Positions 1 to 64,000 of a stretch of 64,000 nt of DNA are shown in pieces (positions within the stretch are counted from its first letter, which is position 1; every line of letters starts with the position of its first letter). The stretch spans positions 13,069 through 77,068 of the forward strand of contig RFVF01000003.1 in the NCBI GenBank assembly GCA_009922615.1, given 5' to 3'. Made by a program: the position numbers and the translations under genes. A model generated the notes under the pieces. The model worked only from the letters and a program-made list of their open reading frames with translations, did no database searches and was not told the DNA's origin. Origin of the DNA: Pseudomonadota bacterium (GTDB taxonomy: Bacteria; Verrucomicrobiota; Verrucomicrobiia; Limisphaerales; SXTU01).

Positions 1-1374
1 CTTCAGCATGAGTGAGCTGGTGCCCGGCTCGGGGCCGGGCACAATCTCCGGGTAAATCTGCCGGTCCTGATTCAGGTTCGCGCGGTCCAGCTCGGGATTG
101 AACCACTGAAGCTGGATGAACTGATTCGTGCGCAAACTGGGCAGCGCGGCCATCACGTTGTTCGAGCTGAAATAGCGGTTGCCGCTGACATTGATCTCGA
201 CCAAGCGCCCTTCTGTCACCTGGAGATACACGACGCCGTTGGTGATTTTCTGCGGCGGGAGCGCCGTGCTCACGGTCACGTAGCCTTCGCGGCGGTAGGC
301 GAGGTTCAAGGTCTTTTGCGCCAGCAGCACTTGCTCCACCGTCACCGCCGGGCCGATGAAATTGGTCAGGAGATTGGCGATCTTTTCGGGCGGCAACAGC
401 GTGTTCCCCGCGACCTCGTAGCGCCTTACGTTGAATGTCGGCTTGGCGGGCGCGTTAGTGCTCGCCGCAGTGGTCGCAGGCGGCGCATTCGTCGGTGCAG
501 CGGCCCACGCCGTAAGGCTCAACCACATTGCGGCGAGTCCGGCGATGACGGTGGTTTTGGTGCGTCCGGCGGGTTTGGCGGCCCGTTGCCGCCACTCGGA
601 AGGCGTGGTGCCGAACTGGCGTTTGAACATGCGGTTGAATTGGCCCACGTTGTTGAAGCCGCTCTCCATTGCCGTGTGAATGACCTTACTGTTGGACTCG
701 CGGAGCAACTCCTTCGCGCGATCCAAGCGGAAGAAAATCTTCTTGGTGCGGAAGTTCACACCGAAATGGTTCTGAAACAAACGGCTAAAGTGCCGCTCGC
801 TGCACCCGCACATTCGCGCTAGCTCGCCTAACGTGTGATCGTGCAGCTCCGACTCGGACATCTTGCGGAGCAACAGCAGAAAGCGGTCGTGCGAGTCCTT
901 GGACTCGGGCACGGGCTCAATGGTGTCGAGCTCTTCGCCCAGCGCCAGGCCCGCCAGCCGCAGCAAGGCCGCGCGCCGCACCAGCTCGTTCGCGGGCTTG
1001 GTCACCCGACAAACTTCGGCGAACTCTGCCGCGAGCGGATGCGTCGCTTCCAGCACGCGTGGCGCGGCGACTAGGCGGTTGGTGATCTGGGTCAACAAAC
1101 CTTGCTCCGCCATCGTGAGCAAACCGCCAAGCAGTTCCGGCCGGACGTAGAAGTATTGCAATTCCGCAGTCTGCAACTGGCTCGCGCGGAATCTCACGCC
1201 CCCCTGATTGGCAAATTCCACCACCGAGCCGACCGTCAACTCCCGCCCGAGGTTTTTGCCCAGCAGGTAGCCTCCGCTGGCCCGACAAAAGCCCAGGCCG
1301 GGCTGATCCGGAGACCACTCCGTTCCCAATGGGAGCGGAATCGTCAGCAAGGTCAGGCTCGGACAACACGTCAT
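1..1374 (-). CDS. AraC-family HTH regulator ORF that continues in frame, with no stop, into a signal-peptide-like segment and a ShlB/FhaC-type POTRA domain (3' end runs off the window)
   Basis: Absent from the ORF track because no stop lies inside the window. Manual minus-strand translation from ATG at 1374 gives the AraC HTH signature (HDHTLGELARMCGCSERHFSRLFQNHFG ... ESGFNNVGQFNRMFKRQFGTTPSEWR, about 590-860). This is followed by RTKTTVIAGLAAMWLSLTAWAAAP and then FNVRRYEVAGNTLLPPEKI...YRREGYVTVSTALPPQKITNGVVYLQVTEGRLVEINVSGN, a TpsB POTRA pattern. I checked this frame codon by codon from 1446 to 1 and found no stop. Confidence 0.7.
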   Translation of the reverse strand, partial: MTCCPSLTLLTIPLPLGTEWSPDQPGLGFCRASGGYLLGKNLGRELTVGSVVEFANQGGVRFRASQLQTAELQYFYVRPELLGGLLTMAEQGLLTQITNRLVAAPRVLEATHPLAAEFAEVCRVTKPANELVRRAALLRLAGLALGEELDTIEPVPESKDSHDRFLLLLRKMSESELHDHTLGELARMCGCSERHFSRLFQNHFGVNFRTKKIFFRLDRAKELLRESNSKVIHTAMESGFNNVGQFNRMFKRQFGTTPSEWRQRAAKPAGRTKTTVIAGLAAMWLSLTAWAAAPTNAPPATTAASTNAPAKPTFNVRRYEVAGNTLLPPEKIANLLTNFIGPAVTVEQVLLAQKTLNLAYRREGYVTVSTALPPQKITNGVVYLQVTEGRLVEINVSGNRYFSSNNVMAALPSLRTNQFIQLQWFNPELDRANLNQDRQIYPEIVPGPEPGTSSLMLK

Positions 1375-1499
1375 AGGCCGAGCAGGTTTAGGTCTGAATG
1401 TTACTATCAGTTGTCCATTGTGCGACGAATGGGAAAAGCCTGCGTGCTACCGACAAGTTTAGCTTCTCCTTACGGGTATTTTATTACCTGAATGTGGTT

Positions 1500-2276
1500 A
1501 TGAATCGTCTGTGGCTAAGTTCTCTGCTGGGTAATATCATCTTGTCCGGTTTGGCATTATATCTTTGGTCGATTAACCGAACATCTCACCGTCCCCCCCA
1601 ACCCGTCGCCACCGTGGGGCTCCAGCCTGCCGCTGTGCCCATGGCACCGTTTCATTGGCAGCAACTAGAATCGCCCTCTTACCCCGACTACATCGCCAAT
1701 CTCCGGCGCGTTGGTTGTCCCGAGCAAACCATCAGCGACATCATCAGTGCCGATCTGGCCAGCCTGTTTGCTACTCGCAGGGCAACAGCCACCGCCCAGA
1801 CGGCGGACCCCGCTGAGCGCGCCCGGCTTATGGCGGCCTTGGAACGTGAGGAATACGCAGTCCGGCAGCGGTTGCTCGCCCCCCCGGCGCACGCCGTGGC
1901 TGCGCCGCCAGCTCGGCCTGCCACGCGACGTCAGCCAGTGACGTCGGCCCCGTCGCCCGCTCTGGAGCCGGCGGATAACGCGAGTTTGATCGCCCGACTC
2001 AACGAGCGTGGCGACTCACTGGCGCAATTGCAGCAACTCTACCAAAGCCTCCAGCCCAGCGAGGTCGAGCTTACTCTGATTCAGGACTTGAGCCGACAGC
2101 TCCACGACGACTTCGGCACCGCCCCGTCCACGCCTGACCCGCAGTGGGACCAGCGCCGCTGCGCTGCCATTCAAGACAGTGAAGACCTTCTCCGCTCTCT
2201 ACTCGGCTATCAACGCTACAATGAATTTCTCCGTGACGCCGTCGCCCGGCAGACGCCTGGACCACCCAAGCCATGA
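1500..2276 (+). CDS. hypothetical membrane-anchored protein
   Basis: ORF 1398..2276. ATG at 1500 gives MNRLWLSSLLGNIILSGLALYLW (an N-terminal TM helix), followed by a Pro/Ala-rich linker. No family recognised. Confidence 0.6.
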   Translation: MNRLWLSSLLGNIILSGLALYLWSINRTSHRPPQPVATVGLQPAAVPMAPFHWQQLESPSYPDYIANLRRVGCPEQTISDIISADLASLFATRRATATAQTADPAERARLMAALEREEYAVRQRLLAPPAHAVAAPPARPATRRQPVTSAPSPALEPADNASLIARLNERGDSLAQLQQLYQSLQPSEVELTLIQDLSRQLHDDFGTAPSTPDPQWDQRRCAAIQDSEDLLRSLLGYQRYNEFLRDAVARQTPGPPKP

Positions 2277-2499
2277 CTCGCCCGCGCGCCTAGCCCATCG
2301 GCGGGCTGCACCACCTTACAACTCAGTGACAAAACCCGCCGCCGAGCGTCCCTTCGCGTCCGCGTCCCGGAATTTCCGCAGCAAACCACGGTATCACTCA
2401 TGTCGGATAACGCCTACTCAATGGCTGATTGAGCGATGCTCTCAATTTTCCAGCCCGCTACCATCGCGCCGGTTTATAAGTTGAACCGGAACGATTCGT

Positions 2500-3816
2500 A
2501 TGTGGAAACAATTCGCCAAGTTAATATCTATGCTCGGTCTTACCGGCCTGCTGACCGCCGGAGCCACCACGGCCACGGCTGGGCCCTTTGCCTACACGAT
2601 GAAGGACCTCATGCTGTGCTTCCGCAAAGTCGGCGGCACTTCTGACTTGGAGGTCAACCTCGGCCAGGCTTCCATCTACTACAACGCCACGCCCGGCGCG
2701 ATCTTCACCATCACTAATTTCACCGCTGGGCAGTTGACCAGCGCCTTTGGTAGCTCGTATGCCAACGTCAGTTGGTCCGTCTCCGGCGGGGTCAACATCG
2801 CGGGCGACCCCAATGCCCCGCGCAACACCCTCTGGCTTTCCGCCCCGCGCACCGACCCCGCGGTGCAGAGCCTCCCCTGGCTCACCGGCTCAATCGCCGC
2901 CCAAGGCAACACTGTCTCCCCAGTCTTGACCGTGGGCTCGACCGCTGCCAGTTACAGCAGCAGCGTGGCCGCAGGGGCGAATAACACCGCCACGGCGGTC
3001 ATCATCCCGGATGGCAACCTGCAAAGCTACCACGCCACGATCGGCGATAACGGCGACTTCGGTGCCTTCCAGGGTAACATTGAGAACACCACTCCCACCC
3101 CGTTCACCGGCAGCGGCAACTTCGTCCGCTCGGACCTCTACACGCTCAAGCCCAATGGCACGGCCATCTTCCTCGGCTACTTCGACCTCTTTGCCAACGG
3201 CACCATGACCTTCACCGCCGCCGGGGGGGTGGTCGTCCCGCCGCCCACCATTGCCATTGCCAACACCTCGGTGCTCATCGCCACCAACGGCACCTCCAAC
3301 GCCGTCTTCACCGTTACCCTCTCCACCAACTCTTCTAGTGCCGTGTCCGTTGACTACTTCACCGCGAATGGCACCGCTTTGGCTGGCACCGACTACACCA
3401 GCACCACCGGCACGCTGAACTTCCCGGCGGGCACGACTAATCTCACCATTACCGTCCCCGCGCTTGGCCGCCCCACGTATAAGAACACCGTGAACTTCAC
3501 CGTGCAACTGGCCAACCCTGTCAATGCCACCCTGGGCACCAGCTCGGCTATGGGCACGATCGTGGATGCCTTCCTTCCCCCCGTCACCACCGGCGCCTTC
3601 GCACTGGCGAACCAGACGGCCACCCTGTCCTTCTCCTCGTTTGCCGGGGTGAGCTACACCCTGCGCTATACGAACTTTGCAGGCCTGCGCTCCCCCGTCA
3701 GCACGTGGGCCACGGCGGCAGGCAGCGTCACCGGCAACGGCGAAACGCTCACGCTCAACGACAGCACGCCAGACCCTGGCCGCATCTACGTGCTCCAAGC
3801 CACACGCATCCCTTAA
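2500..3816 (+). CDS. secreted protein with an unknown N-terminal domain plus a Calx-beta domain
   Basis: Signal peptide MWKQFAKLISMLGLTGLLTAGATTATA. Calx-beta-like block VDYFTANGTALAGTDYTSTTGTLNFPAGTTNLTITVP. The N-terminal 220 aa are paralogous to ORF 6140..6955. Confidence 0.75.
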   Translation: MWKQFAKLISMLGLTGLLTAGATTATAGPFAYTMKDLMLCFRKVGGTSDLEVNLGQASIYYNATPGAIFTITNFTAGQLTSAFGSSYANVSWSVSGGVNIAGDPNAPRNTLWLSAPRTDPAVQSLPWLTGSIAAQGNTVSPVLTVGSTAASYSSSVAAGANNTATAVIIPDGNLQSYHATIGDNGDFGAFQGNIENTTPTPFTGSGNFVRSDLYTLKPNGTAIFLGYFDLFANGTMTFTAAGGVVVPPPTIAIANTSVLIATNGTSNAVFTVTLSTNSSSAVSVDYFTANGTALAGTDYTSTTGTLNFPAGTTNLTITVPALGRPTYKNTVNFTVQLANPVNATLGTSSAMGTIVDAFLPPVTTGAFALANQTATLSFSSFAGVSYTLRYTNFAGLRSPVSTWATAAGSVTGNGETLTLNDSTPDPGRIYVLQATRIP

Positions 3817-3872
3817 GCCTCGGCGCTAAGGCGGACGGTCTCGTGTCAGCCAGCTTGCCGCCCCTGCCCGTA

Positions 3873-4643
3873 ATGCTCCGCCAGCTCACTCGCACGGACC
3901 CCACGGCCCTTTTCGGCCGCCTCCTGCGACTGCCCTTGCGCCTCGTGCCGCGCGGCCTTGTCGTCCGCATCCCCACCGGCCTTAACCGGGGTTCCCGGTG
4001 GATCGTCGGCTCGGCCATCCACCGCTGCTGGCTGGGCACCTATGAGAGCGAGAAGCAAGACTTCGTCGCCCGTTTGGTCAAGCCCGGTAGCACCATTTGG
4101 GACATCGGGGCCAACGTAGGCTTTTACACCCTCGCCTTTGCCCGCCTCACGGGCCCCACAGGCAGAGTTCTCGCCTTCGAGCCGCTGGCCGCCAACGCCG
4201 CTTTCCTCCTCCGCCACCTGGAGCTCAATGCGGTCACCAACGTCCAGTTGCTTCAAGTCGCGCTCTACGGCGCCACGGACCTGCTGGGCTTCAGTGCCAC
4301 CGGGGCCAGCGCTGTGGGAATGCTAGCGGGTCGCGGCTTATCCTACCTCGTGCCTGCGTTAAGCCCGGCGGCGGTTCTGGCCGCGCTGCCGAACGCCGGC
4401 CCACAGTTACTCAAGCTAGACATCGAAGGGGCGGAAGGTGCCGTGCTCACCGCGTTCCAGCCGATCTTGGAGCAATATTCCCCGGACATCCTCCTCGCCT
4501 TGCATGGTCGAGCGCAGGAGGAGCAATGCGTGCGGCTACTCCGTGACATCGGTTACACGCTCACTTATCTGGATGGCCAGCCGGTGGTGCACAATCGGCC
4601 CCTAAGCAGCGATGAAATCTTCGCCACGCGCCCCAGCCGTTGA
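3873..4643 (+). CDS. FkbM-family SAM-dependent methyltransferase
   Basis: ORF 3705..4643. Plausible start is ATG 3873 (or GTG 3843). Motifs IWDIGANVGFYTLAFA, VLAFEP and LLKLDIEGAEGAVL are typical of FkbM methyltransferases. Confidence 0.8.
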   Translation: MLRQLTRTDPTALFGRLLRLPLRLVPRGLVVRIPTGLNRGSRWIVGSAIHRCWLGTYESEKQDFVARLVKPGSTIWDIGANVGFYTLAFARLTGPTGRVLAFEPLAANAAFLLRHLELNAVTNVQLLQVALYGATDLLGFSATGASAVGMLAGRGLSYLVPALSPAAVLAALPNAGPQLLKLDIEGAEGAVLTAFQPILEQYSPDILLALHGRAQEEQCVRLLRDIGYTLTYLDGQPVVHNRPLSSDEIFATRPSR

Positions 4644-4777
4644 GGCTGGGTGTATGATAAATATCCCTCGCTCCGATTCACGTTAATTGGGGGTAGCGAG
4701 AACTTTGGCGACGGATAGGCCGCTCGCGTTTGCCGGACCAATTCAGTGATGGGATCAGCCGCCCGGGCGCTGAAGAC

Positions 4778-4808
4778 AAAAAAACAGCGCGGGCTGACGC
4801 CCGCGCTG
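4778..4808 (-). terminator. rho-independent terminator of gene 4833..6065
   Basis: Perfect 10-bp stem cagcgcgggc / gcccgcgctg (4785-4794 and 4799-4808) with a 4-nt loop. It is followed on the minus strand by a T7 run (A7 at 4778-4784), 25 nt after the stop. Confidence 0.8.
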
Positions 4809-4832
4809 TCGTGAAACGAAGGACTCGTTGCC

Positions 4833-6065
4833 TTAATATCGCTGGGCGATCGGGCCGCCGTCCACGGAACGGGAGACGTTCATCGATGAGGCGGGGATGC
4901 CGATCAGGGTGGTGCCGGTGCCGAGGTTGGCCGGGATGGCCCCGACGATGTTGGCCTTGAGGGTGGTCAAGTTGGCGTTGATTCCGGACTTGTTGTAGAA
5001 GTGCTCGTAGCTCCAGAGGGTGTAGGAGCCGTTCTGCACGGCGTTGGTGCTGAACGGCGTGCCGTCGTAGGTAAGGTTCAACGCGCCAGCGCTGTTGCCG
5101 GTGACGCCGAAGGCATCTTTGACGCCGAGGTATCCGATGGCGTAACCGGTGCCGTAGGTGCTGCCGTCGACTAGGAGGGCTTGGCTGATGTTGTTGCCGA
5201 GGTCGGTTTTGATGCTGGCGCCACCGAGGTAGCCGACGTTCGGGTCAGGCGTGACGATGGTGAAGGCGGCGGTGCTGCCCGGGCCGGCGGTGGCGCTATA
5301 CTTGTAGTTGACGGAGTTCTTCAGCGCGCCGTAGCCGGTGTCGGCGAAGACGGCGGCGCGGGTGCCCGAGCCGTTGTAACGGCCGATGAGGCAGGCGACC
5401 TTGTTCGTGTCGCTGCTAGTGCCAGTGGTGGTGTCACCCGTGATGGAGCCGAGGGAGACGACGCCGTTGGCGAAGAGGTTGATGGCCTGCTGGTGGGTGA
5501 TGTTCGTGAGGTTGGCGGTAGCGCCGTTGTTCTTCACGAAGACGAAGGGCACCACGCCACACGCCAGGGTCTGGAGCGTGGGGGTCTTGTAGATGGTGGT
5601 GGACTGGAACACGTCCGAGAACGCGAAGTCCGCCACGGCGGTGGTGCCGGCATCGCTGAACGAGGTGGTCTGGCTGACCGCCGTGCTCAGGAACGGAAGG
5701 CTATTGCCTTGGGTGAGGTCGCGGATGCCCTCCACGGAGCCGCTCCAGTTGCAATAGATCGTGACGATCTGCGAACCGAACGCGGAGTTCATGGTGCCAC
5801 TGAACGTCATGAAGGCAGCGCCGTTGTAGGTGCTGTCCGACGTGGGGCGGTTGGGTGCTTGGGCGTTGGCGATGGTGGTGAATGGGGCCGCCGTGCTGCT
5901 GGAGGCGTTCACGTTGAATCCGGAGTCGTAGAGCGACGCGATGGCCGCATAGGCCGCCGCGCGGAACGCGGTAGAGCCCGTGATGTATACGCTGAAGTCG
6001 GCTTTAGCCGACGTGGCGAGCAACAGGCTCGCCGCAGCCGTGAGGAATAGTTTATTGATTTTCAT
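4833..6065 (-). CDS. secreted protein, possibly with a PstS-like periplasmic-binding fold
   Basis: Signal peptide MKINKLFLTAAASLLLATSAKA. ITGSTAF, FAFSDV, GSGTR and YTLWSYEH spacing resembles PBP-like_2 domains. Function uncertain. Confidence 0.45.
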   Translation of the reverse strand: MKINKLFLTAAASLLLATSAKADFSVYITGSTAFRAAAYAAIASLYDSGFNVNASSSTAAPFTTIANAQAPNRPTSDSTYNGAAFMTFSGTMNSAFGSQIVTIYCNWSGSVEGIRDLTQGNSLPFLSTAVSQTTSFSDAGTTAVADFAFSDVFQSTTIYKTPTLQTLACGVVPFVFVKNNGATANLTNITHQQAINLFANGVVSLGSITGDTTTGTSSDTNKVACLIGRYNGSGTRAAVFADTGYGALKNSVNYKYSATAGPGSTAAFTIVTPDPNVGYLGGASIKTDLGNNISQALLVDGSTYGTGYAIGYLGVKDAFGVTGNSAGALNLTYDGTPFSTNAVQNGSYTLWSYEHFYNKSGINANLTTLKANIVGAIPANLGTGTTLIGIPASSMNVSRSVDGGPIAQRY

Positions 6066-6139
6066 GGTTAGTGTTCTGAGTTGAGGACCGAATTACAATG
6101 GTGGGAACTGAGGACTGATGTGGATGGAGGCTAGTTGAG

Positions 6140-6955
6140 TTAGGAGGCGGCGAGGCTCTTGCGATGAGCGCGCATGAGGGCGAGGGCCATGAGGCCGGCA
6201 CCGATGGAGGCGGCAAATGTGCCTGACTCAGGCACGGCCACGAAGGACAACGCCCCGGCCTGGCTCAGTTCGAAGTAGCCGAGGTAGGTGCTGGCCCCGT
6301 TGGGCGTGAGCGAGTAGTAGTCCGACCGGGCGACGGAGCCGCCTGAGACGAAGGTCGAGCCGAGGGTGTTTTCAATGTTCCCTTGGAACGTGCCAAAGTC
6401 ACCGTTGGCACCAATGGTGTCAGCGTAGGAGTTGGCCCCGTTGGCGATGACGGCCGCTGTGCTGCTGCCGGCGTTGCCGCTGGCAGCGGCGAAACCGCCT
6501 CCGATCGTCAAAACCGGGCTGACGGTGTTGCCTTGTGCCGTGGTGGAACCGGTGGTCCAAGGTGTGGTCTGGGTGTTGATGTCCGCGCTGTTGATGCCGC
6601 GCGCGCTGGTGAGCCACAGGGTGTTCTTGGCAGCTCCGCTGACCTGGCCGGCAAGGTTGACCGCCGCACTGACGGACCAGATGGCGTTGTTGAGCGTGCC
6701 GGAGCCCGCCGTGCCCACGCCCGCCGTGATGTCGGCCGAGGTGAACTTGCTGCTGAAGGACAGGATTTGGCCTGTGCCTGCGATGTTCAAGATCTGGGTG
6801 ATGGAACCCAGGTCCACTTCCAAGTTGCTGCTCCCGGAGGCGGAGCGGAACCCGAGGAGCATATCTCCGTTGCTGTAAGCTAGCGTCGCCTGTGCGCTTT
6901 GGGCCATAAGCATAGCCCCGGCGCCGGCTAACACCAGCGTGCTGAGTTTCTTCAT
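6140..6955 (-). CDS. PEP-CTERM sorting-domain protein
   Basis: Signal peptide MKKLSTLVLAGAGAMLMAQSAQA. The C-terminus VPESGTFAASIGAGLMALALMRAHRK has the VPE motif, a TM helix and a basic tail (PEP-CTERM signature). The body is paralogous to the N-terminal domain of 2500..3816. Confidence 0.85.
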   Translation of the reverse strand: MKKLSTLVLAGAGAMLMAQSAQATLAYSNGDMLLGFRSASGSSNLEVDLGSITQILNIAGTGQILSFSSKFTSADITAGVGTAGSGTLNNAIWSVSAAVNLAGQVSGAAKNTLWLTSARGINSADINTQTTPWTTGSTTAQGNTVSPVLTIGGGFAAASGNAGSSTAAVIANGANSYADTIGANGDFGTFQGNIENTLGSTFVSGGSVARSDYYSLTPNGASTYLGYFELSQAGALSFVAVPESGTFAASIGAGLMALALMRAHRKSLAAS

Positions 6956-7681
6956 ATTTGTTTCAGTGTGTTGACTAACATTGTTGTGCTAATTCCCGCA
7001 GGGACACTGCGGCTGTGAGCGCCTGCCCACGCAATTCAAGATAGGTGAGGTCACGCAAGGATCGCTGCCGCTTTCAGGACATACAAAGGCGGCATTTGGA
7101 CCTCCCATGGATACGTTGCAACCAATTCAAAAACAGATAGTTGCATCAATTGATAAGGCTTAATGCGAGCCCCCTTAGGCCATTTGTCACCAAGGGGTAA
7201 CTTACGGCTGATTCCGTGGCCTAACGGTGACGGAACGACGCAGAAAACACGGTCCAAGAGCCGGGTTGAGTGTGCGCGCATTGCGTCTTCATGGGCCAGC
7301 CTTCCCCCCCTTCCTCGCGACTACTCTCGCCCCGGCTAACCGAACGCTTTCCGCCATTACCAGAACGCTTGCGATGGTCTAAACTTCTGTCACGACAGCT
7401 AGAACAACTCTTGTAACGGCTGAAATATGCCTTTCGGCCATCGAAACAACTCTGGCCTCCGTCAAAACAATCCAAGCCAGTGCCAAGGTAACCGTTTTCT
7501 AGCAAAACCAACTTTGGGTGAGTTGGTTTCACCCGTCGATTTCGCCTTCCTTCTCCCTCGTAGTAGCGACCGGCCATCTGTCACGGCAATGTAACTCTCT
7601 GAGGCTTCCGTAACGCGGACTTTCCGGCTATGAGAAGGCGCTTATTTCGGCACTGTGCCCAATGTGTTCAAACGAAACTCT

Positions 7682-8476
7682 ATGAAACTCACCAACCTCC
7701 TCGGTTCCTGCCTCGCGCTCGCGTGGGGCGTGACGACGGCCCTGACTCCCGCCTCGGCTTATGCTGCGGACGCCGCCAGCATCACGGTTAAAAATGTCAC
7801 CCCGCGCGCTTGGGCCACCGGCCCAGACGGCAAGAAAGTCAAGCTCACCGCCGGCATGACGTTGCCCGAAGGCTCCCGCATCACCACCAGCGGCAGCGGC
7901 ACGGTGGATGTCTTCCTCGGTGCCGCCGCCGCCACGTTTCAAGTCACCGCCAGCTCCGAGGTGACCATCCAAAAAGCCACCGCCGCCACGGCTGCCAAGC
8001 CCGCTGAAGTGAAAATCACCGTCACTGCGGGCGGCTTGGTCGGCAACACCATGGCGATGAAGGCTGACACGCAGTTCGCGGTCGTCACGCCCAAGGGCGA
8101 ACTGACGGTCAAACCCTCCGAGTTCGCGCTCACGCCGGAAGGCAGCGTCGTGGTGAAATCAGGCAGCGTGGAAGTGAAGACCGCCGTCGTGCAAAACGGC
8201 CAGACCGTCGCCAAAACCACCACCGTGGCGGCCAATCAGGAATTCACCCCCGCGTCTACCACCGGCGGGAATGGCAGCGCCCCCGTCGTGCAAACCACGC
8301 CGCCCGAAGTCAAAGCGGCCTTGGAACAAAAGTTCACGGAAGTCGCCAAGGTGGAAGCGAGCGGCACCACTGGCGGCGGCACCACTGGCGGCGGCACCAC
8401 CGGCGGCGGCACCGGCGGCGGCGTGACCTTGACCTCGACCCTCAAAGCCCTTGGCGACAAGAACAGCAACCCGTAG
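7682..8476 (+). CDS. secreted FecR-domain-like protein with a Gly/Thr repeat tail
   Basis: ORF 7655..8476. ATG 7682 gives MKLTNLLGSCLALAWGVTTALTPASAYA. KVKLTAGMTLPEGSRITTSGSGTVDVFLG resembles a FecR sensor domain. C-terminal (TTGGG)3. Confidence 0.5.
   Translation: MKLTNLLGSCLALAWGVTTALTPASAYAADAASITVKNVTPRAWATGPDGKKVKLTAGMTLPEGSRITTSGSGTVDVFLGAAAATFQVTASSEVTIQKATAATAAKPAEVKITVTAGGLVGNTMAMKADTQFAVVTPKGELTVKPSEFALTPEGSVVVKSGSVEVKTAVVQNGQTVAKTTTVAANQEFTPASTTGGNGSAPVVQTTPPEVKAALEQKFTEVAKVEASGTTGGGTTGGGTTGGGTGGGVTLTSTLKALGDKNSNP
8366..8422 (+). repeat. 15-nt tandem repeat (acc act ggc ggc ggc) x3 plus a partial copy, coding TTGGG repeats
   Basis: Read directly in the sequence at 8366-8422. Confidence 0.9.
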
Positions 8477-10903
8477 TTGGCCCGCTGGGGTGATGGTCAG
8501 CGTAAAGTGAGGGCCACTTTGAGCCGGTCGGGGTTGGATTATCTCGTCATCGCGTTGACCGCGCTTGCGCCGGCGATGGCGGGAGCGGTGGAGTTCCCCA
8601 CGCAAGTCCCCCTGCTGTGCGCCGCGACCTTGTTCATGGCGATGGACCCACGTCGCGCGGCGGCCCGCGTGCCGTGGTCGGTCATCGGCCTGGCGGTGCT
8701 CCTCGTCGCGTTGGGCGCGAGTGCTTTTCTGCCGAGTGCCTGGCTCGGCGGCACGTCGGTGAAAGCGCGGCTGGAGGAAGCGTTGGATCTGGAGTTGTCC
8801 ACGCGCGTCACGCTGCAACCGTGGCTGACACTGGAGGCGCTGCTCGTTCTCGGGTCGACGTTGCTGTGGGGTCACTATCTCTTCACGCGCTCGTGGACGC
8901 TGCGTCGCGCGCAAGCGATCGGGGTTTACTGCGGGCTCATTGCCGCGCTCGCGGTGGCGTCGCTGGCGTCGTTCTGGCACGGCTGGCGACCGCCGTTCTG
9001 GCCGGCGAACATCCCGTTTGGCCCGTGCCCGAATTATAACGAGACGGGCTTTATCTTCGGCACGGCGGCGGTCCTGTGCTTCTGCCTCGCCTTCCGTAAG
9101 ACGCATCAAATGTCGGTTCCCGGCCGCGCGGTGTTGTGGCTGGGTCTTTATCTGGTGCTAGGTGCGGCGCTCATCTGCAACCGCTCCCGCAGCGGCGTGC
9201 TCATCTTCCTTGGCGGGCCGCTCGCGTGGTTGCTCGCGTGCGTGGGAGCGCAGCAAATGAAACTACGCGAAGCCGCGCGAATCGGCTTGGCCGTGGGCTT
9301 GGCCGGCGTCTTGTTCCTCATCTTCGGTGGGGTGGCGTTGAAACGATTCGGTGACGTGCCGGAAACCTTGGGCGGCGATTACCGCGTGCTGGTGCAGAAA
9401 GATGCGTTGCAACTGGCGCGCGCCGCGTCGCTCGTCGGCGTGGGCGCGGGCAACTTCAGCGTAGTGTTTCCCTTCTATCGCGAGGCGTCGTGGAACCTGA
9501 AGCGCGCGTTGCATCCCGAAGGCGATTGGGTGGCCCTCGCCGCCGAGTTGGGCTGGCTGGCCGTGCCGGTTGCGTGGGCGCTACTGGCCTGGGGCGTGCG
9601 CCGGGTGGTGAGCGAGAGCGGCCAGTCCGAACGCCCCATCATGCTGGCCGCTGGCGTGACCGGCGTGGCGCTGTGGCTGCATGGTTTCGTGGACATGAAC
9701 GCGCATCGCTTGGGCGCGGTGTGGCCGGTTTTATTCTGTCTCGCGGTGAGCCAGCCGCGCTCCGCCGAGCCGGAGAAATACGCCCGCTCGCTTGGCTGGC
9801 GCGCGGGCTTGGTCGGTCTGAGTCTCGTGCTCCTCGCTGCGTGGCTGGGGCCGACGTTCAAGCTGAACTTCCCGGGCACCATGCTGCGCCGTGAGCTGGA
9901 TGCGTCGTTCGATGCCGCGATGAGCGCGCGCGATTTCACGCAGGCCCAATCTGTATGCGACGAAGCGCTCGCGATCACGCCGCTGGATTGGCGGCCGTAT
10001 TTCCAACGCGCGTGCGCCACGCTCGCCCGGCGCGGCGCGGTGAACGACGCGGTGCGGGATTTCTCCCGCGCGCGTGCGCTCGAACCGAACGCGCCGGACT
10101 TGCCGCTGCTCGAAGCGCGTTACTGGTGGGATCACGACTGGCCACTGCAAACCGAGCTTGCGCTCGAGGAAGCCTTCCGGCGCGGCGGCTTCACCGAGGC
10201 GACGTTCGACCACGTCTTCAACGCCTGCCGCCACGATCCAGGCATGATCCGCGCCTTGCTCGGCCCCGCCGCGTGCGGGCCGGCCACGCAGTTACGTTAC
10301 CTGCGCGACGCCCCGCCGCTACTCTTCACCGAGATGCTCGCCGTGGTGTTGCGCGGCCCGCTCGGGACGTGGTCGGAGGCGCAGCGCAAGACGCTCTTCC
10401 GGCTGTGGGCCGAGCACGCGGAACGCGAGCAACTGCTGGACTTTCTCACGGCGCACCCCGAGCAGTTGGCGGCGGCCTGGCCGGCGCTCGCACGCGTGCT
10501 GCTGCGCCAGGAAAAATCCGAAGCGGCCTGCGAACTCATCACTCGCTGGCAAGTGCCACCGAAGTTGCCGCAACTGGAATCCTCCGCTTCGCTTGCCGCG
10601 TTGCACCGCCGCCTCGAACTCAACGCCGCCGACTACGGTGCCGTGTTCCTCCTCGCCACGCGCTTTCAGGAGTCCGGCGAGTTCGACGCCGCCAGCCAAG
10701 TGCTCGCGCACGGCGTCGCGCGGCCGTCGGCTCCGGCTTACCTGCACTACCTGCGCTTCCAACTGCTCGCCGCGCGCCGCGAGTGGCGCGCGGCCGCTGC
10801 GAGCTGGCTGCACTACGACGAAGCTACGTTACGGGCGGCGGCCAATTCAACACCTGCGCCACAGTTGCGTGACAAGTCGGCAACTTCCCGTTCCGCCCCT
10901 TGA
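8477..10903 (+). CDS. O-antigen ligase (Wzy_C)-like polytopic membrane protein fused to a C-terminal TPR region
   Basis: Many TM segments. NRSRSGVLIFLGG and HPEGDWVALAAELGWLAV resemble the Wzy_C/O-antigen ligase loop. The C-terminal 330 aa are helical-repeat/TPR-like. The TTG start at 8477 is uncertain. Confidence 0.65.
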   Translation: MARWGDGQRKVRATLSRSGLDYLVIALTALAPAMAGAVEFPTQVPLLCAATLFMAMDPRRAAARVPWSVIGLAVLLVALGASAFLPSAWLGGTSVKARLEEALDLELSTRVTLQPWLTLEALLVLGSTLLWGHYLFTRSWTLRRAQAIGVYCGLIAALAVASLASFWHGWRPPFWPANIPFGPCPNYNETGFIFGTAAVLCFCLAFRKTHQMSVPGRAVLWLGLYLVLGAALICNRSRSGVLIFLGGPLAWLLACVGAQQMKLREAARIGLAVGLAGVLFLIFGGVALKRFGDVPETLGGDYRVLVQKDALQLARAASLVGVGAGNFSVVFPFYREASWNLKRALHPEGDWVALAAELGWLAVPVAWALLAWGVRRVVSESGQSERPIMLAAGVTGVALWLHGFVDMNAHRLGAVWPVLFCLAVSQPRSAEPEKYARSLGWRAGLVGLSLVLLAAWLGPTFKLNFPGTMLRRELDASFDAAMSARDFTQAQSVCDEALAITPLDWRPYFQRACATLARRGAVNDAVRDFSRARALEPNAPDLPLLEARYWWDHDWPLQTELALEEAFRRGGFTEATFDHVFNACRHDPGMIRALLGPAACGPATQLRYLRDAPPLLFTEMLAVVLRGPLGTWSEAQRKTLFRLWAEHAEREQLLDFLTAHPEQLAAAWPALARVLLRQEKSEAACELITRWQVPPKLPQLESSASLAALHRRLELNAADYGAVFLLATRFQESGEFDAASQVLAHGVARPSAPAYLHYLRFQLLAARREWRAAAASWLHYDEATLRAAANSTPAPQLRDKSATSRSAP

Positions 10904-10936
10904 GCTTGCCCGCTGTGCGCATACTATCGCCGGCTC

Positions 10937-12625
10937 GTGAATACAACACTACCGCCCGCCCAACGGCTGGTTAAGCTGGCCTTCCTCGCGCTGATCATCA
11001 TCGGCGGATTGGTCGGCACGCTCTACGCCTCATATCGCGGCTACATCCAATGGCGCCAGACGCGTCTCCTGCGCCAGACGCGCGATCACCTCGCCCGCGC
11101 GGACCTCAAGCAGGCTGTGCTCACCGTCCGGCAGGCTGTGCAAAACGCGCCCAACGACGTGCCCACGTGTCGCCTGATGGCCGAAGTCGCGGAACGCGCG
11201 GGCTCGCCGGTCGCCGTCTTTTACCGGCAACGGCTCGTCGAGCTTCAGCCCGAGGCCAGCACTAACCGCGTCCTGCTCGCGAAGACCGCGCTGGCCTTCA
11301 GCGATTACCGCGTCGCCGATCAGGCGCTCAAGGACGTGCCCGAGGCCGCGCGGCAGAACTTCGACTTCCACTGGACTGCCGCGAACCTCTGCCTACCGAC
11401 GCAACGCGAGCTCGAAGCCGAGACCCACCTGCTCGCTGCAATGCGATTCGCGCCCACCAACCCCGCCGCGCCGCTCAAGCTCGCCGCGCTGCGCCTGCAA
11501 GCCAGCGACACCAACCGCCAGCACCAGGCCCGCGCCCTCCTGCTCGCCTTGCGCACCAACGCGACCGCCAAGGCCGACGCCCTGCGCATGCTCACCGAGG
11601 ACGCTGGCCGCAGCGGCCAGGCCACCGCCGCGCTCGCTTACTCCGCTGAGCTGTTCAAGAACTCTGAGGAATTCCGCGACAGCCTGCTGCGGCTCCAAGT
11701 GGTTTACCGCTTCCAACGCGAGGACTACCCCGCGCGGCTCGTGAGCCTCAAGGCCCGCGCCAAGGAAAACCCCACCCAGGCCTTCACGCTCGCGCAATGG
11801 CTCCGCAGCTCCGGCCAGACGGACGACGCCGAGGCTTGGCTCAAGCTCGTCCCCGAGACCGTCCGCCGCCAGGTGCCGCTTGCCCCGCTCTACGCCGGTG
11901 CGCTCGACAAGGAGGCCGATTGGGCCGGCCTCGCTGCCTTCTTGCGCGGCCAGCAGTGGGGCCGCCGCGAACCCACCCGCCTGCTCTTCGCCGCCCGCGC
12001 CCAACGCGCGCTCGGCAATCCCCTCGGCGCCGCCGTCGAGTGGCGGCAGGCCCTCAAGACCGCCGACAAAGACCCGCTGGCCTTGCGCGAGCTCGCCGAG
12101 ATCATCGAGGCCTGGAAGTGGGACACCGAATTGCTCGAAATCCTCTGGCAAATGCACAACAGCGCGCCCAAGGACAAAGCCGTCTTCCTCGCGCTCAGTC
12201 AGCAGTTGATGAAAGCCGGCAACACCGCCGGCCTGCGCACGCTCTTCAGCCGCGCAAGCCAGGCCGAGCCGGACAATCTCGCGCTCAAGAACAATCTCGT
12301 GATGACCAGCCTCCTGCTCAACGCGCAGGACAAGGCCAGTCACCAGCTTGCCCGCGAGATGTTCACCGCCGCCCCCACCAATCCCATCATCGTCTCCACC
12401 TACGCCTTCTCCCTCTACCTCCAAAAGCAGCCCGCCGACGCCCTTGCCGCCTTCGCGCAGCTTAGGCCCGAGCAGCTTATGGAGCCCAACGTCGCCGCCT
12501 ACTACGGACTCGTGCTCATCGCCAACGGCCGCTCCGCCGACGCTGGCAAGTTCCTGCAAGCCGCCCGCCAAGCCAAACTCCTCCCCGAGGAAACGGCGTT
12601 GTTCGCCGCGAAACCCGGCGCGTGA
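10937..12625 (+). CDS. membrane-anchored TPR-repeat protein
   Basis: GTG start. N-terminal TM helix LVKLAFLALIIIGGLVGTLYA, followed by repeated Ala/Leu-rich TPR-like helices. Confidence 0.65.
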   Translation: MNTTLPPAQRLVKLAFLALIIIGGLVGTLYASYRGYIQWRQTRLLRQTRDHLARADLKQAVLTVRQAVQNAPNDVPTCRLMAEVAERAGSPVAVFYRQRLVELQPEASTNRVLLAKTALAFSDYRVADQALKDVPEAARQNFDFHWTAANLCLPTQRELEAETHLLAAMRFAPTNPAAPLKLAALRLQASDTNRQHQARALLLALRTNATAKADALRMLTEDAGRSGQATAALAYSAELFKNSEEFRDSLLRLQVVYRFQREDYPARLVSLKARAKENPTQAFTLAQWLRSSGQTDDAEAWLKLVPETVRRQVPLAPLYAGALDKEADWAGLAAFLRGQQWGRREPTRLLFAARAQRALGNPLGAAVEWRQALKTADKDPLALRELAEIIEAWKWDTELLEILWQMHNSAPKDKAVFLALSQQLMKAGNTAGLRTLFSRASQAEPDNLALKNNLVMTSLLLNAQDKASHQLAREMFTAAPTNPIIVSTYAFSLYLQKQPADALAAFAQLRPEQLMEPNVAAYYGLVLIANGRSADAGKFLQAARQAKLLPEETALFAAKPGA

Positions 12626-13839
12626 ATTCCGCCGCTCTGACGCTGCCAACTCCGTGCCACGAGCCCGCCGGAATCAGAACCCCGGCCGCGCCCGCAGCCG
12701 GGCGACGGCAAGTTTATTTCGATTCGCTGCGGGGTGGGGCTGCCTTGCTGGTATGCGCCGGTCACTTGCGCCACTTCCTGTTCGTCGAATGGCGCGAGGT
12801 GAGCCAGCCGACTGTGCTGGCAAAACTCTTTTACGCGCTCACGTCGCTGGGCCACGCGTCTGTCGTCGTTTTTTTCGTGCTCAGTGGATTTCTCGTCGGC
12901 GGTTCAGTCTTGAGCCAAGTCCGCGCCCAACGGTGGTCTTGGGGGAACTATGCCAGCCGTCGGCTGACGCGCCTGTGGGTGGTGCTAGTGCCCGCTCTGG
13001 CGTTGACGGCTTTGTGGGATTGGCTGGGCCAGACGCTGGGCGGCGCGGCGGCGTATGCCGGTGCTTATTCCGCGCTCCACAGCAGCGGCCCGACACCCGC
13101 TACTCCAGCCAATCACACTTGGGCTACGGCTATGGGCAACCTGTGCTTCCTACAAACGGTGTGGACCAGTGTGTTCGGATCGAATGGCCCGCTGTGGAGC
13201 CTCGCCAACGAGTTTTGGTATTACGTCCTCTTTCCACTCGGCGTGTTGAGCGTGCGAGGCAACTCGGGGAAACAACGCGCGGTGTCGCTCGCGCTCGGAG
13301 CCGGTCTGGCGGGGATGCTGCCGGGCGAACTCACCCGCGCGGGACTCACATGGCTGATGGGCGTTGCGATGGCAGCGATTCCGGCGGCGTCCCCCGCGTT
13401 CAACTTCTTGCGGGGGCGAGCAGCGGCAGCGGTCTTGGCGGTCTTGCTGGTGAGCAGTTTCGCGGGACATGCACTCCATAATTGGCTGGGAGCTGACGGA
13501 TTGATTGGCCTGTGGTTTGCCGCGCTGCTGCCGTTCCTCCTGAACCAATCGCCCCCGGAATGGCCTGGCGCGGCGCGGCTCGCGACGGCGGCGGGGGAAC
13601 TTTCCTACACGCTCTATCTCACGCACTTCCCCTTCTTCGCGTTCGTTGCGTGGCACGCCGGAGCGCCGCCGCGCCTACAGCCCGACGCTGGCGGGCTGAT
13701 CGTTTTTGTTTTCTTCCTGTTCGTAAGTTTGGCCTACGCGGGGGCCGTCTGGTGGCTATTCGAGCGCAACACTGACCGCATTCGCAATCAATTGGAACTA
13801 TGGCTGCGCCCTTCCCCACCATCCTCGCCCGTTGCCTGA
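12622..13839 (+). CDS. acyltransferase family 3 (polysaccharide O-acyltransferase-like) membrane protein
   Basis: VYFDSLRGGAALLVCAGHL is the typical Acyl_transf_3 N-terminal motif. About 10 TM segments. GTGA start/stop overlap with the upstream gene. Confidence 0.75.
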   Translation: MNSAALTLPTPCHEPAGIRTPAAPAAGRRQVYFDSLRGGAALLVCAGHLRHFLFVEWREVSQPTVLAKLFYALTSLGHASVVVFFVLSGFLVGGSVLSQVRAQRWSWGNYASRRLTRLWVVLVPALALTALWDWLGQTLGGAAAYAGAYSALHSSGPTPATPANHTWATAMGNLCFLQTVWTSVFGSNGPLWSLANEFWYYVLFPLGVLSVRGNSGKQRAVSLALGAGLAGMLPGELTRAGLTWLMGVAMAAIPAASPAFNFLRGRAAAAVLAVLLVSSFAGHALHNWLGADGLIGLWFAALLPFLLNQSPPEWPGAARLATAAGELSYTLYLTHFPFFAFVAWHAGAPPRLQPDAGGLIVFVFFLFVSLAYAGAVWWLFERNTDRIRNQLELWLRPSPPSSPVA

Positions 13840-14634
13840 GCTTGATTCTGGCCGCCGGGTCCGCCCTCCCCGCCCGCGCCGTCCTCTTCTACGGCACGGG
13901 CGACCCGAGCTTCAACACCACCGCGCCCACGGGCGGCCTGCTGGACAGCGGCTGGCAATATCAAGGCACTTGGGGCGGCTCGCTCGGCACCGCAATCGCC
14001 CCGGACCTCTTTGTCACCGCCAAGCACCTCGGCGGCAGCGTCGGCGACACCTTTACTTACGGCGGCACCACTTACCAGACCACTGCGGTCTATGACTCGC
14101 CCGCCAGCGACCTTCGCGTCTGGCGGGTGAACGGCACCTTCGCCACCTACGCGCCGCTCTACCGTGACGGCTCCGCCAGCGCCCTCAGCCAGAGCGCCGT
14201 CGTCTTCGGGCGCGGCACCCAACGCGGCAGCGAGGTCACCGTCAGCGGCCAGTTGAAGGGCTGGACTTGGGGCACGACCGACCAAGTCCAACGCTGGGGC
14301 CAGAACACCGTGGACGGCGTCACTGTCGGCGGTGCCTCGCTGGGCAACCTATTGCGTCTGGGCCTCAGCGCCACCGGCGGGGCCAACGAAGCCCACCTCA
14401 GCAGCGGCGACAGCGGCGGCGCGGTCCAGCGACGGCAACTGGCAGCTCATCAACGGCGCGAACCCCGTCGAGAGCTCCTTCTACGCCACCAGCATCAGCG
14501 ACAACCTCAGCTTCCTGGACGCGCTTATCACCCCCGTGCCCGAGCCGGGTGTGATCGCCTGGCTGGGGTGCGTTGCCTGCGCTGTCCTCTTCGCTTGGGA
14601 AACTCGGCGTCGCCGCCTCCGCCCCACGCCCTAG
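13800..14634 (+). pseudogene. trypsin-like serine protease with a PEP-CTERM anchor, reading frame broken near 14415-14428
   Basis: ORF 13800.. carries a signal peptide, TAKHLGG (His box) and SSGDSGGA (Ser box), then degenerates into Arg/Gln junk. ORF 14332..14634 in the +1 frame continues sensibly (SSDGNWQLINGANPVE...) and ends in VPEPGVIAWLGCVACAVLFAWETRRRR (PEP-CTERM). Confidence 0.8.
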
Positions 14635-14672
14635 CGCGGCCCGCGAGGATCGCAAACCGGTCGGAGCGCAGG

Positions 14673-16214
14673 TTAATGCACCCGCGCCCCGCGCGCGACC
14701 AAGTTCTCCAATTGCCCGCGCAGGGCGGCGACGGACTCGGCGGCGGTGGCGGGGCCTTCCACCGCGAGTTCCAACACTTGTTGCCCGAGGTGCCGCCGTC
14801 CCGCGCGGACGGCATCTAGGCGGCTGCCTGACGTGCCATCTTCCGTCCCGCTGGCCGCCGTGGGCGAGCGGTCTTCCCACAGGCAGTAGAAGACGAACAG
14901 CGTGCGACCACCGGCCTCGAACTCGTAGTGGCGGAAGGGTAGTTCGAGACCGCGGACGGGGAGCCGGAGCGGACTGTGCTCGGCGCGCAAGCGGTGGCCG
15001 GTGCCCGGGAGGCAGATGTCGGGCGTGTGGCCCTTGGCGAGCTGGGCCGAGTTCTTGCCGGGCTCCCAGCGGAGGAAATACATCTGCCACTGATGCGCCT
15101 GTGCGTCCAGCCAGCGCGCGCCGCGCCCAGTATCGCAGCGCAGCAGCGCGCGCGCGGTGTCGGAGATTTCCACTTCGTCGAAGCTGCTTTGCGTCGTGGG
15201 CCAAGCGATGGCCCAACGTTGGTTGGCGACGATCGTCTGCTCGTGCGCGCGATACCACGCCTCGGTGCCGCCTTCGGTCAGCGCTAGGACGGCGAGGAGC
15301 AGCGCGGCGGATTTCACCGTCAGCCAGCGCGGGCGAGCGGATGTGGAAGGCGTTTCCGCCGAATTCCCCGTCGGAGCCGGTGTCGCGCCGCGCCGTAACC
15401 AGAGCGCCACGCCCCAGAGCGTCGGCAGCACCAGCGAGATCACCACCATCCCCGCGCCATCGTGCGCGCGGTGCATCGCGTCGAAGCCCTGACGCGCCGC
15501 GACCCACACGAGGAAGAAAGTGCGGCCCACGTTTGCCGGCAGGGCGATCAACAGGCCCGCCGCGACGAGCCCCGTGCGCCGCGCGCCGCTGAATCCGTAA
15601 AGCTCGCCGAGGAACAGTGCCACCATGAGCGTCGTCTGCACGGAGCGGACGCCGCTACAGGCTTCGTCCACTCCCACCAGCCCGGTGCTGATCTCGATGA
15701 GATTGCCGTGCCGCAGAGCCGGGAGGTCCACGAGCCCGGCTAGCTCCACCGTCACGCTCGCTACGCCGCGCATGAGGTTTTGAATTACGGTCTGTTCGAG
15801 CCACACGGGCCAGGGAACTGCTACGAGCAGGAAGAGCACGGGGAACGTGAGGTGCCGCCGCCAGGCCGCGCCGCCCACGTGCTGGAACAGCGCCAACGTG
15901 AAGCCCGCCAGCCCCGCCGCGTGCGCCCACAGCACGAGCCGCCACTCGGGATTGGCTTCCTCGATCAAGCGCAGCGGCGCCAGCAGCACCAACGCGCCGA
16001 AGAGGAACCACGTTAAGTCGCGCCCGCCGGGCCCCGGCGCGGGTGCGGGCCGCGTCGGCCAGCGCCGCGCCAGCAACGCCAGCGCCAGCGGCGGCACCGC
16101 GAAGCCGTAGGCGTATTGCGGGTTGATGGCCCAGTCCGAACGGAGCTGGATCCAGAGTGGCAGCCACGCCAGCGCGAGCACGGCGGTGGTGGGTAGGAGT
16201 GGCGGCGCGTTCAT
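14673..16214 (-). CDS. exosortase fused to a C-terminal EpsI-family domain (copy 1)
   Basis: Polytopic N-terminal half with VDEACSGVRS (catalytic Cys motif) and ANVGRT. The C-terminal half has KGHTPDICLPGTGHRL and FVFYCLWEDR, typical of EpsI. Confidence 0.85.
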   Translation of the reverse strand: MNAPPLLPTTAVLALAWLPLWIQLRSDWAINPQYAYGFAVPPLALALLARRWPTRPAPAPGPGGRDLTWFLFGALVLLAPLRLIEEANPEWRLVLWAHAAGLAGFTLALFQHVGGAAWRRHLTFPVLFLLVAVPWPVWLEQTVIQNLMRGVASVTVELAGLVDLPALRHGNLIEISTGLVGVDEACSGVRSVQTTLMVALFLGELYGFSGARRTGLVAAGLLIALPANVGRTFFLVWVAARQGFDAMHRAHDGAGMVVISLVLPTLWGVALWLRRGATPAPTGNSAETPSTSARPRWLTVKSAALLLAVLALTEGGTEAWYRAHEQTIVANQRWAIAWPTTQSSFDEVEISDTARALLRCDTGRGARWLDAQAHQWQMYFLRWEPGKNSAQLAKGHTPDICLPGTGHRLRAEHSPLRLPVRGLELPFRHYEFEAGGRTLFVFYCLWEDRSPTAASGTEDGTSGSRLDAVRAGRRHLGQQVLELAVEGPATAAESVAALRGQLENLVARGARVH

Positions 16215-17467
16215 CCGAGCGCCTCGCTCGCGCGTTTCCCGCGCACTTCGTCCCCGACGGCCAATGTGTCGAGGTGACGGGTGAATTCCTGAAAAACTTC
16301 CGCCTGCTCGAATGGCGCGACGTAGCGCCGCCCCGCCGCGCCGTAGCCCGCCAGGCGCTCGGGTTCCTCCGCGAACGCCGCGAGCGTCCGTGCCAGTTCG
16401 GCGGCGCTGTCCGGCGGGACGTTGACGCCGAAACCGCCGTCCAGAAGCGCGCGCGCCAGCTCGCTGTCCGCGTCCGCGACCGTCAAGACCGGCCGCGCAA
16501 GCGCAAGGCTGCGCAGAAGTTTACTCGGGAAGAAAAACGCGCCCGTGCCGGTCTGCTGCGTGACGAGCGTGAGGTCCGCATCCACGAGCAGTTCGAGGTA
16601 ATGCGCCTCGCTTTGCAAGGGAAGGAGCCGGACGTTGGTGAGCCGCTGCGTGCGGATGCGCTCCTCCAGGCGCAGGCGCATCGCGCCATCGCCGCAGATG
16701 ACGAGTTGCAGGCGCGGGTGCGGGGCAAGGGCCGCCGCGTCGGTTAGAATCTCCAAGCCTTGCTTGACGCCGAGGTTTCCGGAGTAAACCGCCACGAAGT
16801 CATCCGTGCGCAGCCCGTGCCGCGCCCGAAACGCACCGCGCGCGGGCAGTGTCGCGGGCAGCGTAACGCCGTTCGGGAACGAAATGAGTTTCGCGGCGGG
16901 CACGCCCTTGGTCGCCAGCGCGCGCAACATCCCGCCGCTGATTACGGAGACCCGAGCCGCCCGCGCGTAGGCGAAGGCTTCGAGCGCGTAGAGCAGCCGC
17001 ATGAACCATCCCGGCTTCAGCATCCCCAAGCCGAGCGCGGCATCCGGCTGCAAGTCCTGCACATGGAAGACCACGGGCGCGGGCTTCACGCGCGTGAGCA
17101 GCCACGCCGCCGCACCGAGCAGCAACGGTGGCGACACGACGACGAACACGTCCGGGCGCGGCAGGCGCAAGAGCCGCAGCAGCGAGCTCGCGACGAAGCT
17201 CCCTTCGTGCAGGATGCGCCGGAGCGTGCCCGGGCGCGCCGGGACGTAGTGCCAGCAACGATGGACGGGCACGCCCTCGACCACGTCGTCACGATAGAGC
17301 TGGCCACCGTCCGCCGCCGCCTTCTGCCACGCCGGATAATACGCGAAGCTCGTGACCATCCGCACCGTGTGGCCGCGCTGGCGCAGGAACTCGCACAACG
17401 CGGTGTTGTAGGGCGCGATGCCGGTCAGCTCCGGCGCGTAGTTGATGCCCCAGACGGTGATGTTCAT
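16211..17467 (-). CDS. wcaI: GT4 glycosyltransferase, WcaI-like
   Basis: ORF 16211..17710. ATG 17467 gives MNITVWGINYAPELTGIAPYNTALCEFLRQRGHTVRMVT, close to the E. coli WcaI N-terminus. ATGA overlap with the upstream gene. Confidence 0.75.
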   Translation of the reverse strand: MNITVWGINYAPELTGIAPYNTALCEFLRQRGHTVRMVTSFAYYPAWQKAAADGGQLYRDDVVEGVPVHRCWHYVPARPGTLRRILHEGSFVASSLLRLLRLPRPDVFVVVSPPLLLGAAAWLLTRVKPAPVVFHVQDLQPDAALGLGMLKPGWFMRLLYALEAFAYARAARVSVISGGMLRALATKGVPAAKLISFPNGVTLPATLPARGAFRARHGLRTDDFVAVYSGNLGVKQGLEILTDAAALAPHPRLQLVICGDGAMRLRLEERIRTQRLTNVRLLPLQSEAHYLELLVDADLTLVTQQTGTGAFFFPSKLLRSLALARPVLTVADADSELARALLDGGFGVNVPPDSAAELARTLAAFAEEPERLAGYGAAGRRYVAPFEQAEVFQEFTRHLDTLAVGDEVRGKRASEALG

Positions 17468-18297
17468 CGGCTTTTCGGCGCGGTGACGTGGGCGGCTAGT
17501 TTCAGCTCCCGCGTGTGCAGCACGATGAAGTATTCGTAGATGGCCATGAGCAGCGCGTAGGCGAGTCCGGCGCGGCCATCGAGGAACGCGCGCCGCCAGA
17601 CGACCAGATAGAGGAACTTCACGAGCGGCCGGCAAGGCAACTGGTAGAACAGCCGTTTCTGATGCACGCGGCGTTGATGAAAATCGCCGCCGAAGAGCGC
17701 AGTCTTCCACGAGCCGGGCTCGCGATTTTGCTGCACGAGCATCCCGGCCTCGACGGCGGCGTAGCGGATGTGCCGCTCCAGCCAGAAGCCGATGCCCTTG
17801 CTGAACGGGTAGTGGTCAAACGGCTGCGTGAGCTCGCCGATCTCGCCGTCCACCACCGCCACTTGATGCACGAGGCGTTCGTAGCGAATCCGCGCGGGCC
17901 GGAAGAGCCGCACATACCACGGCGTGACTTGCACGTATTTCAGCCACGCGCCATCGAAGAAAAAATCCCGACGGCGGATGCGGAAGGCGGCGCGCGGATC
18001 GTCCGGCGGAAGCGCGCGCAGCTCCTCCGCGAGCCGCGTAGTCACGCGCTCATCGGCGTCGAGGTGCAAGACCCACGGGTGTTTGAACACCAGCTCGCGC
18101 GCCGCGAAGTTCTGGTGCGCCGCCCAGTTGTCAAACGCCCGCTGCGTCACGCGCGCCCCGGCGCTGCGCGCCAGCTCCACCGTGCGGTCCGTGCTGAACG
18201 AGTCCAGCACCTGCACATCGTCGCACCACGCGACCGACGCGAGGCACGCGGGCAAGTCTTGCTGTTCGTTCTTGGTGAAAATGAGGACGGAGATCAC
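17464..18297 (-). CDS. GT2-family glycosyltransferase
   Basis: ISVLIFTKNEQQDLPACLASV ... LHLDADE is the GT2 (GT-A) pattern. Confidence 0.8.
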   Translation of the reverse strand: MISVLIFTKNEQQDLPACLASVAWCDDVQVLDSFSTDRTVELARSAGARVTQRAFDNWAAHQNFAARELVFKHPWVLHLDADERVTTRLAEELRALPPDDPRAAFRIRRRDFFFDGAWLKYVQVTPWYVRLFRPARIRYERLVHQVAVVDGEIGELTQPFDHYPFSKGIGFWLERHIRYAAVEAGMLVQQNREPGSWKTALFGGDFHQRRVHQKRLFYQLPCRPLVKFLYLVVWRRAFLDGRAGLAYALLMAIYEYFIVLHTRELKLAAHVTAPKSR

Positions 18298-18306
18298 GCG
18301 GCTGGT

Positions 18307-18936
18307 TCAGTAGAAGTAAATGTCTGTCGAGGTGACGCCCGGACGGCACGGGCCGATGCTGCGGAATTCGCGCCACGACTTCGCGCGGTTCGCCGTGCGC
18401 AGTTCCGGGTAACGCCACGAATCATCCACGATGATGAGGCCGCCGGGCTTGATGCGCGTCTCGGCGAGCCGGAAGCACTGCGGCCGCACGGGCGTGGCCT
18501 CCTCCATGCCGTCCACGACGATGAGGTCCACCGGCGCGGCCGGGAGCGAATTCAGGTAGGCCGACTGCGCGAAGTCCGCCGCGTGATGGAAGTCGTAGGG
18601 ATGATGTTGTAGTCGGGCGTTGGTCAATTGCTCCGCCGCTAGTGCCGTGCGGACGCGGGTCAGCCAGTCCGCGTTGTCCTCCGTGGAAAGCACCGACGCC
18701 GCGCGCCGCGCGAAGAACAGCGTCGAGCCGCCCGCGCCATACTCGAAGACGTGCATCGCCTTCGTGACGTGGCCTTCCAGAAACTCGATGGCCGACTGCG
18801 CGAACCACGGCACACCCAGCTCCAGGGGCGTGCGCCGGCACAGCGGCCCGCGCGTGACATACGTGGCCGCGTGCCGCGGGTGCGTGGCGAGGTGCGCGAG
18901 GACGCGGGCGACTTTGGTGAGGACGCTGCCTTTCAT
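18307..18936 (-). CDS. class I SAM-dependent methyltransferase
   Basis: ORF 18307..19122. ATG 18936 (MKGSVLTK). VFEYGAGGSTLFFA glycine-rich SAM motif and LIVVDG. Confidence 0.7.
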   Translation of the reverse strand: MKGSVLTKVARVLAHLATHPRHAATYVTRGPLCRRTPLELGVPWFAQSAIEFLEGHVTKAMHVFEYGAGGSTLFFARRAASVLSTEDNADWLTRVRTALAAEQLTNARLQHHPYDFHHAADFAQSAYLNSLPAAPVDLIVVDGMEEATPVRPQCFRLAETRIKPGGLIIVDDSWRYPELRTANRAKSWREFRSIGPCRPGVTSTDIYFY

Positions 18937-19739
18937 GCGAGGGATGGGGACGCGGTGTCGGGCTTCTCGATGACCGCGTTGATCTGGAGCAAGTTCTTCA
19001 CGACCCAGTCCTTCACGCTGCCGCTCCGCAACGCGTAGCGCGTGAGCGGCCCGCGTCCGCGCGCGAACGCCCGCAGATCGAAGAGCGACACGAGATGAAT
19101 CGCGTCGCGATCGCGCGCCCACTCACGATGAAACACCGACGGATCCGTCGTCACGAGGAACGCGGGCGGCCCGCCCAGCGCGGTCCATGCCCGCCGTCCC
19201 AGTAAGTAAATTGCCGTCAGCCAGCGAACCAACGCTGGGCGGTGATCGAACGACGGCGGCAGGTAAAACGGCACATCGTAGCGCGGGCAGAAGAGGAAAA
19301 GCGCCCCGCCCGGCTCGACCATTTGCCAGGCGAGTTCCAACGTCGCGCGCGGGTTCGTGACGTGCTCGAAGACGAACGTGCTGAAGATGACATCGTAACG
19401 CCCCGTGACCGTTGGGAGATCGCCGATGAACACTTCGTCGGCCTGCGTGCGGAGATAATCGGCGTTCAACCCCGTCACGTCTTGCACGGCGAAGTGCAGG
19501 GCGCGCGCGGAGTAGAATTGCCGGAAGCCCGTGCGGCCCGCGCCGATCTCCAAGGCGCGACAGGAGCCTTTGCGCCGCACGATCGCCTCGATCTTCGGCA
19601 CCACGAAACGCCAGCACTGCGACTGATCGCTCGGCGCGACATACCCGCCGTAGTTGGGCGAGGTCTGGTAGAAGCGGTCGAGCGCCACGCGCAGCGTCGC
19701 GGCGTCGGGATGCGTTTCGTTGACGAGGGGGAGGTTCAT
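18933..19739 (-). CDS. class I SAM-dependent methyltransferase
   Basis: ORF 18933..19817. ATG 19739 (MNLPLV). ALEIGAGRTGF SAM motif, YDVIFSTFVFEHV and GGALFLF. Confidence 0.75.
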   Translation of the reverse strand: MNLPLVNETHPDAATLRVALDRFYQTSPNYGGYVAPSDQSQCWRFVVPKIEAIVRRKGSCRALEIGAGRTGFRQFYSARALHFAVQDVTGLNADYLRTQADEVFIGDLPTVTGRYDVIFSTFVFEHVTNPRATLELAWQMVEPGGALFLFCPRYDVPFYLPPSFDHRPALVRWLTAIYLLGRRAWTALGGPPAFLVTTDPSVFHREWARDRDAIHLVSLFDLRAFARGRGPLTRYALRSGSVKDWVVKNLLQINAVIEKPDTASPSLA

Positions 19740-20284
19740 GCGCGTGGCGGGAGCACCCGGCACGGGTTGCCTGCGTTGATCGTGCGGGGCGGCACGTCGC
19801 GTGTGACCACGGAGCACGCGCCAATCACGGAATCGGCACCCACCGTCACGCCCGGCAGGACGAACGCGCGCGCGCCGACGAACGCGCGCGCGCCGATCAC
19901 GATGGGCGCGGTTTGCAGCGCCAGCGTGGGGCTCGCGAAGTCATGCGTGCCCGTGCAGAGATACGCCTCCTGCGCGACCGTGGCGTCCTCCTCGACGCAA
20001 ATTTCACCGAGTGAATACGCGTTCGCGCGGTCGCCGAGGCACGCGCGATGTCGCATCTCCAAGTTCCACGGCATCGCGATGCGCGCACGCTGATGCACGA
20101 ACGGCACGCCGCTGAGTCGTGCGCCGAACGCCCGGAGCCAGAGCAGCCGCCACGCGTTGAGCGGCTTGGGCGTCCACGCGCAGAACAGCAGCCAGCAATA
20201 TTCCCACACGAGCAGCTTGAGCCGGAATCGCACGGTCCACGGACTGACGTAGGGCGAGGACTGGTTGTGGGTGGTGAAGGCCAT
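19736..20284 (-). CDS. wcaF: hexapeptide-repeat acetyltransferase, WcaF-like
   Basis: LRAFGARLSG ... PWNLEMRHRACLGDRANAYSLGEICVEEDATVAQEAYLCTGTHDF...PIVIG...FVLPGVTVG...NPCRV aligns along its length with E. coli WcaF (from memory). Confidence 0.75.
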   Translation of the reverse strand: MAFTTHNQSSPYVSPWTVRFRLKLLVWEYCWLLFCAWTPKPLNAWRLLWLRAFGARLSGVPFVHQRARIAMPWNLEMRHRACLGDRANAYSLGEICVEEDATVAQEAYLCTGTHDFASPTLALQTAPIVIGARAFVGARAFVLPGVTVGADSVIGACSVVTRDVPPRTINAGNPCRVLPPRA

Positions 20285-21387
20285 CAGGCGAGTAGGGATT
20301 GAAAATCAGCAAGATAACGCGTGGCCACGGTCGGCAGTTCAAACTCCTTGGCCGTCGCGTAAGCGCGGGGCGCAAACGCCGCGAGCCGCTCGGGCGCGGC
20401 CAGTAACTCGCCGAGTTGACGCGCCAGCCCGGCCACGGGATCGGCGGCCCGATGGTCGAAGACAAAGCCATTTTCACCGGCGCGTAGAAAATCCCGGAAG
20501 CACGCGAGATCGGACACGAGCGCGACGCGGCTGCGGGCCATCGCTTCGAGCGGCGCGAGGCCGAAGGTTTCGCCTTTCTCCGCCAGCGACGGATAAACGA
20601 ACAGCGTGGCCGCATCGAACTGCGCGTTGAGTTCGGCTGCGCCAAACAGCGGACCGGTGAACTGGACGCGCTCCGGCGCGGCCAGCGCACGCAGGGATTG
20701 ATAGAAGGCTTCGCCGCCGCCGCCGAACTCCGTCTGCCACGGGCCGACGATGCGCAGTTGGTGCGGGACCGGCAGCTTCGCCACGGCGCGCAGCAGCAAT
20801 TCCAAACCTTTTTCCGGATGCACCCGGCCGAGATAGAGGATCACCGGCGGCTGGGAAGTGGGTTGTGGCGAGACGTGATACTGCGCCGAGGGCAGCGGGT
20901 TGGGCAGCGCGCAGACCTTGTGCGCCAGCGCGGGCACCTGCGCGCGCACGGCGTCGGCCACGGGGTTCGACACGGCCTGCAACCGCGCGGCGCGGCGATA
21001 GAGCCGCATCTGCCGCTTCGGATAACGCGCGACGTGGACGTAGATTTTTCCATGCCGTGGATTACGCACGAGCAGCGGCAGCCAGAACGTGTTCGTGACC
21101 AGAATGTCCGCGTCCGGCAGGGCGCGCACTGCGCGCAGCGAGTAAAGCAAATCTTCGCACTGCCGCCGCAGCATCCCGCGCGGTGAATCGAAGCCCGGCA
21201 GCCGCACGTGCCGCACTCCGTCGCGGGTTTCCGCATCCGGCAGTTGCGGGTGACGGCGAGACACGTGCGTGACCGAGTGTCCGAGTCGCGCAAACTCCTG
21301 CGTGAGCGCGGACCACACTTTCTCCACGCCGCCGCCCATGATGGGCGGGACGGGCAGGAATGCGCCTTGCACAACCGTGATCTTCAT
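20284..21387 (-). CDS. GT4 glycosyltransferase
   Basis: ORF 20284..21720. ATG 21387 (MKITVVQGAFLPVPPIMGGGVEKV). C-terminal EKGETFGLAPLEAMA is an E-x7-E-type motif. Confidence 0.8.
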   Translation of the reverse strand: MKITVVQGAFLPVPPIMGGGVEKVWSALTQEFARLGHSVTHVSRRHPQLPDAETRDGVRHVRLPGFDSPRGMLRRQCEDLLYSLRAVRALPDADILVTNTFWLPLLVRNPRHGKIYVHVARYPKRQMRLYRRAARLQAVSNPVADAVRAQVPALAHKVCALPNPLPSAQYHVSPQPTSQPPVILYLGRVHPEKGLELLLRAVAKLPVPHQLRIVGPWQTEFGGGGEAFYQSLRALAAPERVQFTGPLFGAAELNAQFDAATLFVYPSLAEKGETFGLAPLEAMARSRVALVSDLACFRDFLRAGENGFVFDHRAADPVAGLARQLGELLAAPERLAAFAPRAYATAKEFELPTVATRYLADFQSLLA

Positions 21388-22547
21388 CCGGCCACCCCAC
21401 TTTCGTTCAGCGTCGTCGCAAGCTGTTGGGCGACGCGCTGGATTTCGTAGCGTTGCTCGAAGCAAGCGCGCGCTCGGCGACGCATTTGTGTGTGCTCGGC
21501 CTCCGGAAGCGCGGCCCAGCGGTCCAGCATAGCGGTGGTTTCGGCCAGGGCATCGCGTGCTACAAAGCCTCCACCGTCGCGCTCGATCTCGTGGCAGATG
21601 TTGACCTGATCGGAGATGAGCACGGGCACGCCGCAGGCCAGCGCCTCGACGACGGCGAGGCCGAAATTCTCCTGATGCGAGGCCAGCACAAACGCCTCGG
21701 CGGCCCGCAACGCGCCCCACTTCAATGCGCCTTGCAGCAAGCCAGTCCAGTGGACCCGCTCGCTTACGCCGAGCGCGCTGGCGAGCGTTTTCAACTCGGC
21801 GAACAACTCGGGCGTGCCGGGGCCGGCGATGACCAGATGAAGATTTTTCGCCGGCCCCGAGCGGGCTTGCACGAAGGCGCGCAGCAACAGGTCCACGCCC
21901 TTTTTCTCATGCACGCGCCCGAGGAAGACGAGGTAGCGCCGGCCGCGCAGTTGCGGGTGTGCAGCCAGAAATTGTTCTCGCTCCGACGACGCGTCGCCGC
22001 CCGGATCAGCCGTGCCGAAGCTCACGACGCGCTCGTGGCAGCGGTAGAGCCAGAAGGATTCGCGCGCGAGTTCGCGCTCGCGGTCGCAGGTGAAGAGCGC
22101 CGCCCGCGCGTCGCGGAGGACGCGGTATTCCGCCCACGGCCAGTAGAGCCATTTTTTCAAATGCTTCAGCGGGTAGGTGCGCTTGAACCACGGATCCAGC
22201 ATCCCGTGCGGATAAACGAAGTAGGGCGTGGGCGTGCGGTGCAACGCCCGCCACGCGCCCAAACTGTGGTATTGCCAAAGACCGTCCACGATCACCGCAT
22301 CGAAGTCTCGGGCGTGCGCGCGCAGCCATGGCACGAAGCCCGCCGCGTAGCCGTAGCCGCCGTGGTGATGGCCGAGCGCGTGGAGCGGCAGGGGAAAACC
22401 GGCGACGCCCGGCTCGTCGGGCGCGTCGAGGCTCGCAACGGTGACGCGATGGCCCAGCGCCCCGAGCACGGTGGAGACTTGTTTCAAGCCCTCGACCGGC
22501 CCGCCGCCTGCGGGGTTGACCGACCGAATGACACGCAGCAAGCGCAC
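21384..22547 (-). CDS. GT4 glycosyltransferase
   Basis: MRLLRVIRSVNPAGGGPVEG ... HQENFGLAVVEALACGVPVL (GT4 EX7E). Confidence 0.8.
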   Translation of the reverse strand: MRLLRVIRSVNPAGGGPVEGLKQVSTVLGALGHRVTVASLDAPDEPGVAGFPLPLHALGHHHGGYGYAAGFVPWLRAHARDFDAVIVDGLWQYHSLGAWRALHRTPTPYFVYPHGMLDPWFKRTYPLKHLKKWLYWPWAEYRVLRDARAALFTCDRERELARESFWLYRCHERVVSFGTADPGGDASSEREQFLAAHPQLRGRRYLVFLGRVHEKKGVDLLLRAFVQARSGPAKNLHLVIAGPGTPELFAELKTLASALGVSERVHWTGLLQGALKWGALRAAEAFVLASHQENFGLAVVEALACGVPVLISDQVNICHEIERDGGGFVARDALAETTAMLDRWAALPEAEHTQMRRRARACFEQRYEIQRVAQQLATTLNESGVAG

Positions 22548-22550
22548 GGG

Positions 22551-23630
22551 TTAGCAAGGAATGGGTTGCCGCACCGGCGAGGTGCGGGCGAGTTGGTGCT
22601 CCACGGCCGAGTGGACTTCGGCGACCGAAATGTTGGTGAGGCACTTCAACCGGTGCGCGACGCACTCGTCCAGCGCACACCCGAAACACGGCTCCTGCCG
22701 ATACAAAATCGTGTGACCGTCGCCGCGCGGGAACCACTGGCCGGGCTGGCTGCGGGCGGAGAACACGACGACACAGCGCACGCCGACGCACGCGGCCAGG
22801 TGCATCGGCCCGCTGTCCACGCCTACGAACAGGCGTGCCCGCTCCAGCACGGCGGCGCTCACGCGCGGACCACAGCGGCCCGCCAGATTCGCGCTCGGGC
22901 CGGGCCAATTGGCGGCGAGCCGATCGTTGCGAGCGTGGTCATCGTGCCCCCCCAGCAGCACGAGCGGCTGTGTGGAATGGTGGTGAGCGAGTTGCCCGAG
23001 CAGTTGCTGCCAACGGGCTTCGCCCCAATCCTTGGCCGGGACTTTGGTGCCAACGGCGAGCGCGAGAAACGGCGAAGTAACCTCATTTTCGTCAAGCAAA
23101 CGCCGAGCTTCCGTGCGTTCGCCGGGCGTGAGGCGGAGATCCCACAACAAATCATCCGCCAGCGAGGCCGGGCCGAATGCGGCGAGCCGATCCAACAAAC
23201 GGCGTGCTTCCCACTCGAACTCGGACTGCCCGGGCGCGAGGCGGTAGGCCAATTGGCGGACGCTGAACGGCACGCCGATCACGCGCGGAATGCCGCAGGA
23301 CTTGAAGAACAGCCAGTCGCGCAGGCTTCTCGCCCGGCCCCGCGCGCTGGCGAGGGAGATCACGCCGTCAAACCTCCGCGCGGCGAGTTCGCGGCGCAGC
23401 GCAACCTTCGCCCGCCAGCTACCGAGGCCCACTGGATACGCCAGCACGTGGTCGAACGTCCCGGTGTTTTCGAGCACGGAGGCCAGTGGCGGCGCGGCCC
23501 CGGCGACGGGTTGATTCGTCAGCACCGTGATCTCCGCATTAGGAAACGCGCGACGAATACGGTGAAAGCTCGGCAGCGCGATGACGGTGTCACCGAGGCT
23601 GCCCAAGCGATAAACGAGAATGCGCCTCAT
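22551..23630 (-). CDS. GT9 (heptosyltransferase-family) glycosyltransferase
   Basis: MRRILVYRLGSLGDTVIALPSFHRIR and VGVDSGPMHLAA are classic GT9 motifs. Confidence 0.8.
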   Translation of the reverse strand: MRRILVYRLGSLGDTVIALPSFHRIRRAFPNAEITVLTNQPVAGAAPPLASVLENTGTFDHVLAYPVGLGSWRAKVALRRELAARRFDGVISLASARGRARSLRDWLFFKSCGIPRVIGVPFSVRQLAYRLAPGQSEFEWEARRLLDRLAAFGPASLADDLLWDLRLTPGERTEARRLLDENEVTSPFLALAVGTKVPAKDWGEARWQQLLGQLAHHHSTQPLVLLGGHDDHARNDRLAANWPGPSANLAGRCGPRVSAAVLERARLFVGVDSGPMHLAACVGVRCVVVFSARSQPGQWFPRGDGHTILYRQEPCFGCALDECVAHRLKCLTNISVAEVHSAVEHQLARTSPVRQPIPC

Positions 23631-23633
23631 GCT

Positions 23634-25151
23634 TCAGAAGCGTTCAGCAGTGGCCCGCGCGCGCGTGCCGGCGAGATTGCCGAAGTAGAACGGGCGTTGT
23701 TTGCGCAGCCACGTTTCCGAAATACGAATGAGTTGGCCCAGCGCGTAATAACTCAGCGGAGCCAGCACGAGGCTGATGAGCAGCGAGGCAATCGGATGCT
23801 CCGTGAAGCTGTGCTGGAAATCGCACATGAGAAACACGCACCAAACGTTGCGCTCCAGTGATCCGGTCAGCGTGCGGTAGATCAGCACGAAGGCGGTCAG
23901 CAACACACACGGAACGAGGAACGCCCCCCACCACTTGAAGGCGCTGAAGCTGTCCGCGATGAAGCCGAACGAGACCTGCGTGCCCTCGTCGTTGTCACCG
24001 AGCATCTTCGCTTTGTGGCCGAGGAAATTGCCCGTGTTCATGGCCGGTTTCGAGGGGTTGAGGAAGCGCGGCACGAGCATCCGGAAGCCGTGCGAGATCG
24101 TCTCCCAACCCGAGATGCCATCGTGTAACGTCTCGATCACGAGGATGTCCACCGCCTTCACCATGCTGAAGCGTTCGAGGAAGCCGCTCGCGCCGTGGAA
24201 ATAGGCGAGTCCCTGTTCCGAAGTGTTCTCGTCCACCTCGACGGCTGCGTGCAGTTGGGCAATGGGTTGTCCGGTGCGCACCAACGCATCGATGAAGGCC
24301 GACGTGTGCTCTACGGATTGCACGATGCCGTAGCCGCGCACGAAGTTGCGGGCGACTTGGGAAAACGGAAACAACACCACTTGCGCCAGCAGTCCCAGCG
24401 CGACCAATGCGGCGAAATGCGCAGGGCGAAACGCGTAACCAAAGGCAATGGCCGTCACGGCGAACAGTAGCGGTGGCTCGAACATCATCTGCTTGCTGGC
24501 CGTGAGCAGGCCGAACATGAACATTGCGCCCATCGTGGCGCAGTTCAGCCAGCCGAAGGCCTTCCGTCCGCCGCTGCGCACCAGCGTGTGCGCGGTGCTG
24601 AACACGACGGCGAGTTTCATGGTGAACGAGAGTTGCCGCAAAATCCCCGCGACGCCGCCGACTTGAATCACTCCATCCTCCGCGCCCATCGTGATCATCC
24701 CGAGCATGCTCACCAGGCCGATGCCCGAGGTGAGCCACGCGGCCACGCGCAGCGTTGGCTCGTCTTGAAACGCCGCGAGCAAGGGCTTCTTCACCGTGAA
24801 GGGCCGCGTCAGCACGCCGGCGACGGTGATGCCCGCCAGACCGCACAGGAGCACGAGCAGTGTCGTCACCGGCTCGGATAGCTCCAGATGCGCGGGTTCC
24901 CAGTAGGCGACCTTGCCCACCTGACTCACGACGACGGTTTTCAAACCCAACACGGCGACGCAAAAGCCGGAGACCGTGTGCAGGCCGCCGAGCAAGTTCA
25001 CCGTGAAGGCCATCAGCATGGTGAAAATGAATACCAGCTCGGCAAACAGCAGGTTCGTGCCGCTGGCCACTTGTAGCACGAACAGCGCGACGGCGAAGCC
25101 GAGCGTCCAGTCCAGCCGCACGAACTGGGGGATGGGAATTCTCAGCTGCAC
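23634..25151 (-). CDS. polytopic inner-membrane protein, candidate Wzy-type polymerase (assigned by position only)
   Basis: This is the C-terminal 505 aa of the 884-aa ORF 23634..26288 and has more than 10 hydrophobic segments. A GTG at 25151 overlaps the alternative-frame stop of the upstream gene by 10 nt. Function inferred only from operon context. Confidence 0.45.
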   Translation of the reverse strand: MQLRIPIPQFVRLDWTLGFAVALFVLQVASGTNLLFAELVFIFTMLMAFTVNLLGGLHTVSGFCVAVLGLKTVVVSQVGKVAYWEPAHLELSEPVTTLLVLLCGLAGITVAGVLTRPFTVKKPLLAAFQDEPTLRVAAWLTSGIGLVSMLGMITMGAEDGVIQVGGVAGILRQLSFTMKLAVVFSTAHTLVRSGGRKAFGWLNCATMGAMFMFGLLTASKQMMFEPPLLFAVTAIAFGYAFRPAHFAALVALGLLAQVVLFPFSQVARNFVRGYGIVQSVEHTSAFIDALVRTGQPIAQLHAAVEVDENTSEQGLAYFHGASGFLERFSMVKAVDILVIETLHDGISGWETISHGFRMLVPRFLNPSKPAMNTGNFLGHKAKMLGDNDEGTQVSFGFIADSFSAFKWWGAFLVPCVLLTAFVLIYRTLTGSLERNVWCVFLMCDFQHSFTEHPIASLLISLVLAPLSYYALGQLIRISETWLRKQRPFYFGNLAGTRARATAERF

Positions 25152-26135
25152 AACATGACCCTTCTCGTCGCCGTGCTCCGCGACGGCTCCGTCACGCAAG
25201 CGAGAATGCGCGCCAAGGTGACTTCGTTCCCCAAGCCGAGCGCTTGCGCCCGCTGTTGCCCGGCGGCGGCAATAAAAGACCGCTTCCGTTTCCTCGCGAT
25301 ACATGGCCGAGTGCTCGCGTGTCCGCTCGGCGCACAACAAGCCGCCAATGAACGGAATCTCCGCGCTGCGCTGCGTGTGCCGATCGCGATTGCCGCGCGA
25401 GACCAGGCCGAGGCTGATCTGTGCGCCTTGGATGGCCCTCACGTAGTCCGCGCCCAGCACGCCGGGACCGCGCCACACGCGCCGCAACGCCGGCCACTCC
25501 GGCGCTTTCTCCCAGCGGTTTCCGTAAATCGCCAGCGGCACATCGGCGCGCGCCAACTCCGCGAGCAAGCCGCCGCGCTCCGGCATCCATGTGCCGACAA
25601 ACGCCACCGGCGCACTCCATTTCTCCGCCTCACTGGCGGACCAGGCGATGGGAGCGTGGGCGACTTCATCGTAGCCCCGATAGACTTGCAGCACCGCCCG
25701 CGCGCCGAACGCACGGAACTCAGCGGCGCTTTCGTCACGCACCACGACGCACAGGTCGTAGGCCGGCAAGGCGCGCAGAAACGTCCGCCAGAAGTTGCCG
25801 TCCCGCGTGCCGGTGGGATCGTCGAGATTGTAATTCACCACGCGCCCGCAGCGGGACTTGAGTTCGTTGACCAGCTCGCGGCTGACCATCGCGCCACCGT
25901 CCACCCAGACCAGATCGAACGTTGCTTGGCGCGCCTGCTCCAGCACCCAGCGGCGGACGCGCGCCGCTGCGAGCGTGTAGCCGGTGAGGTAGTGTAGCTT
26001 GCCTAGCACGCGCGAAGGCCGGAGGGCAATCGCGGGATTGAGGTGCCGAACCGTGTGGCCGAGCCGTGTGAGCGCCTGCGCGCGCTGGTTTGCGCTGCTG
26101 CACGGATCGTCATCGCCGAGATAGAAAATCTTCAT
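25142..26135 (-). CDS. CgeB-like (Glyco_trans_1_2) glycosyltransferase with a frame discontinuity near 25269-25277
   Basis: ATG 26135 (MKIFYLGDDDP...). After ...REETEAVFY the main frame becomes Arg-rich with GC3 about 63%. The alternative frame (AAAGQQRAQALGLGNEVTLARIL..., ORF 25142..25348) has GC3 about 86% and ends at TGA 25142. Confidence 0.6.
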
Positions 26136-27265
26136 GGCTCTAGGAGGGCGCGCGCGGCGGCCTCGATGCTGTAGTCGGCGAGTTGCGCGCGGCACCAATC
26201 GAACTCGCGCGGCAACGCGGCCAGCGCGGCGAGTTGTTGCGCCAGTTGCGCCGCGTCCCCGGCGGGGAACACGCGCACGCGCGCCCACGACTGGAATTCC
26301 TCAGCGCAGCCGACTGCATCAGACACCACCGCTGCGCAGCCCGCTTGCAAGGCTTCGTTCACCACGAGGCCCCACGTCTCGCCCAGACGCCGCGAGGGCA
26401 GCACGACGATGTCGGCAGCCAGATAGTAGTCGGCCAACTCGCGTTGATTGATGAAGCCGGTGAAGAGCGCGTTCGTTCCGGCGGAGCGGAGTTCCGTTTC
26501 CATCTCCCCGGAGCCCACGAACAGCAACCGCACGCGCGCCCGCAGCGGCGCCTGCATTTGCGCCGCAGCGGCGATCAGCAGGTCCGGGTTTTTCTTCGCG
26601 ATCAACTTGCCGAAAAACGCGACGGTGACTTCCCCGTCGCGCAGCCCGAGCCTTTGGCGGACGGCCCGACGCCGGTCGGCTTTTTCCGCAGCGCTAATGT
26701 CGCGCAGAGGATCGGCGACACAGTAGCGCGCGGGCCGCAACCGCTCCGGCCGCACGCCGTGGCGGAGCAGATGGCGGCGGTTCAGCTCTCCGATGAAGAA
26801 GGCGCGTTGTAGCGGGCGGTAGAGCGCGTGGTAGCACACGCGGCGGAGCGCGGTCTTCCACGGCGGTCGTTCGAAGGCCGCATCCTGCGTCTCCGAGCGC
26901 AGCCATACGGGGATGCCGAGCCGCAGGGCGGCGAAGTAGGCCGCGAAGTCGAGCTGATAGACGAGGCCGTTGAGCAACAAAGCCGCGGGTCGCTCGTGCC
27001 GAAGTAGGTCAAACACGCCGCGTCCATGCAGGCTGGTGCGGTGCGCGATCGAGTCGCCGCGCTGGTTGTGCAAGACGTGATGCGCGTAGCCGGTGAGCAG
27101 CGGCACGTCCCACTTCACTTCGCGGCCAAAGCCCGGATCGCGCTGGCCACGCGCCGCGCCGTCCGTGCCGAAGATGACTTTGCACGCGCCCGCCCGCAGC
27201 CGCTCCATACACTGGTAAACGGGCACGCGATACTGAATCGGATGGGATTCAAGAATCAGCAGCAT
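26132..27265 (-). CDS. GT4 glycosyltransferase
   Basis: ORF 26132..27478. ATG 27265 (MLLILESHPIQYRVPVY). ETWGLVVNEALQAGCAAVV motif. Confidence 0.75.
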   Translation of the reverse strand: MLLILESHPIQYRVPVYQCMERLRAGACKVIFGTDGAARGQRDPGFGREVKWDVPLLTGYAHHVLHNQRGDSIAHRTSLHGRGVFDLLRHERPAALLLNGLVYQLDFAAYFAALRLGIPVWLRSETQDAAFERPPWKTALRRVCYHALYRPLQRAFFIGELNRRHLLRHGVRPERLRPARYCVADPLRDISAAEKADRRRAVRQRLGLRDGEVTVAFFGKLIAKKNPDLLIAAAAQMQAPLRARVRLLFVGSGEMETELRSAGTNALFTGFINQRELADYYLAADIVVLPSRRLGETWGLVVNEALQAGCAAVVSDAVGCAEEFQSWARVRVFPAGDAAQLAQQLAALAALPREFDWCRAQLADYSIEAAARALLEP

Positions 27266-28418
27266 GGCTATGGGAAAGTTGCTGGCAGAGGGTGAAATAC
27301 TCGCGGCCGTAGGTGTCCCAGCCGCCGAGCGAACGAGCGCTCGCGAACGCGCCTTCCGCGAGCGCGCGTTGCAGCGGCGCGTCGTCCGCGAGTTGTTGCA
27401 GGCGCTCTCGCAACGGCTCGCTCTGGCCGGCGGGAATGACGAAACCGCTGACGCCCGGCGCGATGAGGTCCGGCCCACCAGAATTTTCCGACGCGATCAC
27501 CGGGCAGCCGCAGGCCATCGCCTGGCCCATCACGAGGCCGAAGCCGTCGCTCAGGCTCGGCAGCACCAGCACGTGACTGGTGCTCATGAGCCGGGGCAGT
27601 TCCGCCTGTGGCTGGTGGCCGACGAATGTGACGTGGGGAAACTGTTTGCCCTGACAAAACACCGTCATCTCCGGCGCCATGACGCCGACGAGCACGAGTT
27701 CCTTGCGCGGGTGCCGCAGCGTGGCGAAGGCTTCGAGCAGGTAGGGAATGCCTTTGTTGAAGGAAATCGCGCCGACGAAGAGCACGACGAATTTGTCGGT
27801 CGGCGGCTGGCCGACGCGTTGGAAGCGCGCGAGGTCCATGCCGTAGGCCACGCGGCGCACCCGACTGACCGGCACGCCTTCGCTTACGAATGTGCGTTGC
27901 GCAAACGACGACGGCACGGTGATGAGATCAGCGGCCGCATACTCAGCTTCCTCCTGCGCGCGATCGCGCGGGTCCGTGCCGACGTAGGGCACCTTGCGTT
28001 TGGCAAATTCTTCGCGCAACAGCCGGTCATGCACGGCGATGTGCGCCGAGCCGCGATCACAAATGTATTTCGCGCCACGTGTTTGCGCTCGTCGGCCCGA
28101 GGTAAGCGACACACCGGAAATGCCGACGAACACATCGCAGTCCGGCAAACTGCGCCGCACGAGCCAGTCGTGCGAATGCCGCACGCAGCAAGCCAGTTCG
28201 CGCTCGAGCCAGGGTTGCGTGAGGCCGAGGCGACCGCGCGCGAGGTAAAGCGTCGGCAGCCACGGCAGCGTGCGGACCTTGCTGGCGGGCAGTTGCTCGT
28301 GGCGCAACTTCCAGCGCGGGTAGCCGGTGAAGAGGCATTCCAACGCGCCGCGCTGGTGCAACTGACGCGCGAGGTCGAAGTGGTGGAACTTCCCGTGACA
28401 GGATTGCACGACGCGCAT
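27249..28418 (-). CDS. GT4 glycosyltransferase
   Basis: LSDGFGLVMGQAMACGCPVIASENSGGPDLI is the GT4 C-terminal motif. Confidence 0.8.
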   Translation of the reverse strand: MRVVQSCHGKFHHFDLARQLHQRGALECLFTGYPRWKLRHEQLPASKVRTLPWLPTLYLARGRLGLTQPWLERELACCVRHSHDWLVRRSLPDCDVFVGISGVSLTSGRRAQTRGAKYICDRGSAHIAVHDRLLREEFAKRKVPYVGTDPRDRAQEEAEYAAADLITVPSSFAQRTFVSEGVPVSRVRRVAYGMDLARFQRVGQPPTDKFVVLFVGAISFNKGIPYLLEAFATLRHPRKELVLVGVMAPEMTVFCQGKQFPHVTFVGHQPQAELPRLMSTSHVLVLPSLSDGFGLVMGQAMACGCPVIASENSGGPDLIAPGVSGFVIPAGQSEPLRERLQQLADDAPLQRALAEGAFASARSLGGWDTYGREYFTLCQQLSHSHAADS

Positions 28419-29915
28419 TCAGCTCTCCTGGCGGTGAAGGTTGAACGCGGTCCACGCCCGCTGCGCTGGCTGGAAGAGGCCTTCGCCCATCAGCTTGAGC
28501 GCGGCGGCGGCGGCCAGTGCGGCGCAAAGCACGGCCGCTCCCAGTCGTTCGGCCAGCGGCATTCCTTCGCACATCGGCAGGGCAAACCAAAGGACCGTGC
28601 CCACGCCCAGCGTCAAGCCCACTGGCCGGAACAGCAACGGCGGCAGGCCCCAGCCGAACTCGTGGAAATTGTGCCGTTGCAGCAGCAACGCGAGGAGGAG
28701 TTCCGTCGCGAGCCACGCGCCGAGCAGGCCCGGCTCGCGCCAGAGTTGCGTCAGCCCCAGCCCCGCCGCCGACATGGCGAGATAGCCGAGGCTGATGAGC
28801 ACGGTCGCGCGTTCGTGACGGTTGGTGGCTAGCGGCAGGGAGTTGCGCTGATCCTTCAAGATGGTTGCCAGCGTGAACGCCGCGAGCAACGCCAGCAGGC
28901 CAGTGGACGGCGTGACGCGCCCATGCAGCCAGTGCTGCATGAGCCACGGACTCAGCAGCGCGCTGCCCGCGACGAGCGCGCTGCCGCCGGCCAGCGCCAC
29001 GACTTCGCTGAAGCGGTAGAGCTGGCGCAAGGGCGCGGGGTCCGGGTTGCCGAGCGCGCGGGGCAGTTCCTGTTGCACGGCCAATTGTATAGGCGTCAAC
29101 AACTGCCGCGCGGCCGAGAAAAGTGTGCGCGTCGTGGCAAAGGTCACGACGGCGACCGGCCCGAGCGTCCATTGCAGAATCAGCAGCGGCGCTTCGTAGA
29201 GCACGAGAAAGTTCAGCGTCGTGAGGCCGAAGAAGAGACTGGGACGAAACATTTGGCGGGCTTCGCGAGCGTCCCATTCCTGCATGGTCGGAAAGGCCAG
29301 GCTGCGCCGCGCGTCCCACAGTCCCAGACCGATGGCGACCAGCACGCAAGCGACGTGGGCGGCGGCCAGCCAGAGCAGGCCGCTGCGCGTGTGCAACAGC
29401 AGGAGCGCGCTGCCCAGGAGCAACACTTTCTGCAAGTTGTCCCAGTGCTGCGCGCGGTGCGGTCGCCCCGTGGCCCGCAGGCCGGCCGCGAGCTGGCCTT
29501 GCAACAGGCGCAACAAAACCCAGGCCCCGAGCAGGAGCAGCACGAGCCGCGCTTCCGGCGCGGGCCAATCCAAGCGCAGCCAGCGTTCGATCGGAAACCA
29601 CTGGGCGACCAGCAGCACCAACAGACCTCCGCCTGCCAGCCCGAGCGCCGTCAGCAGTCCGGTGGATTGGAGTCGCCGGAAGGCCGCGTGGTCTCCGGCT
29701 TCGTGCAACATGGTGAGCCGGTTGATGAGGTATGTTTGCAGCCCGAAATCAAGGTTCGCCATCTGCCCCGCCGCCGCCATCACCACGAGCCAGGCGCCGT
29801 AACCTTCCAGGCCGTAGTGCTGAAGGAAGGCCATCGGGACCAGCCACTGATGCGCGACGTTGACGCCTTGCCCGAGCGCAAGGCTGAAGGAGTGCTGGAG
29901 CAGACGACGCCACAT
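28419..29915 (-). CDS. Wzx-like oligosaccharide flippase (MOP superfamily)
   Basis: About 12-14 TM segments, 498 aa, located between the glycosyltransferases and Wzc. Confidence 0.6.
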   Translation of the reverse strand: MWRRLLQHSFSLALGQGVNVAHQWLVPMAFLQHYGLEGYGAWLVVMAAAGQMANLDFGLQTYLINRLTMLHEAGDHAAFRRLQSTGLLTALGLAGGGLLVLLVAQWFPIERWLRLDWPAPEARLVLLLLGAWVLLRLLQGQLAAGLRATGRPHRAQHWDNLQKVLLLGSALLLLHTRSGLLWLAAAHVACVLVAIGLGLWDARRSLAFPTMQEWDAREARQMFRPSLFFGLTTLNFLVLYEAPLLILQWTLGPVAVVTFATTRTLFSAARQLLTPIQLAVQQELPRALGNPDPAPLRQLYRFSEVVALAGGSALVAGSALLSPWLMQHWLHGRVTPSTGLLALLAAFTLATILKDQRNSLPLATNRHERATVLISLGYLAMSAAGLGLTQLWREPGLLGAWLATELLLALLLQRHNFHEFGWGLPPLLFRPVGLTLGVGTVLWFALPMCEGMPLAERLGAAVLCAALAAAAALKLMGEGLFQPAQRAWTAFNLHRQES

Positions 29916-29935
29916 GACTCGGAGCCCGCCGTCTA

Positions 29936-32038
29936 CTAGGCGCGGACGGCTTTGGACTTCTCTGCCGGGCGGGAGCGCACGCCGTAGGTTTTGTAGCCGT
30001 ATTGGTAGTAGACGTCGGACACGGCATCGGCGCGGTTGAAGACGAGGCCGAGGACTTTGGCGCGGCGTTGGTAAAGCATCTCCAACGCCTGCGTGAGCAC
30101 GCCCGCGCGGCTGTAGCGGCGGCGCACGACGATGAACACGCCGTCCATCTGCGGCGCGAGCGTCACGGCGTCCGCGCCGGCGAACACCGGGGCGCTGTCG
30201 AAGATCACGTAGTCAAAGGACGTGGCCCATTCCTTGAGCTGCTGGCACTGAGCAGGGTTCAGGTAGAAGGAGTGAGGCAGCTCGTTCATCTGTCCACGCG
30301 GAATCAGGTGCAGGTTCGGATGCGCGACGGAGGTGACGACTTTTTCAAACGGCAGCGCTTGCGTGAAGAGTTCGACCAAGCCGGGCGCGACCGGGGCGCC
30401 GAAGGTCTGGTGCAACGCGCCGCGCGTCAGGTCCGTATCAATGAGCAGCACGCGTGAACCGGCGAGGGCCATCGTCATCGCCAGGTTCGCCGCGATGGTG
30501 GACTTGCCTTCGTCCGGCACGGCACTGGTAACCAGGAGGTATTTGGGCGCGCGGCCGTTGCCATCGCGGAACTGGAGGGCGGAGTAAACGTGTCGGATGC
30601 TTTCGGCGAATATGGAGCGCTCGTCGTTCGCGCTGATGGGCTTGAGCGGTCGCCGCCGCGAGACACCGGGCACCTGCGGCACTTGCGCCACGACAGTTTC
30701 TTCAAACTGCTCCTTTAGTTCGTTGAGGCTCGAGAGGCGGTCGTCGCTGCGCTCCCAGATCACCAACAGGCCAAATCCTAACATCAGGCCGACCGTCGCG
30801 GCGACGGCGAGCTTGAGAGGCAGTTGGTTCAAGGCGATGGCGAGCGTGGCGCGTTCAAGTGCAACAATGCTTTCCGGCTCAAGGTTCTTGTTCACGTCCA
30901 CGTTCTGGAGCAGACGCAGCAGGTGGTCGTAGAGGGCCTGCGAACGCGCAACGGTGGCTCTCAGTTGGTCGAAGTCGGCCATGCGGGTGTTGGCTTCGAG
31001 CACCTTGGCTTCCCACGTTAGGATAGAGGATTCCACGCTGGTGATCCGCAGCGCCACCGAGCGGCGCGCGGACTCCAACTGGTCGCGGCTCTGCTGATGG
31101 TAGACCTCGATGAGTTTGTCCACGCGCGCGATGTCTTCGGCCAGCTTCACCAGCTTCGGATGCTCGGGGCGCATGAACTGTCCCCACTCGTCGCGCTGGA
31201 ACTTGAGCAACTGCACTTGCTGCTTGGCTGTGAGGTAATCGGCCGGTGGAAGGATGCCGGCTGTGGTGGAGTCGTTGACCACCTTGGAGTCGCTGCCGCG
31301 GGCCTTGATCTGGTTGGCGACATTTTCCTCGGCAGTGAGCGCGGCGAGCACTTTCTCTTCGACCTGAAGGTCGGAAAGTTGCGTGGTGAGGCGCGCAAGG
31401 TAATTGCCGGCGGCCGAGCCCATTTCTTGCAGGAGCGCGACGTTGTTGGCTTTTTTGAACTGGTGTAGTTTCTCTTGCTCGCCCTTCAACTCCTTCTCCT
31501 GCTGCAGCAACTTGGCCGTCAGCGAGGCCAGCGTGTCGTCAGAAGCGACCACGCGCATCTCCTTCTTGTAGGCTAGATACTCGTCCACGAGCGCGTTCAA
31601 AAATGCCTGCGCGTAGGCCCCGTCCAGGCTGGTGGCTTTGAGTTGGAAGATGGAGGTGCGCCGGATTTGCGTGACCTGCAATTGGACTGCGGCACGGTTG
31701 AGATCGGGCTGGGCGGCCTTCACGGCGGCGTGTGCGCGCTCCTTGATTTTCTCGCTCTGCATCAGCTCGATCTGCGTGCCGAAGAAATTCATCGCTTCCT
31801 CGGAGAAGAGGCCGCCTTCGGGGAGCTTCACCTTGCCGCCGACCATCAATCGGGCGAAGGAGCTGTATTCCGTGGGCTCGTTGAGGGCCACATAGGCTTG
31901 GCCGCCAACGCAAGCGATGATCGTAAGCGCCACCAGCCACCATTTCCGCGCGACGAAGCGTAGGTAGCGGTCAACGCGAGAAACTTGGGGGGATTCCGTC
32001 AAAGTTTCGAAGGGGTCGCTGCCGTTTCGATTGGTCAT
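29936..32038 (-). CDS. polysaccharide co-polymerase / BY-kinase (Wzc/GumC-like tyrosine autokinase)
   Basis: N-terminal Wzz-type TM plus a long coiled-coil periplasmic region. Walker A SAVPDEGKST, A' VLLIDTDLTRG, Walker B YVIFDSAP. C-terminal Tyr cluster VYYQYGYKTYG. Confidence 0.85.
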   Translation of the reverse strand: MTNRNGSDPFETLTESPQVSRVDRYLRFVARKWWLVALTIIACVGGQAYVALNEPTEYSSFARLMVGGKVKLPEGGLFSEEAMNFFGTQIELMQSEKIKERAHAAVKAAQPDLNRAAVQLQVTQIRRTSIFQLKATSLDGAYAQAFLNALVDEYLAYKKEMRVVASDDTLASLTAKLLQQEKELKGEQEKLHQFKKANNVALLQEMGSAAGNYLARLTTQLSDLQVEEKVLAALTAEENVANQIKARGSDSKVVNDSTTAGILPPADYLTAKQQVQLLKFQRDEWGQFMRPEHPKLVKLAEDIARVDKLIEVYHQQSRDQLESARRSVALRITSVESSILTWEAKVLEANTRMADFDQLRATVARSQALYDHLLRLLQNVDVNKNLEPESIVALERATLAIALNQLPLKLAVAATVGLMLGFGLLVIWERSDDRLSSLNELKEQFEETVVAQVPQVPGVSRRRPLKPISANDERSIFAESIRHVYSALQFRDGNGRAPKYLLVTSAVPDEGKSTIAANLAMTMALAGSRVLLIDTDLTRGALHQTFGAPVAPGLVELFTQALPFEKVVTSVAHPNLHLIPRGQMNELPHSFYLNPAQCQQLKEWATSFDYVIFDSAPVFAGADAVTLAPQMDGVFIVVRRRYSRAGVLTQALEMLYQRRAKVLGLVFNRADAVSDVYYQYGYKTYGVRSRPAEKSKAVRA

Positions 32039-32044
32039 GATGGC

Positions 32045-32731
32045 TTAAAAGTTCACCAACCGCGCCGGCACGAACACCAGATCGCCGCTCTGCAACGGCA
32101 GGTCCTTGTCCATCTTGCCCTTCTCGATGATCTCCGACACATCCACGGTGAAGGTCTCCGGCTCCTGGCCGACGGCGCGTTTACGCGTGACCTTGACGTG
32201 CTTCTTGTCGGCAAAGTCCGTGAACCCGCCCGCGCGCAAGATCACCTTGGTGAGCGTGAGCGCTTCATCGCTGGGAATCTCCTGTGGCCCGGAAGTGCGA
32301 AGCTGGCCGACCAAATAGATTTTGCCGCGATTCTTGCTGAAGAGGTCCACGCCCAGAATCACGGTGGCCTTATAATAATATTTTTGTTCGAGCCGGGCTT
32401 TGATTTCCTTGGCCAACGATTGGCAGGTCTTGTCCGCCGCCGACACGCGCCCGATGTAGGGGACTTCCAATTCGCCGGTGTCCGAGATGGTCAGGGGGCG
32501 GGGTTCGTCCTTGTCCTCCACGATGCGAAAGCTCAGGCGGTCGCCGTTGGAGAGCTTTTGCTTGTCGTCCAGCGAGTCCATGTTGAACGAAGCAGTGGTC
32601 GAAGAGTCGTTGGTGCCCGCCGTCCCGTCCGCCGCGCGCAAAATCTCCCCCGAGATCAGGCAGCAGGCGAGCGTTCCCAGCCGCAGCCAGCGGGGACAGG
32701 CGAGGGCGGGTCGTGTCGTCGTTTTCATCAC
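32045..32731 (-). CDS. polysaccharide export protein (Wza-type, Poly_export + SLBB)
   Basis: NGDRLSFRIVEDKD...TISDTGELEVPYIGRV and LQSGDLVFVP match the Poly_export/SLBB pattern. Confidence 0.8.
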   Translation of the reverse strand: MMKTTTRPALACPRWLRLGTLACCLISGEILRAADGTAGTNDSSTTASFNMDSLDDKQKLSNGDRLSFRIVEDKDEPRPLTISDTGELEVPYIGRVSAADKTCQSLAKEIKARLEQKYYYKATVILGVDLFSKNRGKIYLVGQLRTSGPQEIPSDEALTLTKVILRAGGFTDFADKKHVKVTRKRAVGQEPETFTVDVSEIIEKGKMDKDLPLQSGDLVFVPARLVNF

Positions 32732-32815
32732 AGAACCGATACTGGCCCGCCTACGTGTCGGACAGATGACTGTTAGGTGTCGTTTCCGTGAAACGCGCTA
32801 AGATTCAAGTCGGCT

Positions 32816-34047
32816 TTAAAACCGGTAGCTCAAGTCCACTGTCACGCTGTTTTGCCGGTAGCTGCGCAGCGCGAGGTCGGAGTCCTTCAAGGTGAACGAG
32901 TAGCCGAGGCCGCCCCGCAGCCGCTCCGACAACTGCCGCGTTAAGGCGGCACCGCAGCCGAAGCGGTCGTAGCTTTCTCCGCCAGCCGCTTTCAATTCCC
33001 GACCGTTCTCGTAGAAGAAGCGCGGGCTCAACGAAGTCTGCTGCGTCACCTTGAAGTCCATCTGGTAACGCACCGACCACACTTCGATGACGTCGGAAGC
33101 GATCCCTTGTTGCAACTCCCGGCTCGCCCGCAAGGTGTGGCCGAACTCCTGCCCGAGCCGGTGTTCCGCTGACAAACCGAAGTAATACGATTGCTGGCTC
33201 GGTGTCTGCCCCACCGTGCCGCCGGAATCAAAATCGTAGAGGCTCAGGCCGGCCTCGGCGCTCACCTTGAGCCGCTGCGTCACGGCCAGCGCGGCATCCA
33301 AGCCCACGCTGTAGCGTCGTTGAGAAAATTCTGATCGTAGTGTGTGAACCCCGCCGTGGCCGAAAGACCGACGGAGAGAGTGCGGTTGAACTGTAACGTC
33401 CCGTGCGCGGCCACCGTCTCCGCCGCGTTATCGAGCTGCTCGAATTGCCGCGTGCTGCTCAGGAACGAGACGTGGTCATAACCTAGGCTCAGGATCAACT
33501 CGTTGAAATCGCCGATGAGCCGCGTTCCCGCGCGGTTGTTGAAGCCGCCGAAAGCCGCCGAGCCGCTGACGCTGCCGACTGCGACCGGGTCCTGCGTGTA
33601 GGAGAATTGATCGTGGAAGTTCAGCAGGAAGTCGCCGAGATACAGGTCCATCGCCAGCTCCGAGCCGGGCGTGATGAGCACCCGGTTGTATTCGGAATGC
33701 TGGACATAAAGCGCAGGGCTGACGCCGACCGAGAGGTTCAGCGAGTTGATCGTCGTGACTGGAAAGTAAGAGCGCAGTTGCACCTGCGGCCGAACGATCA
33801 AGTCCCGCTGCCGGCCCGTATCGGCGAGGTTGATGTTGTCGTTGGCTTCGAGGTTAAGGCCCGTTTCGATCTGCGCCTTCAGCCGCTCGTAACGGAAGCT
33901 ATACGGAGCAGCATCCAACGCCGCGCGCTTGGCCAGCGCGGATTCTTCACCGGCGATGGAGTAACGCGGTGCCTCCTGGGCCAACGCTGGTCCGGCCACT
34001 CCGCCGATAACTCCGAGAACAGCGGCTAGGTGCGACAACGGGCGCAT
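32816..34047 (-). pseudogene. outer-membrane beta-barrel protein of the EPS locus, split by a frameshift near 33307-33330
   Basis: ORF 33280..34308 (true start ATG 34047, MRPLSHLAAVLGVIGGVAGPALAQ) and ORF 32816..33307 are consecutive halves in different frames. Both show alternating beta-strand patterns. The second ends ...VTVDLSYRF, with the C-terminal aromatic residue typical of OMPs. Confidence 0.7.
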
Positions 34048-34306
34048 CCGGCTCGCGGGGGAAATTGCGCTGCCGATTTCAGGGTTCACGCTCAGGTAAT
34101 TTTTCACAATTGGGCTCAGAAAGAGTCCCCAAGCATCCCTCACTTTCTTCGCAGCGAACAAGCGACATTCCGGTGACGCCGTAGCCAACTTGTGACATTG
34201 CCCCGCTTTCACCGCACCTTGCGATGCGTTATATGAGCGGTTGTGTTCTGTCCGCGTTCCGTCGCCAACGCTCCCGTCGCCCACCCCGGCGGCGCGCTTT
34301 CCTGAC

Positions 34307-35698
34307 ATGGTTTCTCATCGCACCCGGGGCGTGTATTTGCTGTGCGTGTATGGGCATCTGCTGTTGTCGCAGGCTTGTTTCTGGATGCTGGCTGGCGTGT
34401 TTCACTTGAGCGGCATCATCACGCTGGTGGGTTCCGAAACGCCGCCGCATTTTCTCTACAGCGAAATTCTTTCCATCGGCGTGGTCTGGGCGATGACCTT
34501 CATCCGCGAGCGCAACCAGTTGATCACCTCCGACAGTCGTCTCGCCCATCACTTCGCGTTGAAACAAGTGGCGACTGCTTACGCCCTGCTGTTCCTCTAT
34601 CTGGCCGCCACGAAAGACACCGGCATCAGCCGGCTGTTAATGTTCTCGCTGCTTCCCGCGCTCTACCTCACGCTGCTGGTCGCCAACACCTGGTTGCCCG
34701 GCTTCATCAGCCGCCAGATGTTCCGCGGCGAACGCGCCGAACGAATTCTGCTTGCGGGCAGCAGCGCGAGCGCGCGGCGCTTGGACCAATGGCTCCAACG
34801 CAAAGGTCTGGTCGGCTACCAATCTATTGGGCGACTCGACGATTATCCCACCGGTCCCGAAGTGCTCGGACCGCTGGCCGATTTGGAAGCCGTCGTCCTC
34901 CGCCACCGCGTCACCCAACTCATCGTCACCGAGTTGGTCATGCCGACGGGCTTTCTCGCTGAAGCCACGGGCATTTGCGAGCGACACGGCATCCGCCTCC
35001 TAGCCGTCAGCGACGTGGACGATCAATTTCACCACCCGGTGATGCTGCTAGAAGACGACGGCGTGCGGTTTTTCACCTTGCGCGATGAACCATTGGAGAA
35101 CCCGCTCAACCGCATCTTTAAACGCGCCTTTGACATAGCCCTCGCCACGCCCGTGACCGTGCTTATTTTGCCCATCACCCACCTGCTGGTCTGGGGGCTG
35201 CAACGATGGCAGTCTCCCGGTCCCGTCTACTTCACCCAGACACGCGCCGGCATGAAAAACCGGCCCTTTACCATCTATAAATACCGCTCCATGCGGCTGG
35301 ACAACCCGGACGAAACCCGCCAAGCCACCATCAACGATGACCGCGTATTTCCGGCCGGGCGCTGGCTACGCAAACTGAGCTTGGACGAGCTGCCGCAATT
35401 CTACAACGTGCTGCGCGGCGACATGAGCGTCGTCGGACCGCGCCCGCACATGATCCAGCACAACGCCCTCTTCGCGCAGGCCCTGAAGAACTACCAAGTG
35501 CGCACCATCGCCAAGCCCGGTATCACCGGCCTGGCGCAAGTGCGCGGCCTGCGCGGCGAGACCAGCACCCCGGAAGCCATCGCCGCCCGCGTGACCGCCG
35601 ACGTGGAGTATCTCGAAAATTGGTCGTTCGCCGGCGACTGCCTGATCGTGCTGCGCACCTTCCTGCACATAGCCTCGCCCCCAAAGCGGGCCGTATAG
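34307..35698 (+). CDS. polyprenyl-phosphate hexose-1-phosphate transferase (WcaJ/EpsB-type priming sugar transferase)
   Basis: ORF 34241..35698, ATG 34307. TM N-terminus. KRAFDIALA, PGPVYFTQTRAGMKNRPFTIYKYRSM, DELPQFYNVLRGDMSVVGPRP and TGLAQV are canonical Bac_transf motifs. Confidence 0.9.
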   Translation: MVSHRTRGVYLLCVYGHLLLSQACFWMLAGVFHLSGIITLVGSETPPHFLYSEILSIGVVWAMTFIRERNQLITSDSRLAHHFALKQVATAYALLFLYLAATKDTGISRLLMFSLLPALYLTLLVANTWLPGFISRQMFRGERAERILLAGSSASARRLDQWLQRKGLVGYQSIGRLDDYPTGPEVLGPLADLEAVVLRHRVTQLIVTELVMPTGFLAEATGICERHGIRLLAVSDVDDQFHHPVMLLEDDGVRFFTLRDEPLENPLNRIFKRAFDIALATPVTVLILPITHLLVWGLQRWQSPGPVYFTQTRAGMKNRPFTIYKYRSMRLDNPDETRQATINDDRVFPAGRWLRKLSLDELPQFYNVLRGDMSVVGPRPHMIQHNALFAQALKNYQVRTIAKPGITGLAQVRGLRGETSTPEAIAARVTADVEYLENWSFAGDCLIVLRTFLHIASPPKRAV

Positions 35699-35968
35699 CT
35701 TGGACGCTCTCAAACTTCAGATCGCACCAGAGGAGCAGCGCACCCGCGAAAACCCGGCGGCTCGCACGACCGACCTGCTCAAGCAGGTCTTTGGCGCGGT
35801 CAAGAAGCAGTGAGCCGTCGCCGGACCTGCGATGCTGGAAAAGCTGCGGCGTGTTTGGGGCTACAAGGAGAGTAGTCTCTGCCGCCGCCCACCTCGCCCG
35901 GCCAACATCATCCACCCCACCATCTGAGCCTGGTCGTCGGCCGCTCCGCGTGCTAGGCTGCGACCACT

Positions 35969-36901
35969 ATGGATCAACAGAGAGTCCGCGAACTCGTTGC
36001 GCTGCTTCCGCCGGGCGCCACGTATCCCGCCCACCCGCGCCGCAGTCCTTTTCAAGCCCGTCCGAGCGCGTCCGAACGCTTCGCGCTGGCTCTGCATGAC
36101 CCGGCCTTCGGCTGGCACTTCGTTCAGGAGCACCTCCGGCTGCGGCGCTGGCTGCCCGACACCATCCACGAATGGGAACTGCTGCAATGCTTCCTGACGC
36201 AGTGGTTGAAAGTGACCGATCCGCTGATGCTGGAGGTCGAGTCCTTCCGCAGCGAAGTGCGCCGCCAAGAGCGGGATCTTTTGGAGGCGCTGCTGCTGGC
36301 CAGAAGCGTCACCCTGGGAGATATCGCTGGCCACCTGCACACCACCGAGGAAGTTGTCGAGGCGTATGCCTGCTTATTCTGGAACGTGCGCGACCGCCTC
36401 GACGAGCGCGGCTACCTCAACACGCTGCTCTACCCGGCCGGTTGGCAGGCCGCCATGCGCGACGCGCAACCCAATGCCATCGGCGACCGTCTCCGTCTGC
36501 TCCGGGCCGGCGCGCAGAACGACGTGGAGGAAGTCCTGGCCTTGGCGGGTTACCAGCCAGGCAGCAAAGGTGGGGTGTTGACCGAGGACAGCGGCGAGGT
36601 GGAACGGCGGATGCAACAGGACGCCCAGCGGCGGATGCGGGCTGGCTGTCGCATGGAGGATCAGGTTGTCCGCGCAGTTCATACGGCCGCCGTCCGGCGG
36701 AAGGAAATTGCCCTGACCGAGGACGAGTTGGCCTTGCACAAGATCAATGCCGTGTCGCCCGCCCTGGAAGAGATCAGAAAATACAACGGGTTAAAGGGGC
36801 TGCCACCGCCGGATTACCGCGAGCTCATCGGGCGTGCCCGGGCGAACGCGGCCCCGGTGATCCGGGAGCTGCTTCCCCACGGCGACGGGAGCGGAAACTG
36901 A
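35969..36901 (+). CDS. hypothetical protein (element-borne, the only plus-strand gene)
   Basis: 310-aa ORF with good coding-like composition. No family recognised. Confidence 0.55.
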   Translation: MDQQRVRELVALLPPGATYPAHPRRSPFQARPSASERFALALHDPAFGWHFVQEHLRLRRWLPDTIHEWELLQCFLTQWLKVTDPLMLEVESFRSEVRRQERDLLEALLLARSVTLGDIAGHLHTTEEVVEAYACLFWNVRDRLDERGYLNTLLYPAGWQAAMRDAQPNAIGDRLRLLRAGAQNDVEEVLALAGYQPGSKGGVLTEDSGEVERRMQQDAQRRMRAGCRMEDQVVRAVHTAAVRRKEIALTEDELALHKINAVSPALEEIRKYNGLKGLPPPDYRELIGRARANAAPVIRELLPHGDGSGN

Positions 36902-36921
36902 GGATGACCGGCCGCGCCGGC

Positions 36922-37407
36922 TCACTCCCCACCGACCGGACATTCCGGCGCGCTCGCAGAAAGCACAGGCGGCAGGCCGGTCAACGGCAGGTTCACTGGC
37001 AACAAATAATCATTGGTGACTAGCGCGTCTTCCGGCTCGGTTACCAGCTCCAGCCTCAGGCCATTCGCCGACGGCACCAATCGAATCGCTTGCTCCGCTG
37101 CAGGCGTGGCCACCGGCGTGGCCGGCGGCTCCGACTGCGGCTGCACGAGCTGCGCGAGGAACTGGTTCAACCCGCGCACGGCATCAGCTTCTGCGTCTTG
37201 GATGAGCCGATGTAACTGGCCGGGCAGCGACGCCAGGGCCGCAGGGCTGGCCGCAAAGGTCTGGTCGCGGCCGGCTTCAATGACACGCGCGCTCTTGCGC
37301 GCGTCCGCGAGGATGACCAACACGGAGATCGAGATTGGCCGGGAGTCATCCTCCCTTGGAGGCGTTTGTTCAGCGCCGTTTGAGCTTACGGAATTGGGTG
37401 TGTTCAT
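36922..37407 (-). CDS. hypothetical protein
   Basis: 161-aa ORF, last gene of the minus-strand element operon. No family recognised. Confidence 0.5.
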   Translation of the reverse strand: MNTPNSVSSNGAEQTPPREDDSRPISISVLVILADARKSARVIEAGRDQTFAASPAALASLPGQLHRLIQDAEADAVRGLNQFLAQLVQPQSEPPATPVATPAAEQAIRLVPSANGLRLELVTEPEDALVTNDYLLPVNLPLTGLPPVLSASAPECPVGGE

Positions 37408-37435
37408 AGTGTTGTCAGACTTGTCAGTTGAGGGG

Positions 37436-38748
37436 TCAGACCGTCACGAGTCGCCGAAGCTGGTGTTCTGCGAGCGAAAACATTCCGCCGGGCAGTTCGA
37501 CCACGAAGCCCTCCGCGACCAATCTTTCGAGAACGGGCCACCATCGGTCCGTTGATTGACCCGGCAGAGCACGGTAGAGAGTTCTAAAATCCACCTCACC
37601 CAACTGCTTGAGCTTGGCCAGCAGGCGCTGCCGGTCCGCCAGCTGCCCGGCTTCCCTGAGTTCACGTTCGGCGGCCTCGTGGAGGCCCAACATCGCGCGA
37701 CCGAAGCTGCGGGCGAGTGCAATGCCCGCCTGCGCATGGGTCGCCAGAAGCGGCTCCCCCACGTCATCACCTGCCAGATGCAGCACGAGAGCGAGGCGGC
37801 GGGCCATCGTTGGCCAGCCATAGACGACCGCCTCGACCGCCCAGGCCAGAGGGGGTCCGGCGCGAGCAGTTCCGTGTGGAACGCGTTGAAGAGTCGGCTG
37901 GCCTCGGGGCTGACCTTGACCCCCAGCGGAGACGGGTCACCACGCCGCGCAAAGACGCGGCGCAGCAAGTCGGCCCAGCGTTCGGCGAGGGCGGTTGGCA
38001 GTGTTGGGTCGGCTGGCCAGCGCGTCGGACGAGGGCCGGCGTCCACGACGAGAAACCGCGTGCTGAGGTCGGCGGAGAGTCCGGTGAGAAATTCCCTGCC
38101 AGCCGGCGCATCTGCCTGGGCTTCGATGAGCACGTTGACGACTTCCCGGCGAGGCACCCCCTGCTTCGGCACCTTCGCCCGTCCGGCGAGGAGTTGCTGG
38201 AAGATGCGCCACCGTGAACCATTGTTATCGGCTTGGAGGTCTGGCAAAAACCGCCCAAATGAGCCGGCGTCGAGCGCCACGAGCACCGAGCCATCGAAGC
38301 TACGGGGCAGCGCGGCTTGCAGCTCATCGAAGGTGGGCGCGGTCAGCAGCACCACGGGTTGCTGGCGTGCCCGGACCTCGGCCGGGTTGGTGTGACTGCC
38401 CGACAGTAGAAGTGATGGCGGCTCCTCGCCGGCCAGAGCCCACAGCTGGTTCTGCACCGCGACCAGCGGACCTAGGAGTGCCTGCCGTGCCAGCGCGACG
38501 GTGGAGCCGGGTGGGGTGACGACCAGCGCGCTCAGCTCCGCCGCCAGCGGCGCGGTGGCACCTTCCACCAGTTGTGCCGCCGGCCCTGTGGCCGCTGACA
38601 GCACTTGAAGCACGAGCGCGTTGCCTACCGGGACAGGCAGTTCGAGTCGGTCGTCCAGACAGCCGACGAGAGCGCCTAGGAGACCCGGCAGCGGTGCTGG
38701 GACGGCAGGCAGGTTGGCGGTCGCCACTGAGAGCGACGGGTTAATCAT
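37436..38748 (-). pseudogene. DUF3987 (YfjI)-like replication-associated protein, frame broken at a G-run near 37838-37843
   Basis: N-terminus LPAVPAPLPGLLGALVGCL...LELPVPVGNALVLQVLSAATG...LSALVVTPPGSTVAL fits the DUF3987 pattern. After ...ELLAPDPLWPG the 434-aa ORF turns to junk, while the other frame continues AVEAVVYGWPTMARRLALVLHLAGDD... (ORF 37436..37807). Confidence 0.6.
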
Positions 38749-39121
38749 GCGCCCCCTCCGCGCCCTGCGTCGGGGCGTCCGGTTTCACCCCGCGGTTGTG
38801 CTGGTGCACCGCACGAAGGTGCAGAACCATGGCCGCTTCCAGGAGCCCAGGGGAGTGCTGGCTTTCGGCCACGCAGGCCAACAGGGTCCCCACGGCCTTC
38901 AGCGTGGCGAGGCCCGGCGGCTGAGGGTCCGTCGGTGGGCTCGGGGCTGCGGCGCCCTGAGCCGGGCGGCGCGTCGCATGCAGCCGGGCAAAGGCATCGA
39001 GCAGCGATGCGACCACGGTCGGCCACTCAGGATACGGGAGGGTTTCGTTGGGTGCTGGCCCCACGGCGGGGGGTGATGCGTGGTTGTCGTCGACGTGGGA
39101 GTTAGATTTCGGCGGTGTCAT
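38741..39121 (-). CDS. hypothetical protein
   Basis: 126-aa ORF with an 8-nt overlap onto the downstream DUF3987-like gene. Confidence 0.5.
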   Translation of the reverse strand: MTPPKSNSHVDDNHASPPAVGPAPNETLPYPEWPTVVASLLDAFARLHATRRPAQGAAAPSPPTDPQPPGLATLKAVGTLLACVAESQHSPGLLEAAMVLHLRAVHQHNRGVKPDAPTQGAEGAHD

Positions 39122-39176
39122 TTGTAGGGTTGAAGCCCCCTGCCGCCCAGATAAACCGGGCGGCAGGAAGCATGGT

Positions 39177-40538
39177 TCAGGTGTTTGCCTTCAGAGCCTG
39201 GAGCGCCGGGACTGAGAACGGGTCCGCCGGCAATGCTGGTGGTGTCCACGCGGCTCGTTCCACTCCGGGCCATTCACTGATTCGTGACCACCAGCCGCCG
39301 AGCCAGACCCGATGTTCAGCATAGGCGATGGCGCTCAGGCGATTAAGTTCGGCCCGCTGCTCAAGCGTCAGCTTTACGCCGGGATGATGGCGTTTCCATG
39401 CGGCCTTTCGGATCTCGTGGAAGCAATTCTCCGATTTGAGATCGGCGTCGGGCCACAGGTGCAGCTTGCTCTCCAAGCCGAGTTCCTGGGCCAGCCGCTG
39501 CACCATCCGCAGCGAGTCCATCGCGTAGGCGCGCCAGTCGTTGCGGGTGGCAAAGACGGCCGTGTTGACGATCTGGCCTTCGGCCGCGGCGTGTCTGGCA
39601 ATCCGTTCGATGTTGTCAGCGCGAACATTGACCGGCTCGGCGTAGATGGTGAACGGGTTGAGCGCCTTGACGGCCGTCAGTGTGGCGCGGACGTCGGCCT
39701 CGTCGCACTCGGCATAGGTGGGCGCAACCGCCACAAAGATGTTAAGATCCTGATCCCGGGCCGCCTGCAACGTGGCCAGCCGCTGCGTCGGTGCCGGCGC
39801 ATTCGGCTCGTAGATGCGAGCGAGCTGATTGTTCAACGTCGGCAAGCTCATCCCGAACATCAGCCGGTTGCCGAACGACTTGAACAAGTCGAAGTCCTGC
39901 CGGGCGAGCGGACTGCGCGTCAGAATCCGCACGTTCAACGTCGAGTGATCCCGGATCAGCTCCAGGATTCGCCGCACCATGTGGGCGCGCTCCGCGTTCA
40001 GCCGCTTTTGCAGCGCCTTGTCCGGCGCGGTGATAGTCTGATAGGGATCCGTCGTGGTGCAGAGCATCACGGCCCGGTTGCCGTCCAAGCTCAATTCACT
40101 CAAGGGACGATTCTCCGCTGCCTGGATGTCCTTCATGACCCGTCCTTCGTCGAACGGGCGAAGGAGCACGTAGTCGCCCCACTGGGCACCGGGGTCCTCA
40201 ACGCCGTAGCGTTTCTTCAGCACGGGTTTGAGGAACTTCGTGGATACCGCCGGCACGTAGCAGAATTCGCAGCTGTGGCCGCAGCCAAGGGAGATGTTGC
40301 ACTTCCAGTCAGAAAGGCTCTTGAACTTGAAATGGTTGAGCTCAATCCGAACTGGCTTGTGCCAGAAGTCCACCATGGCGGCTGGAGCTGCTGGTGTAGC
40401 GGCGAGAGGCTTCATGGTGCCCAACGCGATCGACTTTTCGTGCGCCTGTCTCAACGCCGCCGTAACGAGGTTGTTGGCGGCGTGGATGTTGTTGGCCGAT
40501 TCGGCCGCGGGGTTTACAAGGGTCACTTGCATAGTCAT
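39177..40538 (-). CDS. radical SAM protein, SplB/COG1533 (DNA-repair-photolyase-like) type with N- and C-terminal extensions
   Basis: NISLGCGHSCEFCYVP contains CxxxCxxC in the GC-x-H-x-C-x-x-CY context typical of spore-photoproduct-lyase-like enzymes. Confidence 0.7.
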   Translation of the reverse strand: MTMQVTLVNPAAESANNIHAANNLVTAALRQAHEKSIALGTMKPLAATPAAPAAMVDFWHKPVRIELNHFKFKSLSDWKCNISLGCGHSCEFCYVPAVSTKFLKPVLKKRYGVEDPGAQWGDYVLLRPFDEGRVMKDIQAAENRPLSELSLDGNRAVMLCTTTDPYQTITAPDKALQKRLNAERAHMVRRILELIRDHSTLNVRILTRSPLARQDFDLFKSFGNRLMFGMSLPTLNNQLARIYEPNAPAPTQRLATLQAARDQDLNIFVAVAPTYAECDEADVRATLTAVKALNPFTIYAEPVNVRADNIERIARHAAAEGQIVNTAVFATRNDWRAYAMDSLRMVQRLAQELGLESKLHLWPDADLKSENCFHEIRKAAWKRHHPGVKLTLEQRAELNRLSAIAYAEHRVWLGGWWSRISEWPGVERAAWTPPALPADPFSVPALQALKANT

Positions 40539-40556
40539 GTTTGGGTAGAGAAGTGA

Positions 40557-41222
40557 TCAGGCAGCTGCCGACAGGGATTGTTCGCCCGTGCTGTCAGGCA
40601 CCGCGCGTGTGTGGAGAAACAAAGAGTCGGATCCGACGGCGGCTTCGACGGCGCTGAAGAGCGCCTCGAACTCTTCCGAGTCCCAGTAGTGCTCGATCAA
40701 GTCGAGGGCCAGCGAGCCAAGCCGGGTGGTGAGCTCGTGCAATTCGCAGAGGCTGACGGTGCCAGGTTGCTGATTGTGCCGGTCCATCAACCGGTCATGC
40801 TCGGCCTCAAGGAACGCCGCCTCGTCAGCCTGCTCCTCAACATATTCACGAACGTCGGGCTCGGCGGCGCAAGGCAGGCTGAGATCCACGGCGCGAAAGT
40901 GCGCGATGAGCGAGCCGCGCAAGATTCTCCAAAGTGCGCGAACGTGCTTGGGGTCAACGTGGCCGGAATTGAATCCCGCGCGGACAGCGAGGCAGACGCC
41001 CAGCTCTTTGTGTGCACTGTGGAGCAAGCTGATGGCGTGTGCGTAGGCATCCTTCAGCGTGGCGTCGGCCGACAGAGGCGGAGCGCCCTCAGGCTGCCGG
41101 GCGCTATGATACAAGTCGAGGTCAGATGCCCGACTCCAACCGGGAGGGTTGGCGATGTTGATGAAGCCCGGCGGCAAGGCCGCGAGCGCTGCGTTTTGAT
41201 CTGTCATACTGCTGGTTTGCAT
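40557..41222 (-). CDS. hypothetical protein
   Basis: ORF 40557..41417. The upstream part overlaps the polymerase gene, so ATG 41222 (MQTSSMTDQN) is the likely start. It is preceded by an A-rich leader. Confidence 0.5.
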   Translation of the reverse strand: MQTSSMTDQNAALAALPPGFINIANPPGWSRASDLDLYHSARQPEGAPPLSADATLKDAYAHAISLLHSAHKELGVCLAVRAGFNSGHVDPKHVRALWRILRGSLIAHFRAVDLSLPCAAEPDVREYVEEQADEAAFLEAEHDRLMDRHNQQPGTVSLCELHELTTRLGSLALDLIEHYWDSEEFEALFSAVEAAVGSDSLFLHTRAVPDSTGEQSLSAAA

Positions 41223-41367
41223 GTTTTTTTTCTGTTGTTTTACCGAACTTCCCTCCGCAGCCAGGCCGACAGGCCCGGTTGAACTGCGGAGAAATTGGTG
41301 ACCGGAAGGGTAGGCAGGCTGGAATCGGCGCATGCCAAAAGGAGCGCGTTGAGAGTGGTGATGGGAA

Positions 41368-43758
41368 TCATAGGGTGGGGAACTTTCCAGGTTTGTGGAG
41401 GAGCAGCAGTTCAGCACGGAAGCCGGGGAACCGATCGGTGATGACCTTGATGAACTGCAACACCGCAGGCGTCGTGGCGACGGAGTGTTCGATCAGTTTC
41501 GAAGCAGGGCGCTGGGCGTTCTCCACATCCTCGCGGCGACACGGATAGCCGGAGGCAGTGAGCCACTCCGCCAGTTCCGGGTAGTTCATGACGCGGGAAT
41601 CCAGCCCCCAACGGTTGCGCACAAAGGCGCGGAGGAACATGCGCAGCGCCACCTTGGAGGCACCCCTCGGCGCGGTGGTCCTCACAGCGCGGCCGGGCGG
41701 TGTGGCGCAGAAGGCGCGGAAGTCCGCGAGGTCCCCGACGGTCTTCAACACGCGCTGGCGGCGGAACACCTCCCAGTGAGCGCGGCACTCTAGGAACGCC
41801 TCGACGTTGGGCCAAGGCCGGGACTCGAAGGCAAGGTGAGGAATCTCGCGGATGTCCCGCATGCATTCGCCGACAGGTTCGCGCTTGAAGTCGTAGTCGA
41901 GGCTGGCGCGGCGCTCCACGGGCACGGCGACCAGGTCGCCGCCATGACGGTGCAGGTCCTGGAGCGAACGCAACTGCGAGTAGGTGACCTTGCTGTCAGC
42001 GTCGCGGCGGACGAACTGGTCGATCAGCCAATCATTATGCAGCGCCTTGTCCTTAATGGGCGGCTTGATGCCGGCCTTGGCTAAGACAATTGGCTCGCCG
42101 GCAAGGGGAACGAGAGTTGCCTGGCCCCGGGTGCGAATGCCCAAGGGTTGAGCGATCCGGTGCTTGATGTCGTAAATATTCGGGTCGCCAGTGAGGCGCT
42201 GGCGGGCGAGGGAGTAGGCTCGGCAGAGCTCACCCTGTGTGACGGCACCGATGTCGGCCTCCGTCGCGGTGCTGAGGAAACCGTCGGTCGTGGCGCTGCA
42301 CACCACGACGTGTGGTGGCAGCGCGTTGAGCATTTCACCCATAACACCCCGGATGAAGGAGGTGATCCACGCCGCGAAGAAAGGATTTGAGATGCGCCCG
42401 GGACGAAGCCACTGCAGCTGTCCAGTCCGGGAATCGAAGGCGCGTTTGGGGCGCGTGCCCTGCGCAAGGCGGCCGTAGGTGGAATTGGCCAGTTCCTTCC
42501 AAAGCGCGTTCTTGACGTCGCCCTTGGGGAACTGACTCCGGCGGCGGGTGCATTCCCGCACGAACAGCTCAAAGGGCCTGATGCTGTCGTCCACCGGCAG
42601 CACCACGCCGTGGAGGATTTCAAGGTGCGCCCCCAGCTTGCGGGCCAAGCAGATCTCCGGAGAGCAACAAAAGGAAGTGCCGGACAAAGGGAACAAAGGA
42701 CCGTGCTCGGTCGCAACCGGAAGGCAGGGGTAGCGCGTGCCGGGTGGAAAGCGGAAGCGGACGTGGGCAAAGCCCAGGGTGAGTGGGCCGTAGTCGTCGA
42801 GGTTCGTGGAGCTGCGCAGCCGCTCCCAGTCGGGCATGCCGATGAGAGACATGGCCACCGAGTAGGCACCGGCCAAGTCCACGTCGAGCCAGGTGCCCAT
42901 AGGACCTGCACCGAAGAGGAACTGCACGTTCAGTCCGCCGTGGAAACACTCGGTGGCCAAGGTCTCGAACAGGTGGCGTGACGCCTCCGGCCTGACTGAC
43001 TTGCGCGGCAGGAGCCGACCTTTCGCAGGATTCCACGCCCGCTCAACTAACTCCTCGATGCCGAGCACCTGCTGGCGAGAGACCCCCTTGCTCTCCCAGA
43101 GCCCGAGGAGGAAGGCCTCACCGAGACCAGACAACGTCACCGGCACTTCGGCCCTGCCGGTCAACCCCTCATTGAGCTGAAGGAGCTGCAGGGCGTGAGC
43201 GACGCAGATCGTCGGGTCTTGGCGAGCGTAACGATCGAATAGTTCGGGATCACGCTCCAGCGGCTCAGCCATGCGCTCAATCTGGCCGTCGGACAACTCA
43301 ACCCTGGGCTCACCAAGCAGGGCACCGAGTGAGTCCAAAGACTTGGAGCCGCCCGGCGTCAGCAGCAGCGTGTCCCGGAGCGTGACGGCGATGACATGGC
43401 GATGCTTGCTGGAGTCGTGGACCGGCACCTTGAGCGGATGCTGCAGGGTCACGTAGGTGTTCCTGATCGAGCTGAACTGGAGCTGGAGCTTGGGGAAGTC
43501 CGCCAGCATGGCGAGGTCCGACAAGGTCCAGTGCCCGACCAGAGTCAGGGCCTTGGGCCACCGCCGCAGATGTCCTGCCTTCCGCCCTGCCTCGATGATG
43601 TGACGAAGGAGAGAGGCTAGGGTGAGGCGCTTGCCGTCCTGACAGTAGATGACACCGGACCAGGAGGGCCCGCCTAGCAATTGGCCGTGGAACGAATAGC
43701 AGAGTGCCCGGTTAAGCGAGGCGTCCTGTTTGTCCCACTCGCAGTCGAAGCCCACCAC
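41368..43758 (-). CDS. family-B DNA polymerase of the primer-independent (piPolB) type
   Basis: ExoI VGFDCEW at residues 2-8. ExoIII YARQD. Motif A DVDLAGAYS. Motif B KELANSTYG (KxxxNSxYG). Motif C SATTDGF (TTD instead of DTD). Also KH..(8)..RTRG. 796 aa. Confidence 0.8.
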   Translation of the reverse strand: MVGFDCEWDKQDASLNRALCYSFHGQLLGGPSWSGVIYCQDGKRLTLASLLRHIIEAGRKAGHLRRWPKALTLVGHWTLSDLAMLADFPKLQLQFSSIRNTYVTLQHPLKVPVHDSSKHRHVIAVTLRDTLLLTPGGSKSLDSLGALLGEPRVELSDGQIERMAEPLERDPELFDRYARQDPTICVAHALQLLQLNEGLTGRAEVPVTLSGLGEAFLLGLWESKGVSRQQVLGIEELVERAWNPAKGRLLPRKSVRPEASRHLFETLATECFHGGLNVQFLFGAGPMGTWLDVDLAGAYSVAMSLIGMPDWERLRSSTNLDDYGPLTLGFAHVRFRFPPGTRYPCLPVATEHGPLFPLSGTSFCCSPEICLARKLGAHLEILHGVVLPVDDSIRPFELFVRECTRRRSQFPKGDVKNALWKELANSTYGRLAQGTRPKRAFDSRTGQLQWLRPGRISNPFFAAWITSFIRGVMGEMLNALPPHVVVCSATTDGFLSTATEADIGAVTQGELCRAYSLARQRLTGDPNIYDIKHRIAQPLGIRTRGQATLVPLAGEPIVLAKAGIKPPIKDKALHNDWLIDQFVRRDADSKVTYSQLRSLQDLHRHGGDLVAVPVERRASLDYDFKREPVGECMRDIREIPHLAFESRPWPNVEAFLECRAHWEVFRRQRVLKTVGDLADFRAFCATPPGRAVRTTAPRGASKVALRMFLRAFVRNRWGLDSRVMNYPELAEWLTASGYPCRREDVENAQRPASKLIEHSVATTPAVLQFIKVITDRFPGFRAELLLLHKPGKFPTL

Positions 43759-43808
43759 TATGATAGGTGCCCGGATAGATGTCCGGCGATGTCGCGGTGG
43801 AATTCAAG

Positions 43809-44042
43809 TCAGGCATTGTGTCCTCCGTCGTCATGAACTTCCGGCTCCTCGCCGCGTTTGAGGCGCTCGTAGGCGTCAATCGCGGACTGGTAGTCGTAGA
43901 GCGATTCGCGGCCTGGCTTCCCTTGGCGAACGGTCTTGATCCAGCCGGCCTTGATCAGCTGGCCAGCGAGCGTCTTCGAACCGAATAGCCGGTTCAGGTC
44001 GCGGCGGTTCACCATGAACGGTGTGGTAGTCGTGGGGCTCAT
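43809..44042 (-). CDS. small DNA-binding protein, excisionase/AlpA-like (putative)
   Basis: 77 aa, 4-nt overlap with the upstream xis-like gene. FMVNRRDLNRLFGSKTLAGQLIKAGWIKTV resembles a winged-helix excisionase fold. Confidence 0.45.
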   Translation of the reverse strand: MSPTTTTPFMVNRRDLNRLFGSKTLAGQLIKAGWIKTVRQGKPGRESLYDYQSAIDAYERLKRGEEPEVHDDGGHNA

Positions 44043-44332
44043 TCGCCGCCCTCCTGCTGACCTGCCTCAGCATCGGACCGAGGCGTTAGTGACCCGTCGA
44101 TGAGCGGGTTCGCCACCTGCGCGAGTTCACCTCGCTCGGCACGCTCGATGAAGCGCTGAAGCTCATGGTCGGTTATGTAAAGTCTGCCGGCAATCCGGAT
44201 GGGTTTGATCCAACCGCGCTGAACCCAGCGCCAGCCGGTGACACGGGATCGCCCCAACTCGTCCAAGAAATCCGAAAAAGATTTCACGCGCGGCTGTTGC
44301 GCCGGCCTTTGTTCGCTTTCATTTCGTTGCAC
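44039..44332 (-). CDS. excisionase-family HTH (HTH_17/MerR-like) protein
   Basis: FLDELGRSRVTGWRWVQRGWIKPIRIAGRLYITDHELQRFI matches the excisionase-type HTH pattern. Confidence 0.6.
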   Translation of the reverse strand: MQRNESEQRPAQQPRVKSFSDFLDELGRSRVTGWRWVQRGWIKPIRIAGRLYITDHELQRFIERAERGELAQVANPLIDGSLTPRSDAEAGQQEGGE

Positions 44333-44344
44333 GAGTGGGCCGAC

Positions 44345-44700
44345 GACGCCCCATTTGCGGTTCGTTACTCGGCTAATTTTACGTTTTGCGGCCGAAGTCC
44401 CTAATCGGTCGTTCCGCTTCTCGTGAACCCGGCAAACCCCTGCTCCACCTCATCGAGTCACAGGCAACAAAGGGAGATGGCATCCGCGATTTTGATGACG
44501 GCCCGCAGATTGGCTCCACTCTGCCGACGATGCCGCCGAAGAGTTTGGCGGCGTCGAGTTTCAGCAACGGGATGTTTAAGGCGTCAGCAGTGGCCTTGGC
44601 GGTGAGCGACTTGCCGGTGCTGAGGGTGCCGGCGATCCGCAGACTTTGCGGGAGCGGGCAGCCCCGGTCCTATTTGAGGAATCGGGGGGGGCAGTTTCGC
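44345..44700 (-). pseudogene. degraded AAA+ ATPase remnant
   Basis: Minus-strand translation across frames gives ...LRIAGTLSTGKSLTAKATADALNIPLLKLDAAKLFGGIVG / SGANLRAVIKIADAISLCCL*LDEVEQGFAGFTRSGTTD*... This is a Walker A, LFGGIVGESE-type box and Walker B with one frameshift and two in-frame stops, truncated by the xis-like gene. A G8 tract lies at 44684-44691. Confidence 0.65.
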
Positions 44701-44883
44701 AATCCGCGCCCTTGAAACTGACGCTCTCGATGTGGATGTCACCCATGAGTGACACGGTGATTTCGACGGTGGGTTTAATAGGGAGGCGAGGACGATTCGG
44801 CTCAACTGTGCGGAAGAGGCTCAGGGACCGGTTAGAATGAGGGTCAACTGGCAGCGCCTCACATCCGGTGGCGGGATCGCCGA

Positions 44884-45864
44884 CTATGCCAGACACCCGG
44901 GAACACGCAAAACCTCCCGCTCAATCATTTGTTCTGCCGGGTCTGCGGGCGTGCCTTCAGGCCGGGGCAGGTCCAAGTGCAAACGACCGGACCTCGGCAC
45001 GGTGATTTGCTGCGGAGATAAAGGCTCCAACACCCAGGGTGGAGCGAACGAGAAGCACCAGGCGTCGCGCATTCTGATCATCATGTCCAAGGCTGAATTC
45101 TTGAGCCTCATCCAATTGGAAGAATTTGGCCTGAGGGTTCCGGTGGCTTTCTGAACCTTGATCAAATCGCCGGCAAAATAGACCGAGAGTCTCAGGACAG
45201 ACAATTCGTTCATCCGGCTGTAGATAACCCCTGGATTCTCCCGCTTGCCAACGCCGCGACGATTGTGCGTCACGGCGGTCGGATCCCAGGGCGGATTACC
45301 CCGGAGTTCTGCTTTGACGTGCTGTCGGACCTTTTCCGCATGCAAGGTTTTTAGCTGCTCACGCCGCCGCGTCACAATTTGGGCCAGCCGCCGCAAAATC
45401 TGTTTGTCCGTGCGATGAAAGTTGATCCGGACGAACAGATCAGCGGCGTCACCCAGGTCCGCCGGATCATGATCGCAGTCACCCACGGCGGTGCGGTAAG
45501 TGTAAATGTCCAGATCAATCTCCTGCACGGTTTTCTGATCAAACAGTGACGTGTGCTCATTAATTCCCACCTTGCGCAGTCGCGCTCTGCGTTCGGTTTC
45601 GGGTATCGCAAGCCAAGGGTGCGCCGGAAATTCGGGGAAATGCTTGACGAGGAAGGTGGCGAACCGGGGCGGGTTTCGCCGCTCCACAGGCAACTCACCC
45701 TCTTGGCGAGGTGTGGGCTTCTTGTCCGATCGTAACTCCAGCACCCACTTCACCATGGGGCGATAAGAGCGGGCAAACTCGTAGTTGAGCCAGCCGTTCA
45801 GTTCCCAGTCGGCCAAGACCTTTTGCGCCCGGGTCGGCCATTTCCATTCGTTGTCATTTAGCAT
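44884..45864 (-). CDS. hypothetical protein (element-borne, lower GC)
   Basis: ORF 44884..45912 (TTG). The first in-frame ATG is at 45864 (MLNDNEWKW). No family recognised. Confidence 0.55.
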   Translation of the reverse strand: MLNDNEWKWPTRAQKVLADWELNGWLNYEFARSYRPMVKWVLELRSDKKPTPRQEGELPVERRNPPRFATFLVKHFPEFPAHPWLAIPETERRARLRKVGINEHTSLFDQKTVQEIDLDIYTYRTAVGDCDHDPADLGDAADLFVRINFHRTDKQILRRLAQIVTRRREQLKTLHAEKVRQHVKAELRGNPPWDPTAVTHNRRGVGKRENPGVIYSRMNELSVLRLSVYFAGDLIKVQKATGTLRPNSSNWMRLKNSALDMMIRMRDAWCFSFAPPWVLEPLSPQQITVPRSGRLHLDLPRPEGTPADPAEQMIEREVLRVPGCLA

Positions 45865-45898
45865 GATGGGGATCCCTCTGCGTGGGGTGCTTGGCTTT

Positions 45899-47137
45899 TC
45901 ATTTGAACTCAATCCGTTGCGCCTGCTTTTTGGTGTGTTCGTCGTTCAAATGACCATAAACTTTGCCGATTAACACCCCGCCATCCCTGTGGCCGACCCA
46001 TTTGGCGATGGTCATGAAGTCGACGCCCGACATGACGCACATGGAAATGAAAAAATGGCGGCAGTCGTGAAAGCCAAACGCTGGCAGACCAGCCGCGGCA
46101 CGGGCCAGTCGGAGTGACTCGCGGAAGGATTTGGCGCGCTCGTCCCGCGCGCCGCGTTGGGGCGAAGGGAAAAGCCACTCGGAGTCCGGGGCGCGACGTG
46201 ACTCCATATCACGGAGATGAGCCTTGAGCCGGGGATTGAAATCCACCACGCGGGTCTGGCCATTCTTGGTCAGCTTGTCCGTGCCAATCTGAAGCTGCTC
46301 CGTGGTCCAGTGCACGTCGCTCCATTTGAGCCGCAGGGTTTCACTCATGCGGGAACCGCACCGCGCCAGCAGGCGCACGAAGTCGGCGAATTGCTGCGCG
46401 TTTTTTAGGGGCACACCCGGTTCGCCGGACTTGGCCAGCTTCCCACCGGCAAAGACGGGACGAAAGCCGGCCGCGCAGATCGCCTCCACTTGGGCGTCGG
46501 TGAAGAGTGCGCGTTGGTGGGGTTTGCATTTGAGCGGCTTGTGGTCGCCGATCGTGACCGCTTTGAGCAGCCCTTCCTTCACGGCGCGGTGGAGCACATT
46601 GCGCAGGCAGATCACTTCCAGGTTCACGGTGCGCGGAGCCGCCCCGGCCGCCTGTCGCTGGGCGATGAACTGGTCAACCATCTTCGAAGTGAGGCGATGC
46701 AGACGCACGCCGCCCAGCTGTTTCAGCCAATGGCTCAGGTGGGCGCGTTCCGAATTCAACGTGCTCGGTCGTTTCTCGTGCATGGCCTGCTCGTAGTGGG
46801 CGAAATACTGCGGGACATACTCGCTCAATTTGGGCGTCTGGCCCAGGGTGGGCAGGCTCCGGTCCTCCCGCTGGATGAGCAACCGGCGCAGCGCGGCTTG
46901 GGCTTCGGCGTCCGTGCCGGCTTTCTCCAGCGGGACGCGGAGCACTTTGGCGATGCCCGTGCCGGGATTTTGAACGGCCACGCGGGCATAGTAGCGCCCG
47001 TTGCGCACCCAGAGTCCGCGCACGGGACGCTTGCGGGCGTCGTGCACCTTTTGATACGTTCCGCGACGAGATGGGCGCTTGCCTTCGATGTTGTCGGCCG
47101 GGGCGCCGGGATTTCCCGGCGTTGCATCACGTTGCAT
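45899..47137 (-). CDS. tyrosine-type site-specific integrase
   Basis: ORF 45899..47173, ATG at 47137. ARCGSRMSETLRLKW (Arg I), FGFHDCRHFF (H-x-x-R) and HRDGGVLIGKVYGHL (catalytic Tyr region). Confidence 0.9.
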   Translation of the reverse strand: MQRDATPGNPGAPADNIEGKRPSRRGTYQKVHDARKRPVRGLWVRNGRYYARVAVQNPGTGIAKVLRVPLEKAGTDAEAQAALRRLLIQREDRSLPTLGQTPKLSEYVPQYFAHYEQAMHEKRPSTLNSERAHLSHWLKQLGGVRLHRLTSKMVDQFIAQRQAAGAAPRTVNLEVICLRNVLHRAVKEGLLKAVTIGDHKPLKCKPHQRALFTDAQVEAICAAGFRPVFAGGKLAKSGEPGVPLKNAQQFADFVRLLARCGSRMSETLRLKWSDVHWTTEQLQIGTDKLTKNGQTRVVDFNPRLKAHLRDMESRRAPDSEWLFPSPQRGARDERAKSFRESLRLARAAAGLPAFGFHDCRHFFISMCVMSGVDFMTIAKWVGHRDGGVLIGKVYGHLNDEHTKKQAQRIEFK

Positions 47138-47217
47138 GGCGTTACAGTGGCACAAAAAGTGGCACAACGTCAAACGATGTGGCTGAATTCATGTGCAAGT
47201 TGTTCATAATCAACAGT

Positions 47218-47301
47218 GGGCACGTGGCGGAATGGCAGACGCGCTGGACTTAGGATCCAGTGGAGCAATCCGTGCAGGTTCAAGTCCTGTCGTGCCCACC
47301 A
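47218..47301 (+). tRNA. tRNA-Leu (anticodon UAG), class II with a long variable arm and encoded CCA
   Basis: Manual fold: acceptor GGGCACG/CGTGCCC, anticodon stem CTGGA/TCCAG with loop CTTAGGA, variable arm tGGAgcaaTCCgt, T-arm GCAGG-TTCAAGT-CCTGT, then A-CCA. Confidence 0.9.
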
Positions 47302-47401
47302 AATCACCGTCAGTTCACCGCATCGCCGCCTCCCGACACCTGCAGAACCCGGCCCAAAAAGATTCGCTCCGCAAGGCCCCGCTCACTACAACAGCGCCCC
47401 G

Positions 47402-47974
47402 ATGGCCCGCTCCGGTCGGCACAACTTCACCAGCGCCTTGCAAGCCAGCTTCGTGCTGGTCGGCTTGATGTTTCTCATCAAAGCGGTGGAAATGATCGCG
47501 GGCATTTCGTTCGCCGGGTTCGGCATCGCGCCGCGTGACCAGCATGGGTTGATCGGCTTGATCTTCAGCCCGCTCCTGCACGGAAATACAGCGCACCTCC
47601 TGGCCAACGCCGCGCCGCTCTTCATCCTGCTCACGTTGCTGTTTTGGGATCGCAAATATCATCCAGGTCGCACGCTCGTGCTGATCTGGCTCGCGAGTGG
47701 GCTGGGCACCTGGCTGATCGGCCGCGCGGGCGATCCAGCGCATCCGACGGTGCACATCGGGGCCAGCTCGGTGATCTATGGACTCGTGGTGTATCTGCTC
47801 GTGGCAGGATTTTTGATGGACAGTTGGCGCGCGGTGTTCGTGGCCATCGGGGTGGGCGTGGCTTACGGCGGGATTTTTTACGGGATGCTGCCGCAGTCCG
47901 GCCCGATTTCGTGGGAAGGCCATTTGTGCGGGGCCATCGCGGGGTTCTTCACCGCTCGTCACAATCACGCGTGA
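47402..47974 (+). CDS. rhomboid-family intramembrane serine protease
   Basis: ORF 47216..47974 overlaps the tRNA, so ATG 47402 is the likely start. HGNTAHLLANAAPL and GASSVIYG (GxSxxxxG) motifs. About 6 TM segments. Confidence 0.8.
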   Translation: MARSGRHNFTSALQASFVLVGLMFLIKAVEMIAGISFAGFGIAPRDQHGLIGLIFSPLLHGNTAHLLANAAPLFILLTLLFWDRKYHPGRTLVLIWLASGLGTWLIGRAGDPAHPTVHIGASSVIYGLVVYLLVAGFLMDSWRAVFVAIGVGVAYGGIFYGMLPQSGPISWEGHLCGAIAGFFTARHNHA

Positions 47975-48003
47975 ATGAGCGAACAATAACTGGCGCTGGC
48001 TTC

Positions 48004-48031
48004 AGCATTCGTCATTCGACATTCGAAATTC
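48004..48031 (+). repeat. four tandem degenerate heptamers (agcattc gtcattc gacattc gaaattc)
   Basis: Read directly in the sequence, in the leader of slyX. Confidence 0.85.
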
Positions 48032-48049
48032 CCCTGCCACTCTCGCGCC

Positions 48050-48262
48050 ATGGACACTGAGATCACCGCCCGGTTGGCGAAAATTGAATCCGCCCTCGCG
48101 CATCTGGAGCGCCAGCACGAGGAGCTTAACGGCGTCGTCGTGACGCAGGCGCAGCTCATCAGCCGGTTGCAAAAGGAAGTGGCCCGCGCCTCCGAAGCGA
48201 TGGAAAATCAGGAGCTGGAACGCATCCGCGCGAACAACCAGAAACCGCCGCACTATCAGTAA
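48050..48262 (+). CDS. slyX: SlyX-family protein
   Basis: 70 aa coiled coil. RLAKIESALAHLERQHEELNGVVVTQAQLISRLQKEV is typical of SlyX. Confidence 0.75.
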   Translation: MDTEITARLAKIESALAHLERQHEELNGVVVTQAQLISRLQKEVARASEAMENQELERIRANNQKPPHYQ

Positions 48263-48877
48263 AATCTCCGCGGCGGCGCTTTGGCGAAATTCGTCTCGCG
48301 CAGGTAAATCGGTTCCAGCTTCTCGCCCGGCACGAAATCCGTGCGTGCAGAAGCCAGCCGGGCCAGCTCACGCGCGGAAGGCGCAAGGTGAGTGACATTG
48401 GCAAACGGCAACTTCGCGTCGGGACTGACGAGCGTCACGTCGCTCAACATGGGCACTTGCGCCGCGCCGTAATTGAGCAGCTTCAACTCGCTCGTCTCGT
48501 GCCAGCCATTCGCTGCAAGCACCACGGAGCGCACATAAAACTCTCCCCGCAACGCATCAATCACGATCACCGCCATGCCGCGAATCCCCGCGGTGTGAGC
48601 GGTCGCCGCCAGCACGTCCGCGCTGCTCACGCCGAGCAATTTCACCCCGGCGCCGAGTTGCCAGCCTTGCGCCATCGCAATGGCCGAGCGCACGCCGGTG
48701 TAGGAACCCGGCCCCAGGCCAACAGCCACGCACTCGATCTGCTCGCGCTCCAGCCGCGCATCGCGCAACGCCGCCTCGACGAGCGCGAACGGCCCCGGCA
48801 CGAGCCCCTCGGCCTCCGCGCTGCCCAGCACTTGCCCGTGCTCGGCCACCGCCACCCCGCGTCGCGCGGAGGAGAAT

Positions 48878-48897
<20 letters not shown>
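48256..48897 (-). CDS. tsaB: tRNA t6A biosynthesis protein TsaB
   Basis: MKILALEFSSARRGVAVAE ... GLGPGSYTGVRSAIAMAQG is the canonical TsaB/YeaZ pattern. Confidence 0.85.
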
Positions 48898-49330
<433 letters not shown>

Positions 49331-49343
49331 GAGCCACCGATGG

Positions 49344-49490
49344 GCACAGATAGCCACAGATGAAGCGGGACGGAATTAGCCACGAAAGCGCGCATGGAGC
49401 GCAAAGCCGGATTCACCAAGGCGGCGCTCTGCGTTCTTTGCGCCCACTTGCAGCCATCCCATCTGTGCTGATCTGTGTTCATCTGTGGCT
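49344..49490. repeat. inverted-repeat-bounded intergenic element with 10-bp-phased CACAGAT/ATCTGTG motifs
   Basis: cacagat at 49345 and 49355 (10-bp spacing). atctgtg at 49461, 49471 and 49481 (10-bp spacing). A perfect 13-bp inverted repeat agccacagatgaa (49352-49364) / ttcatctgtggct (49478-49490). An internal 8-bp stem gcgcaaag/ctttgcgc. Confidence 0.8.
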
Positions 49491-50424
49491 AAGAAGCAAA
49501 GTGTTCGTAGCCGCGCAGGTTGAATTCCCGCAGGCCGCGTTCATCGCGCAGCCGCAGTCCGGGCGTGGCAGTGATCTTGCCCACACAGGAGAGCTTTACG
49601 TCAGGGAACTGCGCCTTCCACGCGTCCAGCAGCGGCACCGCGCTGCGGCTGGCCACGGTAAAGAGGAGTTCAAAATCCTCGCCGTCCGTGAGCGCGGCGA
49701 GCAATGGCGGCTTGGCGGACGACTCTTCGCGCGCCTGCAACTTCGCCGCTCGGCTCACGGGAATCGCCGCCGCGTGCAAGTCCGCCCCCACGCCGCTCGC
49801 GTCCAAAATATGCCGCAGGTCGCCGGCGAGCCCGTCGCTCAAGTCAATCATCGCGTGGATCGTGAACCGCTCGGCCAGCCAGCGTGCCTCCGCCAGACGT
49901 GGCTCGAAGTCCAGATGCCGCCCCGTCAGCGAGCCGCCCAGCGTGCCGGTGACGAAGATGGCATCACCCGCCTTCGCGCCCGAGCGGAGCACTTGCCGGC
50001 TGCGCGGCACGGTGCCGAGCAATGCGATCGAGAGCAGCAATCGCTCGGGGTTCATCGTCGTCTCGCCGCCGACGATCGCGACGCCGTGCTTCCGTGCGAG
50101 CGCGTTCATTCCGGCGTAAATGGCCTCGATGCGCGCGGGCTCGAACTTCGCCGGCAAGGCCAGCGTGACCACCGCGTGCGTAGGCGTGCCGGCCATCGCC
50201 GCGATGTCGCTGAGGCCGCGCGCGAGCGCCTTGTGCCCGATCTTCTCCGGCGACGCATCGGCGGTGAAGTGGACCCCCTCGACCACGGCATCGGTCTTGA
50301 AAAGCAGCAGGTGATGCGGCAGGCCGAGATCAAGCACGGCGCAATCATCGCCCGCGCCGGCGAGCACGGAAGCGTGCGTGGGCAGCGTGGCCTTGAGCTT
50401 CGCGATGAGGTCGAATTCTTTCAC
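49489..50424 (-). CDS. thiL: thiamine-monophosphate kinase
   Basis: The 563-aa track ORF is an over-extension. GTG 50424 (VKEFDLIAKL) overlaps the upstream stop (GTGA). GDDCAVL, KTDAVVEGVHF, GGETT and DLSDGLAGDL are ThiL motifs. Confidence 0.85.
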   Translation of the reverse strand: MKEFDLIAKLKATLPTHASVLAGAGDDCAVLDLGLPHHLLLFKTDAVVEGVHFTADASPEKIGHKALARGLSDIAAMAGTPTHAVVTLALPAKFEPARIEAIYAGMNALARKHGVAIVGGETTMNPERLLLSIALLGTVPRSRQVLRSGAKAGDAIFVTGTLGGSLTGRHLDFEPRLAEARWLAERFTIHAMIDLSDGLAGDLRHILDASGVGADLHAAAIPVSRAAKLQAREESSAKPPLLAALTDGEDFELLFTVASRSAVPLLDAWKAQFPDVKLSCVGKITATPGLRLRDERGLREFNLRGYEHFAS

Positions 50425-51197
50425 GGTGCTCCGTTCAGGAATTGGTCCAGCTCGCTCCGATACAGCAGCATGGTGAAGTTGGCCGCGTTGAACAAACTGT
50501 GCGTCAGGATGGGCGCGAGCAAGTTGCCGGTGCGCTCGTAGAGGAACACCAGAAACAGGGCCAGAAAGGTCAGTGGAATGAACGTGCTCAGGTTGGCGTG
50601 CATCAGGGCGAAAACGAGCGACGTGCCCCAGAGCGCGAGCTGTGGAAACCCGCGCTGCTTGATGGCCGGATAAAGGATGCCGCGAAAGAGAATCTCCTCC
50701 ACCAAAGGCGCGAACACGATCGCGAGCAGTGCAAAGAACACGCGCTGTTCCGTGGTCTCGGTTTGCTGGAGTGTCTGCACGAGCTTCTGCGCCTCGGGCT
50801 TCAAGTTCACCGCGTCCACCTTGTGCGCGACGAGTTCCTCGTGCAGACTCATGAGTCCGCGCTGGGCAAGATGCTGAAGCGTCAGGGTCACCGGCAAAGC
50901 CAGCAGCACACCCAGCAGCCCCAGCCCGAGAGCGCGCGGCAGGCCCGCCTTCCGCCAGCCGAATCCTTCGCGCCAGCCGATGCCGTGTGCACGGAGGAAC
51001 GCCGCCGTCATCAGCAGCACGCCGCCGTGTAAGACGACCGCGTTGGTGACCAGCATGTAGAATTTGCCCTCCAGGGTTTCCGCCGCCGCGCGGGGCAGGA
51101 ACGCGCTGGCGGTCAGCACGCCGATGGAGAGACAGAAACACACCCCCGCGACATAGCGCAGCAGCGGCTCCGTTTCCCATTTTCGTTCCGGCAACAC
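50421..51197 (-). CDS. CPBP-family intramembrane glutamic endopeptidase (CAAX protease-like)
   Basis: EEILFRGILYP, FALMHA and HSLFNA motifs, within a polytopic protein. Confidence 0.85.
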   Translation of the reverse strand: MLPERKWETEPLLRYVAGVCFCLSIGVLTASAFLPRAAAETLEGKFYMLVTNAVVLHGGVLLMTAAFLRAHGIGWREGFGWRKAGLPRALGLGLLGVLLALPVTLTLQHLAQRGLMSLHEELVAHKVDAVNLKPEAQKLVQTLQQTETTEQRVFFALLAIVFAPLVEEILFRGILYPAIKQRGFPQLALWGTSLVFALMHANLSTFIPLTFLALFLVFLYERTGNLLAPILTHSLFNAANFTMLLYRSELDQFLNGAP

Positions 51198-51293
51198 GCG
51201 CGCAGGCTAGTCGCGGCGCGGCGGCGAGAGAATGGAAAAGATGGCTGGGGAGCGGACGCCCACGTCGCCATCGTGCGCTCGTCGAACCTCATC

Positions 51294-52205
51294 TCAGAGT
51301 TCGCGCAGCTCCATCCACATCGCTGCGCGGAACGTTTCGCCCGGCGCGAGCACGGTGATTTCACCGGGCTGCGCGCGGGTAAACGAGTTGGGGAGCGCCG
51401 TCCACGGTTCGAGGCAGTAGAACGGCGCTTCCGTGTTGCGCGACCAAAGAGCGCAGTAGCGATGCTGCGGTGCGCCTTCCCAGTTCAGGATGATTTCCAA
51501 CTCGCTCGCCGGGTCCACGAGCGTGAGTTCGGGTTTGGAGAACTCGCCGAGGAACAGTGTGTGCGCCACGTCCTCCGCGACGCTGAGTTCCGTCGGCGCT
51601 TGAGCCGTGGCGGTGAACTGCTCGTGCCGCGCGTCCGGCGTGAGGCGCTGGCACGCGGGGATTTTCACGAAGCACTTGTTCCGCTCGCCGTGCGGCGTGA
51701 GCGGCACTTGGAAATACGGATGAATCCCCGTGCTAAAGGGCATCGGCCCCACGCCGCGATTCTCCACCACCTGCTCGAAGTGCAGGCGCCCGCCGTCTAG
51801 CCGGTAGGTCACGCGATGCCGGAACGCGAACGGATACACCGCGCGCGTCGCCTCGCTGTCCGTCAGTTCCATCGTCAACGCCGACTCACTGCGTGCCACC
51901 GCGTTCCACGCCGACCGCCGCGCGAAGCCGTGCTGCCCCAGCGCAAACTCGCGCCCGCCCCACCCGTAGTGATGCTCGCGCCCCGGCAGGTGATTGAAGC
52001 TGACCATCGGAAACAACAGCGGATTCCCCGCCCACATCTCCTTCGGATGCCGGTCCGCGACCGCCTGGCTGAAATGCAGCGCGTCCACCAGCCCGCGCTT
52101 CGCCGTGGGCCGCGCGTAACGCAGCAGCCACCCGCCGAGTTCCGGCGCGATGACGGCGAGAGAGCCGGTCGAATCGGCGAGTTGGATGAACTTGTCTTCG
52201 TTCAT
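51294..52205 (-). CDS. aldose 1-epimerase-family protein
   Basis: ORF 51294..52322, ATG 52205 (MNEDKF). NPLLFP, QHGFARRSAW, GIHPYFQ and YCLEPW motifs. Confidence 0.75.
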   Translation of the reverse strand: MNEDKFIQLADSTGSLAVIAPELGGWLLRYARPTAKRGLVDALHFSQAVADRHPKEMWAGNPLLFPMVSFNHLPGREHHYGWGGREFALGQHGFARRSAWNAVARSESALTMELTDSEATRAVYPFAFRHRVTYRLDGGRLHFEQVVENRGVGPMPFSTGIHPYFQVPLTPHGERNKCFVKIPACQRLTPDARHEQFTATAQAPTELSVAEDVAHTLFLGEFSKPELTLVDPASELEIILNWEGAPQHRYCALWSRNTEAPFYCLEPWTALPNSFTRAQPGEITVLAPGETFRAAMWMELREL

Positions 52206-52482
52206 GGCGTCGTTTTCAAGGACGAGAAAATGCAAACTATGCACATAAAGCGCAACCTCTGGGTGATTCCCACCTTGCTGGCCAGCAGACAACTGAACGA
52301 ACGGCGCTTGCGGATGGTTCAAAATCCCCGAAGACGAAGGTGACCTTGGAAATTCTGAGCACGTAAAATGCCCCGCCGCAGCCGTCGCGAAATCGCAACG
52401 AGAGCAGAAGCGGTGATCCTGAGGCCCGTCGCTTCGGAGTTGGGGCCGACGCCGTCTGCCCGCAAAAAACGCTGGCCCGTGC

Positions 52483-53130
52483 TCAGGCCTGGCGCTTCCG
52501 CCACTCGCGGAGGATTTCCACCAGCATCGGCAACACGGAGACGAAGATGATGCCCAGCACGACCAGCTCGAAGTTCTTCTTCACCCACGGCAGCGCGCCA
52601 AAGAACCAGCCCGCCGGCAGGATCAACCCGGCCCACGCGAGCGCGCCGGTCACGTTGAACAGCATGAAGCGCCGGTAGTCCATCGCGCCGCTGCCGGCCA
52701 CGAACGGCGCAAAGGTCCGCACGATGGGCACGAAGCGCGCGAGGATGATGGTCTTGCCGCCGTAACGCTCGAAAAACTCGTGGGTCTTCGCGAGATACTC
52801 GGGCTTGATGAGGCGCGGGTATTTCCGGGACAGCATCGCGCCGGCAAACTTGCCCACGGCGTAGTTCACCGTGTCGCCCAGCACGGCGGCGACGATCAGA
52901 ACCGCTCCGGCCGCAAAAACGTTCAATCCGCTGTCGGCGTTGGCCGCAATCGCGCCGACGGCGAAGAGCAGCGAATCGCCCGGCAGGAACGGCGTCACCA
53001 CCAGGCCCGTCTCAGCGAAGACGATGAGAAATAGGATGCCATACACCCACGCCCCGTGTTCGCGCGTGAGGTGATGCAGGTGATCCTGCAAGTGCAGGAA
53101 GAGGTCGAGGACTTGCTTGATGGCGTCCAT
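52483..53130 (-). CDS. DedA-family membrane protein
   Basis: GILFLIVFAETGLVVTPFLPGDSLLFAVG and ARFVPIVRTFAPFVAG are classic DedA motifs. Confidence 0.85.
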   Translation of the reverse strand: MDAIKQVLDLFLHLQDHLHHLTREHGAWVYGILFLIVFAETGLVVTPFLPGDSLLFAVGAIAANADSGLNVFAAGAVLIVAAVLGDTVNYAVGKFAGAMLSRKYPRLIKPEYLAKTHEFFERYGGKTIILARFVPIVRTFAPFVAGSGAMDYRRFMLFNVTGALAWAGLILPAGWFFGALPWVKKNFELVVLGIIFVSVLPMLVEILREWRKRQA

Positions 53131-53185
53131 GAGCGGGCGACGCTGCGGAAATCACCGGGGCGACGCAAGCGTCGAGTGCGGCCGG

Positions 53186-53548
53186 TCACCCACCGCGATA
53201 CACCGCCTGCGCCGTGCAGGTCTCGGCCACGACCACTTCGGTGAGCAGCGGAAGGCGGGGCTTAAGGTGGTCCCAGATCCACACGGCGACGATCTCGCTG
53301 GTGGGATTTTCGAGGCCCGGGATTTCGTTGAGGTAATGGTGGTCGAGCTGTTCCCACAACGGTTTGAACGCGGCTTTGATGTCCGCGTAGTCCATGAGCC
53401 AGCCCAGCTTCGGATCGCAGTCGCCAGTGATGACGATGTCCACCTTGAAGCTGTGCCCGTGCAGCCGACGGCATTTGTGCGTCTCAGGCAGCAGCGGCAG
53501 CAGGTGGGCAGCCTCGAATTGAAAAGTTTTGCGGAGTTCCATCATCAT
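53186..53548 (-). CDS. queD: 6-carboxy-5,6,7,8-tetrahydropterin synthase
   Basis: FEAAHLLP...[13 protein letters not shown]...[10 protein letters not shown]...LDHHYLN is the QueD/PTPS pattern. 120 aa. Confidence 0.85.
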
Positions 53549-53556
53549 AGGTGAAA

Positions 53557-53580
53557 AGTTTCTAGTTTTCAGTTTTCAGT
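53557..53580. repeat. tandem heptamers (agtttct agttttc agttttc agt) immediately upstream of the queD start
   Basis: Read directly in the sequence. Part of it (53568-53576) is complementary to 53614-53622 (aaaactgaa). Confidence 0.85.
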
Positions 53581-53635
53581 CCCGGGCGGCAGTCGCTTCA
53601 CTAAAAACTGAACCCTTGAAACGGAAAACTTGTGT

Positions 53636-55000
53636 TCATTGTTCCCAGTCCGTCCAGCGGACCATATCCCCCAGAAGGAGCCGTCCATCATGCCGCCACG
53701 TCAACGGCGGGTTTTGCATCTGACCCAGCGGGCACAGGCGGGTAGCGCCCCAGCGGGCAAACTGCTTCGCGAGCCCTTCCAACTCATGCTCCTGCGCGGC
53801 GAGGCCGACGGTCGAGGTGTGATCCCGCACCGGGTCGGCCCCGCGCAGGGCCTCGCCCACGTCCAACACGGGCTTCACGTAGATGAAGCGGTTCAGGCAC
53901 GAAAGCGCGAACCGCGCATCAGCCTCATAAACCACCGTCCACGCCGTTGAATCCGCGCTGCACCAATGACGGGTGGTTTCGGGGGAATGCGCGGCACGCA
54001 CTTCGTAGATGGCCCGGCGCGCGGCGATGTGCGCGGCATCCTCGGTGGAAATCTTCCCGCGCGGCTCGGCGGCCTCGCGCCGCTCCAGTTCGGCGGCGAG
54101 CTGCTCGGCAAATTGCAGCGCGAAACCAACATTGTTGTCCTCGACGTAGAAAACGTGCGGTGAAAGACAGCCCAGTTGGTCCCACGCGACCACGTCGGCG
54201 GCGGCGGCGGCAACAATCTTCTTCGCCCGCCAGCCGGAGATGGCTTCGCGCGTTATGTAGCCGAAACTGACTTGGTGTCCGTAGCCGGCGAAGCGCACGC
54301 GGGGCGGCAAAGCGCGGCGGACCTTCTCCACGGACACGTCCTCGCCTGTGGCCGTGACCGCGTCGCACTGCGCGAAGAGTGCTTCCTCCAGCGCGGGAGA
54401 GCCGCCCCGCCAGGCGGCAATTTCGATGCACGCCGCCAGCTTGGGCTCGCTGCCATAAAGGGAGTGGAGGAATACGCGCGGGAGGAATGCACCGCCGCGC
54501 GAGCACTTGATGAACTGCGCCGAGCGCGTAAGCAGACCGAGGAGGATGGCCATGAACGCGGCGTTCGGCACACAGCCCGCCGTGATGTGGCCGACCAGTT
54601 CCGGTCCCGTGGCGAGCGCGAGCCGGCGGGTGCGGCTGTCGCTGTTGCTGGCGCAGAACGCATCGAACCGGTGGGCCGGGCCGAGTTCTTGCGCCAGCAA
54701 GGCCTCGATATTTTCGCCGGTGAGCTGCTTGAAGAAATGGTCGAGCCCCGTGGCGAGCGTGTGCGCGGAAAAGCCCGTGTGCAACGGCCCTTCCTTGAGC
54801 GCGAACCGGCGGAAGGGATAGTCGTCACACAGCCAGTCCTCACCCGTGCGGACGAGCGTGCGCAGAATGCTGGGCGTGTCGCGCACGGCGAGGTAGTGCG
54901 CGCGGTTGCGCTTCAACGTGAGGCACGCATCGGTGACCATCGCGGGCGTGAGGTCAGCCTCCGGTGGCAGGTCGGCAAGGAAATAGTTGGGCAGGGTCAT
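53636..55000 (-). CDS. LuxC-like acyl-CoA (acyl-protein) reductase
   Basis: ORF 53636..55222, ATG 55000 (MTLPNYFLADLP). GHITAGCVPNAAFMAILLGLL, IKCSRG and WDQLGCLSPHVFYVE fit the LuxC family (aldehyde-dehydrogenase-like, catalytic Cys). Confidence 0.7.
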   Translation of the reverse strand: MTLPNYFLADLPPEADLTPAMVTDACLTLKRNRAHYLAVRDTPSILRTLVRTGEDWLCDDYPFRRFALKEGPLHTGFSAHTLATGLDHFFKQLTGENIEALLAQELGPAHRFDAFCASNSDSRTRRLALATGPELVGHITAGCVPNAAFMAILLGLLTRSAQFIKCSRGGAFLPRVFLHSLYGSEPKLAACIEIAAWRGGSPALEEALFAQCDAVTATGEDVSVEKVRRALPPRVRFAGYGHQVSFGYITREAISGWRAKKIVAAAAADVVAWDQLGCLSPHVFYVEDNNVGFALQFAEQLAAELERREAAEPRGKISTEDAAHIAARRAIYEVRAAHSPETTRHWCSADSTAWTVVYEADARFALSCLNRFIYVKPVLDVGEALRGADPVRDHTSTVGLAAQEHELEGLAKQFARWGATRLCPLGQMQNPPLTWRHDGRLLLGDMVRWTDWEQ

Positions 55001-55011
55001 GCGAGACGGAG

Positions 55012-56100
55012 TCAGGCCGCGAGCAATGAACAGCCACGCGCCTCGGCCGGCGCGGCGCGCCCGAGCAGCTCGAAGCCATCGCCGCGCCGGACGGCGAGGT
55101 CTTCTGTTTGCAGGGCGAGCACAGAGCCGACATTCGCGAGGTCGAAGATTCTGAGCAAGCCGGTTTCGCCGTCCGGGACTTCGCGTCCGGTTTCCGGCGA
55201 GACGACGAGCGCGCGGCACCAAGGGGGGAAATGGAAGACAGAGTGATTAGCGACGAGCGAGTAGGCCTGCGAGCTGAGTTCGCTCATGCCGTATTCGCAG
55301 ACGATGGATTCAGGAGGCACGCCCAGGCGGTCGGTGAGGAGCGCGTGCAATTCGGCCTTGGGCAACTCACGCGAACGGCCCTTGTAGCCGCCGGTTTCCA
55401 TCAGCCGCGACCCGGGCGGGAGCGTGAAGCACAAGCTGCGTCGAGCCAGTTCGTCCAGCATATGCACAAACATGAATGCGGTGCCGAGCAGCACTACCGA
55501 CTGGCCGGCAGACTCTGCTTCACGCAAAGCGTCGAGCGCAGCGGCGGAGTCGAGCTGCCAAGCCTTGTCCGCGCCGACGGTGGCGAGGAAGCGCGAACCC
55601 GATCCGCCAAACGTTGCGCTTACGCAGGCGAACATGTGGACCAGCGAAGAGTGCGGGGCGAGTTGCGGCGGCGGCGCAAGGCAAACCATCGCCGGGCGAA
55701 ATGCCGACCATGCAGTAGGTAGCACGTGTCGCGCGAACCACGGTCGCAGCGCGGCTTCATACACCGCCAGCGAGTCGGCGCTGTGGAAGTACCGGCTGGG
55801 CCGGTGCTCTGTCGTCCCGCTGGAGTGGAAAACGGCGACGCATTCGGATGGGGCAAGGCTCGTGAGTTCGAATTCCTTGAACGCGGCGGCAGGGACGGCG
55901 GGAATTTGCCGCCAGTCCCCAAGCGATTCCGGCGACACGCCCCGCGCCTCGCACAGCCGCCGATACGGCGCGACATGGGCAAATTGCAGCGCGAACAACT
56001 CGCGGACAAGCGTGGCAAACGCCGTATCGCCGCCGCCGCCGCGTTCAATGAACGCGCGGATGCGATGCGTGCAGGCGGTGAAAGATGACGTCGTCGTCAT
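55012..56100 (-). CDS. LuxE-like acyl-protein synthetase (adenylate-forming)
   Basis: LQFAHVAPYRRLCEARG ... AAFKEFEL ... VFHSSGTTEHRPSRYFH ... METGGYKGRS matches the LuxE (PF04443) pattern. Confidence 0.7.
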   Translation of the reverse strand: MTTTSSFTACTHRIRAFIERGGGGDTAFATLVRELFALQFAHVAPYRRLCEARGVSPESLGDWRQIPAVPAAAFKEFELTSLAPSECVAVFHSSGTTEHRPSRYFHSADSLAVYEAALRPWFARHVLPTAWSAFRPAMVCLAPPPQLAPHSSLVHMFACVSATFGGSGSRFLATVGADKAWQLDSAAALDALREAESAGQSVVLLGTAFMFVHMLDELARRSLCFTLPPGSRLMETGGYKGRSRELPKAELHALLTDRLGVPPESIVCEYGMSELSSQAYSLVANHSVFHFPPWCRALVVSPETGREVPDGETGLLRIFDLANVGSVLALQTEDLAVRRGDGFELLGRAAPAEARGCSLLAA

Positions 56101-56222
56101 GCGGTTTTAAGAGCTGGTGGGCCGCGACAGCGCGGGAAACTTCGTCCGTTTGCCGCCGGTCGTCGAGTGAGAAAAAGTCAGTGGTTTGAAACCCGCACGC
56201 CAGGCAGCGCGTCTCCGTTGCC

Positions 56223-56903
56223 ATGCAAATCAATCGCTTGCTGGTCGCGTTCAGCACTTTTGCCCTCGCCACATTGGTTTCCGCCGCCGAACCGGCTGCG
56301 GACTTGCCCACGACGATGAGTGAGCGCGGCAAACTGCTGTTCAGCGATGACTTTGCCGGAGACGCGCCGAAGGCCGAGTGGGGCCAGTTGAAGGGCAAGT
56401 GGGCCGTCGTCAACGGGGCGCTGCGCGGCTCGGAAGTGGAGACCGACAATCACGCGGCCGTCACGCGCAACCGCTTTGATTATCGCAACGCGGTGTTCCA
56501 GTTTTCCTTCAAGCTCGAGGGCTGCAAAACCGCCAGCCTGAGCCTGAACAATCAGGAAGGCCACGTCGGCCGCGTCATCCTCACGGCGAAGGATTTCACC
56601 GTGCAGCGCGACAAGCCCAACAAGAAGACCGATGCCAAAGCGGCGAAGCTCGACACCAAGGAAGCCAAGCTCGGCGACGGCCAGTGGCACACGCTCGTCG
56701 TCGAAGTGGTGAGCGACCGGATGCTGGCGAAGCTGGACGACAAAACCGTGGCGTTTGGCGAGCACGCGGGCCTGGACGTGGACAAGAAAGACTTCGGCTT
56801 CACCGTATCGGGCACCAGCCTGTTGGTGAAAAATGTCCGCGTCTGGGAGGCCGCACCGAAGAAGGACTTCGACAAGAAGAAGCTGGTCGCACTCAGGAAC
56901 TGA
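56223..56903 (+). CDS. secreted concanavalin/LamG-like (DUF1080-related) protein
   Basis: Signal peptide MQINRLLVAFSTFALATLVSA. FSDDFAGD...W....GKWAVVNGALRG ... GQWHTLVVEV ... VRVWEA. Confidence 0.45.
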   Translation: MQINRLLVAFSTFALATLVSAAEPAADLPTTMSERGKLLFSDDFAGDAPKAEWGQLKGKWAVVNGALRGSEVETDNHAAVTRNRFDYRNAVFQFSFKLEGCKTASLSLNNQEGHVGRVILTAKDFTVQRDKPNKKTDAKAAKLDTKEAKLGDGQWHTLVVEVVSDRMLAKLDDKTVAFGEHAGLDVDKKDFGFTVSGTSLLVKNVRVWEAAPKKDFDKKKLVALRN

Positions 56904-57003
56904 CCCCTGCGGGTCAATTTAGGGTGAGGCCCCGCCAAGCGAGGGAGAGCCGGGCGGGCGAGGTCCGGCTCCACTGTCCGCCGTTCAGTTCAATCACAGA
57001 CAT

Positions 57004-57339
57004 ATGAAAAAACTCCTCCTTACCTCGCTCACCATCGCCGCACTTGCCCTCGGGCTGGCCGTCAACGCCACCGCCGAGAGCAAAGGCAAAACCATCACCC
57101 TCTCCGGCAAGGGCTGCTGCGCCAAGTGCTGCCTCAAAGAATCAGACACTTGCCAGAATGTCCTCACCGTCGAAAAGGACGGCAAGAAGACCAAGTATTA
57201 TCTCGTGCAGAATGATGTGAGCAAAGACTTCCACAGCGAGATCTGCAAAACGATCAAGAACATCACCGTCACGGCCACGTGCAAGAAGGTTGGCGACAAG
57301 CTGGAGTTGACGGCCGAGAAGATTGAGGCCGCGAAGTAA
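57004..57339 (+). CDS. small secreted Cys-rich protein
   Basis: Signal peptide, then GKGCCAKCCLKESDTCQNV ... HSEICKT ... TATCKKV. 111 aa, followed by a strong terminator. Confidence 0.65.
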   Translation: MKKLLLTSLTIAALALGLAVNATAESKGKTITLSGKGCCAKCCLKESDTCQNVLTVEKDGKKTKYYLVQNDVSKDFHSEICKTIKNITVTATCKKVGDKLELTAEKIEAAK

Positions 57340-57395
57340 GGCTTTCGCGAGCGGCTGGGTTATGGGTTCCCAGTCGTTCGTGGGTTGAGCAGCAG

Positions 57396-57480
57396 GGGGC
57401 AAGGCGCTCCTAAAAAACCGGCCCGGGTATTCCTTTCTTCCCGGTGCCGGTTTTGAAGGGGCGCCTTGCCATTTTTATTT
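57396..57480 (+). terminator. long-hairpin rho-independent terminator between convergent genes
   Basis: gggcaaggcgc...aaaaaccggc...gccggtttt...ggcgccttgcc forms an extended hairpin, followed by atttttatttt. Confidence 0.75.
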
Positions 57481-57491
57481 TCAACCAGCAA

Positions 57492-58496
57492 CTACCTCCC
57501 GACGCGATACAACGGACTGCCAGCAATCAACGTGGGCAGGCTCAACAGCAGGCGACCGCACGTCACGTAGAGCGTGTGGCCATTCAGGCCGCCGAAGGCG
57601 CAGTTCGTGATCGTGTCCTCGGGCGTTTCCACGAAGGCCACCAGCTTGCCTTGCGGCGTGATGACGTGGATACCCGGCCGGGTGTCCAGCGTCTCGCTTG
57701 TGCCACGAGTCTTGTGCAGGCCGGCGGCAACGTAGAGGTTGCCCTCCGCATCCAAACGCATCCCATCCCCGCCGCGACCAGGATAAAAAGTGTAGAGCAC
57801 GCGATGATTCGTGAGTGAACCATCTGCTTGGAGGTCGTAGGCGCGAATGTTCCGCGCGCGGTTTAACCGGCCGTCGGACTCGATCAGGTAGAACGTCCGG
57901 TTGTCGGGGGAAACGGCCAGGCCGTTGGGCATGTCGATGTCCGGTGCGGCGAGCACGCGGGCCACTTTGCCGTCGGGGTCGATGCGATAGACTGCGTTGA
58001 CGTTGCCGGTGGCCGGGTTGGTGTTGGCCAGCCGCGAGGTGAAGTAGATCCGCTCGCTGCCATCCACGCACAAGTCATTGGGAGCGCCGAGCGGGAAGCC
58101 GTTGAATTTGTCACACAGCACGGTGTATCCGCCCCGCCGCAGATCAATGCGCGTGACGCAGCCGTTGGTCCCATCCGCCGCTTCGCAGGCGAGCAACCGG
58201 CCCTGACGGTCGAAGGCCTGGCCGTTTGCGCCGTTGGCCGGCTTGCGAAACGTGCTTAATTGTTTTCTAAAGGGATCCCACTTGAGCACCTCGCCGGTGT
58301 TGGTGAAGTAAACCATGCCATCGCGATCCACGGCGGGGCCCTCGGTGAAATTCTTCGTGCCGGGCAAGGTGACTTCCACTTGCAGCGCTCCGAGATACTT
58401 GGCGTTTTCCAGGCCGGAGTAACGATCGGCGGCCGACAGCGGGGCGGCGACCAGCCAAGCCAGGGCGAGGACAGTGAACGTGCGGGTTGGTTGCAT
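57492..58496 (-). CDS. SMP-30/gluconolactonase/LRE-family beta-propeller protein
   Basis: Signal peptide. TEGPAVDRDGMVYFT, PNDLCVDGSERIYFT, PNGLAVSPDNRTFYL and DGMRLDAEGNLYVA repeats. Confidence 0.8.
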   Translation of the reverse strand: MQPTRTFTVLALAWLVAAPLSAADRYSGLENAKYLGALQVEVTLPGTKNFTEGPAVDRDGMVYFTNTGEVLKWDPFRKQLSTFRKPANGANGQAFDRQGRLLACEAADGTNGCVTRIDLRRGGYTVLCDKFNGFPLGAPNDLCVDGSERIYFTSRLANTNPATGNVNAVYRIDPDGKVARVLAAPDIDMPNGLAVSPDNRTFYLIESDGRLNRARNIRAYDLQADGSLTNHRVLYTFYPGRGGDGMRLDAEGNLYVAAGLHKTRGTSETLDTRPGIHVITPQGKLVAFVETPEDTITNCAFGGLNGHTLYVTCGRLLLSLPTLIAGSPLYRVGR

Positions 58497-58559
58497 GTGC
58501 AGTCCAGACGCTCCGCCGGGCTTGGGCTTTCACCGGGCTTCCGCTAGGCTGCCGCACAG

Positions 58560-60257
58560 ATGGCCGACGATCCGCAACCCGCGCCGACGCTTGCCGAGGA
58601 ATTCCTCGCGGAATTCCGCGCCGGCTGGGCCCGCCTGCCGGACAAGCCGCTGTTCTTCACGCTGCTAGGCGCGTGGACGGTGCTATTCCATTTCCTCGGT
58701 CATTGCTCCTTCAACTTCACCGACCAGCCCTCGCTCTTCGCGTGGATGTGGGGTGCGTGGAGCGCACCCGCGCTGGAGGCCGAGCATGGCAAGCTCGTGC
58801 CCGTGGTCGTGCTCTTCCTGCTCTGGCTGCGGCGCAACGAATTGCTCGCGGCTCCCACCCGCCGCTGGACGCCCGCGCTCGCGGGGCTGGGACTGGCGCT
58901 GGCCGTTCATAGCGTGGCCTTCACGGTGCAGCAGCCGCGCGTCTCGATGGTGGCGCTGGTGGGCGGCGTGTGGAGTTTCATCGGGCTGGTGTGGGGCCCG
59001 GTCTGGCTGCGCAAAACATTTTTCCCATTCCTGCTGCTGGGTTTCTGCGTGCCGTTGGAATCGTTCGGCGAAGGCTTCCTGTTTCAACTACGCCTGCTGG
59101 TGACGAAAATTTCCGTCGGCCTCGGCCACGACCTGCTGGGCCTGGACGTGGTGCGCGACGGCACACGCATCTTCAACTCCACCCGCACGTTCAATTACGA
59201 TGTGGCCCCGGCGTGCAGCGGCATCCGCAGCCTCACCTCGCTGCTGGCGGTGACTACCATCTACGGCTGCGTGGTGTTTCGCGCGCCGTGGCGGCGCGCG
59301 GTGATGGTGGCGCTGGCGGTCCCACTGGCCGTCGCGGGCAACGTCGCGCGCATCACCACGGTGATCGTGCTGGCCGAGGCGTTCGGGCACCAGACGGGCG
59401 CGGCGGCGGAAACGAATCTCGGCTACGTCACCTTCGCCGTGGCCATCGGGCTGATGTTTGCCGCGGGATGGTTGCTCCGAGAGAAATCCATCGCGCCGCA
59501 ACCGCACAGCGCGGCGAGCCCCGCGAGGAAGGCTGGTGAAACCCCGCTGACCCCCACGGTCACCCCGTTGCTGGGGGCACCACTGATCGCCGCACTGCTG
59601 CTCATGGCGCTGGCGGGCGGCGTGATTCATCACCTTCAGGCCCGTCAAAAGCTGGGCCAGCCCGGCGTGCGTGCGGAACCGGTCGCGGGTTCGCAGCGTT
59701 GGCGCATTCTTCTGCCGGAAAAAGTCGCCAGCCTGACCTCGCGCGAGGAGCCAGCGGCGGAAGTCGAATTGACCGCTCTGCCCGCCGACACCTCCATCGG
59801 GAAACGCATTTATCGCGCGGCGGACGGCGCGGAGCTGCTGCTGCAAATCGTGCTGATGGGCCGCGACCGCACGAGCATCCACCAGCCGCAGTATTGTCTC
59901 ACCGGCCAGGGCTGGGTGATCGAGCAAACCGAGGAAGTTCGCCTGCGCCTCGCCGGCCCGTCGCCGCGCGAACTGCCCGCGCTCAAACTCACCGCGAGCA
60001 AAGTCGTCACGCTCGACAACGGCCAGCGCGTCTCATTGCGCGCCATTTACGTGTATTGGTTCGTGGCCGATGGCGTGGTCACGGCGCATCGCTCCGAGCG
60101 GCTGCGGTGGATGGCCGAGGAGTTATTGAAGACCGGCACGTTGCAGCGCTGGGCCTACGTCGCGTGCCTCGCCCAATGTCGACCGGGCGAAGAGGAAAAA
60201 ACGTTTGCCTGGATGAAGGACTTCATCGCGGAGGCCGGGCCGCAGTTTCAGCGGTGA
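58560..60257 (+). CDS. exosortase fused to a C-terminal EpsI-family domain (copy 2)
   Basis: VAPACSGIRS and GNVARIT in the polytopic half. The C-terminal half has IHQPQYCLTGQGWVIE and IYVYWFVADG (EpsI pattern). Confidence 0.85.
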   Translation: MADDPQPAPTLAEEFLAEFRAGWARLPDKPLFFTLLGAWTVLFHFLGHCSFNFTDQPSLFAWMWGAWSAPALEAEHGKLVPVVVLFLLWLRRNELLAAPTRRWTPALAGLGLALAVHSVAFTVQQPRVSMVALVGGVWSFIGLVWGPVWLRKTFFPFLLLGFCVPLESFGEGFLFQLRLLVTKISVGLGHDLLGLDVVRDGTRIFNSTRTFNYDVAPACSGIRSLTSLLAVTTIYGCVVFRAPWRRAVMVALAVPLAVAGNVARITTVIVLAEAFGHQTGAAAETNLGYVTFAVAIGLMFAAGWLLREKSIAPQPHSAASPARKAGETPLTPTVTPLLGAPLIAALLLMALAGGVIHHLQARQKLGQPGVRAEPVAGSQRWRILLPEKVASLTSREEPAAEVELTALPADTSIGKRIYRAADGAELLLQIVLMGRDRTSIHQPQYCLTGQGWVIEQTEEVRLRLAGPSPRELPALKLTASKVVTLDNGQRVSLRAIYVYWFVADGVVTAHRSERLRWMAEELLKTGTLQRWAYVACLAQCRPGEEEKTFAWMKDFIAEAGPQFQR

Positions 60258-60324
60258 AACAGTGGTCGTGCCCCACGCGCGACACCGCCTTGAAGAAGAC
60301 TCCTTCGACCGCGTCTGCAAACTC

Positions 60325-63300
60325 ATGATTCCAGTCCGCCGTTTGCGTCGCTTCGTCCCGGTTTTACTTTCCTCCTGTGTGCTGGCTGGCGTGGCCCGCG
60401 CGGCCTCGCTCGACAACGTCGCCGCGCTCGCGCCGGGTTTTCGCGGCACGCAGCCCGCCGTCGCGCAGGCGGATGGGAGTTTTATTTTGGAAGCCGAAGA
60501 ATTCGCCGTGAAGCCCGGCGCGTCTGGCTGGCGCACGATGAACTGGGGCGAGAATTACTACGCCGCATCACTGGCCAACACCTTCCTCAGCCGCAAAGCC
60601 TGTCTCGGCGCGCCGGAGCAATGCGCGCGCACGGAGGCCACGCTCGAAATCGAAGTTCCCGCCGCCGGTCGCTATCTCGCGCTGGTGCGCTACGAGGCGG
60701 CGTATCGCTTCGAGACGCGCTTTCGGTTGCACGTCGAGCAGGCCGGACAGGTGAAGCTCGACCGGCCTTACGGCGCGCGCGACCAACAGAAGATTTGGGC
60801 CTTTCGCCAAGGCTTGAAGACCGAGGTCGGCTGGGACTGGGGCCAGGTGGAAAACACGGTTTGGGAAGGCCACGATGCGTGGGTCAAGCTCGCACCGGGT
60901 CGTGCGCGGCTCACGTTGATCGCGGAGAACCAGCCCGAACCCGCCGCGCGCCGGCACGTGGATGTGATCGTGCTGACGAAGGACGAGGAAGCCGTGAAGA
61001 CGCGCATCGCGAAGGAAAATTACCTCGCGCTCGACGGCTTGCTCACGCAGGCGGGTGACGTGTTCCTGAAGTTTCACAATCTCTCCACCACTCCGCTCAC
61101 GTTGACGGTGCCCGTGGGCATCGAGCACTCGCCGTATTGGGTGCATCAACGCACCTGGAAGCCCAAATCGCTCGCCGCCGAGCCGGGCACAGTGACGGAC
61201 TGGGAAGAAGTCGGGAGCCTGCTGGACACGCTCAACGACGGCCAGTGGCGCTTCAGCGCGGCGGCGAAGACGAAGGGTGCGCCGGTGCATTACCGGCTGG
61301 AGTTCGGCGTTAAAAACGCCGCCGGGAAACTCGAATCGGTCGCGAAGTTCGAGAGCCGCACCAATGCGCTCGAAGTGGCCTACGACGCGAACGCGCGCTG
61401 GACGCGACGCTTCCGCACGACCGACACGCTGCTCTACGAGTTGCTCGATTACTTAAAGAAGCAGCCCGTGCGCGGCAAGCCCCCGGAACGCACGTTGATT
61501 TACGGCTACACGTTCGACGAACGGCCCGGCGACGCGAAATACACCGCCGCGCGCGAGGAGTTTTTGAAGCTGTATTCGCTCAACGCCCGGCCCAAAGCAG
61601 CGAAGACGGCGAAGGCTTCCGGCACCAGCTACATTGATGTGCGCAGCGTGCCGACGGCGAAGCTCACCGAGCATTTCGCGAAGCTCGAACAAGGCGGGCA
61701 GAAGCTCGAAGACATCCGCGTGGTGAGCCTCGGCGATGAAATCGGGCTCGGCCGCCCGCCCGCGAAGAGCGACGAGGCGTTCCGCGAGTGGGCCAAGGCA
61801 CGCGGACTGAAGCCCGCCGACGTGAACCCCGCCGCCGGCGAGGACTGGGCGAAGGTGGCTTACGATGCCGCGCCCGCCCTGCGCGAGTCGAACCCGCGAC
61901 TCTTTTACTTTGCCACGCTTTATTCGTATCACTTTGGCATCCAGCAGTTGAAGGAGCGCACGGATCTCATCCGCCGCGCGCTGCCCAACGCGGACACGGG
62001 TGCCAACTTCTCGCCGCACCACGGTTCGTTTTACCTCGGCACGGCGCACCAGTGGATCACGCTCTTCCGCGCGGGTGGCATGACGATGCCCTGGAGCGAG
62101 GATTACATTTTCCAAGTCCCCGTCGGCTCGCAGCAGATGAACAATTTATTGCTCGACCTCGCGCGCGCCGCGAACCGCTACGAGCCACGCCGCGAAAGCC
62201 ATTTCTACGTCATGCCGCACGATCCCGGCAACCGACCGGAAAGTTGGCGGCGGCTTTTCTACGGCGCGCTCGGACACGGCATGACGATGGTGAACCTCTT
62301 CGAGTTCCGGCCCGTGCAGGCGTCCTACACGGAGAACTACGTGAACAGCCCGGCGATGTTCAGCGAGGTGCGCCGTTCGTTCCACGAGCTGGCCACCTTC
62401 GAGGACGTGGTGCAGGACGGCCGCCCGCGCTGGGGCAAGGCCGCGCTGTGGTATTCCGCCGCTGGTGATGTGTGGCAAAACCATCGACCACCCTTCGGCC
62501 CGAACAAGCGGGCACTTGCCGTGGCCGTGCGCCACCAGCAAACGCCGCTCGATGTGGTCGACGAGGAAGACGCCTTGCGTGGCACGCTCGACAGCTACGC
62601 GGCGCTCTATGTCACGGACGAAAACGTGAGCCAGGCGGCGGCACGGGCAATGGTGGCCTGGGTGCAAAAGGGCGGGCAGATCTTCGCCACGGCGGGCGCG
62701 GGAATGCTCGATGAGTTCAATCAGCCCAACCTCCCGCTGCGCCAGCTCTTCGGCGTGCAACCGCAGGCGCTGACCATCGCGACGAATCCACTCGTGCAAT
62801 TTGAGAAGACCGACCTGCCGTTTTGCCCGGCGCTGGATCAGGTCACACTAAAGTCGGGCGGAGCCATTCCGGTTTTCGCCGCACAAGGCAAGTTCACTGC
62901 CAGCGGCGGCGAGGTGCTCGGAACGTTTGGCGACGGCTCGCCCGCCGTCGTCGCACGCGCGCAGGGCGCGGGGCGGGCGATTTACTGCGGTTTTCTGCCG
63001 GGCCTGAGTTACTTCCAGCCCGCGATCCCGAAACGCCCCGGCGACCGCACCAGCGCGGTGGATTCGCTCGCGCACTTCATTCCGACGCAATTTCAAGCCG
63101 GTGCGCGGCAGCTCATTGCGATGCCGGGCGAGAAGATCGAGCGCCCGGTCGTTTGCTCCGAGCCGCTGGTGGAGGCGAACCTCCTCGAATCCAAAACCGC
63201 CGCAGCGCTCGTGTTGGTTAACTGGACTTCCGCGCCGCTGAAGGGCCTGAGGGTCACACTGAACACACCGTTGCCACAAAAGAAAATCGAGTTGGCCAGC

Positions 63301-63387
63301 GGTGGCAAAGTCACGGCCAGCAAGCAGGCCGGCCAGACCGTGCTGACGCTCGACCTTGCCGTGGCGGACGCGGTGATACTGCGGTAA
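60325..63387 (+). CDS. large secreted protein of unknown function (possibly carbohydrate-active)
   Basis: ORF 60262..63387. ATG 60325 gives MIPVRRLRRFVPVLLSSCVLAGVARA. No confident family assignment and no PEP-CTERM tail. Confidence 0.55.
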   Translation: MIPVRRLRRFVPVLLSSCVLAGVARAASLDNVAALAPGFRGTQPAVAQADGSFILEAEEFAVKPGASGWRTMNWGENYYAASLANTFLSRKACLGAPEQCARTEATLEIEVPAAGRYLALVRYEAAYRFETRFRLHVEQAGQVKLDRPYGARDQQKIWAFRQGLKTEVGWDWGQVENTVWEGHDAWVKLAPGRARLTLIAENQPEPAARRHVDVIVLTKDEEAVKTRIAKENYLALDGLLTQAGDVFLKFHNLSTTPLTLTVPVGIEHSPYWVHQRTWKPKSLAAEPGTVTDWEEVGSLLDTLNDGQWRFSAAAKTKGAPVHYRLEFGVKNAAGKLESVAKFESRTNALEVAYDANARWTRRFRTTDTLLYELLDYLKKQPVRGKPPERTLIYGYTFDERPGDAKYTAAREEFLKLYSLNARPKAAKTAKASGTSYIDVRSVPTAKLTEHFAKLEQGGQKLEDIRVVSLGDEIGLGRPPAKSDEAFREWAKARGLKPADVNPAAGEDWAKVAYDAAPALRESNPRLFYFATLYSYHFGIQQLKERTDLIRRALPNADTGANFSPHHGSFYLGTAHQWITLFRAGGMTMPWSEDYIFQVPVGSQQMNNLLLDLARAANRYEPRRESHFYVMPHDPGNRPESWRRLFYGALGHGMTMVNLFEFRPVQASYTENYVNSPAMFSEVRRSFHELATFEDVVQDGRPRWGKAALWYSAAGDVWQNHRPPFGPNKRALAVAVRHQQTPLDVVDEEDALRGTLDSYAALYVTDENVSQAAARAMVAWVQKGGQIFATAGAGMLDEFNQPNLPLRQLFGVQPQALTIATNPLVQFEKTDLPFCPALDQVTLKSGGAIPVFAAQGKFTASGGEVLGTFGDGSPAVVARAQGAGRAIYCGFLPGLSYFQPAIPKRPGDRTSAVDSLAHFIPTQFQAGARQLIAMPGEKIERPVVCSEPLVEANLLESKTAAALVLVNWTSAPLKGLRVTLNTPLPQKKIELASGGKVTASKQAGQTVLTLDLAVADAVILR

Positions 63388-63402
63388 TGGCGCGCCAGTC
63401 GG

Positions 63403-64000
63403 CTAAATCGCGAAGTCGTTATATTCCGGCTTCACCAGCTCGGTGGGCGGGTAAAGCATCCCGGCGGCGACGGTCGCGTTCGTGCCCTGCTCGATGAGGA
63501 TGAAGGAGCCGGTCAGCCGGTTGTTGCTGTAGGCGTCGAACACGATGGGCTTCGCGGTGCGGATGCGGACCTCTCCGATGTCATTCGCCGCCAGCTCGGC
63601 CGGCTCGGGTTCGGGGTCGAAGGTCTGGATGTTGATGCGGCTGTCGAGGCTCGTGACGATGGCCTGCACGGTCTGCGACGTGTGTTTGAGGAAGTATTTC
63701 TTTCCGCGCTGGAGCGGTCGCTGATTCATCCAGCAGACGCGCCCGCGCAGTTCGCTGGCCATGCCGGGTAGGTGGTCCAGGCCCACGAGGATGTCGCCGC
63801 GGCTCACGTCGAGGTCGTGTTCGAGCACGACGGTGACGGGCTGCGGGCAGAATGCTTCCTTCAGCGAGCCGTCGTAGGTCCAAAGTTCCTTGACCGTGCT
63901 CTTCATGCCGCTGGGCAGCACCATGATTTTCTGACCAACTTTCACGATGCCGCCGGCGAGTTGCCCGCTGAGGCCGCGGAAGTCGTGGAGGGTTTTGTCC
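63403..64000 (-). CDS. cysN: sulfate adenylyltransferase subunit 1 (CysN), C-terminal part; the 5' end lies beyond the window
   Basis: VGQKIMVLPSGMKSTVKEL...RGDILV...FLKHTSQTVQAIV...FDAYSNNRLTGSFILI matches the EF-Tu-like domains II/III of CysN. The reading frame stays open to position 64000. Confidence 0.8.
   Translation of the reverse strand, partial: DKTLHDFRGLSGQLAGGIVKVGQKIMVLPSGMKSTVKELWTYDGSLKEAFCPQPVTVVLEHDLDVSRGDILVGLDHLPGMASELRGRVCWMNQRPLQRGKKYFLKHTSQTVQAIVTSLDSRINIQTFDPEPEPAELAANDIGEVRIRTAKPIVFDAYSNNRLTGSFILIEQGTNATVAAGMLYPPTELVKPEYNDFAI

Follow-up and report, generated by a model that had tools for sequence, protein, structure and literature searches.

Positions 35815-47217 of the window, the 64,000-nucleotide stretch of DNA that we analysed, are best read as an integrative element of the pipolin family, in a Verrucomicrobiota genome that is Limisphaerales/Pedosphaera-like, and we hold this explanation, taken whole and with the mechanism proposed below, to be highly probable. 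The island belongs to an already known kind of element, the pipolin, whose DNA polymerase can, in E. coli, begin synthesis with no primer; here it lies in a freshwater Verrucomicrobia genome, and this copy looks partly decayed. It is flanked by an EPS sugar-transferase (Bac_transf) gene ending at 35698 on one side and by tRNA-Leu(UAG) on the other; both landmarks, proposed in the original prediction, were confirmed, the tRNA with its anticodon and strand. The features are as follows (L numbers are our handles for the sequences compared).

35815..47217, whole element, 11,403 bp here and 11,579 bp in assemblies without a 176-bp deletion
47218..47301, plus strand, tRNA-Leu(UAG), host gene and presumed integration target (ARAGORN; Rfam RF00005, 60 bits)
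47138..47217, integrase-tRNA spacer, with tandem AGTGGCACAA repeats at 47146-47167 and an A/T-rich CATAAT box at -13..-8 from the tRNA start
45899..47137, minus strand, tyrosine integrase (Int412; PF00589 E 1.3e-18; phrog_1 E 1e-53)
44884..45864, minus strand, orf326, conserved integrase partner, in the same position in L053, L057, L060 and L150 at 23-27% identity
44039..44332, minus strand, HTH97, excisionase-like HTH_17 protein of 97 aa (PF12728 E 1.7e-4, under the curated cut-off; phrog_66 E 3e-7)
43809..44042, minus strand, orf77, small protein with only a weak phrog_57 match
41368..43834, minus strand, piPolB gene, disrupted in this assembly (796-aa ORF 41368-43758; native ATG 43834; deletion junction 43782-43788)
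40557..41207, minus strand, orf216, downstream of the replicase slot, in the same slot in L050, L130, L131 and L150 at 32-53% identity
39177..40538, minus strand, radical SAM enzyme of 453 aa with a CGHSCEFC cluster motif (PF04055 E 3e-5; NF038135 E 1e-12; phrog_13321 E 8e-24)
38741..39121, minus strand, orf126, with homologues in L130 (51% identity) and L014 (84%)
37444..38748, minus strand, orf434, DUF3987-like, 434 aa, frameshifted near 37846 beside a G5 run
36922..37407, minus strand, orf161, with homologues 37-77% identical in L130, L131 and L014
35969..36901, plus strand, orf310, terminal opposite-strand gene, with homologues 58-62% identical at the corresponding end of L130 and L131, likewise inverted
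35815..35968, conserved non-coding leader at the far end, aligning with L130 and L131

Logan contig L002 corresponds exactly to 35785-47247, that is, to the element plus 30 nt (k-1) per side. On the left, homology to the related elements L130 and L131 begins at about 35815; on the right, conserved element sequence reaches the 5' end of the tRNA, and strain L008, whose flanks are 97% identical, diverges immediately upstream of 47218. The left boundary is placed on one assembly-graph contig end and this stop in homology, without a sequenced junction. Inward from the tRNA, the genes run integrase, orf326, excisionase-like HTH, orf77 and piPolB, followed by a semi-variable cargo arm of orf216, the radical-SAM enzyme, orf126, the DUF3987-like protein, orf161 and the inverted orf310. 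Eleven co-oriented minus-strand genes had been predicted; the block has ten conserved genes on the minus strand and orf310, conserved in related elements, on the plus strand. Minus-strand ORFs at 35861-36739, antisense to it, were rejected as genes for this reason. Profile searches gave no family match for orf310, in which a possible helix-turn-helix was seen by eye. The leader and its flanks align with L130 and L131 at a mean column identity of 62%, with no convincing covariation and no Rfam match.

By its sequence, the polymerase is a true piPolB. Such enzymes are defined by two signature substitutions, in the motifs SxTTDG and KH-X8-KTRG; the window polymerase has SATTDG and KH-X8-RTRG, which fit them, along with FDCEWD, and replaces the KTRG lysine (K623 in E. 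coli) with arginine. Both checks suggested at the outset, a piPolB HMM and BLASTP, came out in favour: a proxy HMM built only from gammaproteobacterial (enterobacterial and Vibrio) homologues scores the protein at E 2e-156, and it matches the E. coli pipolin polymerase P0068 at 33% identity over 98% of its length (E 5e-114). A gene 99.6% identical to that of P0068 occurs in 296 of 5426 complete E. coli genomes, and the context of the P0068 gene, int-HTH-212aa-PolB near tRNA-Leu/Cys/Gly-pgsA-uvrC, is the canonical pipolin setting. The AlphaFold model of the polymerase (pLDDT 90.2) agrees with this identity in showing a phi29-like PolB fold, with phi29 DNA polymerase as its best structural match (E about 1e-13, TM-score 0.64-0.67). 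We found 107 piPolB homologues. Homologues of the 796-aa ORF carry PF03175, and the window polymerase itself has no Pfam match at E <= 0.01. The predicted architecture of piPolB, tyrosine recombinase and tRNA-Leu is supported by every test that we ran, with one correction to the polymerase gene: the 796-aa ORF is the remnant of an 880-aa gene, of which it keeps residues 85-880, the entire folded part.

The integrase was correctly recognized as a tyrosine recombinase; gene callers start it at ATG 47137, 80 nt from the tRNA and not 44 nt as first proposed, and a longer ORF reaches 47173. More than 1847 homologues were found, mostly in Verrucomicrobia. At least nine independent loci place this family 80-220 nt from the 5' end of tRNA-Leu(UAG), Leu(CAA), Leu(CAG), Met(CAU) or Arg(CCU), always divergent from that end in the loci examined. 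Blocks of the spacer are conserved among elements at tRNA-Leu(UAG), Met(CAU), Arg(CCU) and Leu(CAA); its features may represent Int/Xis binding sites and a tRNA promoter brought by the element, and a simple sigma-70 scan gave no full promoter. Profile searches found no family match for orf326, whose only three database matches are all from Verrucomicrobia and whose AlphaFold model is unusable (pLDDT 41). Two excisionase-type HTH genes had been proposed, and one stands: HTH97, kept in position in relatives, matches a PHROG annotated 'excisionase and transcriptional regulator', whereas orf77 has no comparable match. In intact copies orf77 overlaps the start of the polymerase gene, and homologues (53-66% identity) lie directly upstream of PolB in 15 of 81 loci scanned (80 metagenome loci plus L049) and in L130, L131 and L149.

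In the cargo arm, orf216 has no family match. The radical SAM enzyme, which we treat as cargo, shows a distant HMM likeness to the Rv2578c/PA0069 radical SAM families, at scores far below the cut-offs; L131 holds an 84% identical copy, and L130 and L150 have a DUF5131 protein in this slot. For orf434, the frame of 37448-37846 encodes the true C-terminal domain: its intact counterparts, 431 aa long in L131 and 437 aa in L130, match PF13148 (DUF3987) and align across two frames of the window.

The element abuts the 5' end, not the 3' end, of tRNA-Leu(UAG). In the relatives L151 and L153, a 5.4-kb element is bounded by a perfect 40-nt repeat of tRNA nucleotides 1-40. A direct repeat of the tRNA region is absent throughout the 64-kb window, and L053 and L150 lack an att repeat too, so the 40-nt repeat geometry is demonstrated in only one relative (L151/L153), and we infer it for the window. 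This tRNA relation, the missing repeat and the gene disruptions had not been part of the original prediction.

We propose a mechanism in which the tyrosine integrase would recombine the circular element with the 5' half of the tRNA gene. The element would supply a new 5' half with its upstream sequence, and the half that it displaces would persist at the far end as a direct repeat; recombination in the 5' half would thus leave the element ending on the 5' side of the tRNA. Excision would be assisted by the HTH protein. The primer-independent family-B polymerase would then initiate synthesis on the circle and copy it, a step modelled on the biochemistry of E. coli piPolB, on the conserved motifs and on the Prim-Pol or rolling-circle Rep that related backbones have in its place. 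We know of no pipolin shown in vivo to be replicated by its own piPolB.

Comparison with relatives argues that the element is, or was, mobile: the backbone lies beside other tRNAs in related metagenome-assembled genomes (MAGs), and sister species lack the block here, against the refuting case named at the outset, in which all relatives would carry it in synteny. The block is absent from the corresponding locus in 32 related MAG loci. In three related MAGs the backbone sits at other tRNA-Leu genes, and their rhomboid gene adjoins neither a tRNA nor an element. Strain L008 has, at the tRNA-Leu(UAG) site of the window, an element end that has diverged. The tRNA of the sister species L017 is 100% identical and has no adjoining element. 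No empty site was recovered at this locus, where every contig with the flanking sugar-transferase gene also has orf310. PolB of L130 and L131 is 60-64% identical to that of the window, and both keep the order orf77-PolB-orf216-(rSAM)-orf126-orf434-orf161-orf310(inverted); L149 keeps tRNA-Int-orf326-HTH-orf77-PolB.

The window copy is probably trapped: it lacks a far-end repeat, its DUF3987-like gene is frameshifted and, in this assembly, its polymerase gene is 5'-deleted, the native ATG now meeting a stop after 40 codons. A possible but doubtful alternative is that the element is still active, the integrase needing only a short core unrecognisable in sequence, and the deletion and frameshift being assembly or sequencing artefacts. 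The 176-bp deletion, which shortens the polymerase gene, is found in this assembly only; three other assemblies of the same population have the 176 bp and an intact 880-aa gene. Inside the element, the NCBI assembly made from the same sample lacks sequence at three different places (134-169 bp each), a pattern that fits assembler errors in a strain-variable region. Deletions of this sort may be assembly artefacts. Continued activity would also agree with the whole folded enzyme kept in the 796-aa ORF, CAGTG at both predicted junctions, and recombination between element variants in L014. However, the similarity of the junctions is at chance level (p 0.17-0.6), the orf434 frameshift is seen in all assemblies of the population, the only relative with clear ends uses the 40-nt repeat, and neither an empty-site contig nor one for a circular form was found.

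Somewhat less probable, and on balance unlikely, is that the evolutionary unit is a Verrucomicrobial integrative-plasmid backbone (5'-half tRNA integrase, orf326 and HTH), with piPolB as exchangeable, non-replicative cargo serving, for example, damage tolerance or defence. The integrase family far outnumbers the piPolB homologues. In L150, whose integrase is 73% identical, the piPolB slot of the same backbone is filled by a 723-aa Prim-Pol protein, L151 encodes a rolling-circle Rep, and L064 has a piPolB homologue with a different integrase at a canonical 3' tRNA site with a 57-nt repeat; moreover, E. coli piPolB is known from the literature to perform translesion synthesis. Yet the genes found in its place encode enzymes of replication initiation, in favour of a replicative role, the orf77-piPolB linkage is tight across clades, and a PADLOC search found no known defence genes in the element.

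A prophage, phage satellite or casposon-like element with a protein-primed or RNA-primed PolB is very unlikely. The best structural match of the polymerase is, as given above, phi29 DNA polymerase, and phi29-like phages, casposons and polintons share with the element the family-B fold and the idea of an own replicase; there is also a weak PHROG DNA-polymerase match and a weak small-terminase match for orf77. However, the sequence of the enzyme matches neither phi29 nor any other solved polymerase, and it carries the piPolB-specific SxTTDG and xTRG, not YxDTDS and KxY. No profile library searched returned a capsid, portal, large terminase, terminal protein or Cas1, nor does the element have a retroviral-type integrase; it combines a tyrosine integrase with a tRNA target in place of terminal inverted repeats, which are absent, and we found no relatives in IMG/VR. 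Least likely of all is an ordinary, vertically inherited host gene block beside the tRNA by chance: although it is present in all sampled strains of the species, has no repeat and is not set apart from its flanks by composition, the related MAGs that lack it here have homologous blocks at other tRNAs, and it holds an integrase, an excisionase-like gene and a mobile-element hallmark polymerase.

The pipolin-family element of the window shares with E. coli-type pipolins (3-373-03_S1_C2 type; Redrejo-Rodriguez et al. 2017, PMC5695915; PMC11551731) a full-length homologous piPolB with SxTTDG and KH-X8-xTRG, tRNA-Leu adjacency, and a conserved core with a variable cargo arm. Both also encode a tyrosine recombinase and an excisionase-like HTH_17 protein, and in both a small gene immediately precedes that of the polymerase. 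The polymerases, however, are only 33% identical, and the predicted likeness to the E. coli tRNA-Leu site holds for the tRNA family and is otherwise superficial, since isoacceptor (Leu(UAG) here, Leu(UAA) there), gene side and accessory genes differ. Among described tRNA-integrated pipolins, 99.8% sit at the tRNA 3' end, and many described pipolins carry defence genes, in contrast to this element, which also lacks flanking direct repeats. Against twelve proteins of an Enterobacter example, blastp gave, besides the polymerase, only a weak integrase match (23% identity, E 6e-6) and no counterpart of its DUF2787 protein. An alphaproteobacterial pipolin subgroup (Rhizobiales, Rhodobacterales) was described in 2024 (Mateo-Caceres and Redrejo-Rodriguez; PMC11551731). 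Homologues from Methylobacterium/Methylorubrum, compared by their polymerases, share the RTRG variant, 37% identity and membership of the Gram-negative-host piPolB set, but form a separate clade in a neighbour-joining tree. Elements whose tRNA target is used in the reverse of the usual orientation are attributed to Zhao and Williams 2002, as cited in PMC6563490; they share with ours the 5' side of an intact tRNA and, in L151 and L153, a repeat of the 5' part of the gene, and differ in that the far-end repeat is missing in the window. Such elements are not known to carry piPolB.

The original prediction foresaw a host outside the Proteobacteria and Firmicutes and possibly a new lineage, and the names of database matches identify it as Verrucomicrobiota; a search of the literature, including the main texts of the pipolin papers, found no link between this phylum and pipolins. 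The element extends pipolins to a phylum, Verrucomicrobiota, unmentioned for them in the searchable literature, and does so on the 5' side of its tRNA, an orientation that is rare among tRNA-targeting elements.

Redrejo-Rodriguez et al. (2017; PMC5695915) define piPolBs by two motifs: SxTTDG, which replaces YxDTDS, and KH-X8-KTRG, which replaces KxY. In the first of these, the PolC motif, Thr takes the position of the first catalytic Asp of YxDTDS (PMC5695915). The window polymerase, numbered here on its intact 880-aa form P0001, reads SATTDG at residues 572-577, in agreement with SxTTDG, and TTDG ends the aligned PolC motif in 104 of 106 homologues, the exceptions being one SAITDG and one gap. 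The second motif, KHRIAQPLGIRTRG at residues 616-629, has the KH and the eight-residue spacing exactly and agrees with KH-X8-KTRG, the first K of KTRG being R, as it is in 59 of the 106 homologues, the Methylobacterium ones among them; KTRG is the sequence of the E. coli-type proteins. The ExoI motif FDCEWD is also found. P0068, a polymerase of Enterobacter hormaechei (E. coli pipolin type), has 33% identity to the window polymerase over 98% of its length (phmmer E 5e-114). Of 5426 complete E. coli genomes, 296 have a gene 99.6% identical to that of P0068, and the P0068 gene stands in the surroundings of a canonical pipolin (integrase, HTH_17, a 212-aa gene, polymerase, DUF2787 and a P4-type integrase) adjoining tRNA-Leu(taa)/Cys/Gly, pgsA and uvrC. 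Judged by its motifs and homologues, the 796-aa protein is thus best described as a piPolB, as the original prediction held. Primer-independent de novo DNA synthesis has been demonstrated for the E. coli piPolB only (PMC5695915).

The 796-aa protein itself matches nothing in Pfam or NCBIfam, and PDB sequence searches with the single protein and with a 106-sequence profile returned no polymerase and no solved PolB; many of its 107 homologues carry a precomputed PF03175 assignment. The proposed piPolB HMM check was run with a proxy HMM, built from only nine Enterobacter, Plesiomonas and Vibrio homologues and distinct from the curated ExplorePipolin HMM, which gave the window polymerase 528 bits at Z = 1e6 and an E-value of 2e-156, far past the cut-off that ExplorePipolin applies with its own piPolB HMM (E <= 1e-50). 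An AlphaFold model of the intact form (pLDDT 90.2, pTM 0.88), with disorder confined to residues 1-78, has phi29 DNA polymerase as its top structural match (about 700 aligned columns, TM-score 0.64-0.67, E ~1e-13), followed by archaeal PolBs, and so confirms a PolB fold at the level of prediction. In a midpoint-rooted neighbour-joining tree without bootstrap support, neither the window clade of P0001-P0006 nor its environmental sister clade (about 45% identity) falls within the Methylobacterium, Zoogloea, Enterobacter and Vibrio groups; the Methylobacterium homologues share the RTRG variant with the window protein yet form a group of their own.

The polymerase lies among eleven genes between a sugar-transferase gene and a tRNA gene.

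Features of the element and its borders, in window positions
47218-47301, + strand, tRNA-Leu(tag), the one tRNA placed by ARAGORN and Rfam
45899-47137, - strand, tyrosine integrase Int412 (PF00589 E 1.3e-18; phrog_1 E 1e-53)
44884-45864, - strand, orf326, no family match
44039-44332, - strand, HTH97 (HTH_17 E 1.7e-4; phrog_66 excisionase E 3e-7)
43809-44042, - strand, orf77, weak PHROG match only
41368-43758, - strand, polymerase ORF of 796 aa, with piPolB motifs and homologues
40557-41207, - strand, orf216, no family match
39177-40538, - strand, radical-SAM protein of 453 aa (CGHSCEFC motif; PF04055 E 3e-5; Rv2578c/PA0069 families E 1e-12)
38741-39121, - strand, orf126, no family match
37444-38748, - strand, orf434, DUF3987-like
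36922-37407, - strand, orf161, no family match
35969-36901, + strand, orf310, no family match
ends 35698, Bac_transf sugar-transferase gene, far side of the element

The tRNA-Leu(UAG) and the pairing of a tyrosine integrase with the piPolB in one element are as the original prediction described them. Its count of eleven genes also stands, but not their common orientation, orf310 being on the plus strand; the minus-strand ORFs at 35861-36739 that were probably counted instead are antisense to orf310, which is the conserved one. Of the two excisionase-type HTH genes that it proposed, HTH97 is upheld by its phrog_66 match, and orf77 has only a weak match to PHROGs. For orf326 we found only three homologues, and its AlphaFold model has a pLDDT of 41.

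Related elements show that the block is one coherent element. In L130 and L131, whose polymerases are 60-64% identical to that of the window, the order is orf77, PolB, orf216, (radical-SAM gene), orf126, orf434, orf161 and an inverted orf310, and in L149 (polymerase identity 78%) it is tRNA, integrase, orf326, HTH, orf77 and PolB. Logan contig L002, from the same population, is 11,639 bp long and corresponds exactly to window 35785-47247, that is, to the block plus 30 nt (k-1) on each side, a pattern that branching of the assembly graph at 35814/35815 and 47217/47218 would produce. The homology to L130 and L131 of the non-coding leader upstream of orf310 ends at about 35815, and at the other end conserved element sequence reaches within a few bases of the tRNA start. 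Because of these three observations we place the element at 35815-47217, the left limit at 35815 being deduced from them and not from a sequenced empty-site junction. The leader itself (35815-35968) is conserved with L130 and L131 at the DNA level, and has no Rfam match and no convincing covariation; promoter, origin and att arm are all possible roles for it. An Rfam scan for non-coding RNA found the tRNA only, GC content and skew give no contrast between element and flanks, and PADLOC found no defence match on the element.

Two other classes of PolB-bearing element can be set aside. A casposon is dismissed by the lack of Cas1 in Pfam, NCBIfam and PADLOC searches and of inverted repeats pairing both ends, a repeat scan of three sub-regions that included both element ends having returned short local inverted repeats only. 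A phage or linear plasmid with a protein-primed PolB (phi29, PRD1 or Bam35 type) would be expected to carry YxDTDS and KxY, which are replaced here by the piPolB motifs, and PHROGs and Pfam identify no structural genes. The element is a pipolin by its hallmark gene and general architecture. Pipolins are recognized by integration at a tRNA or tmRNA with overlapping att-like direct repeats; tRNA adjacency is seen here and the repeats are not, so that ExplorePipolin would label the window copy 'incomplete'. The authors who described pipolins accept plasmid pipolins and pipolins without repeats, and the missing repeats thus lower the claim to a complete integrated pipolin, but not the claim to a pipolin. 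The original prediction is accordingly borne out for piPolB and recombinase beside a tRNA, short of the complete form. The element differs from the Enterobacter/E. coli-type pipolin in that blastp finds no accessory gene common to both, bar a weak integrase match. We found no link between pipolins and Verrucomicrobia in the searchable literature, including the main text of the pipolin papers. Three variant features are noteworthy: integration on the 5' side of a tRNA, the RTRG motif, and a novel backbone whose replicases appear to be exchangeable.

The integrase gene starts 80-220 nt from the 5' end of a tRNA gene, and its start faces that end, at the window locus and at no fewer than eight further independent loci. 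The tRNAs concerned are Leu-tag (window and the strain locus L008), Leu-caa (L055, L148, L149), Leu-cag (L150, L151-154), Met-cat (L053) and Arg-cct (L057, L060). A 5.4-kb element with a rolling-circle Rep and two integrases, this type included, is flanked in L151 and L153 by a perfect 40-nt direct repeat (9881-9920 and 15313-15352) that equals nucleotides 1-40 of tRNA-Leu(cag), from the 5' end to the anticodon loop. Therefore, this integrase family appears to recombine with the 5' half of the tRNA gene. The window element likewise lies 5' of an intact tRNA, as do reversed-orientation tRNA elements, for which a 5'-half repeat is seen here in L151 and L153; the window, L053 and L150 showed no such repeat. 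On the 3' side of the same tRNA-Leu(cag), L151 and L153 have another integrase-bearing element, so that both sides of one tRNA gene are occupied. Integration at the 5' half of tRNAs is 'considerably less frequent' than integration on the 3' side (PMC6563490), and of the pipolins integrated at tRNAs 99.8% are at the 3' end (PMC11551731). This canonical 3' arrangement is seen in piPolB elements of the sister clade that have other integrases: in L064, a 57-nt direct repeat (6480-6536 and 20210-20266) overlapping the 3' part of tRNA-Arg(acg) bounds a 13.8-kb piPolB element. That element has a different integrase, and a BspA-type LRR protein and a Laminin_G_3 protein are part of its cargo.

Elements at different tRNAs have a conserved spacer between integrase and tRNA, in which there are AGTGGCACAA repeats in tandem and, at -13..-8, an A/T-rich box; the far end of the element has no copies of the GTGGCACAA repeat. 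We infer that the spacer holds candidate recombinase binding sites. It might also supply a promoter to the tRNA; since a simple sigma-70 scan of the spacer found no promoter, such an element-borne promoter is speculative.

The replicase itself appears to be exchangeable. L150, which adjoins tRNA-Leu(cag), has an integrase 73% identical to that of the window, counterparts of orf326, HTH97 and orf216 and, as in L130, a DUF5131 protein; the 723-aa protein that it encodes at the position of piPolB (13026-15197) contains a Prim-Pol domain (PF09250; its 32 bits exceed the curated cut-off). The small L151 element carries the rolling-circle Rep. The presence of Prim-Pol and of Rep in place of piPolB is support, though not proof, for piPolB as the enzyme that initiates replication of the element. 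A tentative reading, to which we give slightly less than even weight, is that Verrucomicrobia harbour a family of small integrative elements with one backbone (a 5'-half tRNA integrase that brings its own tRNA-upstream sequence, orf326 and an excisionase-like HTH protein), on which piPolB, Prim-Pol and rolling-circle Rep are interchangeable replication modules.

The original prediction would have been contradicted by the same block at the same locus in all relatives. Instead, at all 32 loci of related Limisphaerales/Pedosphaera-type MAGs that have a rhomboid homologue, both the element and the EPS genes are missing to the left; the closest of them also share the SlyX-TsaB-TsaE-AIRS genes after the rhomboid gene. 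In three of the same MAGs the backbone occupies other sites, tRNA-Leu(caa) in L148 and L149 and tRNA-Leu(cag) in L150. L017, the closest sister species, has a 100% identical tRNA-Leu(tag) with asd before it and no integrase, but the sought-after clean empty site did not emerge among the 32 rhomboid loci, because gene order to the left of the rhomboid gene varies. Contigs retrieved by exact matches to the flanking proteins (rhomboid, sugar-transferase and a 37-aa protein) were all occupied or truncated. In L017 the left flank is asd and not the EPS cluster, and 4.9 kb (4957-9927) with two unknown genes, a histidine kinase and a response regulator lie between tRNA-Leu(tag) and the rhomboid gene. 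The tRNA-Leu(tag) neighbourhood is a rearrangement hot spot.

Strains close to the window also differ within the element. L008, whose flanks are 97% identical, is only about 60-65% identical directly upstream of the tRNA and keeps the conserved blocks of the family, which points to a different family member at the same tRNA site. In L014 (98.9% identical in the flank), positions 3689-4985, equivalent to window 37343-38728, have the orf434 segment swapped for a 40%-identical variant, and the neighbouring genes are only 77-87% identical to those of the window, which points to recombination between element variants. Presence is therefore patchy, with absence at the rhomboid locus of relatives and related copies at other tRNAs, and the element is, or was, mobile. 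The sole contig spanning the whole element, L002, represents the integrated form. A scan of viral contigs for the spacer motif gave 14 matches, none near a tRNA, a PolB or a close integrase relative (two have an integrase match nearby, only 25% identical), and an integrase scan of viral contigs gave no match.

Elsewhere in the window, genes for a LuxC-like acyl-CoA reductase and a LuxE-like acyl-protein synthetase lie at about 53636-55974, downstream of rhomboid-TsaB-TsaE (Pfam labels from the identical contig L004). Several Limisphaerales-like MAG records (L017, L019-L021, L025, L031, L034, L038 and L045) stand under unrelated names (for example 'uncultured Klebsiella sp.', 'Akkermansia muciniphila', 'Chitinophaga pinensis' and 'Proteobacteria bacterium'). 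Most of their rhomboid proteins are 78-95% identical, that of L045 is 56% identical, and the closest records share the synteny as well; the names look like mislabelled public taxonomy.

The window copy appears partly degraded. The polymerase gene lacks 176 bp of its 5' region (junction 43782-43788) that are present in the same-population contigs L001, L002 and L003; the native ATG at 43834 now leads into a 40-codon ORF, and the 796-aa ORF, equal to residues 85-880 and thus to the whole folded part, would need GTG 43758 as its start codon. In orf434 there is a frameshift near 37846 (37843-37855), beside a G5 run: the intact DUF3987-type homologues in L130 and L131 align with two of the gene's frames, and its true C-terminal domain is the overlapping 123-aa ORF at 37436-37807. 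This frameshift is common to all assemblies of the population. The NCBI assembly GCA_009921305.1, from the same sample, has three other in-element deletions of 134-169 bp (36732/36867, 39199/39353 and 42453/42623). In the aligned stretch, all 134-176-bp deletions between same-population assemblies lie within the element and none in 9.5 kb of left host flank; they may be real heterogeneity or assembler artefacts in a strain-variable region.

att repeats in the window were rejected, a repeat search, blastn-short and local alignment all remaining at background. The repeat search and blastn-short of the tRNA region against the whole 64 kb found no second copy of that region, and local alignment, in which tRNA nucleotides 1-42 were compared with each 60-nt window of either strand, gave nothing above background. 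The predicted left junction is no more like the tRNA 5' half than are random windows, and the CAGTG common to both predicted junctions has p ~0.17-0.6. We lean slightly towards a window copy that can no longer excise.

To our knowledge, pipolins are one of only three 'self-synthesizing' mobile element groups, and the pipolin polymerase is in use for primer-free DNA amplification. Our data extend the pipolin family to Verrucomicrobiota and to an environmental piPolB clade with the RTRG variant, and indicate that piPolB can ride on a backbone without detectable accessory genes of the Enterobacter/E. coli-type example, bar a weakly similar integrase. The window locus and its relatives are also a clear example of rare 5'-side tRNA integration. 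Current views are not overturned, and the extension is incremental but useful. As far as we know, the role of piPolB as a replicative primase-polymerase in vivo has been deduced mainly from in vitro work, and the natural swap of piPolB for Prim-Pol bears on this cellular role. If the reading of interchangeable modules is true, these elements would include a pipolin lineage with mirror-image tRNA integration, and the swap would be natural comparative evidence for piPolB as the in vivo replicative primase-polymerase of the element.

Follow-up and report, generated by a model that had tools for sequence, protein, structure and literature searches.

What is a radical SAM (rSAM) enzyme doing among the genes that follow a piPolB polymerase? 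The question is raised by an island of ~11 kb in the window, the 64,000-nucleotide stretch of DNA analysed here. The island adjoins a tRNA-Leu and comprises an integrase, HTH genes and piPolB, then the five genes in question, and last a convergent gene of 310 aa. The answer put forward, tentatively, is a composite one: a conserved element core accompanied by a swappable rSAM enzyme, for which radical chemistry on DNA is proposed, in a copy that is probably impaired.

Table 1. Features of the island, with positions counted from the first letter of the window
Feature	Position	Strand	Evidence or remark
tRNA-Leu	47218..47301	+	flanks island; ARAGORN; Rfam tRNA, 60 bits
Tyrosine recombinase (integrase)	45899..47173	-	PF00589, 67.8 bits
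342-aa gene between integrase and HTH genes	44884..45912	-	ORF
Two small HTH/excisionase-like genes upstream of piPolB	43809..44332 (77 aa, 43809-44042; 97 aa, 44039-44332)	-	phrog_66 excisionase/regulator, E 3e-7
piPolB, 796-aa ORF	41368..43758	-	tblastn, PF03175 homologues and motif
p222	40557..41222	-	ORF and orthologues; element-specific family
Radical SAM enzyme, 453 aa	39177..40538	-	SPL/COG1533 type
p126	38741..39121	-	ORF and orthologues
DUF3987-family gene	37436..38748 (ORF as written, 37444-38748)	-	frameshifted
p161	36922..37407	-	ORF and orthologues
p310, convergent, ends island	35969..36901	+	conserved with module; beyond the region of the first-pass annotation

The integrase (PF00589) lies 44 nt from the tRNA-Leu, a pipolin-type placement of recombinase and tRNA. 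The 342-aa gene next to it has no family match in Pfam, NCBIfam, phrog or PADLOC, and an identical copy is present in the sibling copy L030. The 77-aa HTH gene keeps its place beside piPolB in L116-L121. The piPolB ORF matches the pSE-12228-03 polymerase and Fusobacterium plasmids by tblastn, and its homologues in Methylobacterium, Vibrio and Enterobacter carry PF03175. It contains YDIKHRIAQPLGIRTRGQ, which reads KH-X8-RTRG, the first position of KTRG being changed from K to R; replacement of the KxY of PolB by KH-X8-KTRG defines piPolB (PMC5695915). By motif and homology the island thus encodes a piPolB, as pipolins do. Comparison of the tRNA side with the far end gave no att-like direct repeats of ≥11 nt and no ungapped match scoring ≥10, therefore the island borders are approximate.

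The first-pass annotation described five closely packed genes on one strand after the polymerase. All five minus-strand ORFs are present and each has conserved orthologues (37-85% identity, E-values 1e-17 to 0) in independent contigs, so they are not chance ORFs of GC-rich DNA. The gaps of 18 nt (40539-40556) and 55 nt (39122-39176) and the 8-nt overlap (38741-38748) are as described; the 28-nt gap holds only if the DUF3987 gene stops at 37436, a stop that belongs to another reading frame. If p222 begins at ATG 41222, its probable start, 145 nt separate the module from the piPolB stop; the open frame reaches GTG 41417.

The 453-aa enzyme contains the GCGHSCEFCY motif on which it had been recognised. 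Its cluster cysteines C86, C90 and C93 (CxxxCxxC, [4Fe-4S]) are invariant in 31 family members (alignment A1). The Pfam Radical_SAM score (PF04055) is 24.6 bits, below the gathering threshold of 29.5; homologues carry precomputed PF04055 matches. An AF2 model (pLDDT 85, pTM 0.83) gave 35 PDB matches at E <= 1e-3, all those listed being radical SAM enzymes, and it shows the partial TIM-barrel fold of the solved members. The top matches are the spore photoproduct lyase (SPL) structures 4FHF and 4FHC (E 3e-8, TMq 0.45, TMt 0.58, ~327 aligned columns), followed by peptide-modifying rSAMs. As judged from the model, the likeness to SPL is at the fold level only, with 12% identity. At the sequence level SPL models are absent among the NCBIfam matches at E <= 0.01, phmmer against PDB sequences found nothing, and the rSAM profile matches SPL at E ~0.8. 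By sequence score the enzyme falls below the threshold of every curated model: Rv2578c, 47.8 against a cut-off of 430; PA0069, 46.4 against 360; mob_pairB (rSAM mobile pair B), 35.1 against 410. The best fold match and these weak COG1533-type matches agree with its earlier assignment as an SPL/COG1533-type protein. Extensions of ~100 aa had been noted at both ends. At the N-terminus residues 1-55 are clade-specific, with low model confidence; the C-terminal ~130 aa form a helical region that is conserved throughout the family and is not an add-on. SPL has a Tyr relay and an H-donor Cys (C140/C141, SPL numbering). In the window enzyme the residue following the third Cys, Tyr94, hardly varies, and the position of the other SPL Tyr is taken by Phe92. 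A trimmed rSAM profile did not recover SPL, so the position of the catalytic H-donor Cys was not mapped.

More than 1,618 homologues of the enzyme were found, mostly in Verrucomicrobiota, and databases name them "SPL family radical SAM" or "DNA repair photolyase". The co-occurrence of the enzyme with piPolB or DUF3987 that had been envisaged never recurs across this wider family. The only recurrent neighbour is TcmP, whose methyltransferase-like character was read from motifs by eye; it directly precedes the rSAM in 19 of the 55 locus groups (37 loci by HMM), and the relatives directly downstream of it are 50-56% identical to the window enzyme. Other neighbours are DNA methylases, ParB, AAA_25, AlkB-like proteins, LexA and Zeta toxin. 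Such neighbourhoods bear out a mobile or defence-island setting for the family, not a housekeeping one. In RadicalSAM.org, SPL and DUF5131 both fall in Megacluster-5, and hhalign weakly aligns their Cys motif and two more motifs.

A true DNA repair lyase, reversing thymine-dimer-type lesions in the manner of SPL and, together with piPolB, providing damage tolerance to element or host, is an unlikely reading of the enzyme. SPL is the best fold match, and a LexA-family gene is divergent from TcmP-rSAM at three family loci, with a conserved palindrome between them; AlkB-like neighbours occur at two. The palindrome, however, is missing from the window, neither the SPL equivalog nor SPL sequences gave a match, and the SPL catalytic Cys could not be mapped onto the window enzyme. 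The spore photoproduct arises as a lesion in the DNA of dry spores, and the hosts of these elements are not known to sporulate. TcmP, the usual partner, is not obviously needed by a repair lyase. The literature adds two points in favour: SOS regulation has been reported for COG1533 "SplB" genes in several phyla (PMC8565304), and piPolB raises survival after UV or mitomycin C, though it cannot copy a T:T dimer template (PMC5695915).

As the first-pass annotation anticipated, the window neighbours recur in sibling elements. The window-type neighbourhood is confined to a narrow clade of seven element lineages in Verrucomicrobiota, several of them on short contigs, and the argument about the enzyme slot is drawn from these seven. 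Four have piPolB and at least one has a Prim-Pol primase. L117 and L116 keep the gene order with diverged piPolBs (64% and 60% identity, respectively). L003 and L001 keep it with different replication genes: in L003 a Prim-Pol gene lies upstream of the module, and in L001 one of the upstream genes has a weak DUF5906 (D5-like) match. L015 starts with a 722-aa ORF that by eye resembles the L003 Prim-Pol. No piPolB relative was seen on the available contigs of L001, L003, L015/L017 and L020. The enzyme slot itself varies. In L116 a DUF5131 gene (288 bits) sits precisely between p222 and p126, in the place of the rSAM. In L121 (piPolB 73% identity) DUF3987 comes straight after p222, and the enzyme is missing from between them; the L121 contig ends right after DUF3987, therefore an rSAM may still lie elsewhere in that element.

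The possibility that the five genes and the polymerase form one obligatory replication unit, with the rSAM required for copying of the element to begin or to finish, is quite unlikely. The tight, operon-like spacing, the order kept in L117 and L116, and the lack of other helicase or origin-binding candidates in the element (Pfam, NCBIfam) would suit it. Set against these are the missing enzyme in L121, the use of DUF5131 in L116, the Prim-Pol of L003, the contigs of L001, L015/L017 and L020, on which no piPolB relative was seen, and the close rSAM relatives in L006, L016 and L028, which have no DUF3987 nearby. The earlier picture of five genes acting as a unit tied to the polymerase was therefore given up on both counts. 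Because the rSAM slot is swapped (L116) or empty (L121) and the replicase varies, p222, DUF3987, p161 and p310 look like the element core, and the rSAM, in many cases together with p126, resembles an exchangeable insert, as judged from synteny.

The p222, p126 and p161 proteins belong to no recognisable family (Pfam, NCBIfam, phrog, PADLOC), as first reported, and the same four resources gave no family match for p310. p222 is helical and represents an element-specific family with only 19 representatives among 1.84 billion proteins. Orthologues or paralogues are found in L001, L015, L017, L020, L116, L117 and L121 (alignment A4), with one to three paralogous copies around the enzyme slot in siblings. 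A relationship of p222 to TcmP was ruled out (hhalign probability 0.3%). p126 has two conserved motifs, PYPEWP..V.DSLLDAF and GLLEAVM.LHLRAV, with a Pro-rich linker between them. In L001 and L003 its orthologues (47-51% identity) come after the rSAM, and in L116 after DUF5131; L020, L117 and L121 lack it, so that it is a frequent, non-obligate companion of the enzyme slot. p161, whose N-terminal ~90 aa are conserved and whose tail is of low complexity, always comes after DUF3987 (orthologues in L001, L003, L020, L116 and L117). p310 keeps its convergent position in L001, L003, L116 and L117 (58-72% identity), and L015 and L017 have weaker relatives of it upstream of their rSAM genes.

The recognition of the large neighbour as a DUF3987-family, helicase-like protein is supported by PF13148 scores of orthologues and by Foldseek matches to MCM. 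Its 434-aa ORF is frameshifted by loss of one G from a GGGG run at ~37841-37844. The true C-terminus (~135 aa) is in the frame of ORF 37436-37807, so the tail as written is out of frame. The same frameshifted tail is found in the NCBI MAG (P0122); another sample (P0121) has an intact 437-aa copy, 99% identical. As written, the window ORF has no Pfam match. The repaired protein scores 25.0 bits against PF13148 (GA 27) and orthologues 40.2, 29.4 and 27.2 bits, in an alignment that covers only the C-terminal third of the Pfam profile. The best Foldseek matches of its AF2 model (pLDDT 70) are MCM subunits (E 2e-5 to 1e-3, TM 0.35-0.46). In the model a beta-strand, a loop and a helix stand where the P-loop would be, and the C-terminus forms a winged helix; together these features suggest, at this low TM and model confidence, an MCM-like AAA+ core fold. 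The lysine of Walker A (GxxxxGK[ST]) is absent from all eight orthologues compared (39-99% identity); the P-loop position reads (P/A)(P/A)GS(T/V/M).

piPolB is also damaged. Relative to L030 its 5' end is truncated by a 170-nt out-of-frame deletion with the junction at ~43782-43788; the full-length form has 880 aa. A restart would be possible at a GTG four residues before the ExoI motif. With these two lesions, both missed by the first-pass annotation, the window copy is probably impaired. L030 in turn has a nonsense codon in p222. These defects, with the frameshift seen in the NCBI MAG record as well, and the att repeats not found would fit a decaying remnant whose module is non-functional, a reading that is nevertheless very unlikely. 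The rSAM, p126, p161 and p222 ORFs are intact in the window. The rSAM is essentially identical across four samples (1 nt difference), next to polB and p222 that differ by 5-7%. Errors of assembly or minority variants could account for the lesions, and piPolB could use the GTG.

Defence or anti-defence cargo, made up of the rSAM with p126 and possibly DUF3987 and serving to block phages or to protect incoming element DNA from restriction, is a rather unlikely alternative. Pipolins carry exchangeable defence cargo distal to the integrase (PMC11551731), which is where the rSAM region lies, and in more distant piPolB relatives that place is taken by R-M and HipA genes. The family neighbours include DNA methylases and Zeta toxin, and the enzyme is swappable or absent among siblings. 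On the other hand PADLOC was negative for all five proteins, the block has no nuclease or obvious effector, and p222, DUF3987, p161 and p310 are much more conserved than typical cargo.

The composite reading could work as follows. p222, DUF3987, p161 and p310 would constitute the maintenance core of the element, in which the DUF3987 protein, having no Walker A lysine, would serve as a DNA-binding or loading scaffold and not as a motor. Across the siblings the slot between p222 and DUF3987 is occupied by an SPL-like rSAM or by DUF5131, from a related subgroup of radical SAM proteins, or stands empty, and p126 often follows it. The rSAM would be an exchangeable accessory, which its near-identity across samples beside more divergent polB and p222 would suit, and elsewhere the same kind of enzyme appears to travel as a two-gene TcmP-rSAM cassette. 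TcmP (TIGR04474) is absent from the window and from every element of its clade, therefore what is inferred from TcmP cassettes may not transfer. Using its [4Fe-4S] cluster and SAM, the enzyme may modify bases or reverse lesions on DNA, and such chemistry might benefit element or host. Radical chemistry on DNA, whether modification or repair, is the predicted role that we favour, in view of the SPL fold match, the DNA methylases, ParB, AAA_25, AlkB-like proteins and LexA near members of the wider family, and the reported SOS regulation of COG1533 genes; the original proposal of DNA repair or modification coupled to replication is a reasonable guess at that role.

Compared with known systems, the island shares with pipolins (E. 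coli pipolin, pSE-12228-03) a piPolB with KH-X8-(K/R)TRG, a tyrosine recombinase, a tRNA-adjacent position and small HTH genes. It differs in having no detected flanking direct repeats, in distal genes that are conserved across siblings where those of pipolins are variable defence cargo, and in at least one sibling element with Prim-Pol instead of piPolB. The main text of the 2024 pipolin survey does not mention Verrucomicrobiota, rSAM or DUF3987 (PMC11551731). With DUF3987 (PF13148) and MCM-type AAA+ proteins the large neighbour has in common the Pfam match of its orthologues (27-40 bits) and the modelled strand-loop-helix and winged helix; low TM values, the missing Walker A lysine (8/8) and the frameshift of the window copy set it apart. 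TcmP, or three-Cys-motif, pairs (TIGR04474; DUF5131/Gp37-Gp68, PF07505) are similar in that relatives of the window enzyme lie directly downstream of TcmP, and in that DUF5131, presumably the usual TcmP partner, takes the rSAM place in L116 and shares Megacluster-5 with SPL. The neighbours of the window enzyme, p222 and p126, are however unrelated to TcmP, and the literature naming the pair makes passing mentions with no function found. From SPL (SplB; PDB 4FHC-4FHG) the window enzyme differs by additional helices behind the cluster loop and a long, conserved subdomain of helices at its C-terminus, by its 12% identity with neither an SPL sequence match nor a curated SPL-type model at threshold, and by being encoded on mobile elements of presumably non-sporulating Verrucomicrobiota. 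It shares with SPL the CxxxCxxC cluster motif followed by Tyr, and SPL is its best structural match.

The five minus-strand ORFs that the first-pass annotation had described as a module downstream of the polymerase are present where it placed them, and their spacing was borne out at three junctions, with gaps of 18 and 55 nt and an overlap of 8 nt. The fourth spacing, of 28 nt, requires the large DUF3987-like gene to stop at 37436, and that stop lies in a different reading frame. Orthologues of all five ORFs were found in independent contigs; they are genes, not random open frames of GC-rich DNA. The proteins p222, p126, p161 and p310, named by their lengths, have no match in PADLOC, PHROGs, Pfam or NCBIfam. 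The genes belong to a pipolin-like island of about 11 kb, in the order tRNA-Leu, tyrosine recombinase, a 342-aa gene, two small HTH/excisionase-like genes, the polymerase, the five genes and p310.

Coordinates of the five ORFs and the flanking features of the island in the window
Feature	Position	Strand	Remark
p310, convergent 310-aa gene	35969-36901		island end
p161	36922-37407	minus	ORF
DUF3987-like, 434 aa as written	37444-38748	minus	ORF
p126	38741-39121	minus	ORF
radical SAM protein (rSAM), 453 aa	39177-40538	minus	ORF
p222	40557-41222	minus	ORF; open frame runs to GTG 41417
tRNA-Leu	47218-47301		island flank

The integrase is on the 5' side of the tRNA and its transcription is directed away from it (window 47150-47420). 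Exact k-mers, ungapped extension and a repeat search revealed no att-like repeats at the island ends, and no direct repeat common to 47150-47420 and 35600-36000 was found. The tRNA was the sole Rfam match, and promoter and terminator scans gave no signal above that of shuffled sequence. The left flank (29936-35698) is, by eye, what we take to be a polysaccharide export/synthesis cluster, its genes presumably encoding a 700-aa chain-length/tyrosine-kinase-like protein, a 228-aa export protein and a 485-aa sugar transferase.

The island polymerase matches those of the pipolin plasmid pSE-12228-03 and of Fusobacterium plasmids, and its PF03175-bearing relatives are found in Methylobacterium, Vibrio, Enterobacter and Plesiomonas. 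It contains KH-X8-RTRG, the piPolB signature motif as described in PMC5695915, and is a piPolB. Compared with the 880-aa form encoded by L030, a contig with the same element from another sample, 170 nt are lost near the 5' end of the window gene (junction 43782-43788). The deletion takes out the N-terminal linker and shifts the frame, and the window piPolB is a 796-aa ORF that restarts four residues ahead of the ExoI motif. In another NCBI MAG this polymerase is annotated only as a 502-aa fragment (P0138).

The DUF3987 gene is also damaged. Three-frame translation and DNA alignment to an orthologue showed a 1-nt deletion. An intact copy of 437 aa with 99% identity (P0121, Logan-assembled from another sample) reads LWPGAVEAVV at the frame shift; thus the window has lost one G from a GGGG run at about 37841-37844. 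The last ~135 aa of the window protein are out of frame, and an NCBI MAG protein (P0122) has an identical shifted tail. When repaired, the protein reaches 25 bits with PF13148, for which the threshold is 27, and its orthologues reach 27-40 bits, with the alignment confined to the final third of the profile. AF2 modelling of the intact protein (pLDDT 70) gave a strand, loop and helix at the would-be P-loop and a C-terminal winged helix; in Foldseek, MCM subunits came out as the best matches, at low TM-scores. At the P-loop position, eight orthologues of 39-99% identity read (P/A)(P/A)GS(T/V/M), with the Lys absent. From this we infer a role in DNA binding or loading without normal ATP hydrolysis.

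A third lesion is found in p222, whose L030 orthologue (6186-6860) has an in-frame stop, CAA*PDV in place of the window's CAAEPDV; the p222 of contig L032 is intact. Taken with the DUF3987 frameshift and the piPolB deletion, this nonsense codon means that different copies bear different lesions. Over window 38700-47247, the integrase-to-HTH and rSAM-to-p126 segments differ from L030 by 0-2 nt per gene. The two genes between them diverge by 5-7%, with 113 nt differences in polB (synonymous in 61 codons, non-synonymous in 32) and 49 in p222 (synonymous in 20 codons, non-synonymous in 20). Such mosaic divergence suggests that the polB-p222 segment was replaced by recombination.

The proposal that the five genes form one unit did not survive comparison with sibling elements, in which the enzyme slot is swapped or empty. 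In L117 the piPolB, 64% identical to that of the window, is followed by two copies of p222, an rSAM (84%), a 185-aa gene, another p222, DUF3987, p161 and p310. L116 (piPolB 60% identical) has the same frame with DUF5131, a three-Cys-motif enzyme, between p222 and p126; this gene (4924-5694; PF07505, 288 bits) takes the exact position of the rSAM resembling spore photoproduct lyase (SPL). L121 (piPolB 73% identical) has a 120-aa gene, p222 and then DUF3987 directly (5485-7569), with neither rSAM nor p126, and the contig stops after DUF3987. Three further elements with piPolB of 48-49% identity (L118, L119, L120) have none of the module genes and carry R-M and HipA-type cargo. The block is kept in L001, L003 and L020, with no piPolB relative on the contigs examined. 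In L003 a Prim-Pol gene (31 bits) lies upstream of it; L001 carries a 311-aa gene without family match, along with one of 431 aa that weakly matches DUF5906. L015 and L017 have p222 and p310 relatives upstream of the rSAM, and L015 begins with a 722-aa ORF that by eye resembles the L003 Prim-Pol.

Across these siblings p222, DUF3987, p161 and p310 are retained regardless of the upstream replication genes, the enzyme slot holds the SPL-like rSAM, DUF5131 or nothing, and four of the six enzyme-carrying lineages have p126 after the enzyme. Because one set is retained and the slot varies, we read the four genes as the probable core of the element; the enzyme, whether or not p126 goes with it, would be an exchangeable accessory. 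The p222 family is tiny: a search of 1.84 billion proteins yielded 19 representatives. RadicalSAM.org assigns SPL to the same megacluster as DUF5131 and MJ0683-like proteins (PMC9477430), and hhalign of the rSAM family against the L116 DUF5131 gave a weak match (E 0.021) that aligned the Cys motif and two further motifs.

For the wider family, 115 loci encoding rSAM relatives were fetched and surveyed by tblastn and HMM. The family is not tied to piPolB, which occurs in L030 only; DUF3987, p222, p126, p161 and p310 are restricted to close rSAM relatives of 58-85% identity. Clustering of flanking ORFs gave a single recurrent neighbour, a gene of ~285 aa that directly precedes the rSAM gene in the same orientation in 19 of the 55 locus groups with sufficient upstream sequence. 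It encodes TcmP (TIGR04474, 134-186 bits, cut-off 53), whose usual partner is DUF5131. HMM search found TcmP in 37 loci, none with DUF3987 or p222, and there the TcmP gene is closely paired with that of the SPL-like rSAM in a cassette of two genes with gaps of -3 to 45 nt (for example L085:9053-11131 and L099:5981-7987) and no consistent third gene beside it. The enzyme of the island, with or without p126, would by analogy be the counterpart of these cassettes. The idea that p222 is a diverged TcmP was ruled out (hhalign probability 0.3%). TcmP and DUF5131 are mentioned only in passing in the literature.

Other neighbours in the wider family are AAA_25 helicase-like proteins, DNA methylases, ParB, integrases, AlkB-like oxygenases, Zeta toxin and LexA. 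A housekeeping context for the enzyme had been the alternative; the diversity of neighbours shows instead that the family resides in mobile and defence-island-like DNA with no fixed housekeeping locus. Single MAGs have two to four separate rSAM copies on different contigs (L012 with L020; L015, L017, L028, L029), which is consistent with multi-copy mobile elements.

The enzyme itself falls slightly short of the Pfam Radical_SAM threshold (24.6 bits against 29.5), and its NCBIfam matches (Rv2578c, PA0069, "mobile pair B") are weak and far under the cut-offs. It has more than 1,618 homologues, most with ~55% identity across ~82% of the length; the few with a named source are from Verrucomicrobiota, and labels include "SPL family radical SAM" and "DNA repair photolyase". 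An alignment of 31 members shows no variation at C86, C90 and C93 or in many further motifs up to residue ~425. Of the two ~100-aa extensions described earlier, the N-terminal one stands for its first ~55 residues, which are clade-specific; the C-terminal one is part of the family fold because the invariant motifs reach that far. The AF2 model (pLDDT 85, pTM 0.83) has SPL structures as its top PDB fold matches (E 3e-8, TM 0.45/0.58), followed by other radical SAM enzymes; a viral fold library gave generic rSAM matches only. PDB sequence and profile searches returned no significant match for rSAM, piPolB or DUF3987. Mapping of the SPL catalytic Cys with a trimmed rSAM profile was also tried; it recovered lipoyl synthase and not SPL. 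The rSAM family is a new subfamily of SPL-like radical SAM enzymes.

The function tentatively favoured for the enzyme is radical chemistry on a putative DNA substrate, either modification or lesion reversal. The SPL fold match counts in favour of DNA, as do the methylase and AlkB-like neighbours, the tie to replication genes and the reported SOS regulation of COG1533 "SplB" genes (PMC8565304). In addition, L057, L076 and L100 have a LexA-family gene transcribed divergently from the TcmP-rSAM operon, and in these three loci only, a conserved 20-nt palindrome, TACTATCCAnATGGATAGTA, lies at the lexA start (L057:2292-2311, L076:961-980, L100:467-486); this arrangement also argues for DNA. The window does not contain the palindrome, which is unlike the LexA box of Verrucomicrobia, TGTTC-N4-GAACA. 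That box has no exact match in the window, nor any with one mismatch allowed in the island and the three LexA-adjacent loci. Alternatively, the enzyme may have a defence or anti-defence role, which fits the pipolin model in which the region distal to the integrase holds exchangeable defence cargo (PMC11551731), although PADLOC gave no match at all. If DNA is the substrate, SPL-like and DUF5131 enzymes, with or without TcmP, could make a widespread radical-derived DNA mark of mobile elements; here an MCM-like DUF3987 protein devoid of ATPase activity would take part in making or reading the mark, separating element from host DNA for replication or restriction escape. This broader scheme is improbable as it stands.

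No paper tying piPolB or pipolins to radical SAM, DUF3987 or Verrucomicrobia was found; the pipolin-type element of the window has an undescribed core, and such elements are now extended to Verrucomicrobiota. The non-polymerase core stays constant as the replicase changes, which bears on how these elements are constructed. The main appeal of the element is that the role of the enzyme can be tested with naturally occurring swap and loss variants; in practical terms it narrows the question to a single enzyme with two candidate partners, for which there are natural variants that have another enzyme in its place or none. The SPL-like family with its >1,600 members, DUF5131 and TcmP are all found on mobile elements and in defence-island-like neighbourhoods, and action of the enzyme on DNA would give these three large groups their first function. 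The known system that the enzyme most resembles is SPL, and the likeness is at the level of the fold, with 12% identity.

What the first reader, a model, noticed from the sequence alone, without database searches (positions are those of the whole stretch)
41368..43758. PolB with piPolB-diagnostic substitutions and an almost absent N-terminus
Seen directly: ExoI (FDCEW) begins at residue 4, ExoIII is YARQD, motif A is DVDLAGAYS and motif B is KELANSTYG. Motif C reads TTD (SATTDGF) instead of the canonical DTD. A KH dipeptide is followed 10-12 residues later by R-T-R (DIKHRIAQPLGIRTRG). My recollection is that TTD and a KH plus basic pair are the features linked to primer-independent DNA synthesis in E. 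coli piPolB. The ExoI motif sits much closer to the start than I recall for E. coli (D59). The upstream in-frame stop leaves room for at most about 15 more residues.
Basis: partly seen in the sequence, partly recalled or inferred. Interest (0 to 1): 0.75.

Follow-up and report, generated by a model that had tools for sequence, protein, structure and literature searches.

The report
Frameshift-truncated piPolB gene in a pipolin
This is a primer-independent-type family B DNA polymerase (piPolB) gene on a small integrated mobile element in a Verrucomicrobia genome; its "missing" N-terminus comes from a 176-base frameshifting deletion in this copy, so it is an ordinary member of a known family, not a new minimal enzyme.

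Summary
The protein is a full-length, collinear homologue of the E. coli-type piPolB (33% identity, E 2e-131). It has all exonuclease and polymerase catalytic residues, the piPolB signature SxTTDG, and KH-X8-RTRG with a conservative K-to-R change shared by 40 of 57 relatives. An AlphaFold model (pLDDT 88.9) is closest to phi29 DNA polymerase.

The gene lies in an element of about 11 kb: tRNA-Leu, tyrosine integrase, excisionase-like HTH proteins, piPolB, then cargo of unknown function. That is pipolin-like, but no flanking att repeat was found.

The "almost absent N-terminus" is not native. An otherwise identical sequence in five other assemblies encodes 880 residues. The window lacks 176 nt, which shifts the frame after codon 18 and leaves the polymerase frame with only an internal GTG and no Shine-Dalgarno sequence. 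The lost part is a tail predicted to be disordered (residues 1-79). Without reads I cannot tell whether the deletion is a real allele or an assembly error.

Verdict: new member of a known kind, with the piPolB identification supported and the N-terminus reading explained away. Interest is low. Primer-independent synthesis is inferred, not shown.

The parts
41368..43758 (-). Polymerase reading frame as it stands in the window. It is 796 codons from an internal GTG and equals residues 85-880 of the intact piPolB. In window numbering it holds ExoI D5/E7, ExoII D129, ExoIII Y177/D181, motif A D292/D294, motif B K421, PolC T490-T491-D492, K532-H533 and R542-T543-R544-G545.
43712..43834 (-). Remnant of the native 5' end: ATG at 43834, Shine-Dalgarno GGAGGA at 43826-43821 and a second ATG (Met7) at 43816. 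After codon 18 the frame is shifted. The result is a 40-codon dead-end ORF (MTTEDTMPDLNSTATSPD|IYPGTYHSGGLRLRVGQTGRLA*) that stops at 43714-43712 and overlaps the GTG at 43758.
43781..43782 (-). Deletion junction. The 176 nt present in L001 (10054-10229; 69% G+C) are missing here. The endpoints share only an imperfect CGCCGGA/CGCCGCA, and the longest shared k-mer is 6 nt. The deletion removes codons 19-76 and shifts the frame by 2.
43809..44042 (-). orf77, a small conserved protein. In the intact allele its end overlaps the piPolB start. It is conserved upstream of piPolB in six Verrucomicrobial relatives.
44039..44332 (-). 97-aa HTH_17, excisionase-like DNA-binding protein.
   Evidence: PF12728, E 1.7e-4; phrog_66 excisionase, E 3e-7
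44884..45912 (-). Conserved protein of unknown function between the integrase and the HTH gene. The ORF is 342 aa as listed; it was called as 326 aa in L001. It is part of the conserved core (L004, L007, L014).
45899..47173 (-). Tyrosine recombinase/integrase.
   Evidence: (PF00589, E 1.3e-18)
47218..47301 (+). tRNA-Leu (anticodon TAG). Its 5' end faces the integrase gene, so it is the presumed integration landmark.
37444..41207 (-). Variable cargo downstream of piPolB. It comprises orf216 (40557-41207), a SplB/Rv2578c-like radical SAM protein of 453 aa (39177-40538), orf126 (38741-39121) and orf434 (37444-38748). None has a PADLOC hit, and none occurs in the 80 related loci.
35909..37407 (.). 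Probable distal end of the element: orf161 (36922-37407, -) and orf310 (35969-36901, +). Both are shared with the related element L014. Homology to L014 stops near 35909.

Best explanation
The ORF is the piPolB (primer-independent-type family B DNA polymerase) gene of a pipolin-like integrative element of about 11 kb (window ~35.9-47.2 kb) in a Verrucomicrobiota metagenome-assembled genome. The element is organised as tRNA-Leu, tyrosine integrase, a conserved unknown gene, an excisionase-like HTH gene, orf77, piPolB and then variable cargo. By analogy with the characterised E. coli enzyme, the intact protein (880 aa, or 874 from the SD-preceded Met7) would be a proofreading, strand-displacing, phi29-like polymerase. 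It would start DNA chains de novo on the excised circular element, with the invariant KH lysine helping to hold the initiating nucleotide and [K/R]TRG holding the primer terminus. In this window a 176-nt deletion just after codon 18 shifts the frame. Ribosomes starting at the native SD/ATG make a 34-40 residue dead-end peptide. The polymerase frame can be entered only at an internal GTG with no recognisable ribosome-binding site. The 'missing N-terminus' is therefore a lesion of this copy (or of this assembly), not a feature of the enzyme. The lost segment is a tail predicted to be disordered, and the whole folded enzyme is still encoded. Shown here: homology, motifs, fold, gene context and the deletion. 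Inferred: primer-independent activity, the role in element replication, and poor expression of the truncated frame.
For: Family:
- BLASTP against P0068 gives 33% identity, E 2e-131, collinear over residues 2-780 against 56-862.
- The P0068 gene is 99.4-99.6% identical in DNA to a gene in 296 of 5426 complete E. coli genomes.
- P0068 carries D59/E61, D368, K613/H614 and K623/R625 at exactly the positions mutated in the defining paper.
- TTDG, the KH lysine and T-R of xTRG are invariant in 57 of 57 relatives. Position 623 is R in 40 and K in 16.
- The paper defines piPolBs by SxTTDG and KH-X8-KTRG.

Fold:
- The AF2 model has pLDDT 88.9 and pTM 0.85.
- The best PDB matches are phi29 DNAP (E 3e-15, TM 0.66-0.68 on the target). 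Viral matches are protein-primed PolBs.
- hhalign puts phi29 motif A, TPR1, motif B, TPR2 and motif C in register.

Context:
- The integrase, HTH_17/excisionase-like gene and tRNA-Leu are adjacent.
- The int-orf-HTH-orf77-piPolB order is conserved in the Verrucomicrobial relatives L004, L007 and L014. The E. coli-type locus reads int-HTH_17-orf-piPolB.
- The cargo is not conserved.
- G+C is 0.58-0.63 in the element against 0.65-0.67 in the flanks.

Deletion:
- P0001 is 100% identical over 796 aa and has 84 more residues. It is found in ENA and Logan assemblies.
- blastn shows 176 nt missing, with zero other differences in the element.
- Residues 1-79 have pLDDT below 50, and the first strand starts at residue 84.
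Against: - No biochemical data exist for this protein or its clade.
- Pfam gives only a sub-threshold PF03175 hit (E 0.042).
- No att direct repeat was found, so the element's limits and mobility are unproven.
- The element abuts the 5' end of the tRNA, whereas 99.8% of delimited pipolins sit at tRNA 3' ends.
- The K623-equivalent residue is R, not K.
- The cargo matches no known defence system.
- Real allele or assembly error is unresolved. The same 796-aa product appears under four NCBI accessions, which may share one assembly pipeline. The window also has a 7-nt frameshifting deletion in a host gene, with no SNPs over 22.6 kb. That pattern fits assembly or consensus error as well as it fits clonal variants.
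Confidence: 0.85

Rival explanations
1. The 176-nt deletion is an assembly or consensus artefact. The organism carries the intact 880-aa gene, and the truncated ORF exists only in this set of deposited MAG sequences.
For: - Five independent assemblies (one ENA re-assembly and four Logan contigs) give the intact gene with 100% identity elsewhere.
- The window has a second frameshifting deletion (7 nt at ~33315) and no substitutions over 22.6 kb.
- A sister MAG record (EBT61) has yet another ~169-nt frameshifting deletion in the same gene.
- That record's contig (157,198 nt) is nearly the same length as the ENA scaffold with the intact gene (157,783 nt).
- The junction was not found in the GTDB representative genomes or in JGI metagenome contigs.
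Against: - The deletion endpoints share at most 6 nt, so collapse of a k-mer repeat in a de Bruijn graph cannot create this junction. It should be present in reads.
- The identical 796-aa product is deposited under four different NCBI accessions from different MAGs.
Confidence: 0.45
2. The deletion is a real allele segregating in the natural population. Under this reading the piPolB of this integrated element is being inactivated (pseudogenised) in part of the population.
For: - The junction cannot arise from k-mer collapse.
- The same product occurs in four MAG records.
- Another record has an additional deletion in the same gene.
- A related element (L014, 81% identity) retains only residues 4-422 of piPolB and has lost the cargo.
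- The 2024 survey reports truncated or interrupted piPolBs and pipolin deletions.
Against: There are zero SNPs alongside multiple indels. All deletion-bearing records may come from one project and one pipeline. No independent assembly carries the junction.
Confidence: 0.5
3. The 796-aa form is a functional 'minimal' piPolB translated from the internal GTG, and the N-terminal tail is dispensable.
For: - The deleted part is predicted to be disordered, and the fold starts at residue ~84.
- N-terminal length before ExoI varies from 0 to 144 residues among relatives.
- About 20 of the best 150 cluster representatives start within ~20 residues of ExoI.
- P0040 has room for at most ~36 residues.
- The 2017 paper calls the piPolB N-terminal region non-conserved.
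Against: - There is no SD-like sequence before GTG 43758.
- The native SD/ATG now drives an overlapping out-of-frame ORF that ends 45 nt downstream of the GTG.
- No promoter-like site was found.
- At least one 'short' homologue (P0039) is a miscalled start with the conserved tail motif upstream.
- The tail carries a motif conserved within the clade, which suggests it has a function.
Confidence: 0.12
4. It is a protein-primed PolB (phi29/Bam35/casposon type), not a primer-independent one.
For: The best structural matches are phi29 DNAP and viral protein-primed PolBs. TPR1- and TPR2-like insertions are present.
Against: - It has SxTTDG and KH-X8-[KR]TRG instead of DTD and KxY.
- It shows full-length homology to the E. 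coli-type piPolB.
- No terminal-protein, Cas1 or capsid gene is nearby. The element is integrated with a tyrosine recombinase rather than being a linear genome with terminal inverted repeats.
Confidence: 0.04

Closest known systems
E. coli 3-373-03_S1_C2 pipolin piPolB (Redrejo-Rodriguez et al. 2017, PMC5695915). The proxy used here is P0068, which is 99.4-99.6% identical in DNA to the E. coli genes.
   Same: - The alignment is collinear over the full length (33% identity, E 2e-131).
- ExoI/II/III, motifs A and B, SxTTDG and KH-X8-xTRG are all in register.
- The C-terminal ~200-residue extension beyond the phi29-like thumb is also conserved.
- The gene lies downstream of an integrase and an HTH_17 gene next to a tRNA-Leu.
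   Different: - Only 33% identity.
- R instead of K at the K623 position, the commoner state in this clade (40 of 57).
- The native N-terminal tail is 84 residues against 55, with a different short motif.
- In this window the tail is lost through a frameshifting deletion.
- The host phylum is Verrucomicrobiota.
- The element abuts the 5' rather than the 3' end of the tRNA, and no att repeats were found.
- The cargo is unrelated.
Alphaproteobacterial and betaproteobacterial piPolBs (Sphingomonadales, Rhodobacterales, Rhizobiales, Burkholderiales; the 'minor Gram-negative group' of Mateo-Caceres and Redrejo-Rodriguez 2024, PMC11551731)
   Same: They are the closest relatives outside Verrucomicrobia (33-39% identity). 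They share RTRG and a short conserved motif ending in W-V/E in the N-terminal tail.
   Different: The Verrucomicrobial sequences form their own closer group (46-81% identity: L004-L009, L014, L053, L055), with their own conserved int-orf-HTH-orf77 core.
phi29 DNA polymerase and other protein-primed PolBs (PDB 2PYJ, 2EX3, 1XHX)
   Same: This is the best structural match (Foldseek E 3e-15, TM 0.66-0.68 normalised to phi29). The order exonuclease, palm, TPR1, fingers, TPR2, palm, thumb is the same, and motifs A, B and C are in register.
   Different: - About 12% identity, and no sequence-level hit to any PDB chain.
- TTD instead of DTD, and KH-X8-RTRG instead of KxY.
- About 200 extra C-terminal residues.
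- No terminal protein gene.
- It is carried on an integrative rather than a linear element.

Membership tests
piPolB (primer-independent family B DNA polymerases) | Significant full-length sequence homology to the characterised E. coli piPolB | tested here: met
   BLASTP against P0068 gives E 2e-131 and 33% identity, residues 2-780 against 56-862. The P0068 gene is 99.4-99.6% identical to genes in 296 complete E. coli genomes and carries the published residue numbering.
piPolB (primer-independent family B DNA polymerases) | Intact 3'-5' exonuclease motifs ExoI (DxE), ExoII and ExoIII (YxxxD) | tested here: met
   D5/E7, D129 and Y177/D181 in window numbering. These columns are conserved in 55-57 of 57 relatives.
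piPolB (primer-independent family B DNA polymerases) | Polymerase motifs A (DxD...AY) and B (KxxxNSxYG) | tested here: met
   DVDLAGAYS carries D294, the equivalent of E. coli D368. KELANSTYG is present. The D, K, Y and G columns are invariant and align to phi29 motifs A and B.
piPolB (primer-independent family B DNA polymerases) | PolC motif SxTTDG, with the first catalytic Asp replaced by Thr | tested here: met
   SATTDG at window residues 488-493. TTDG is invariant in 57 of 57 relatives. T aligns with phi29 D456 and D with D458. The definition is in PMC5695915.
piPolB (primer-independent family B DNA polymerases) | Extended KH-X8-KTRG motif in place of KxY | tested here: met
   KH-RIAQPLGI-RTRG has exactly X8 spacing. 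K is found in 57 of 57 relatives, H in 54, T and R in 57. The first position of the tetrad is R here and in 40 of 57 relatives (K in 16), which is a conservative variant. In the model the motif lies on strand E613-626 and the following turn, as the paper describes.
piPolB (primer-independent family B DNA polymerases) | TPR1 and TPR2 subdomains of protein-primed-type PolBs | tested here: met
   phi29 DNAP is the top structural hit, with TM 0.66-0.68 over nearly its whole length. hhalign aligns phi29 TPR1 (261-358) with residues ~388-478 of the intact protein, and TPR2 (398-420) with ~519-542. The hhalign probability is low (10%), so this rests mainly on the model.
piPolB (primer-independent family B DNA polymerases) | De novo (primer-independent) DNA synthesis | not testable with these tools
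   This needs purified protein and unprimed ssDNA assays with gamma-labelled nucleotide.
Pipolin (piPolB-encoding mobile element) | Encodes a piPolB together with a recombinase | tested here: met
   A tyrosine integrase lies at 45899-47173 (PF00589, E 1.3e-18), 2.1 kb upstream of piPolB. An HTH_17/excisionase-like gene lies between them. The order is conserved in relatives.
Pipolin (piPolB-encoding mobile element) | Integrated at a tRNA/tmRNA gene | tested here: met
   tRNA-Leu(TAG) at 47218-47301 lies 45 nt from the integrase start. Relative L004 has the same arrangement with tRNA-Leu(CAA). The element lies on the 5' side of the tRNA, which is unusual.
Pipolin (piPolB-encoding mobile element) | Flanked by att-like direct repeats that overlap the tRNA | tested here: not met
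   No second copy of any part of the tRNA or its flanks was found. This was checked with repeats of >=16 nt, blastn-short with word size 7, 18- and 32-nt patterns with up to 3 mismatches, and a local alignment with the distal boundary. By ExplorePipolin's terms the element would count as 'incomplete/not delimited'.
Pipolin (piPolB-encoding mobile element) | Variable cargo module, often defence genes | tested here: inconclusive
   The cargo (37444-41207) is absent from related elements. It has no PADLOC hit. Only a SplB/Rv2578c-like radical SAM protein can be recognised.

The most novel reading that the evidence does not exclude
The 176-nt deletion, and the further ~169-nt deletion in a sister record, are real alleles. 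Under this reading a wild Verrucomicrobial population carries intact and frameshifted piPolB genes side by side in a previously undescribed pipolin lineage. That lineage sits at the 5' side of tRNA-Leu genes and carries an uncharacterised radical-SAM cargo. It would capture piPolB inactivation in progress. If instead the GTG form is expressed, it would show that the conserved-motif-bearing disordered tail is dispensable for the enzyme.
Probability: 0.3. Interest if true: 0.4.

Novelty: new member of a known kind. Interest (0 to 1): 0.25.

Why it matters
piPolBs are of interest as the only family B polymerases known to start DNA chains without a primer, and as whole-genome amplification reagents. 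This copy adds a divergent member from a high-G+C Verrucomicrobial host, 33% identical to the tested enzyme. It also shows that a clade of such elements exists in that phylum. The papers I could read name Proteobacteria, Firmicutes and Actinobacteria, and I could not check the 2024 survey's supplementary tables.

The feature that made the finding look special, an enzyme with no N-terminus, is a lesion or artefact of this sequence. It therefore does not define a new minimal architecture. The practical lesson is that the 880-aa allele, not this ORF, is the one to clone.

Tried and rejected
- Pfam and NCBIfam on the ORF gave only a sub-threshold PF03175 hit and nothing in NCBIfam. They were uninformative, not contradictory.
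- Sequence searches of the PDB with the protein and with the 57-sequence profile gave no hits. No piPolB structure is available, so I used fold comparison instead.
- I searched for att repeats four ways and found none.
- I searched for the deletion junction in GTDB representative genomes and in JGI metagenome contigs and found no matches. The allele could therefore not be confirmed independently.
- Exact look-ups of the 796-aa product's contigs found nothing on record.
- The search for related loci with the 57-sequence alignment failed because the alignment was too divergent. I repeated it with 20 closer sequences.
- I considered a programmed frameshift or recoding at the 5' end and rejected it. 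The intact allele differs by a 176-nt deletion, not by a slippery site.
- I considered that short N-termini in some homologues prove the tail dispensable. This is only partly so: P0039 is a miscalled start, while P0040 really is short.
- PADLOC and PHROGs on the cargo found no defence assignment.
- The supplementary tables of the 2024 survey are not held, so I could not check whether Verrucomicrobial pipolins were already listed. A literature search for pipolin plus Verrucomicrobia found nothing relevant.
Full report
**Observation**

The ORF is real. It lies at window 41368..43758 on the minus strand, has a GTG start and encodes 796 aa. All the quoted motifs are present:
- FDCEW at residues 4-8
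- YARQD at 177-181
- DVDLAGAYS at 292-300
- KELANSTYG at 421-429
- SATTDGF at 488-494
- DIKHRIAQPLGIRTRG at 530-545

**What the protein is**

Curated libraries say little. Pfam gives PF03175 (organellar/viral PolB) at E 0.042, below threshold, and NCBIfam gives nothing. Direct homology is decisive.
- 107 relatives were found in the word-indexed search.
- The exhaustive search of 1.84 billion cluster representatives gave 2092 hits at E<=1e-3 and 628 at E<=1e-30.
- Named relatives include 'DNA polymerase' of Methylobacterium, Plesiomonas, Enterobacter and Vibrio.

P0068 (Enterobacter hormaechei, 866 aa) serves as proxy for the biochemically characterised E. coli piPolB.
- Its gene is 99.4-99.6% identical in DNA to a gene in 296 of 5426 complete E. 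coli genomes.
- It carries D59/E61, D368, K613/H614 and K623/R625 at exactly the positions mutated in Redrejo-Rodriguez et al. 2017.
- The window protein aligns with it collinearly over its whole length (33% identity, E 2e-131, residues 2-780 against 56-862).

In a 57-sequence family alignment (A1) the catalytic and signature columns are invariant or nearly so.
- ExoI D/E is found in 55 of 57 sequences.
- ExoII D is found in 57.
- ExoIII Y/D is found in 57 and 56.
- Both Asp of motif A are found in 57.
- Motif B K, Y and G are found in 57.
- TTDG is found in 57.
- The KH lysine is found in 57 and the His in 54.
- T-R of xTRG is found in 57.

The paper defines the group by SxTTDG in place of YxDTDS and by KH-X8-KTRG in place of KxY. 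The window has SATTDG and KH-X8-RTRG. The K-to-R change at the K623 position is the commoner state in this alignment (R in 40, K in 16, T in 1).

**Fold**

AlphaFold2 on the intact 880-aa sequence with A1 gave a confident model: pLDDT 88.9, pTM 0.85, and 722 residues at pLDDT 90 or above. Foldseek against the PDB ranks phi29 DNA polymerase first (2PYJ, 2EX3, 1XHX; E ~3e-15; TM 0.66-0.68 normalised to phi29). Archaeal and eukaryotic PolBs follow at TM ~0.35. Against viral models the best matches are protein-primed PolBs of Tectiviridae, His1, GA-1 and Rhodococcus phage Toil.

I wrote out the phi29 sequence from memory and verified it against the PDB chain. It was identical except for the engineered D12A and D66A. 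A profile-sequence alignment is statistically weak (probability 10%, E 0.003) but puts every landmark in register:
- phi29 motif A with DVDLAGAY
- TPR1 with residues ~388-478
- motif B with KELANSTYG
- TPR2 with ~519-542
- CDTDS with ATTDG, so T574 aligns with D456 and D576 with D458

No piPolB structure is in the PDB.

**The N-terminus**

The top database hit, P0001, is 100% identical over all 796 residues but is 880 residues long. It is encoded in an ENA scaffold of 157,783 nt and in Logan assemblies of different runs (L001-L003; two further Logan members).

blastn of these loci against the window shows perfect identity on both sides of one gap. The 176 nt at L001 10054-10229 are absent from the window, and the junction falls between 43782 and 43781.
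- The native start is ATG 43834. More likely it is ATG 43816 (Met7), which is preceded by GGAGGA at 43826-43821.
- In the intact allele the start overlaps the end of orf77.
- In the window the first 18 codons (MTTEDTMPDLNSTATSPD) are still there in another frame.
- Because 176 = 3x58+2, the frame then shifts and ends after 40 codons at 43714-43712.
- The polymerase frame is left with an internal GTG that has no Shine-Dalgarno-like sequence and lies inside that dead-end ORF. No promoter-like site is nearby.

So the 'almost absent N-terminus' comes from a frameshifting deletion and is not an enzyme architecture.

**What is lost**

Residues 1-79 of the intact protein are predicted to be disordered (pLDDT below 50). 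The first strand, which bears ExoI, starts at residue 84. The folded enzyme is therefore fully encoded.

The tail is not featureless. Within the Verrucomicrobial clade it carries a conserved short motif (F..VS..L..D.R...W[VE]P....YG). Proteobacterial relatives have 'NSKS.IWV' at the same place. The deletion removes it.

Tail length varies from 0 to 144 residues among relatives. About 20 of the best 150 cluster representatives begin within ~20 residues of ExoI. Of two such cases that I checked, one is a miscalled start with the motif upstream (P0039) and one really has room for at most ~36 residues (P0040). The tail is thus variable and possibly dispensable for catalysis. The 2017 paper calls it non-conserved.

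**Real allele or artefact**

This is unresolved.

Evidence for a real allele:
- The deletion endpoints share at most 6 nt, so collapse of a k-mer repeat cannot create the junction.
- The identical 796-aa product is deposited under four NCBI accessions from Verrucomicrobia MAGs (P0108).
- A fifth record (EBT61_01225/01220) has the same 5' truncation plus another ~169-nt frameshifting deletion, equivalent to window 42453-42621.
- A related element (L014) has lost everything after residue ~422.

Evidence for an artefact:
- There are no substitutions at all over 22.6 kb, yet there are two frameshifting deletions. The second is 7 nt at ~33315 and splits a 396-aa host gene.
- The deletion-bearing records may share one pipeline.
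- A re-assembly scaffold of almost the same length as the EBT61 contig carries the intact gene.
- The junction is absent from GTDB representatives and JGI contigs.

Read mapping would settle it.

**Context**

The gene sits in a low-G+C stretch (0.58-0.63 against 0.65-0.67). Its neighbours, in order, are:
- tRNA-Leu(TAG) at 47218-47301
- a tyrosine integrase at 45899-47173 (PF00589, E 1.3e-18)
- a conserved unknown gene
- an HTH_17/excisionase-like gene
- orf77
- piPolB
- four cargo genes without relatives in 80 related loci and without PADLOC hits; one is a SplB/Rv2578c-like radical SAM protein
- orf161 and orf310, which are shared with L014

Homology to L014 ends near 35909, which suggests an element of about 11.3 kb.

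The core order int-orf-HTH-orf77-piPolB recurs in the Verrucomicrobial relatives L004, L007 and L014. It resembles int-HTH_17-orf-piPolB in the E. coli-type locus. This matches the published 'core plus exchangeable cargo' picture of pipolins.

Two things do not match. No att direct repeat was found. The element also abuts the 5' end of the tRNA, as it does in L004 with a tRNA-Leu(CAA), whereas 99.8% of delimited pipolins are at tRNA 3' ends.

**Distribution**

Among one-genome-per-species bacterial and archaeal genomes, 193 loci encode relatives. The nearest are Verrucomicrobia MAGs, including Limisphaerales and Verrucomicrobiia (46-81% identity). Next come Alpha- and Betaproteobacteria at 33-39%.

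The papers I could read name Proteobacteria, Firmicutes, Actinobacteria and mitochondria as hosts. None mentions Verrucomicrobia. The 2024 survey's supplementary tables are not held.

**Mechanism (inferred)**

By homology with the E. coli enzyme, the intact protein should be a proofreading, strand-displacing replicase. It would start DNA chains de novo. The invariant KH lysine (K616 in the intact protein, K532 in the window) would contribute to binding of the initiating nucleotide. [K/R]TRG would hold the primer terminus, and only the second carboxylate of motif C would be needed for metal binding. It would replicate the excised circular element.

In this window the gene is most likely not expressed properly.

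**Verdict**

The finding is a new member of a known family. The piPolB reading is supported and the N-terminus reading is explained away, so interest is low.

Noticed in passing
window ~33315 (ORFs 33280-34308 and 32816-33307, - strand); L001 20696-20702: The window has a 7-nt deletion (CATCGCA) relative to the otherwise identical ENA scaffold. It splits a 396-aa gene of the adjacent polysaccharide-type locus into two ORFs. This is a second frameshifting indel in this assembly, with no accompanying SNPs.
   Followed up: partly
window 42453-42621 (- strand), seen in proteins P0007/P0110 (NCBI MAG EBT61_01225/01220): A sister MAG record carries a further ~169-nt frameshifting deletion inside the same polymerase gene. 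It splits the gene into a 502-aa and a 258-aa product.
   Followed up: partly
L014 2235-5636 (Verrucomicrobiota MAG, Gunnison River): A closely related element (81% identity) retains only residues 4-422 of piPolB. These are followed directly by homologues of orf161 and orf310. The C-terminal half of the polymerase and the cargo are gone.
   Followed up: partly
window 37444-41207 (- strand): The cargo module consists of four genes: orf216, a SplB/Rv2578c-like radical SAM protein of 453 aa, orf126 and orf434. They have no PADLOC hit and no counterpart in 80 related loci. Pipolins are described as defence islands, so this could be an uncharacterised system.
   Followed up: partly
window 47174-47301; L004 4304-4436: The element lies on the 5' side of tRNA-Leu(TAG). 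The 76%-identical relative L004 lies in the same way next to tRNA-Leu(CAA). Homology between the two runs through the intergenic region into the first ~33 nt of the tRNA. No att repeat was found. Published pipolins are almost all at tRNA 3' ends.
   Followed up: partly
residues ~27-50 of the intact protein (L001 ~10080-10150); absent from the window: The N-terminal tail, predicted to be disordered, carries a short motif conserved in the Verrucomicrobial clade (F..VS..L..D.R...W[VE]P....YG). Proteobacterial piPolBs have a related 'NSKS.IWV' motif at the same place. It may be a docking motif of unknown partner.
   Followed up: no
window 48945-48979: A short tandem run of the heptamer GGAATTC (CGGAATTCGGAATTCGGAATT) lies in the host flank.
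   Followed up: no
window 30000-36000: The polysaccharide export/biosynthesis-type locus (Bac_transf, Poly_export and ParA-like genes in L001) also has lower G+C (0.60-0.62) than the surrounding ~0.67.
   Followed up: no
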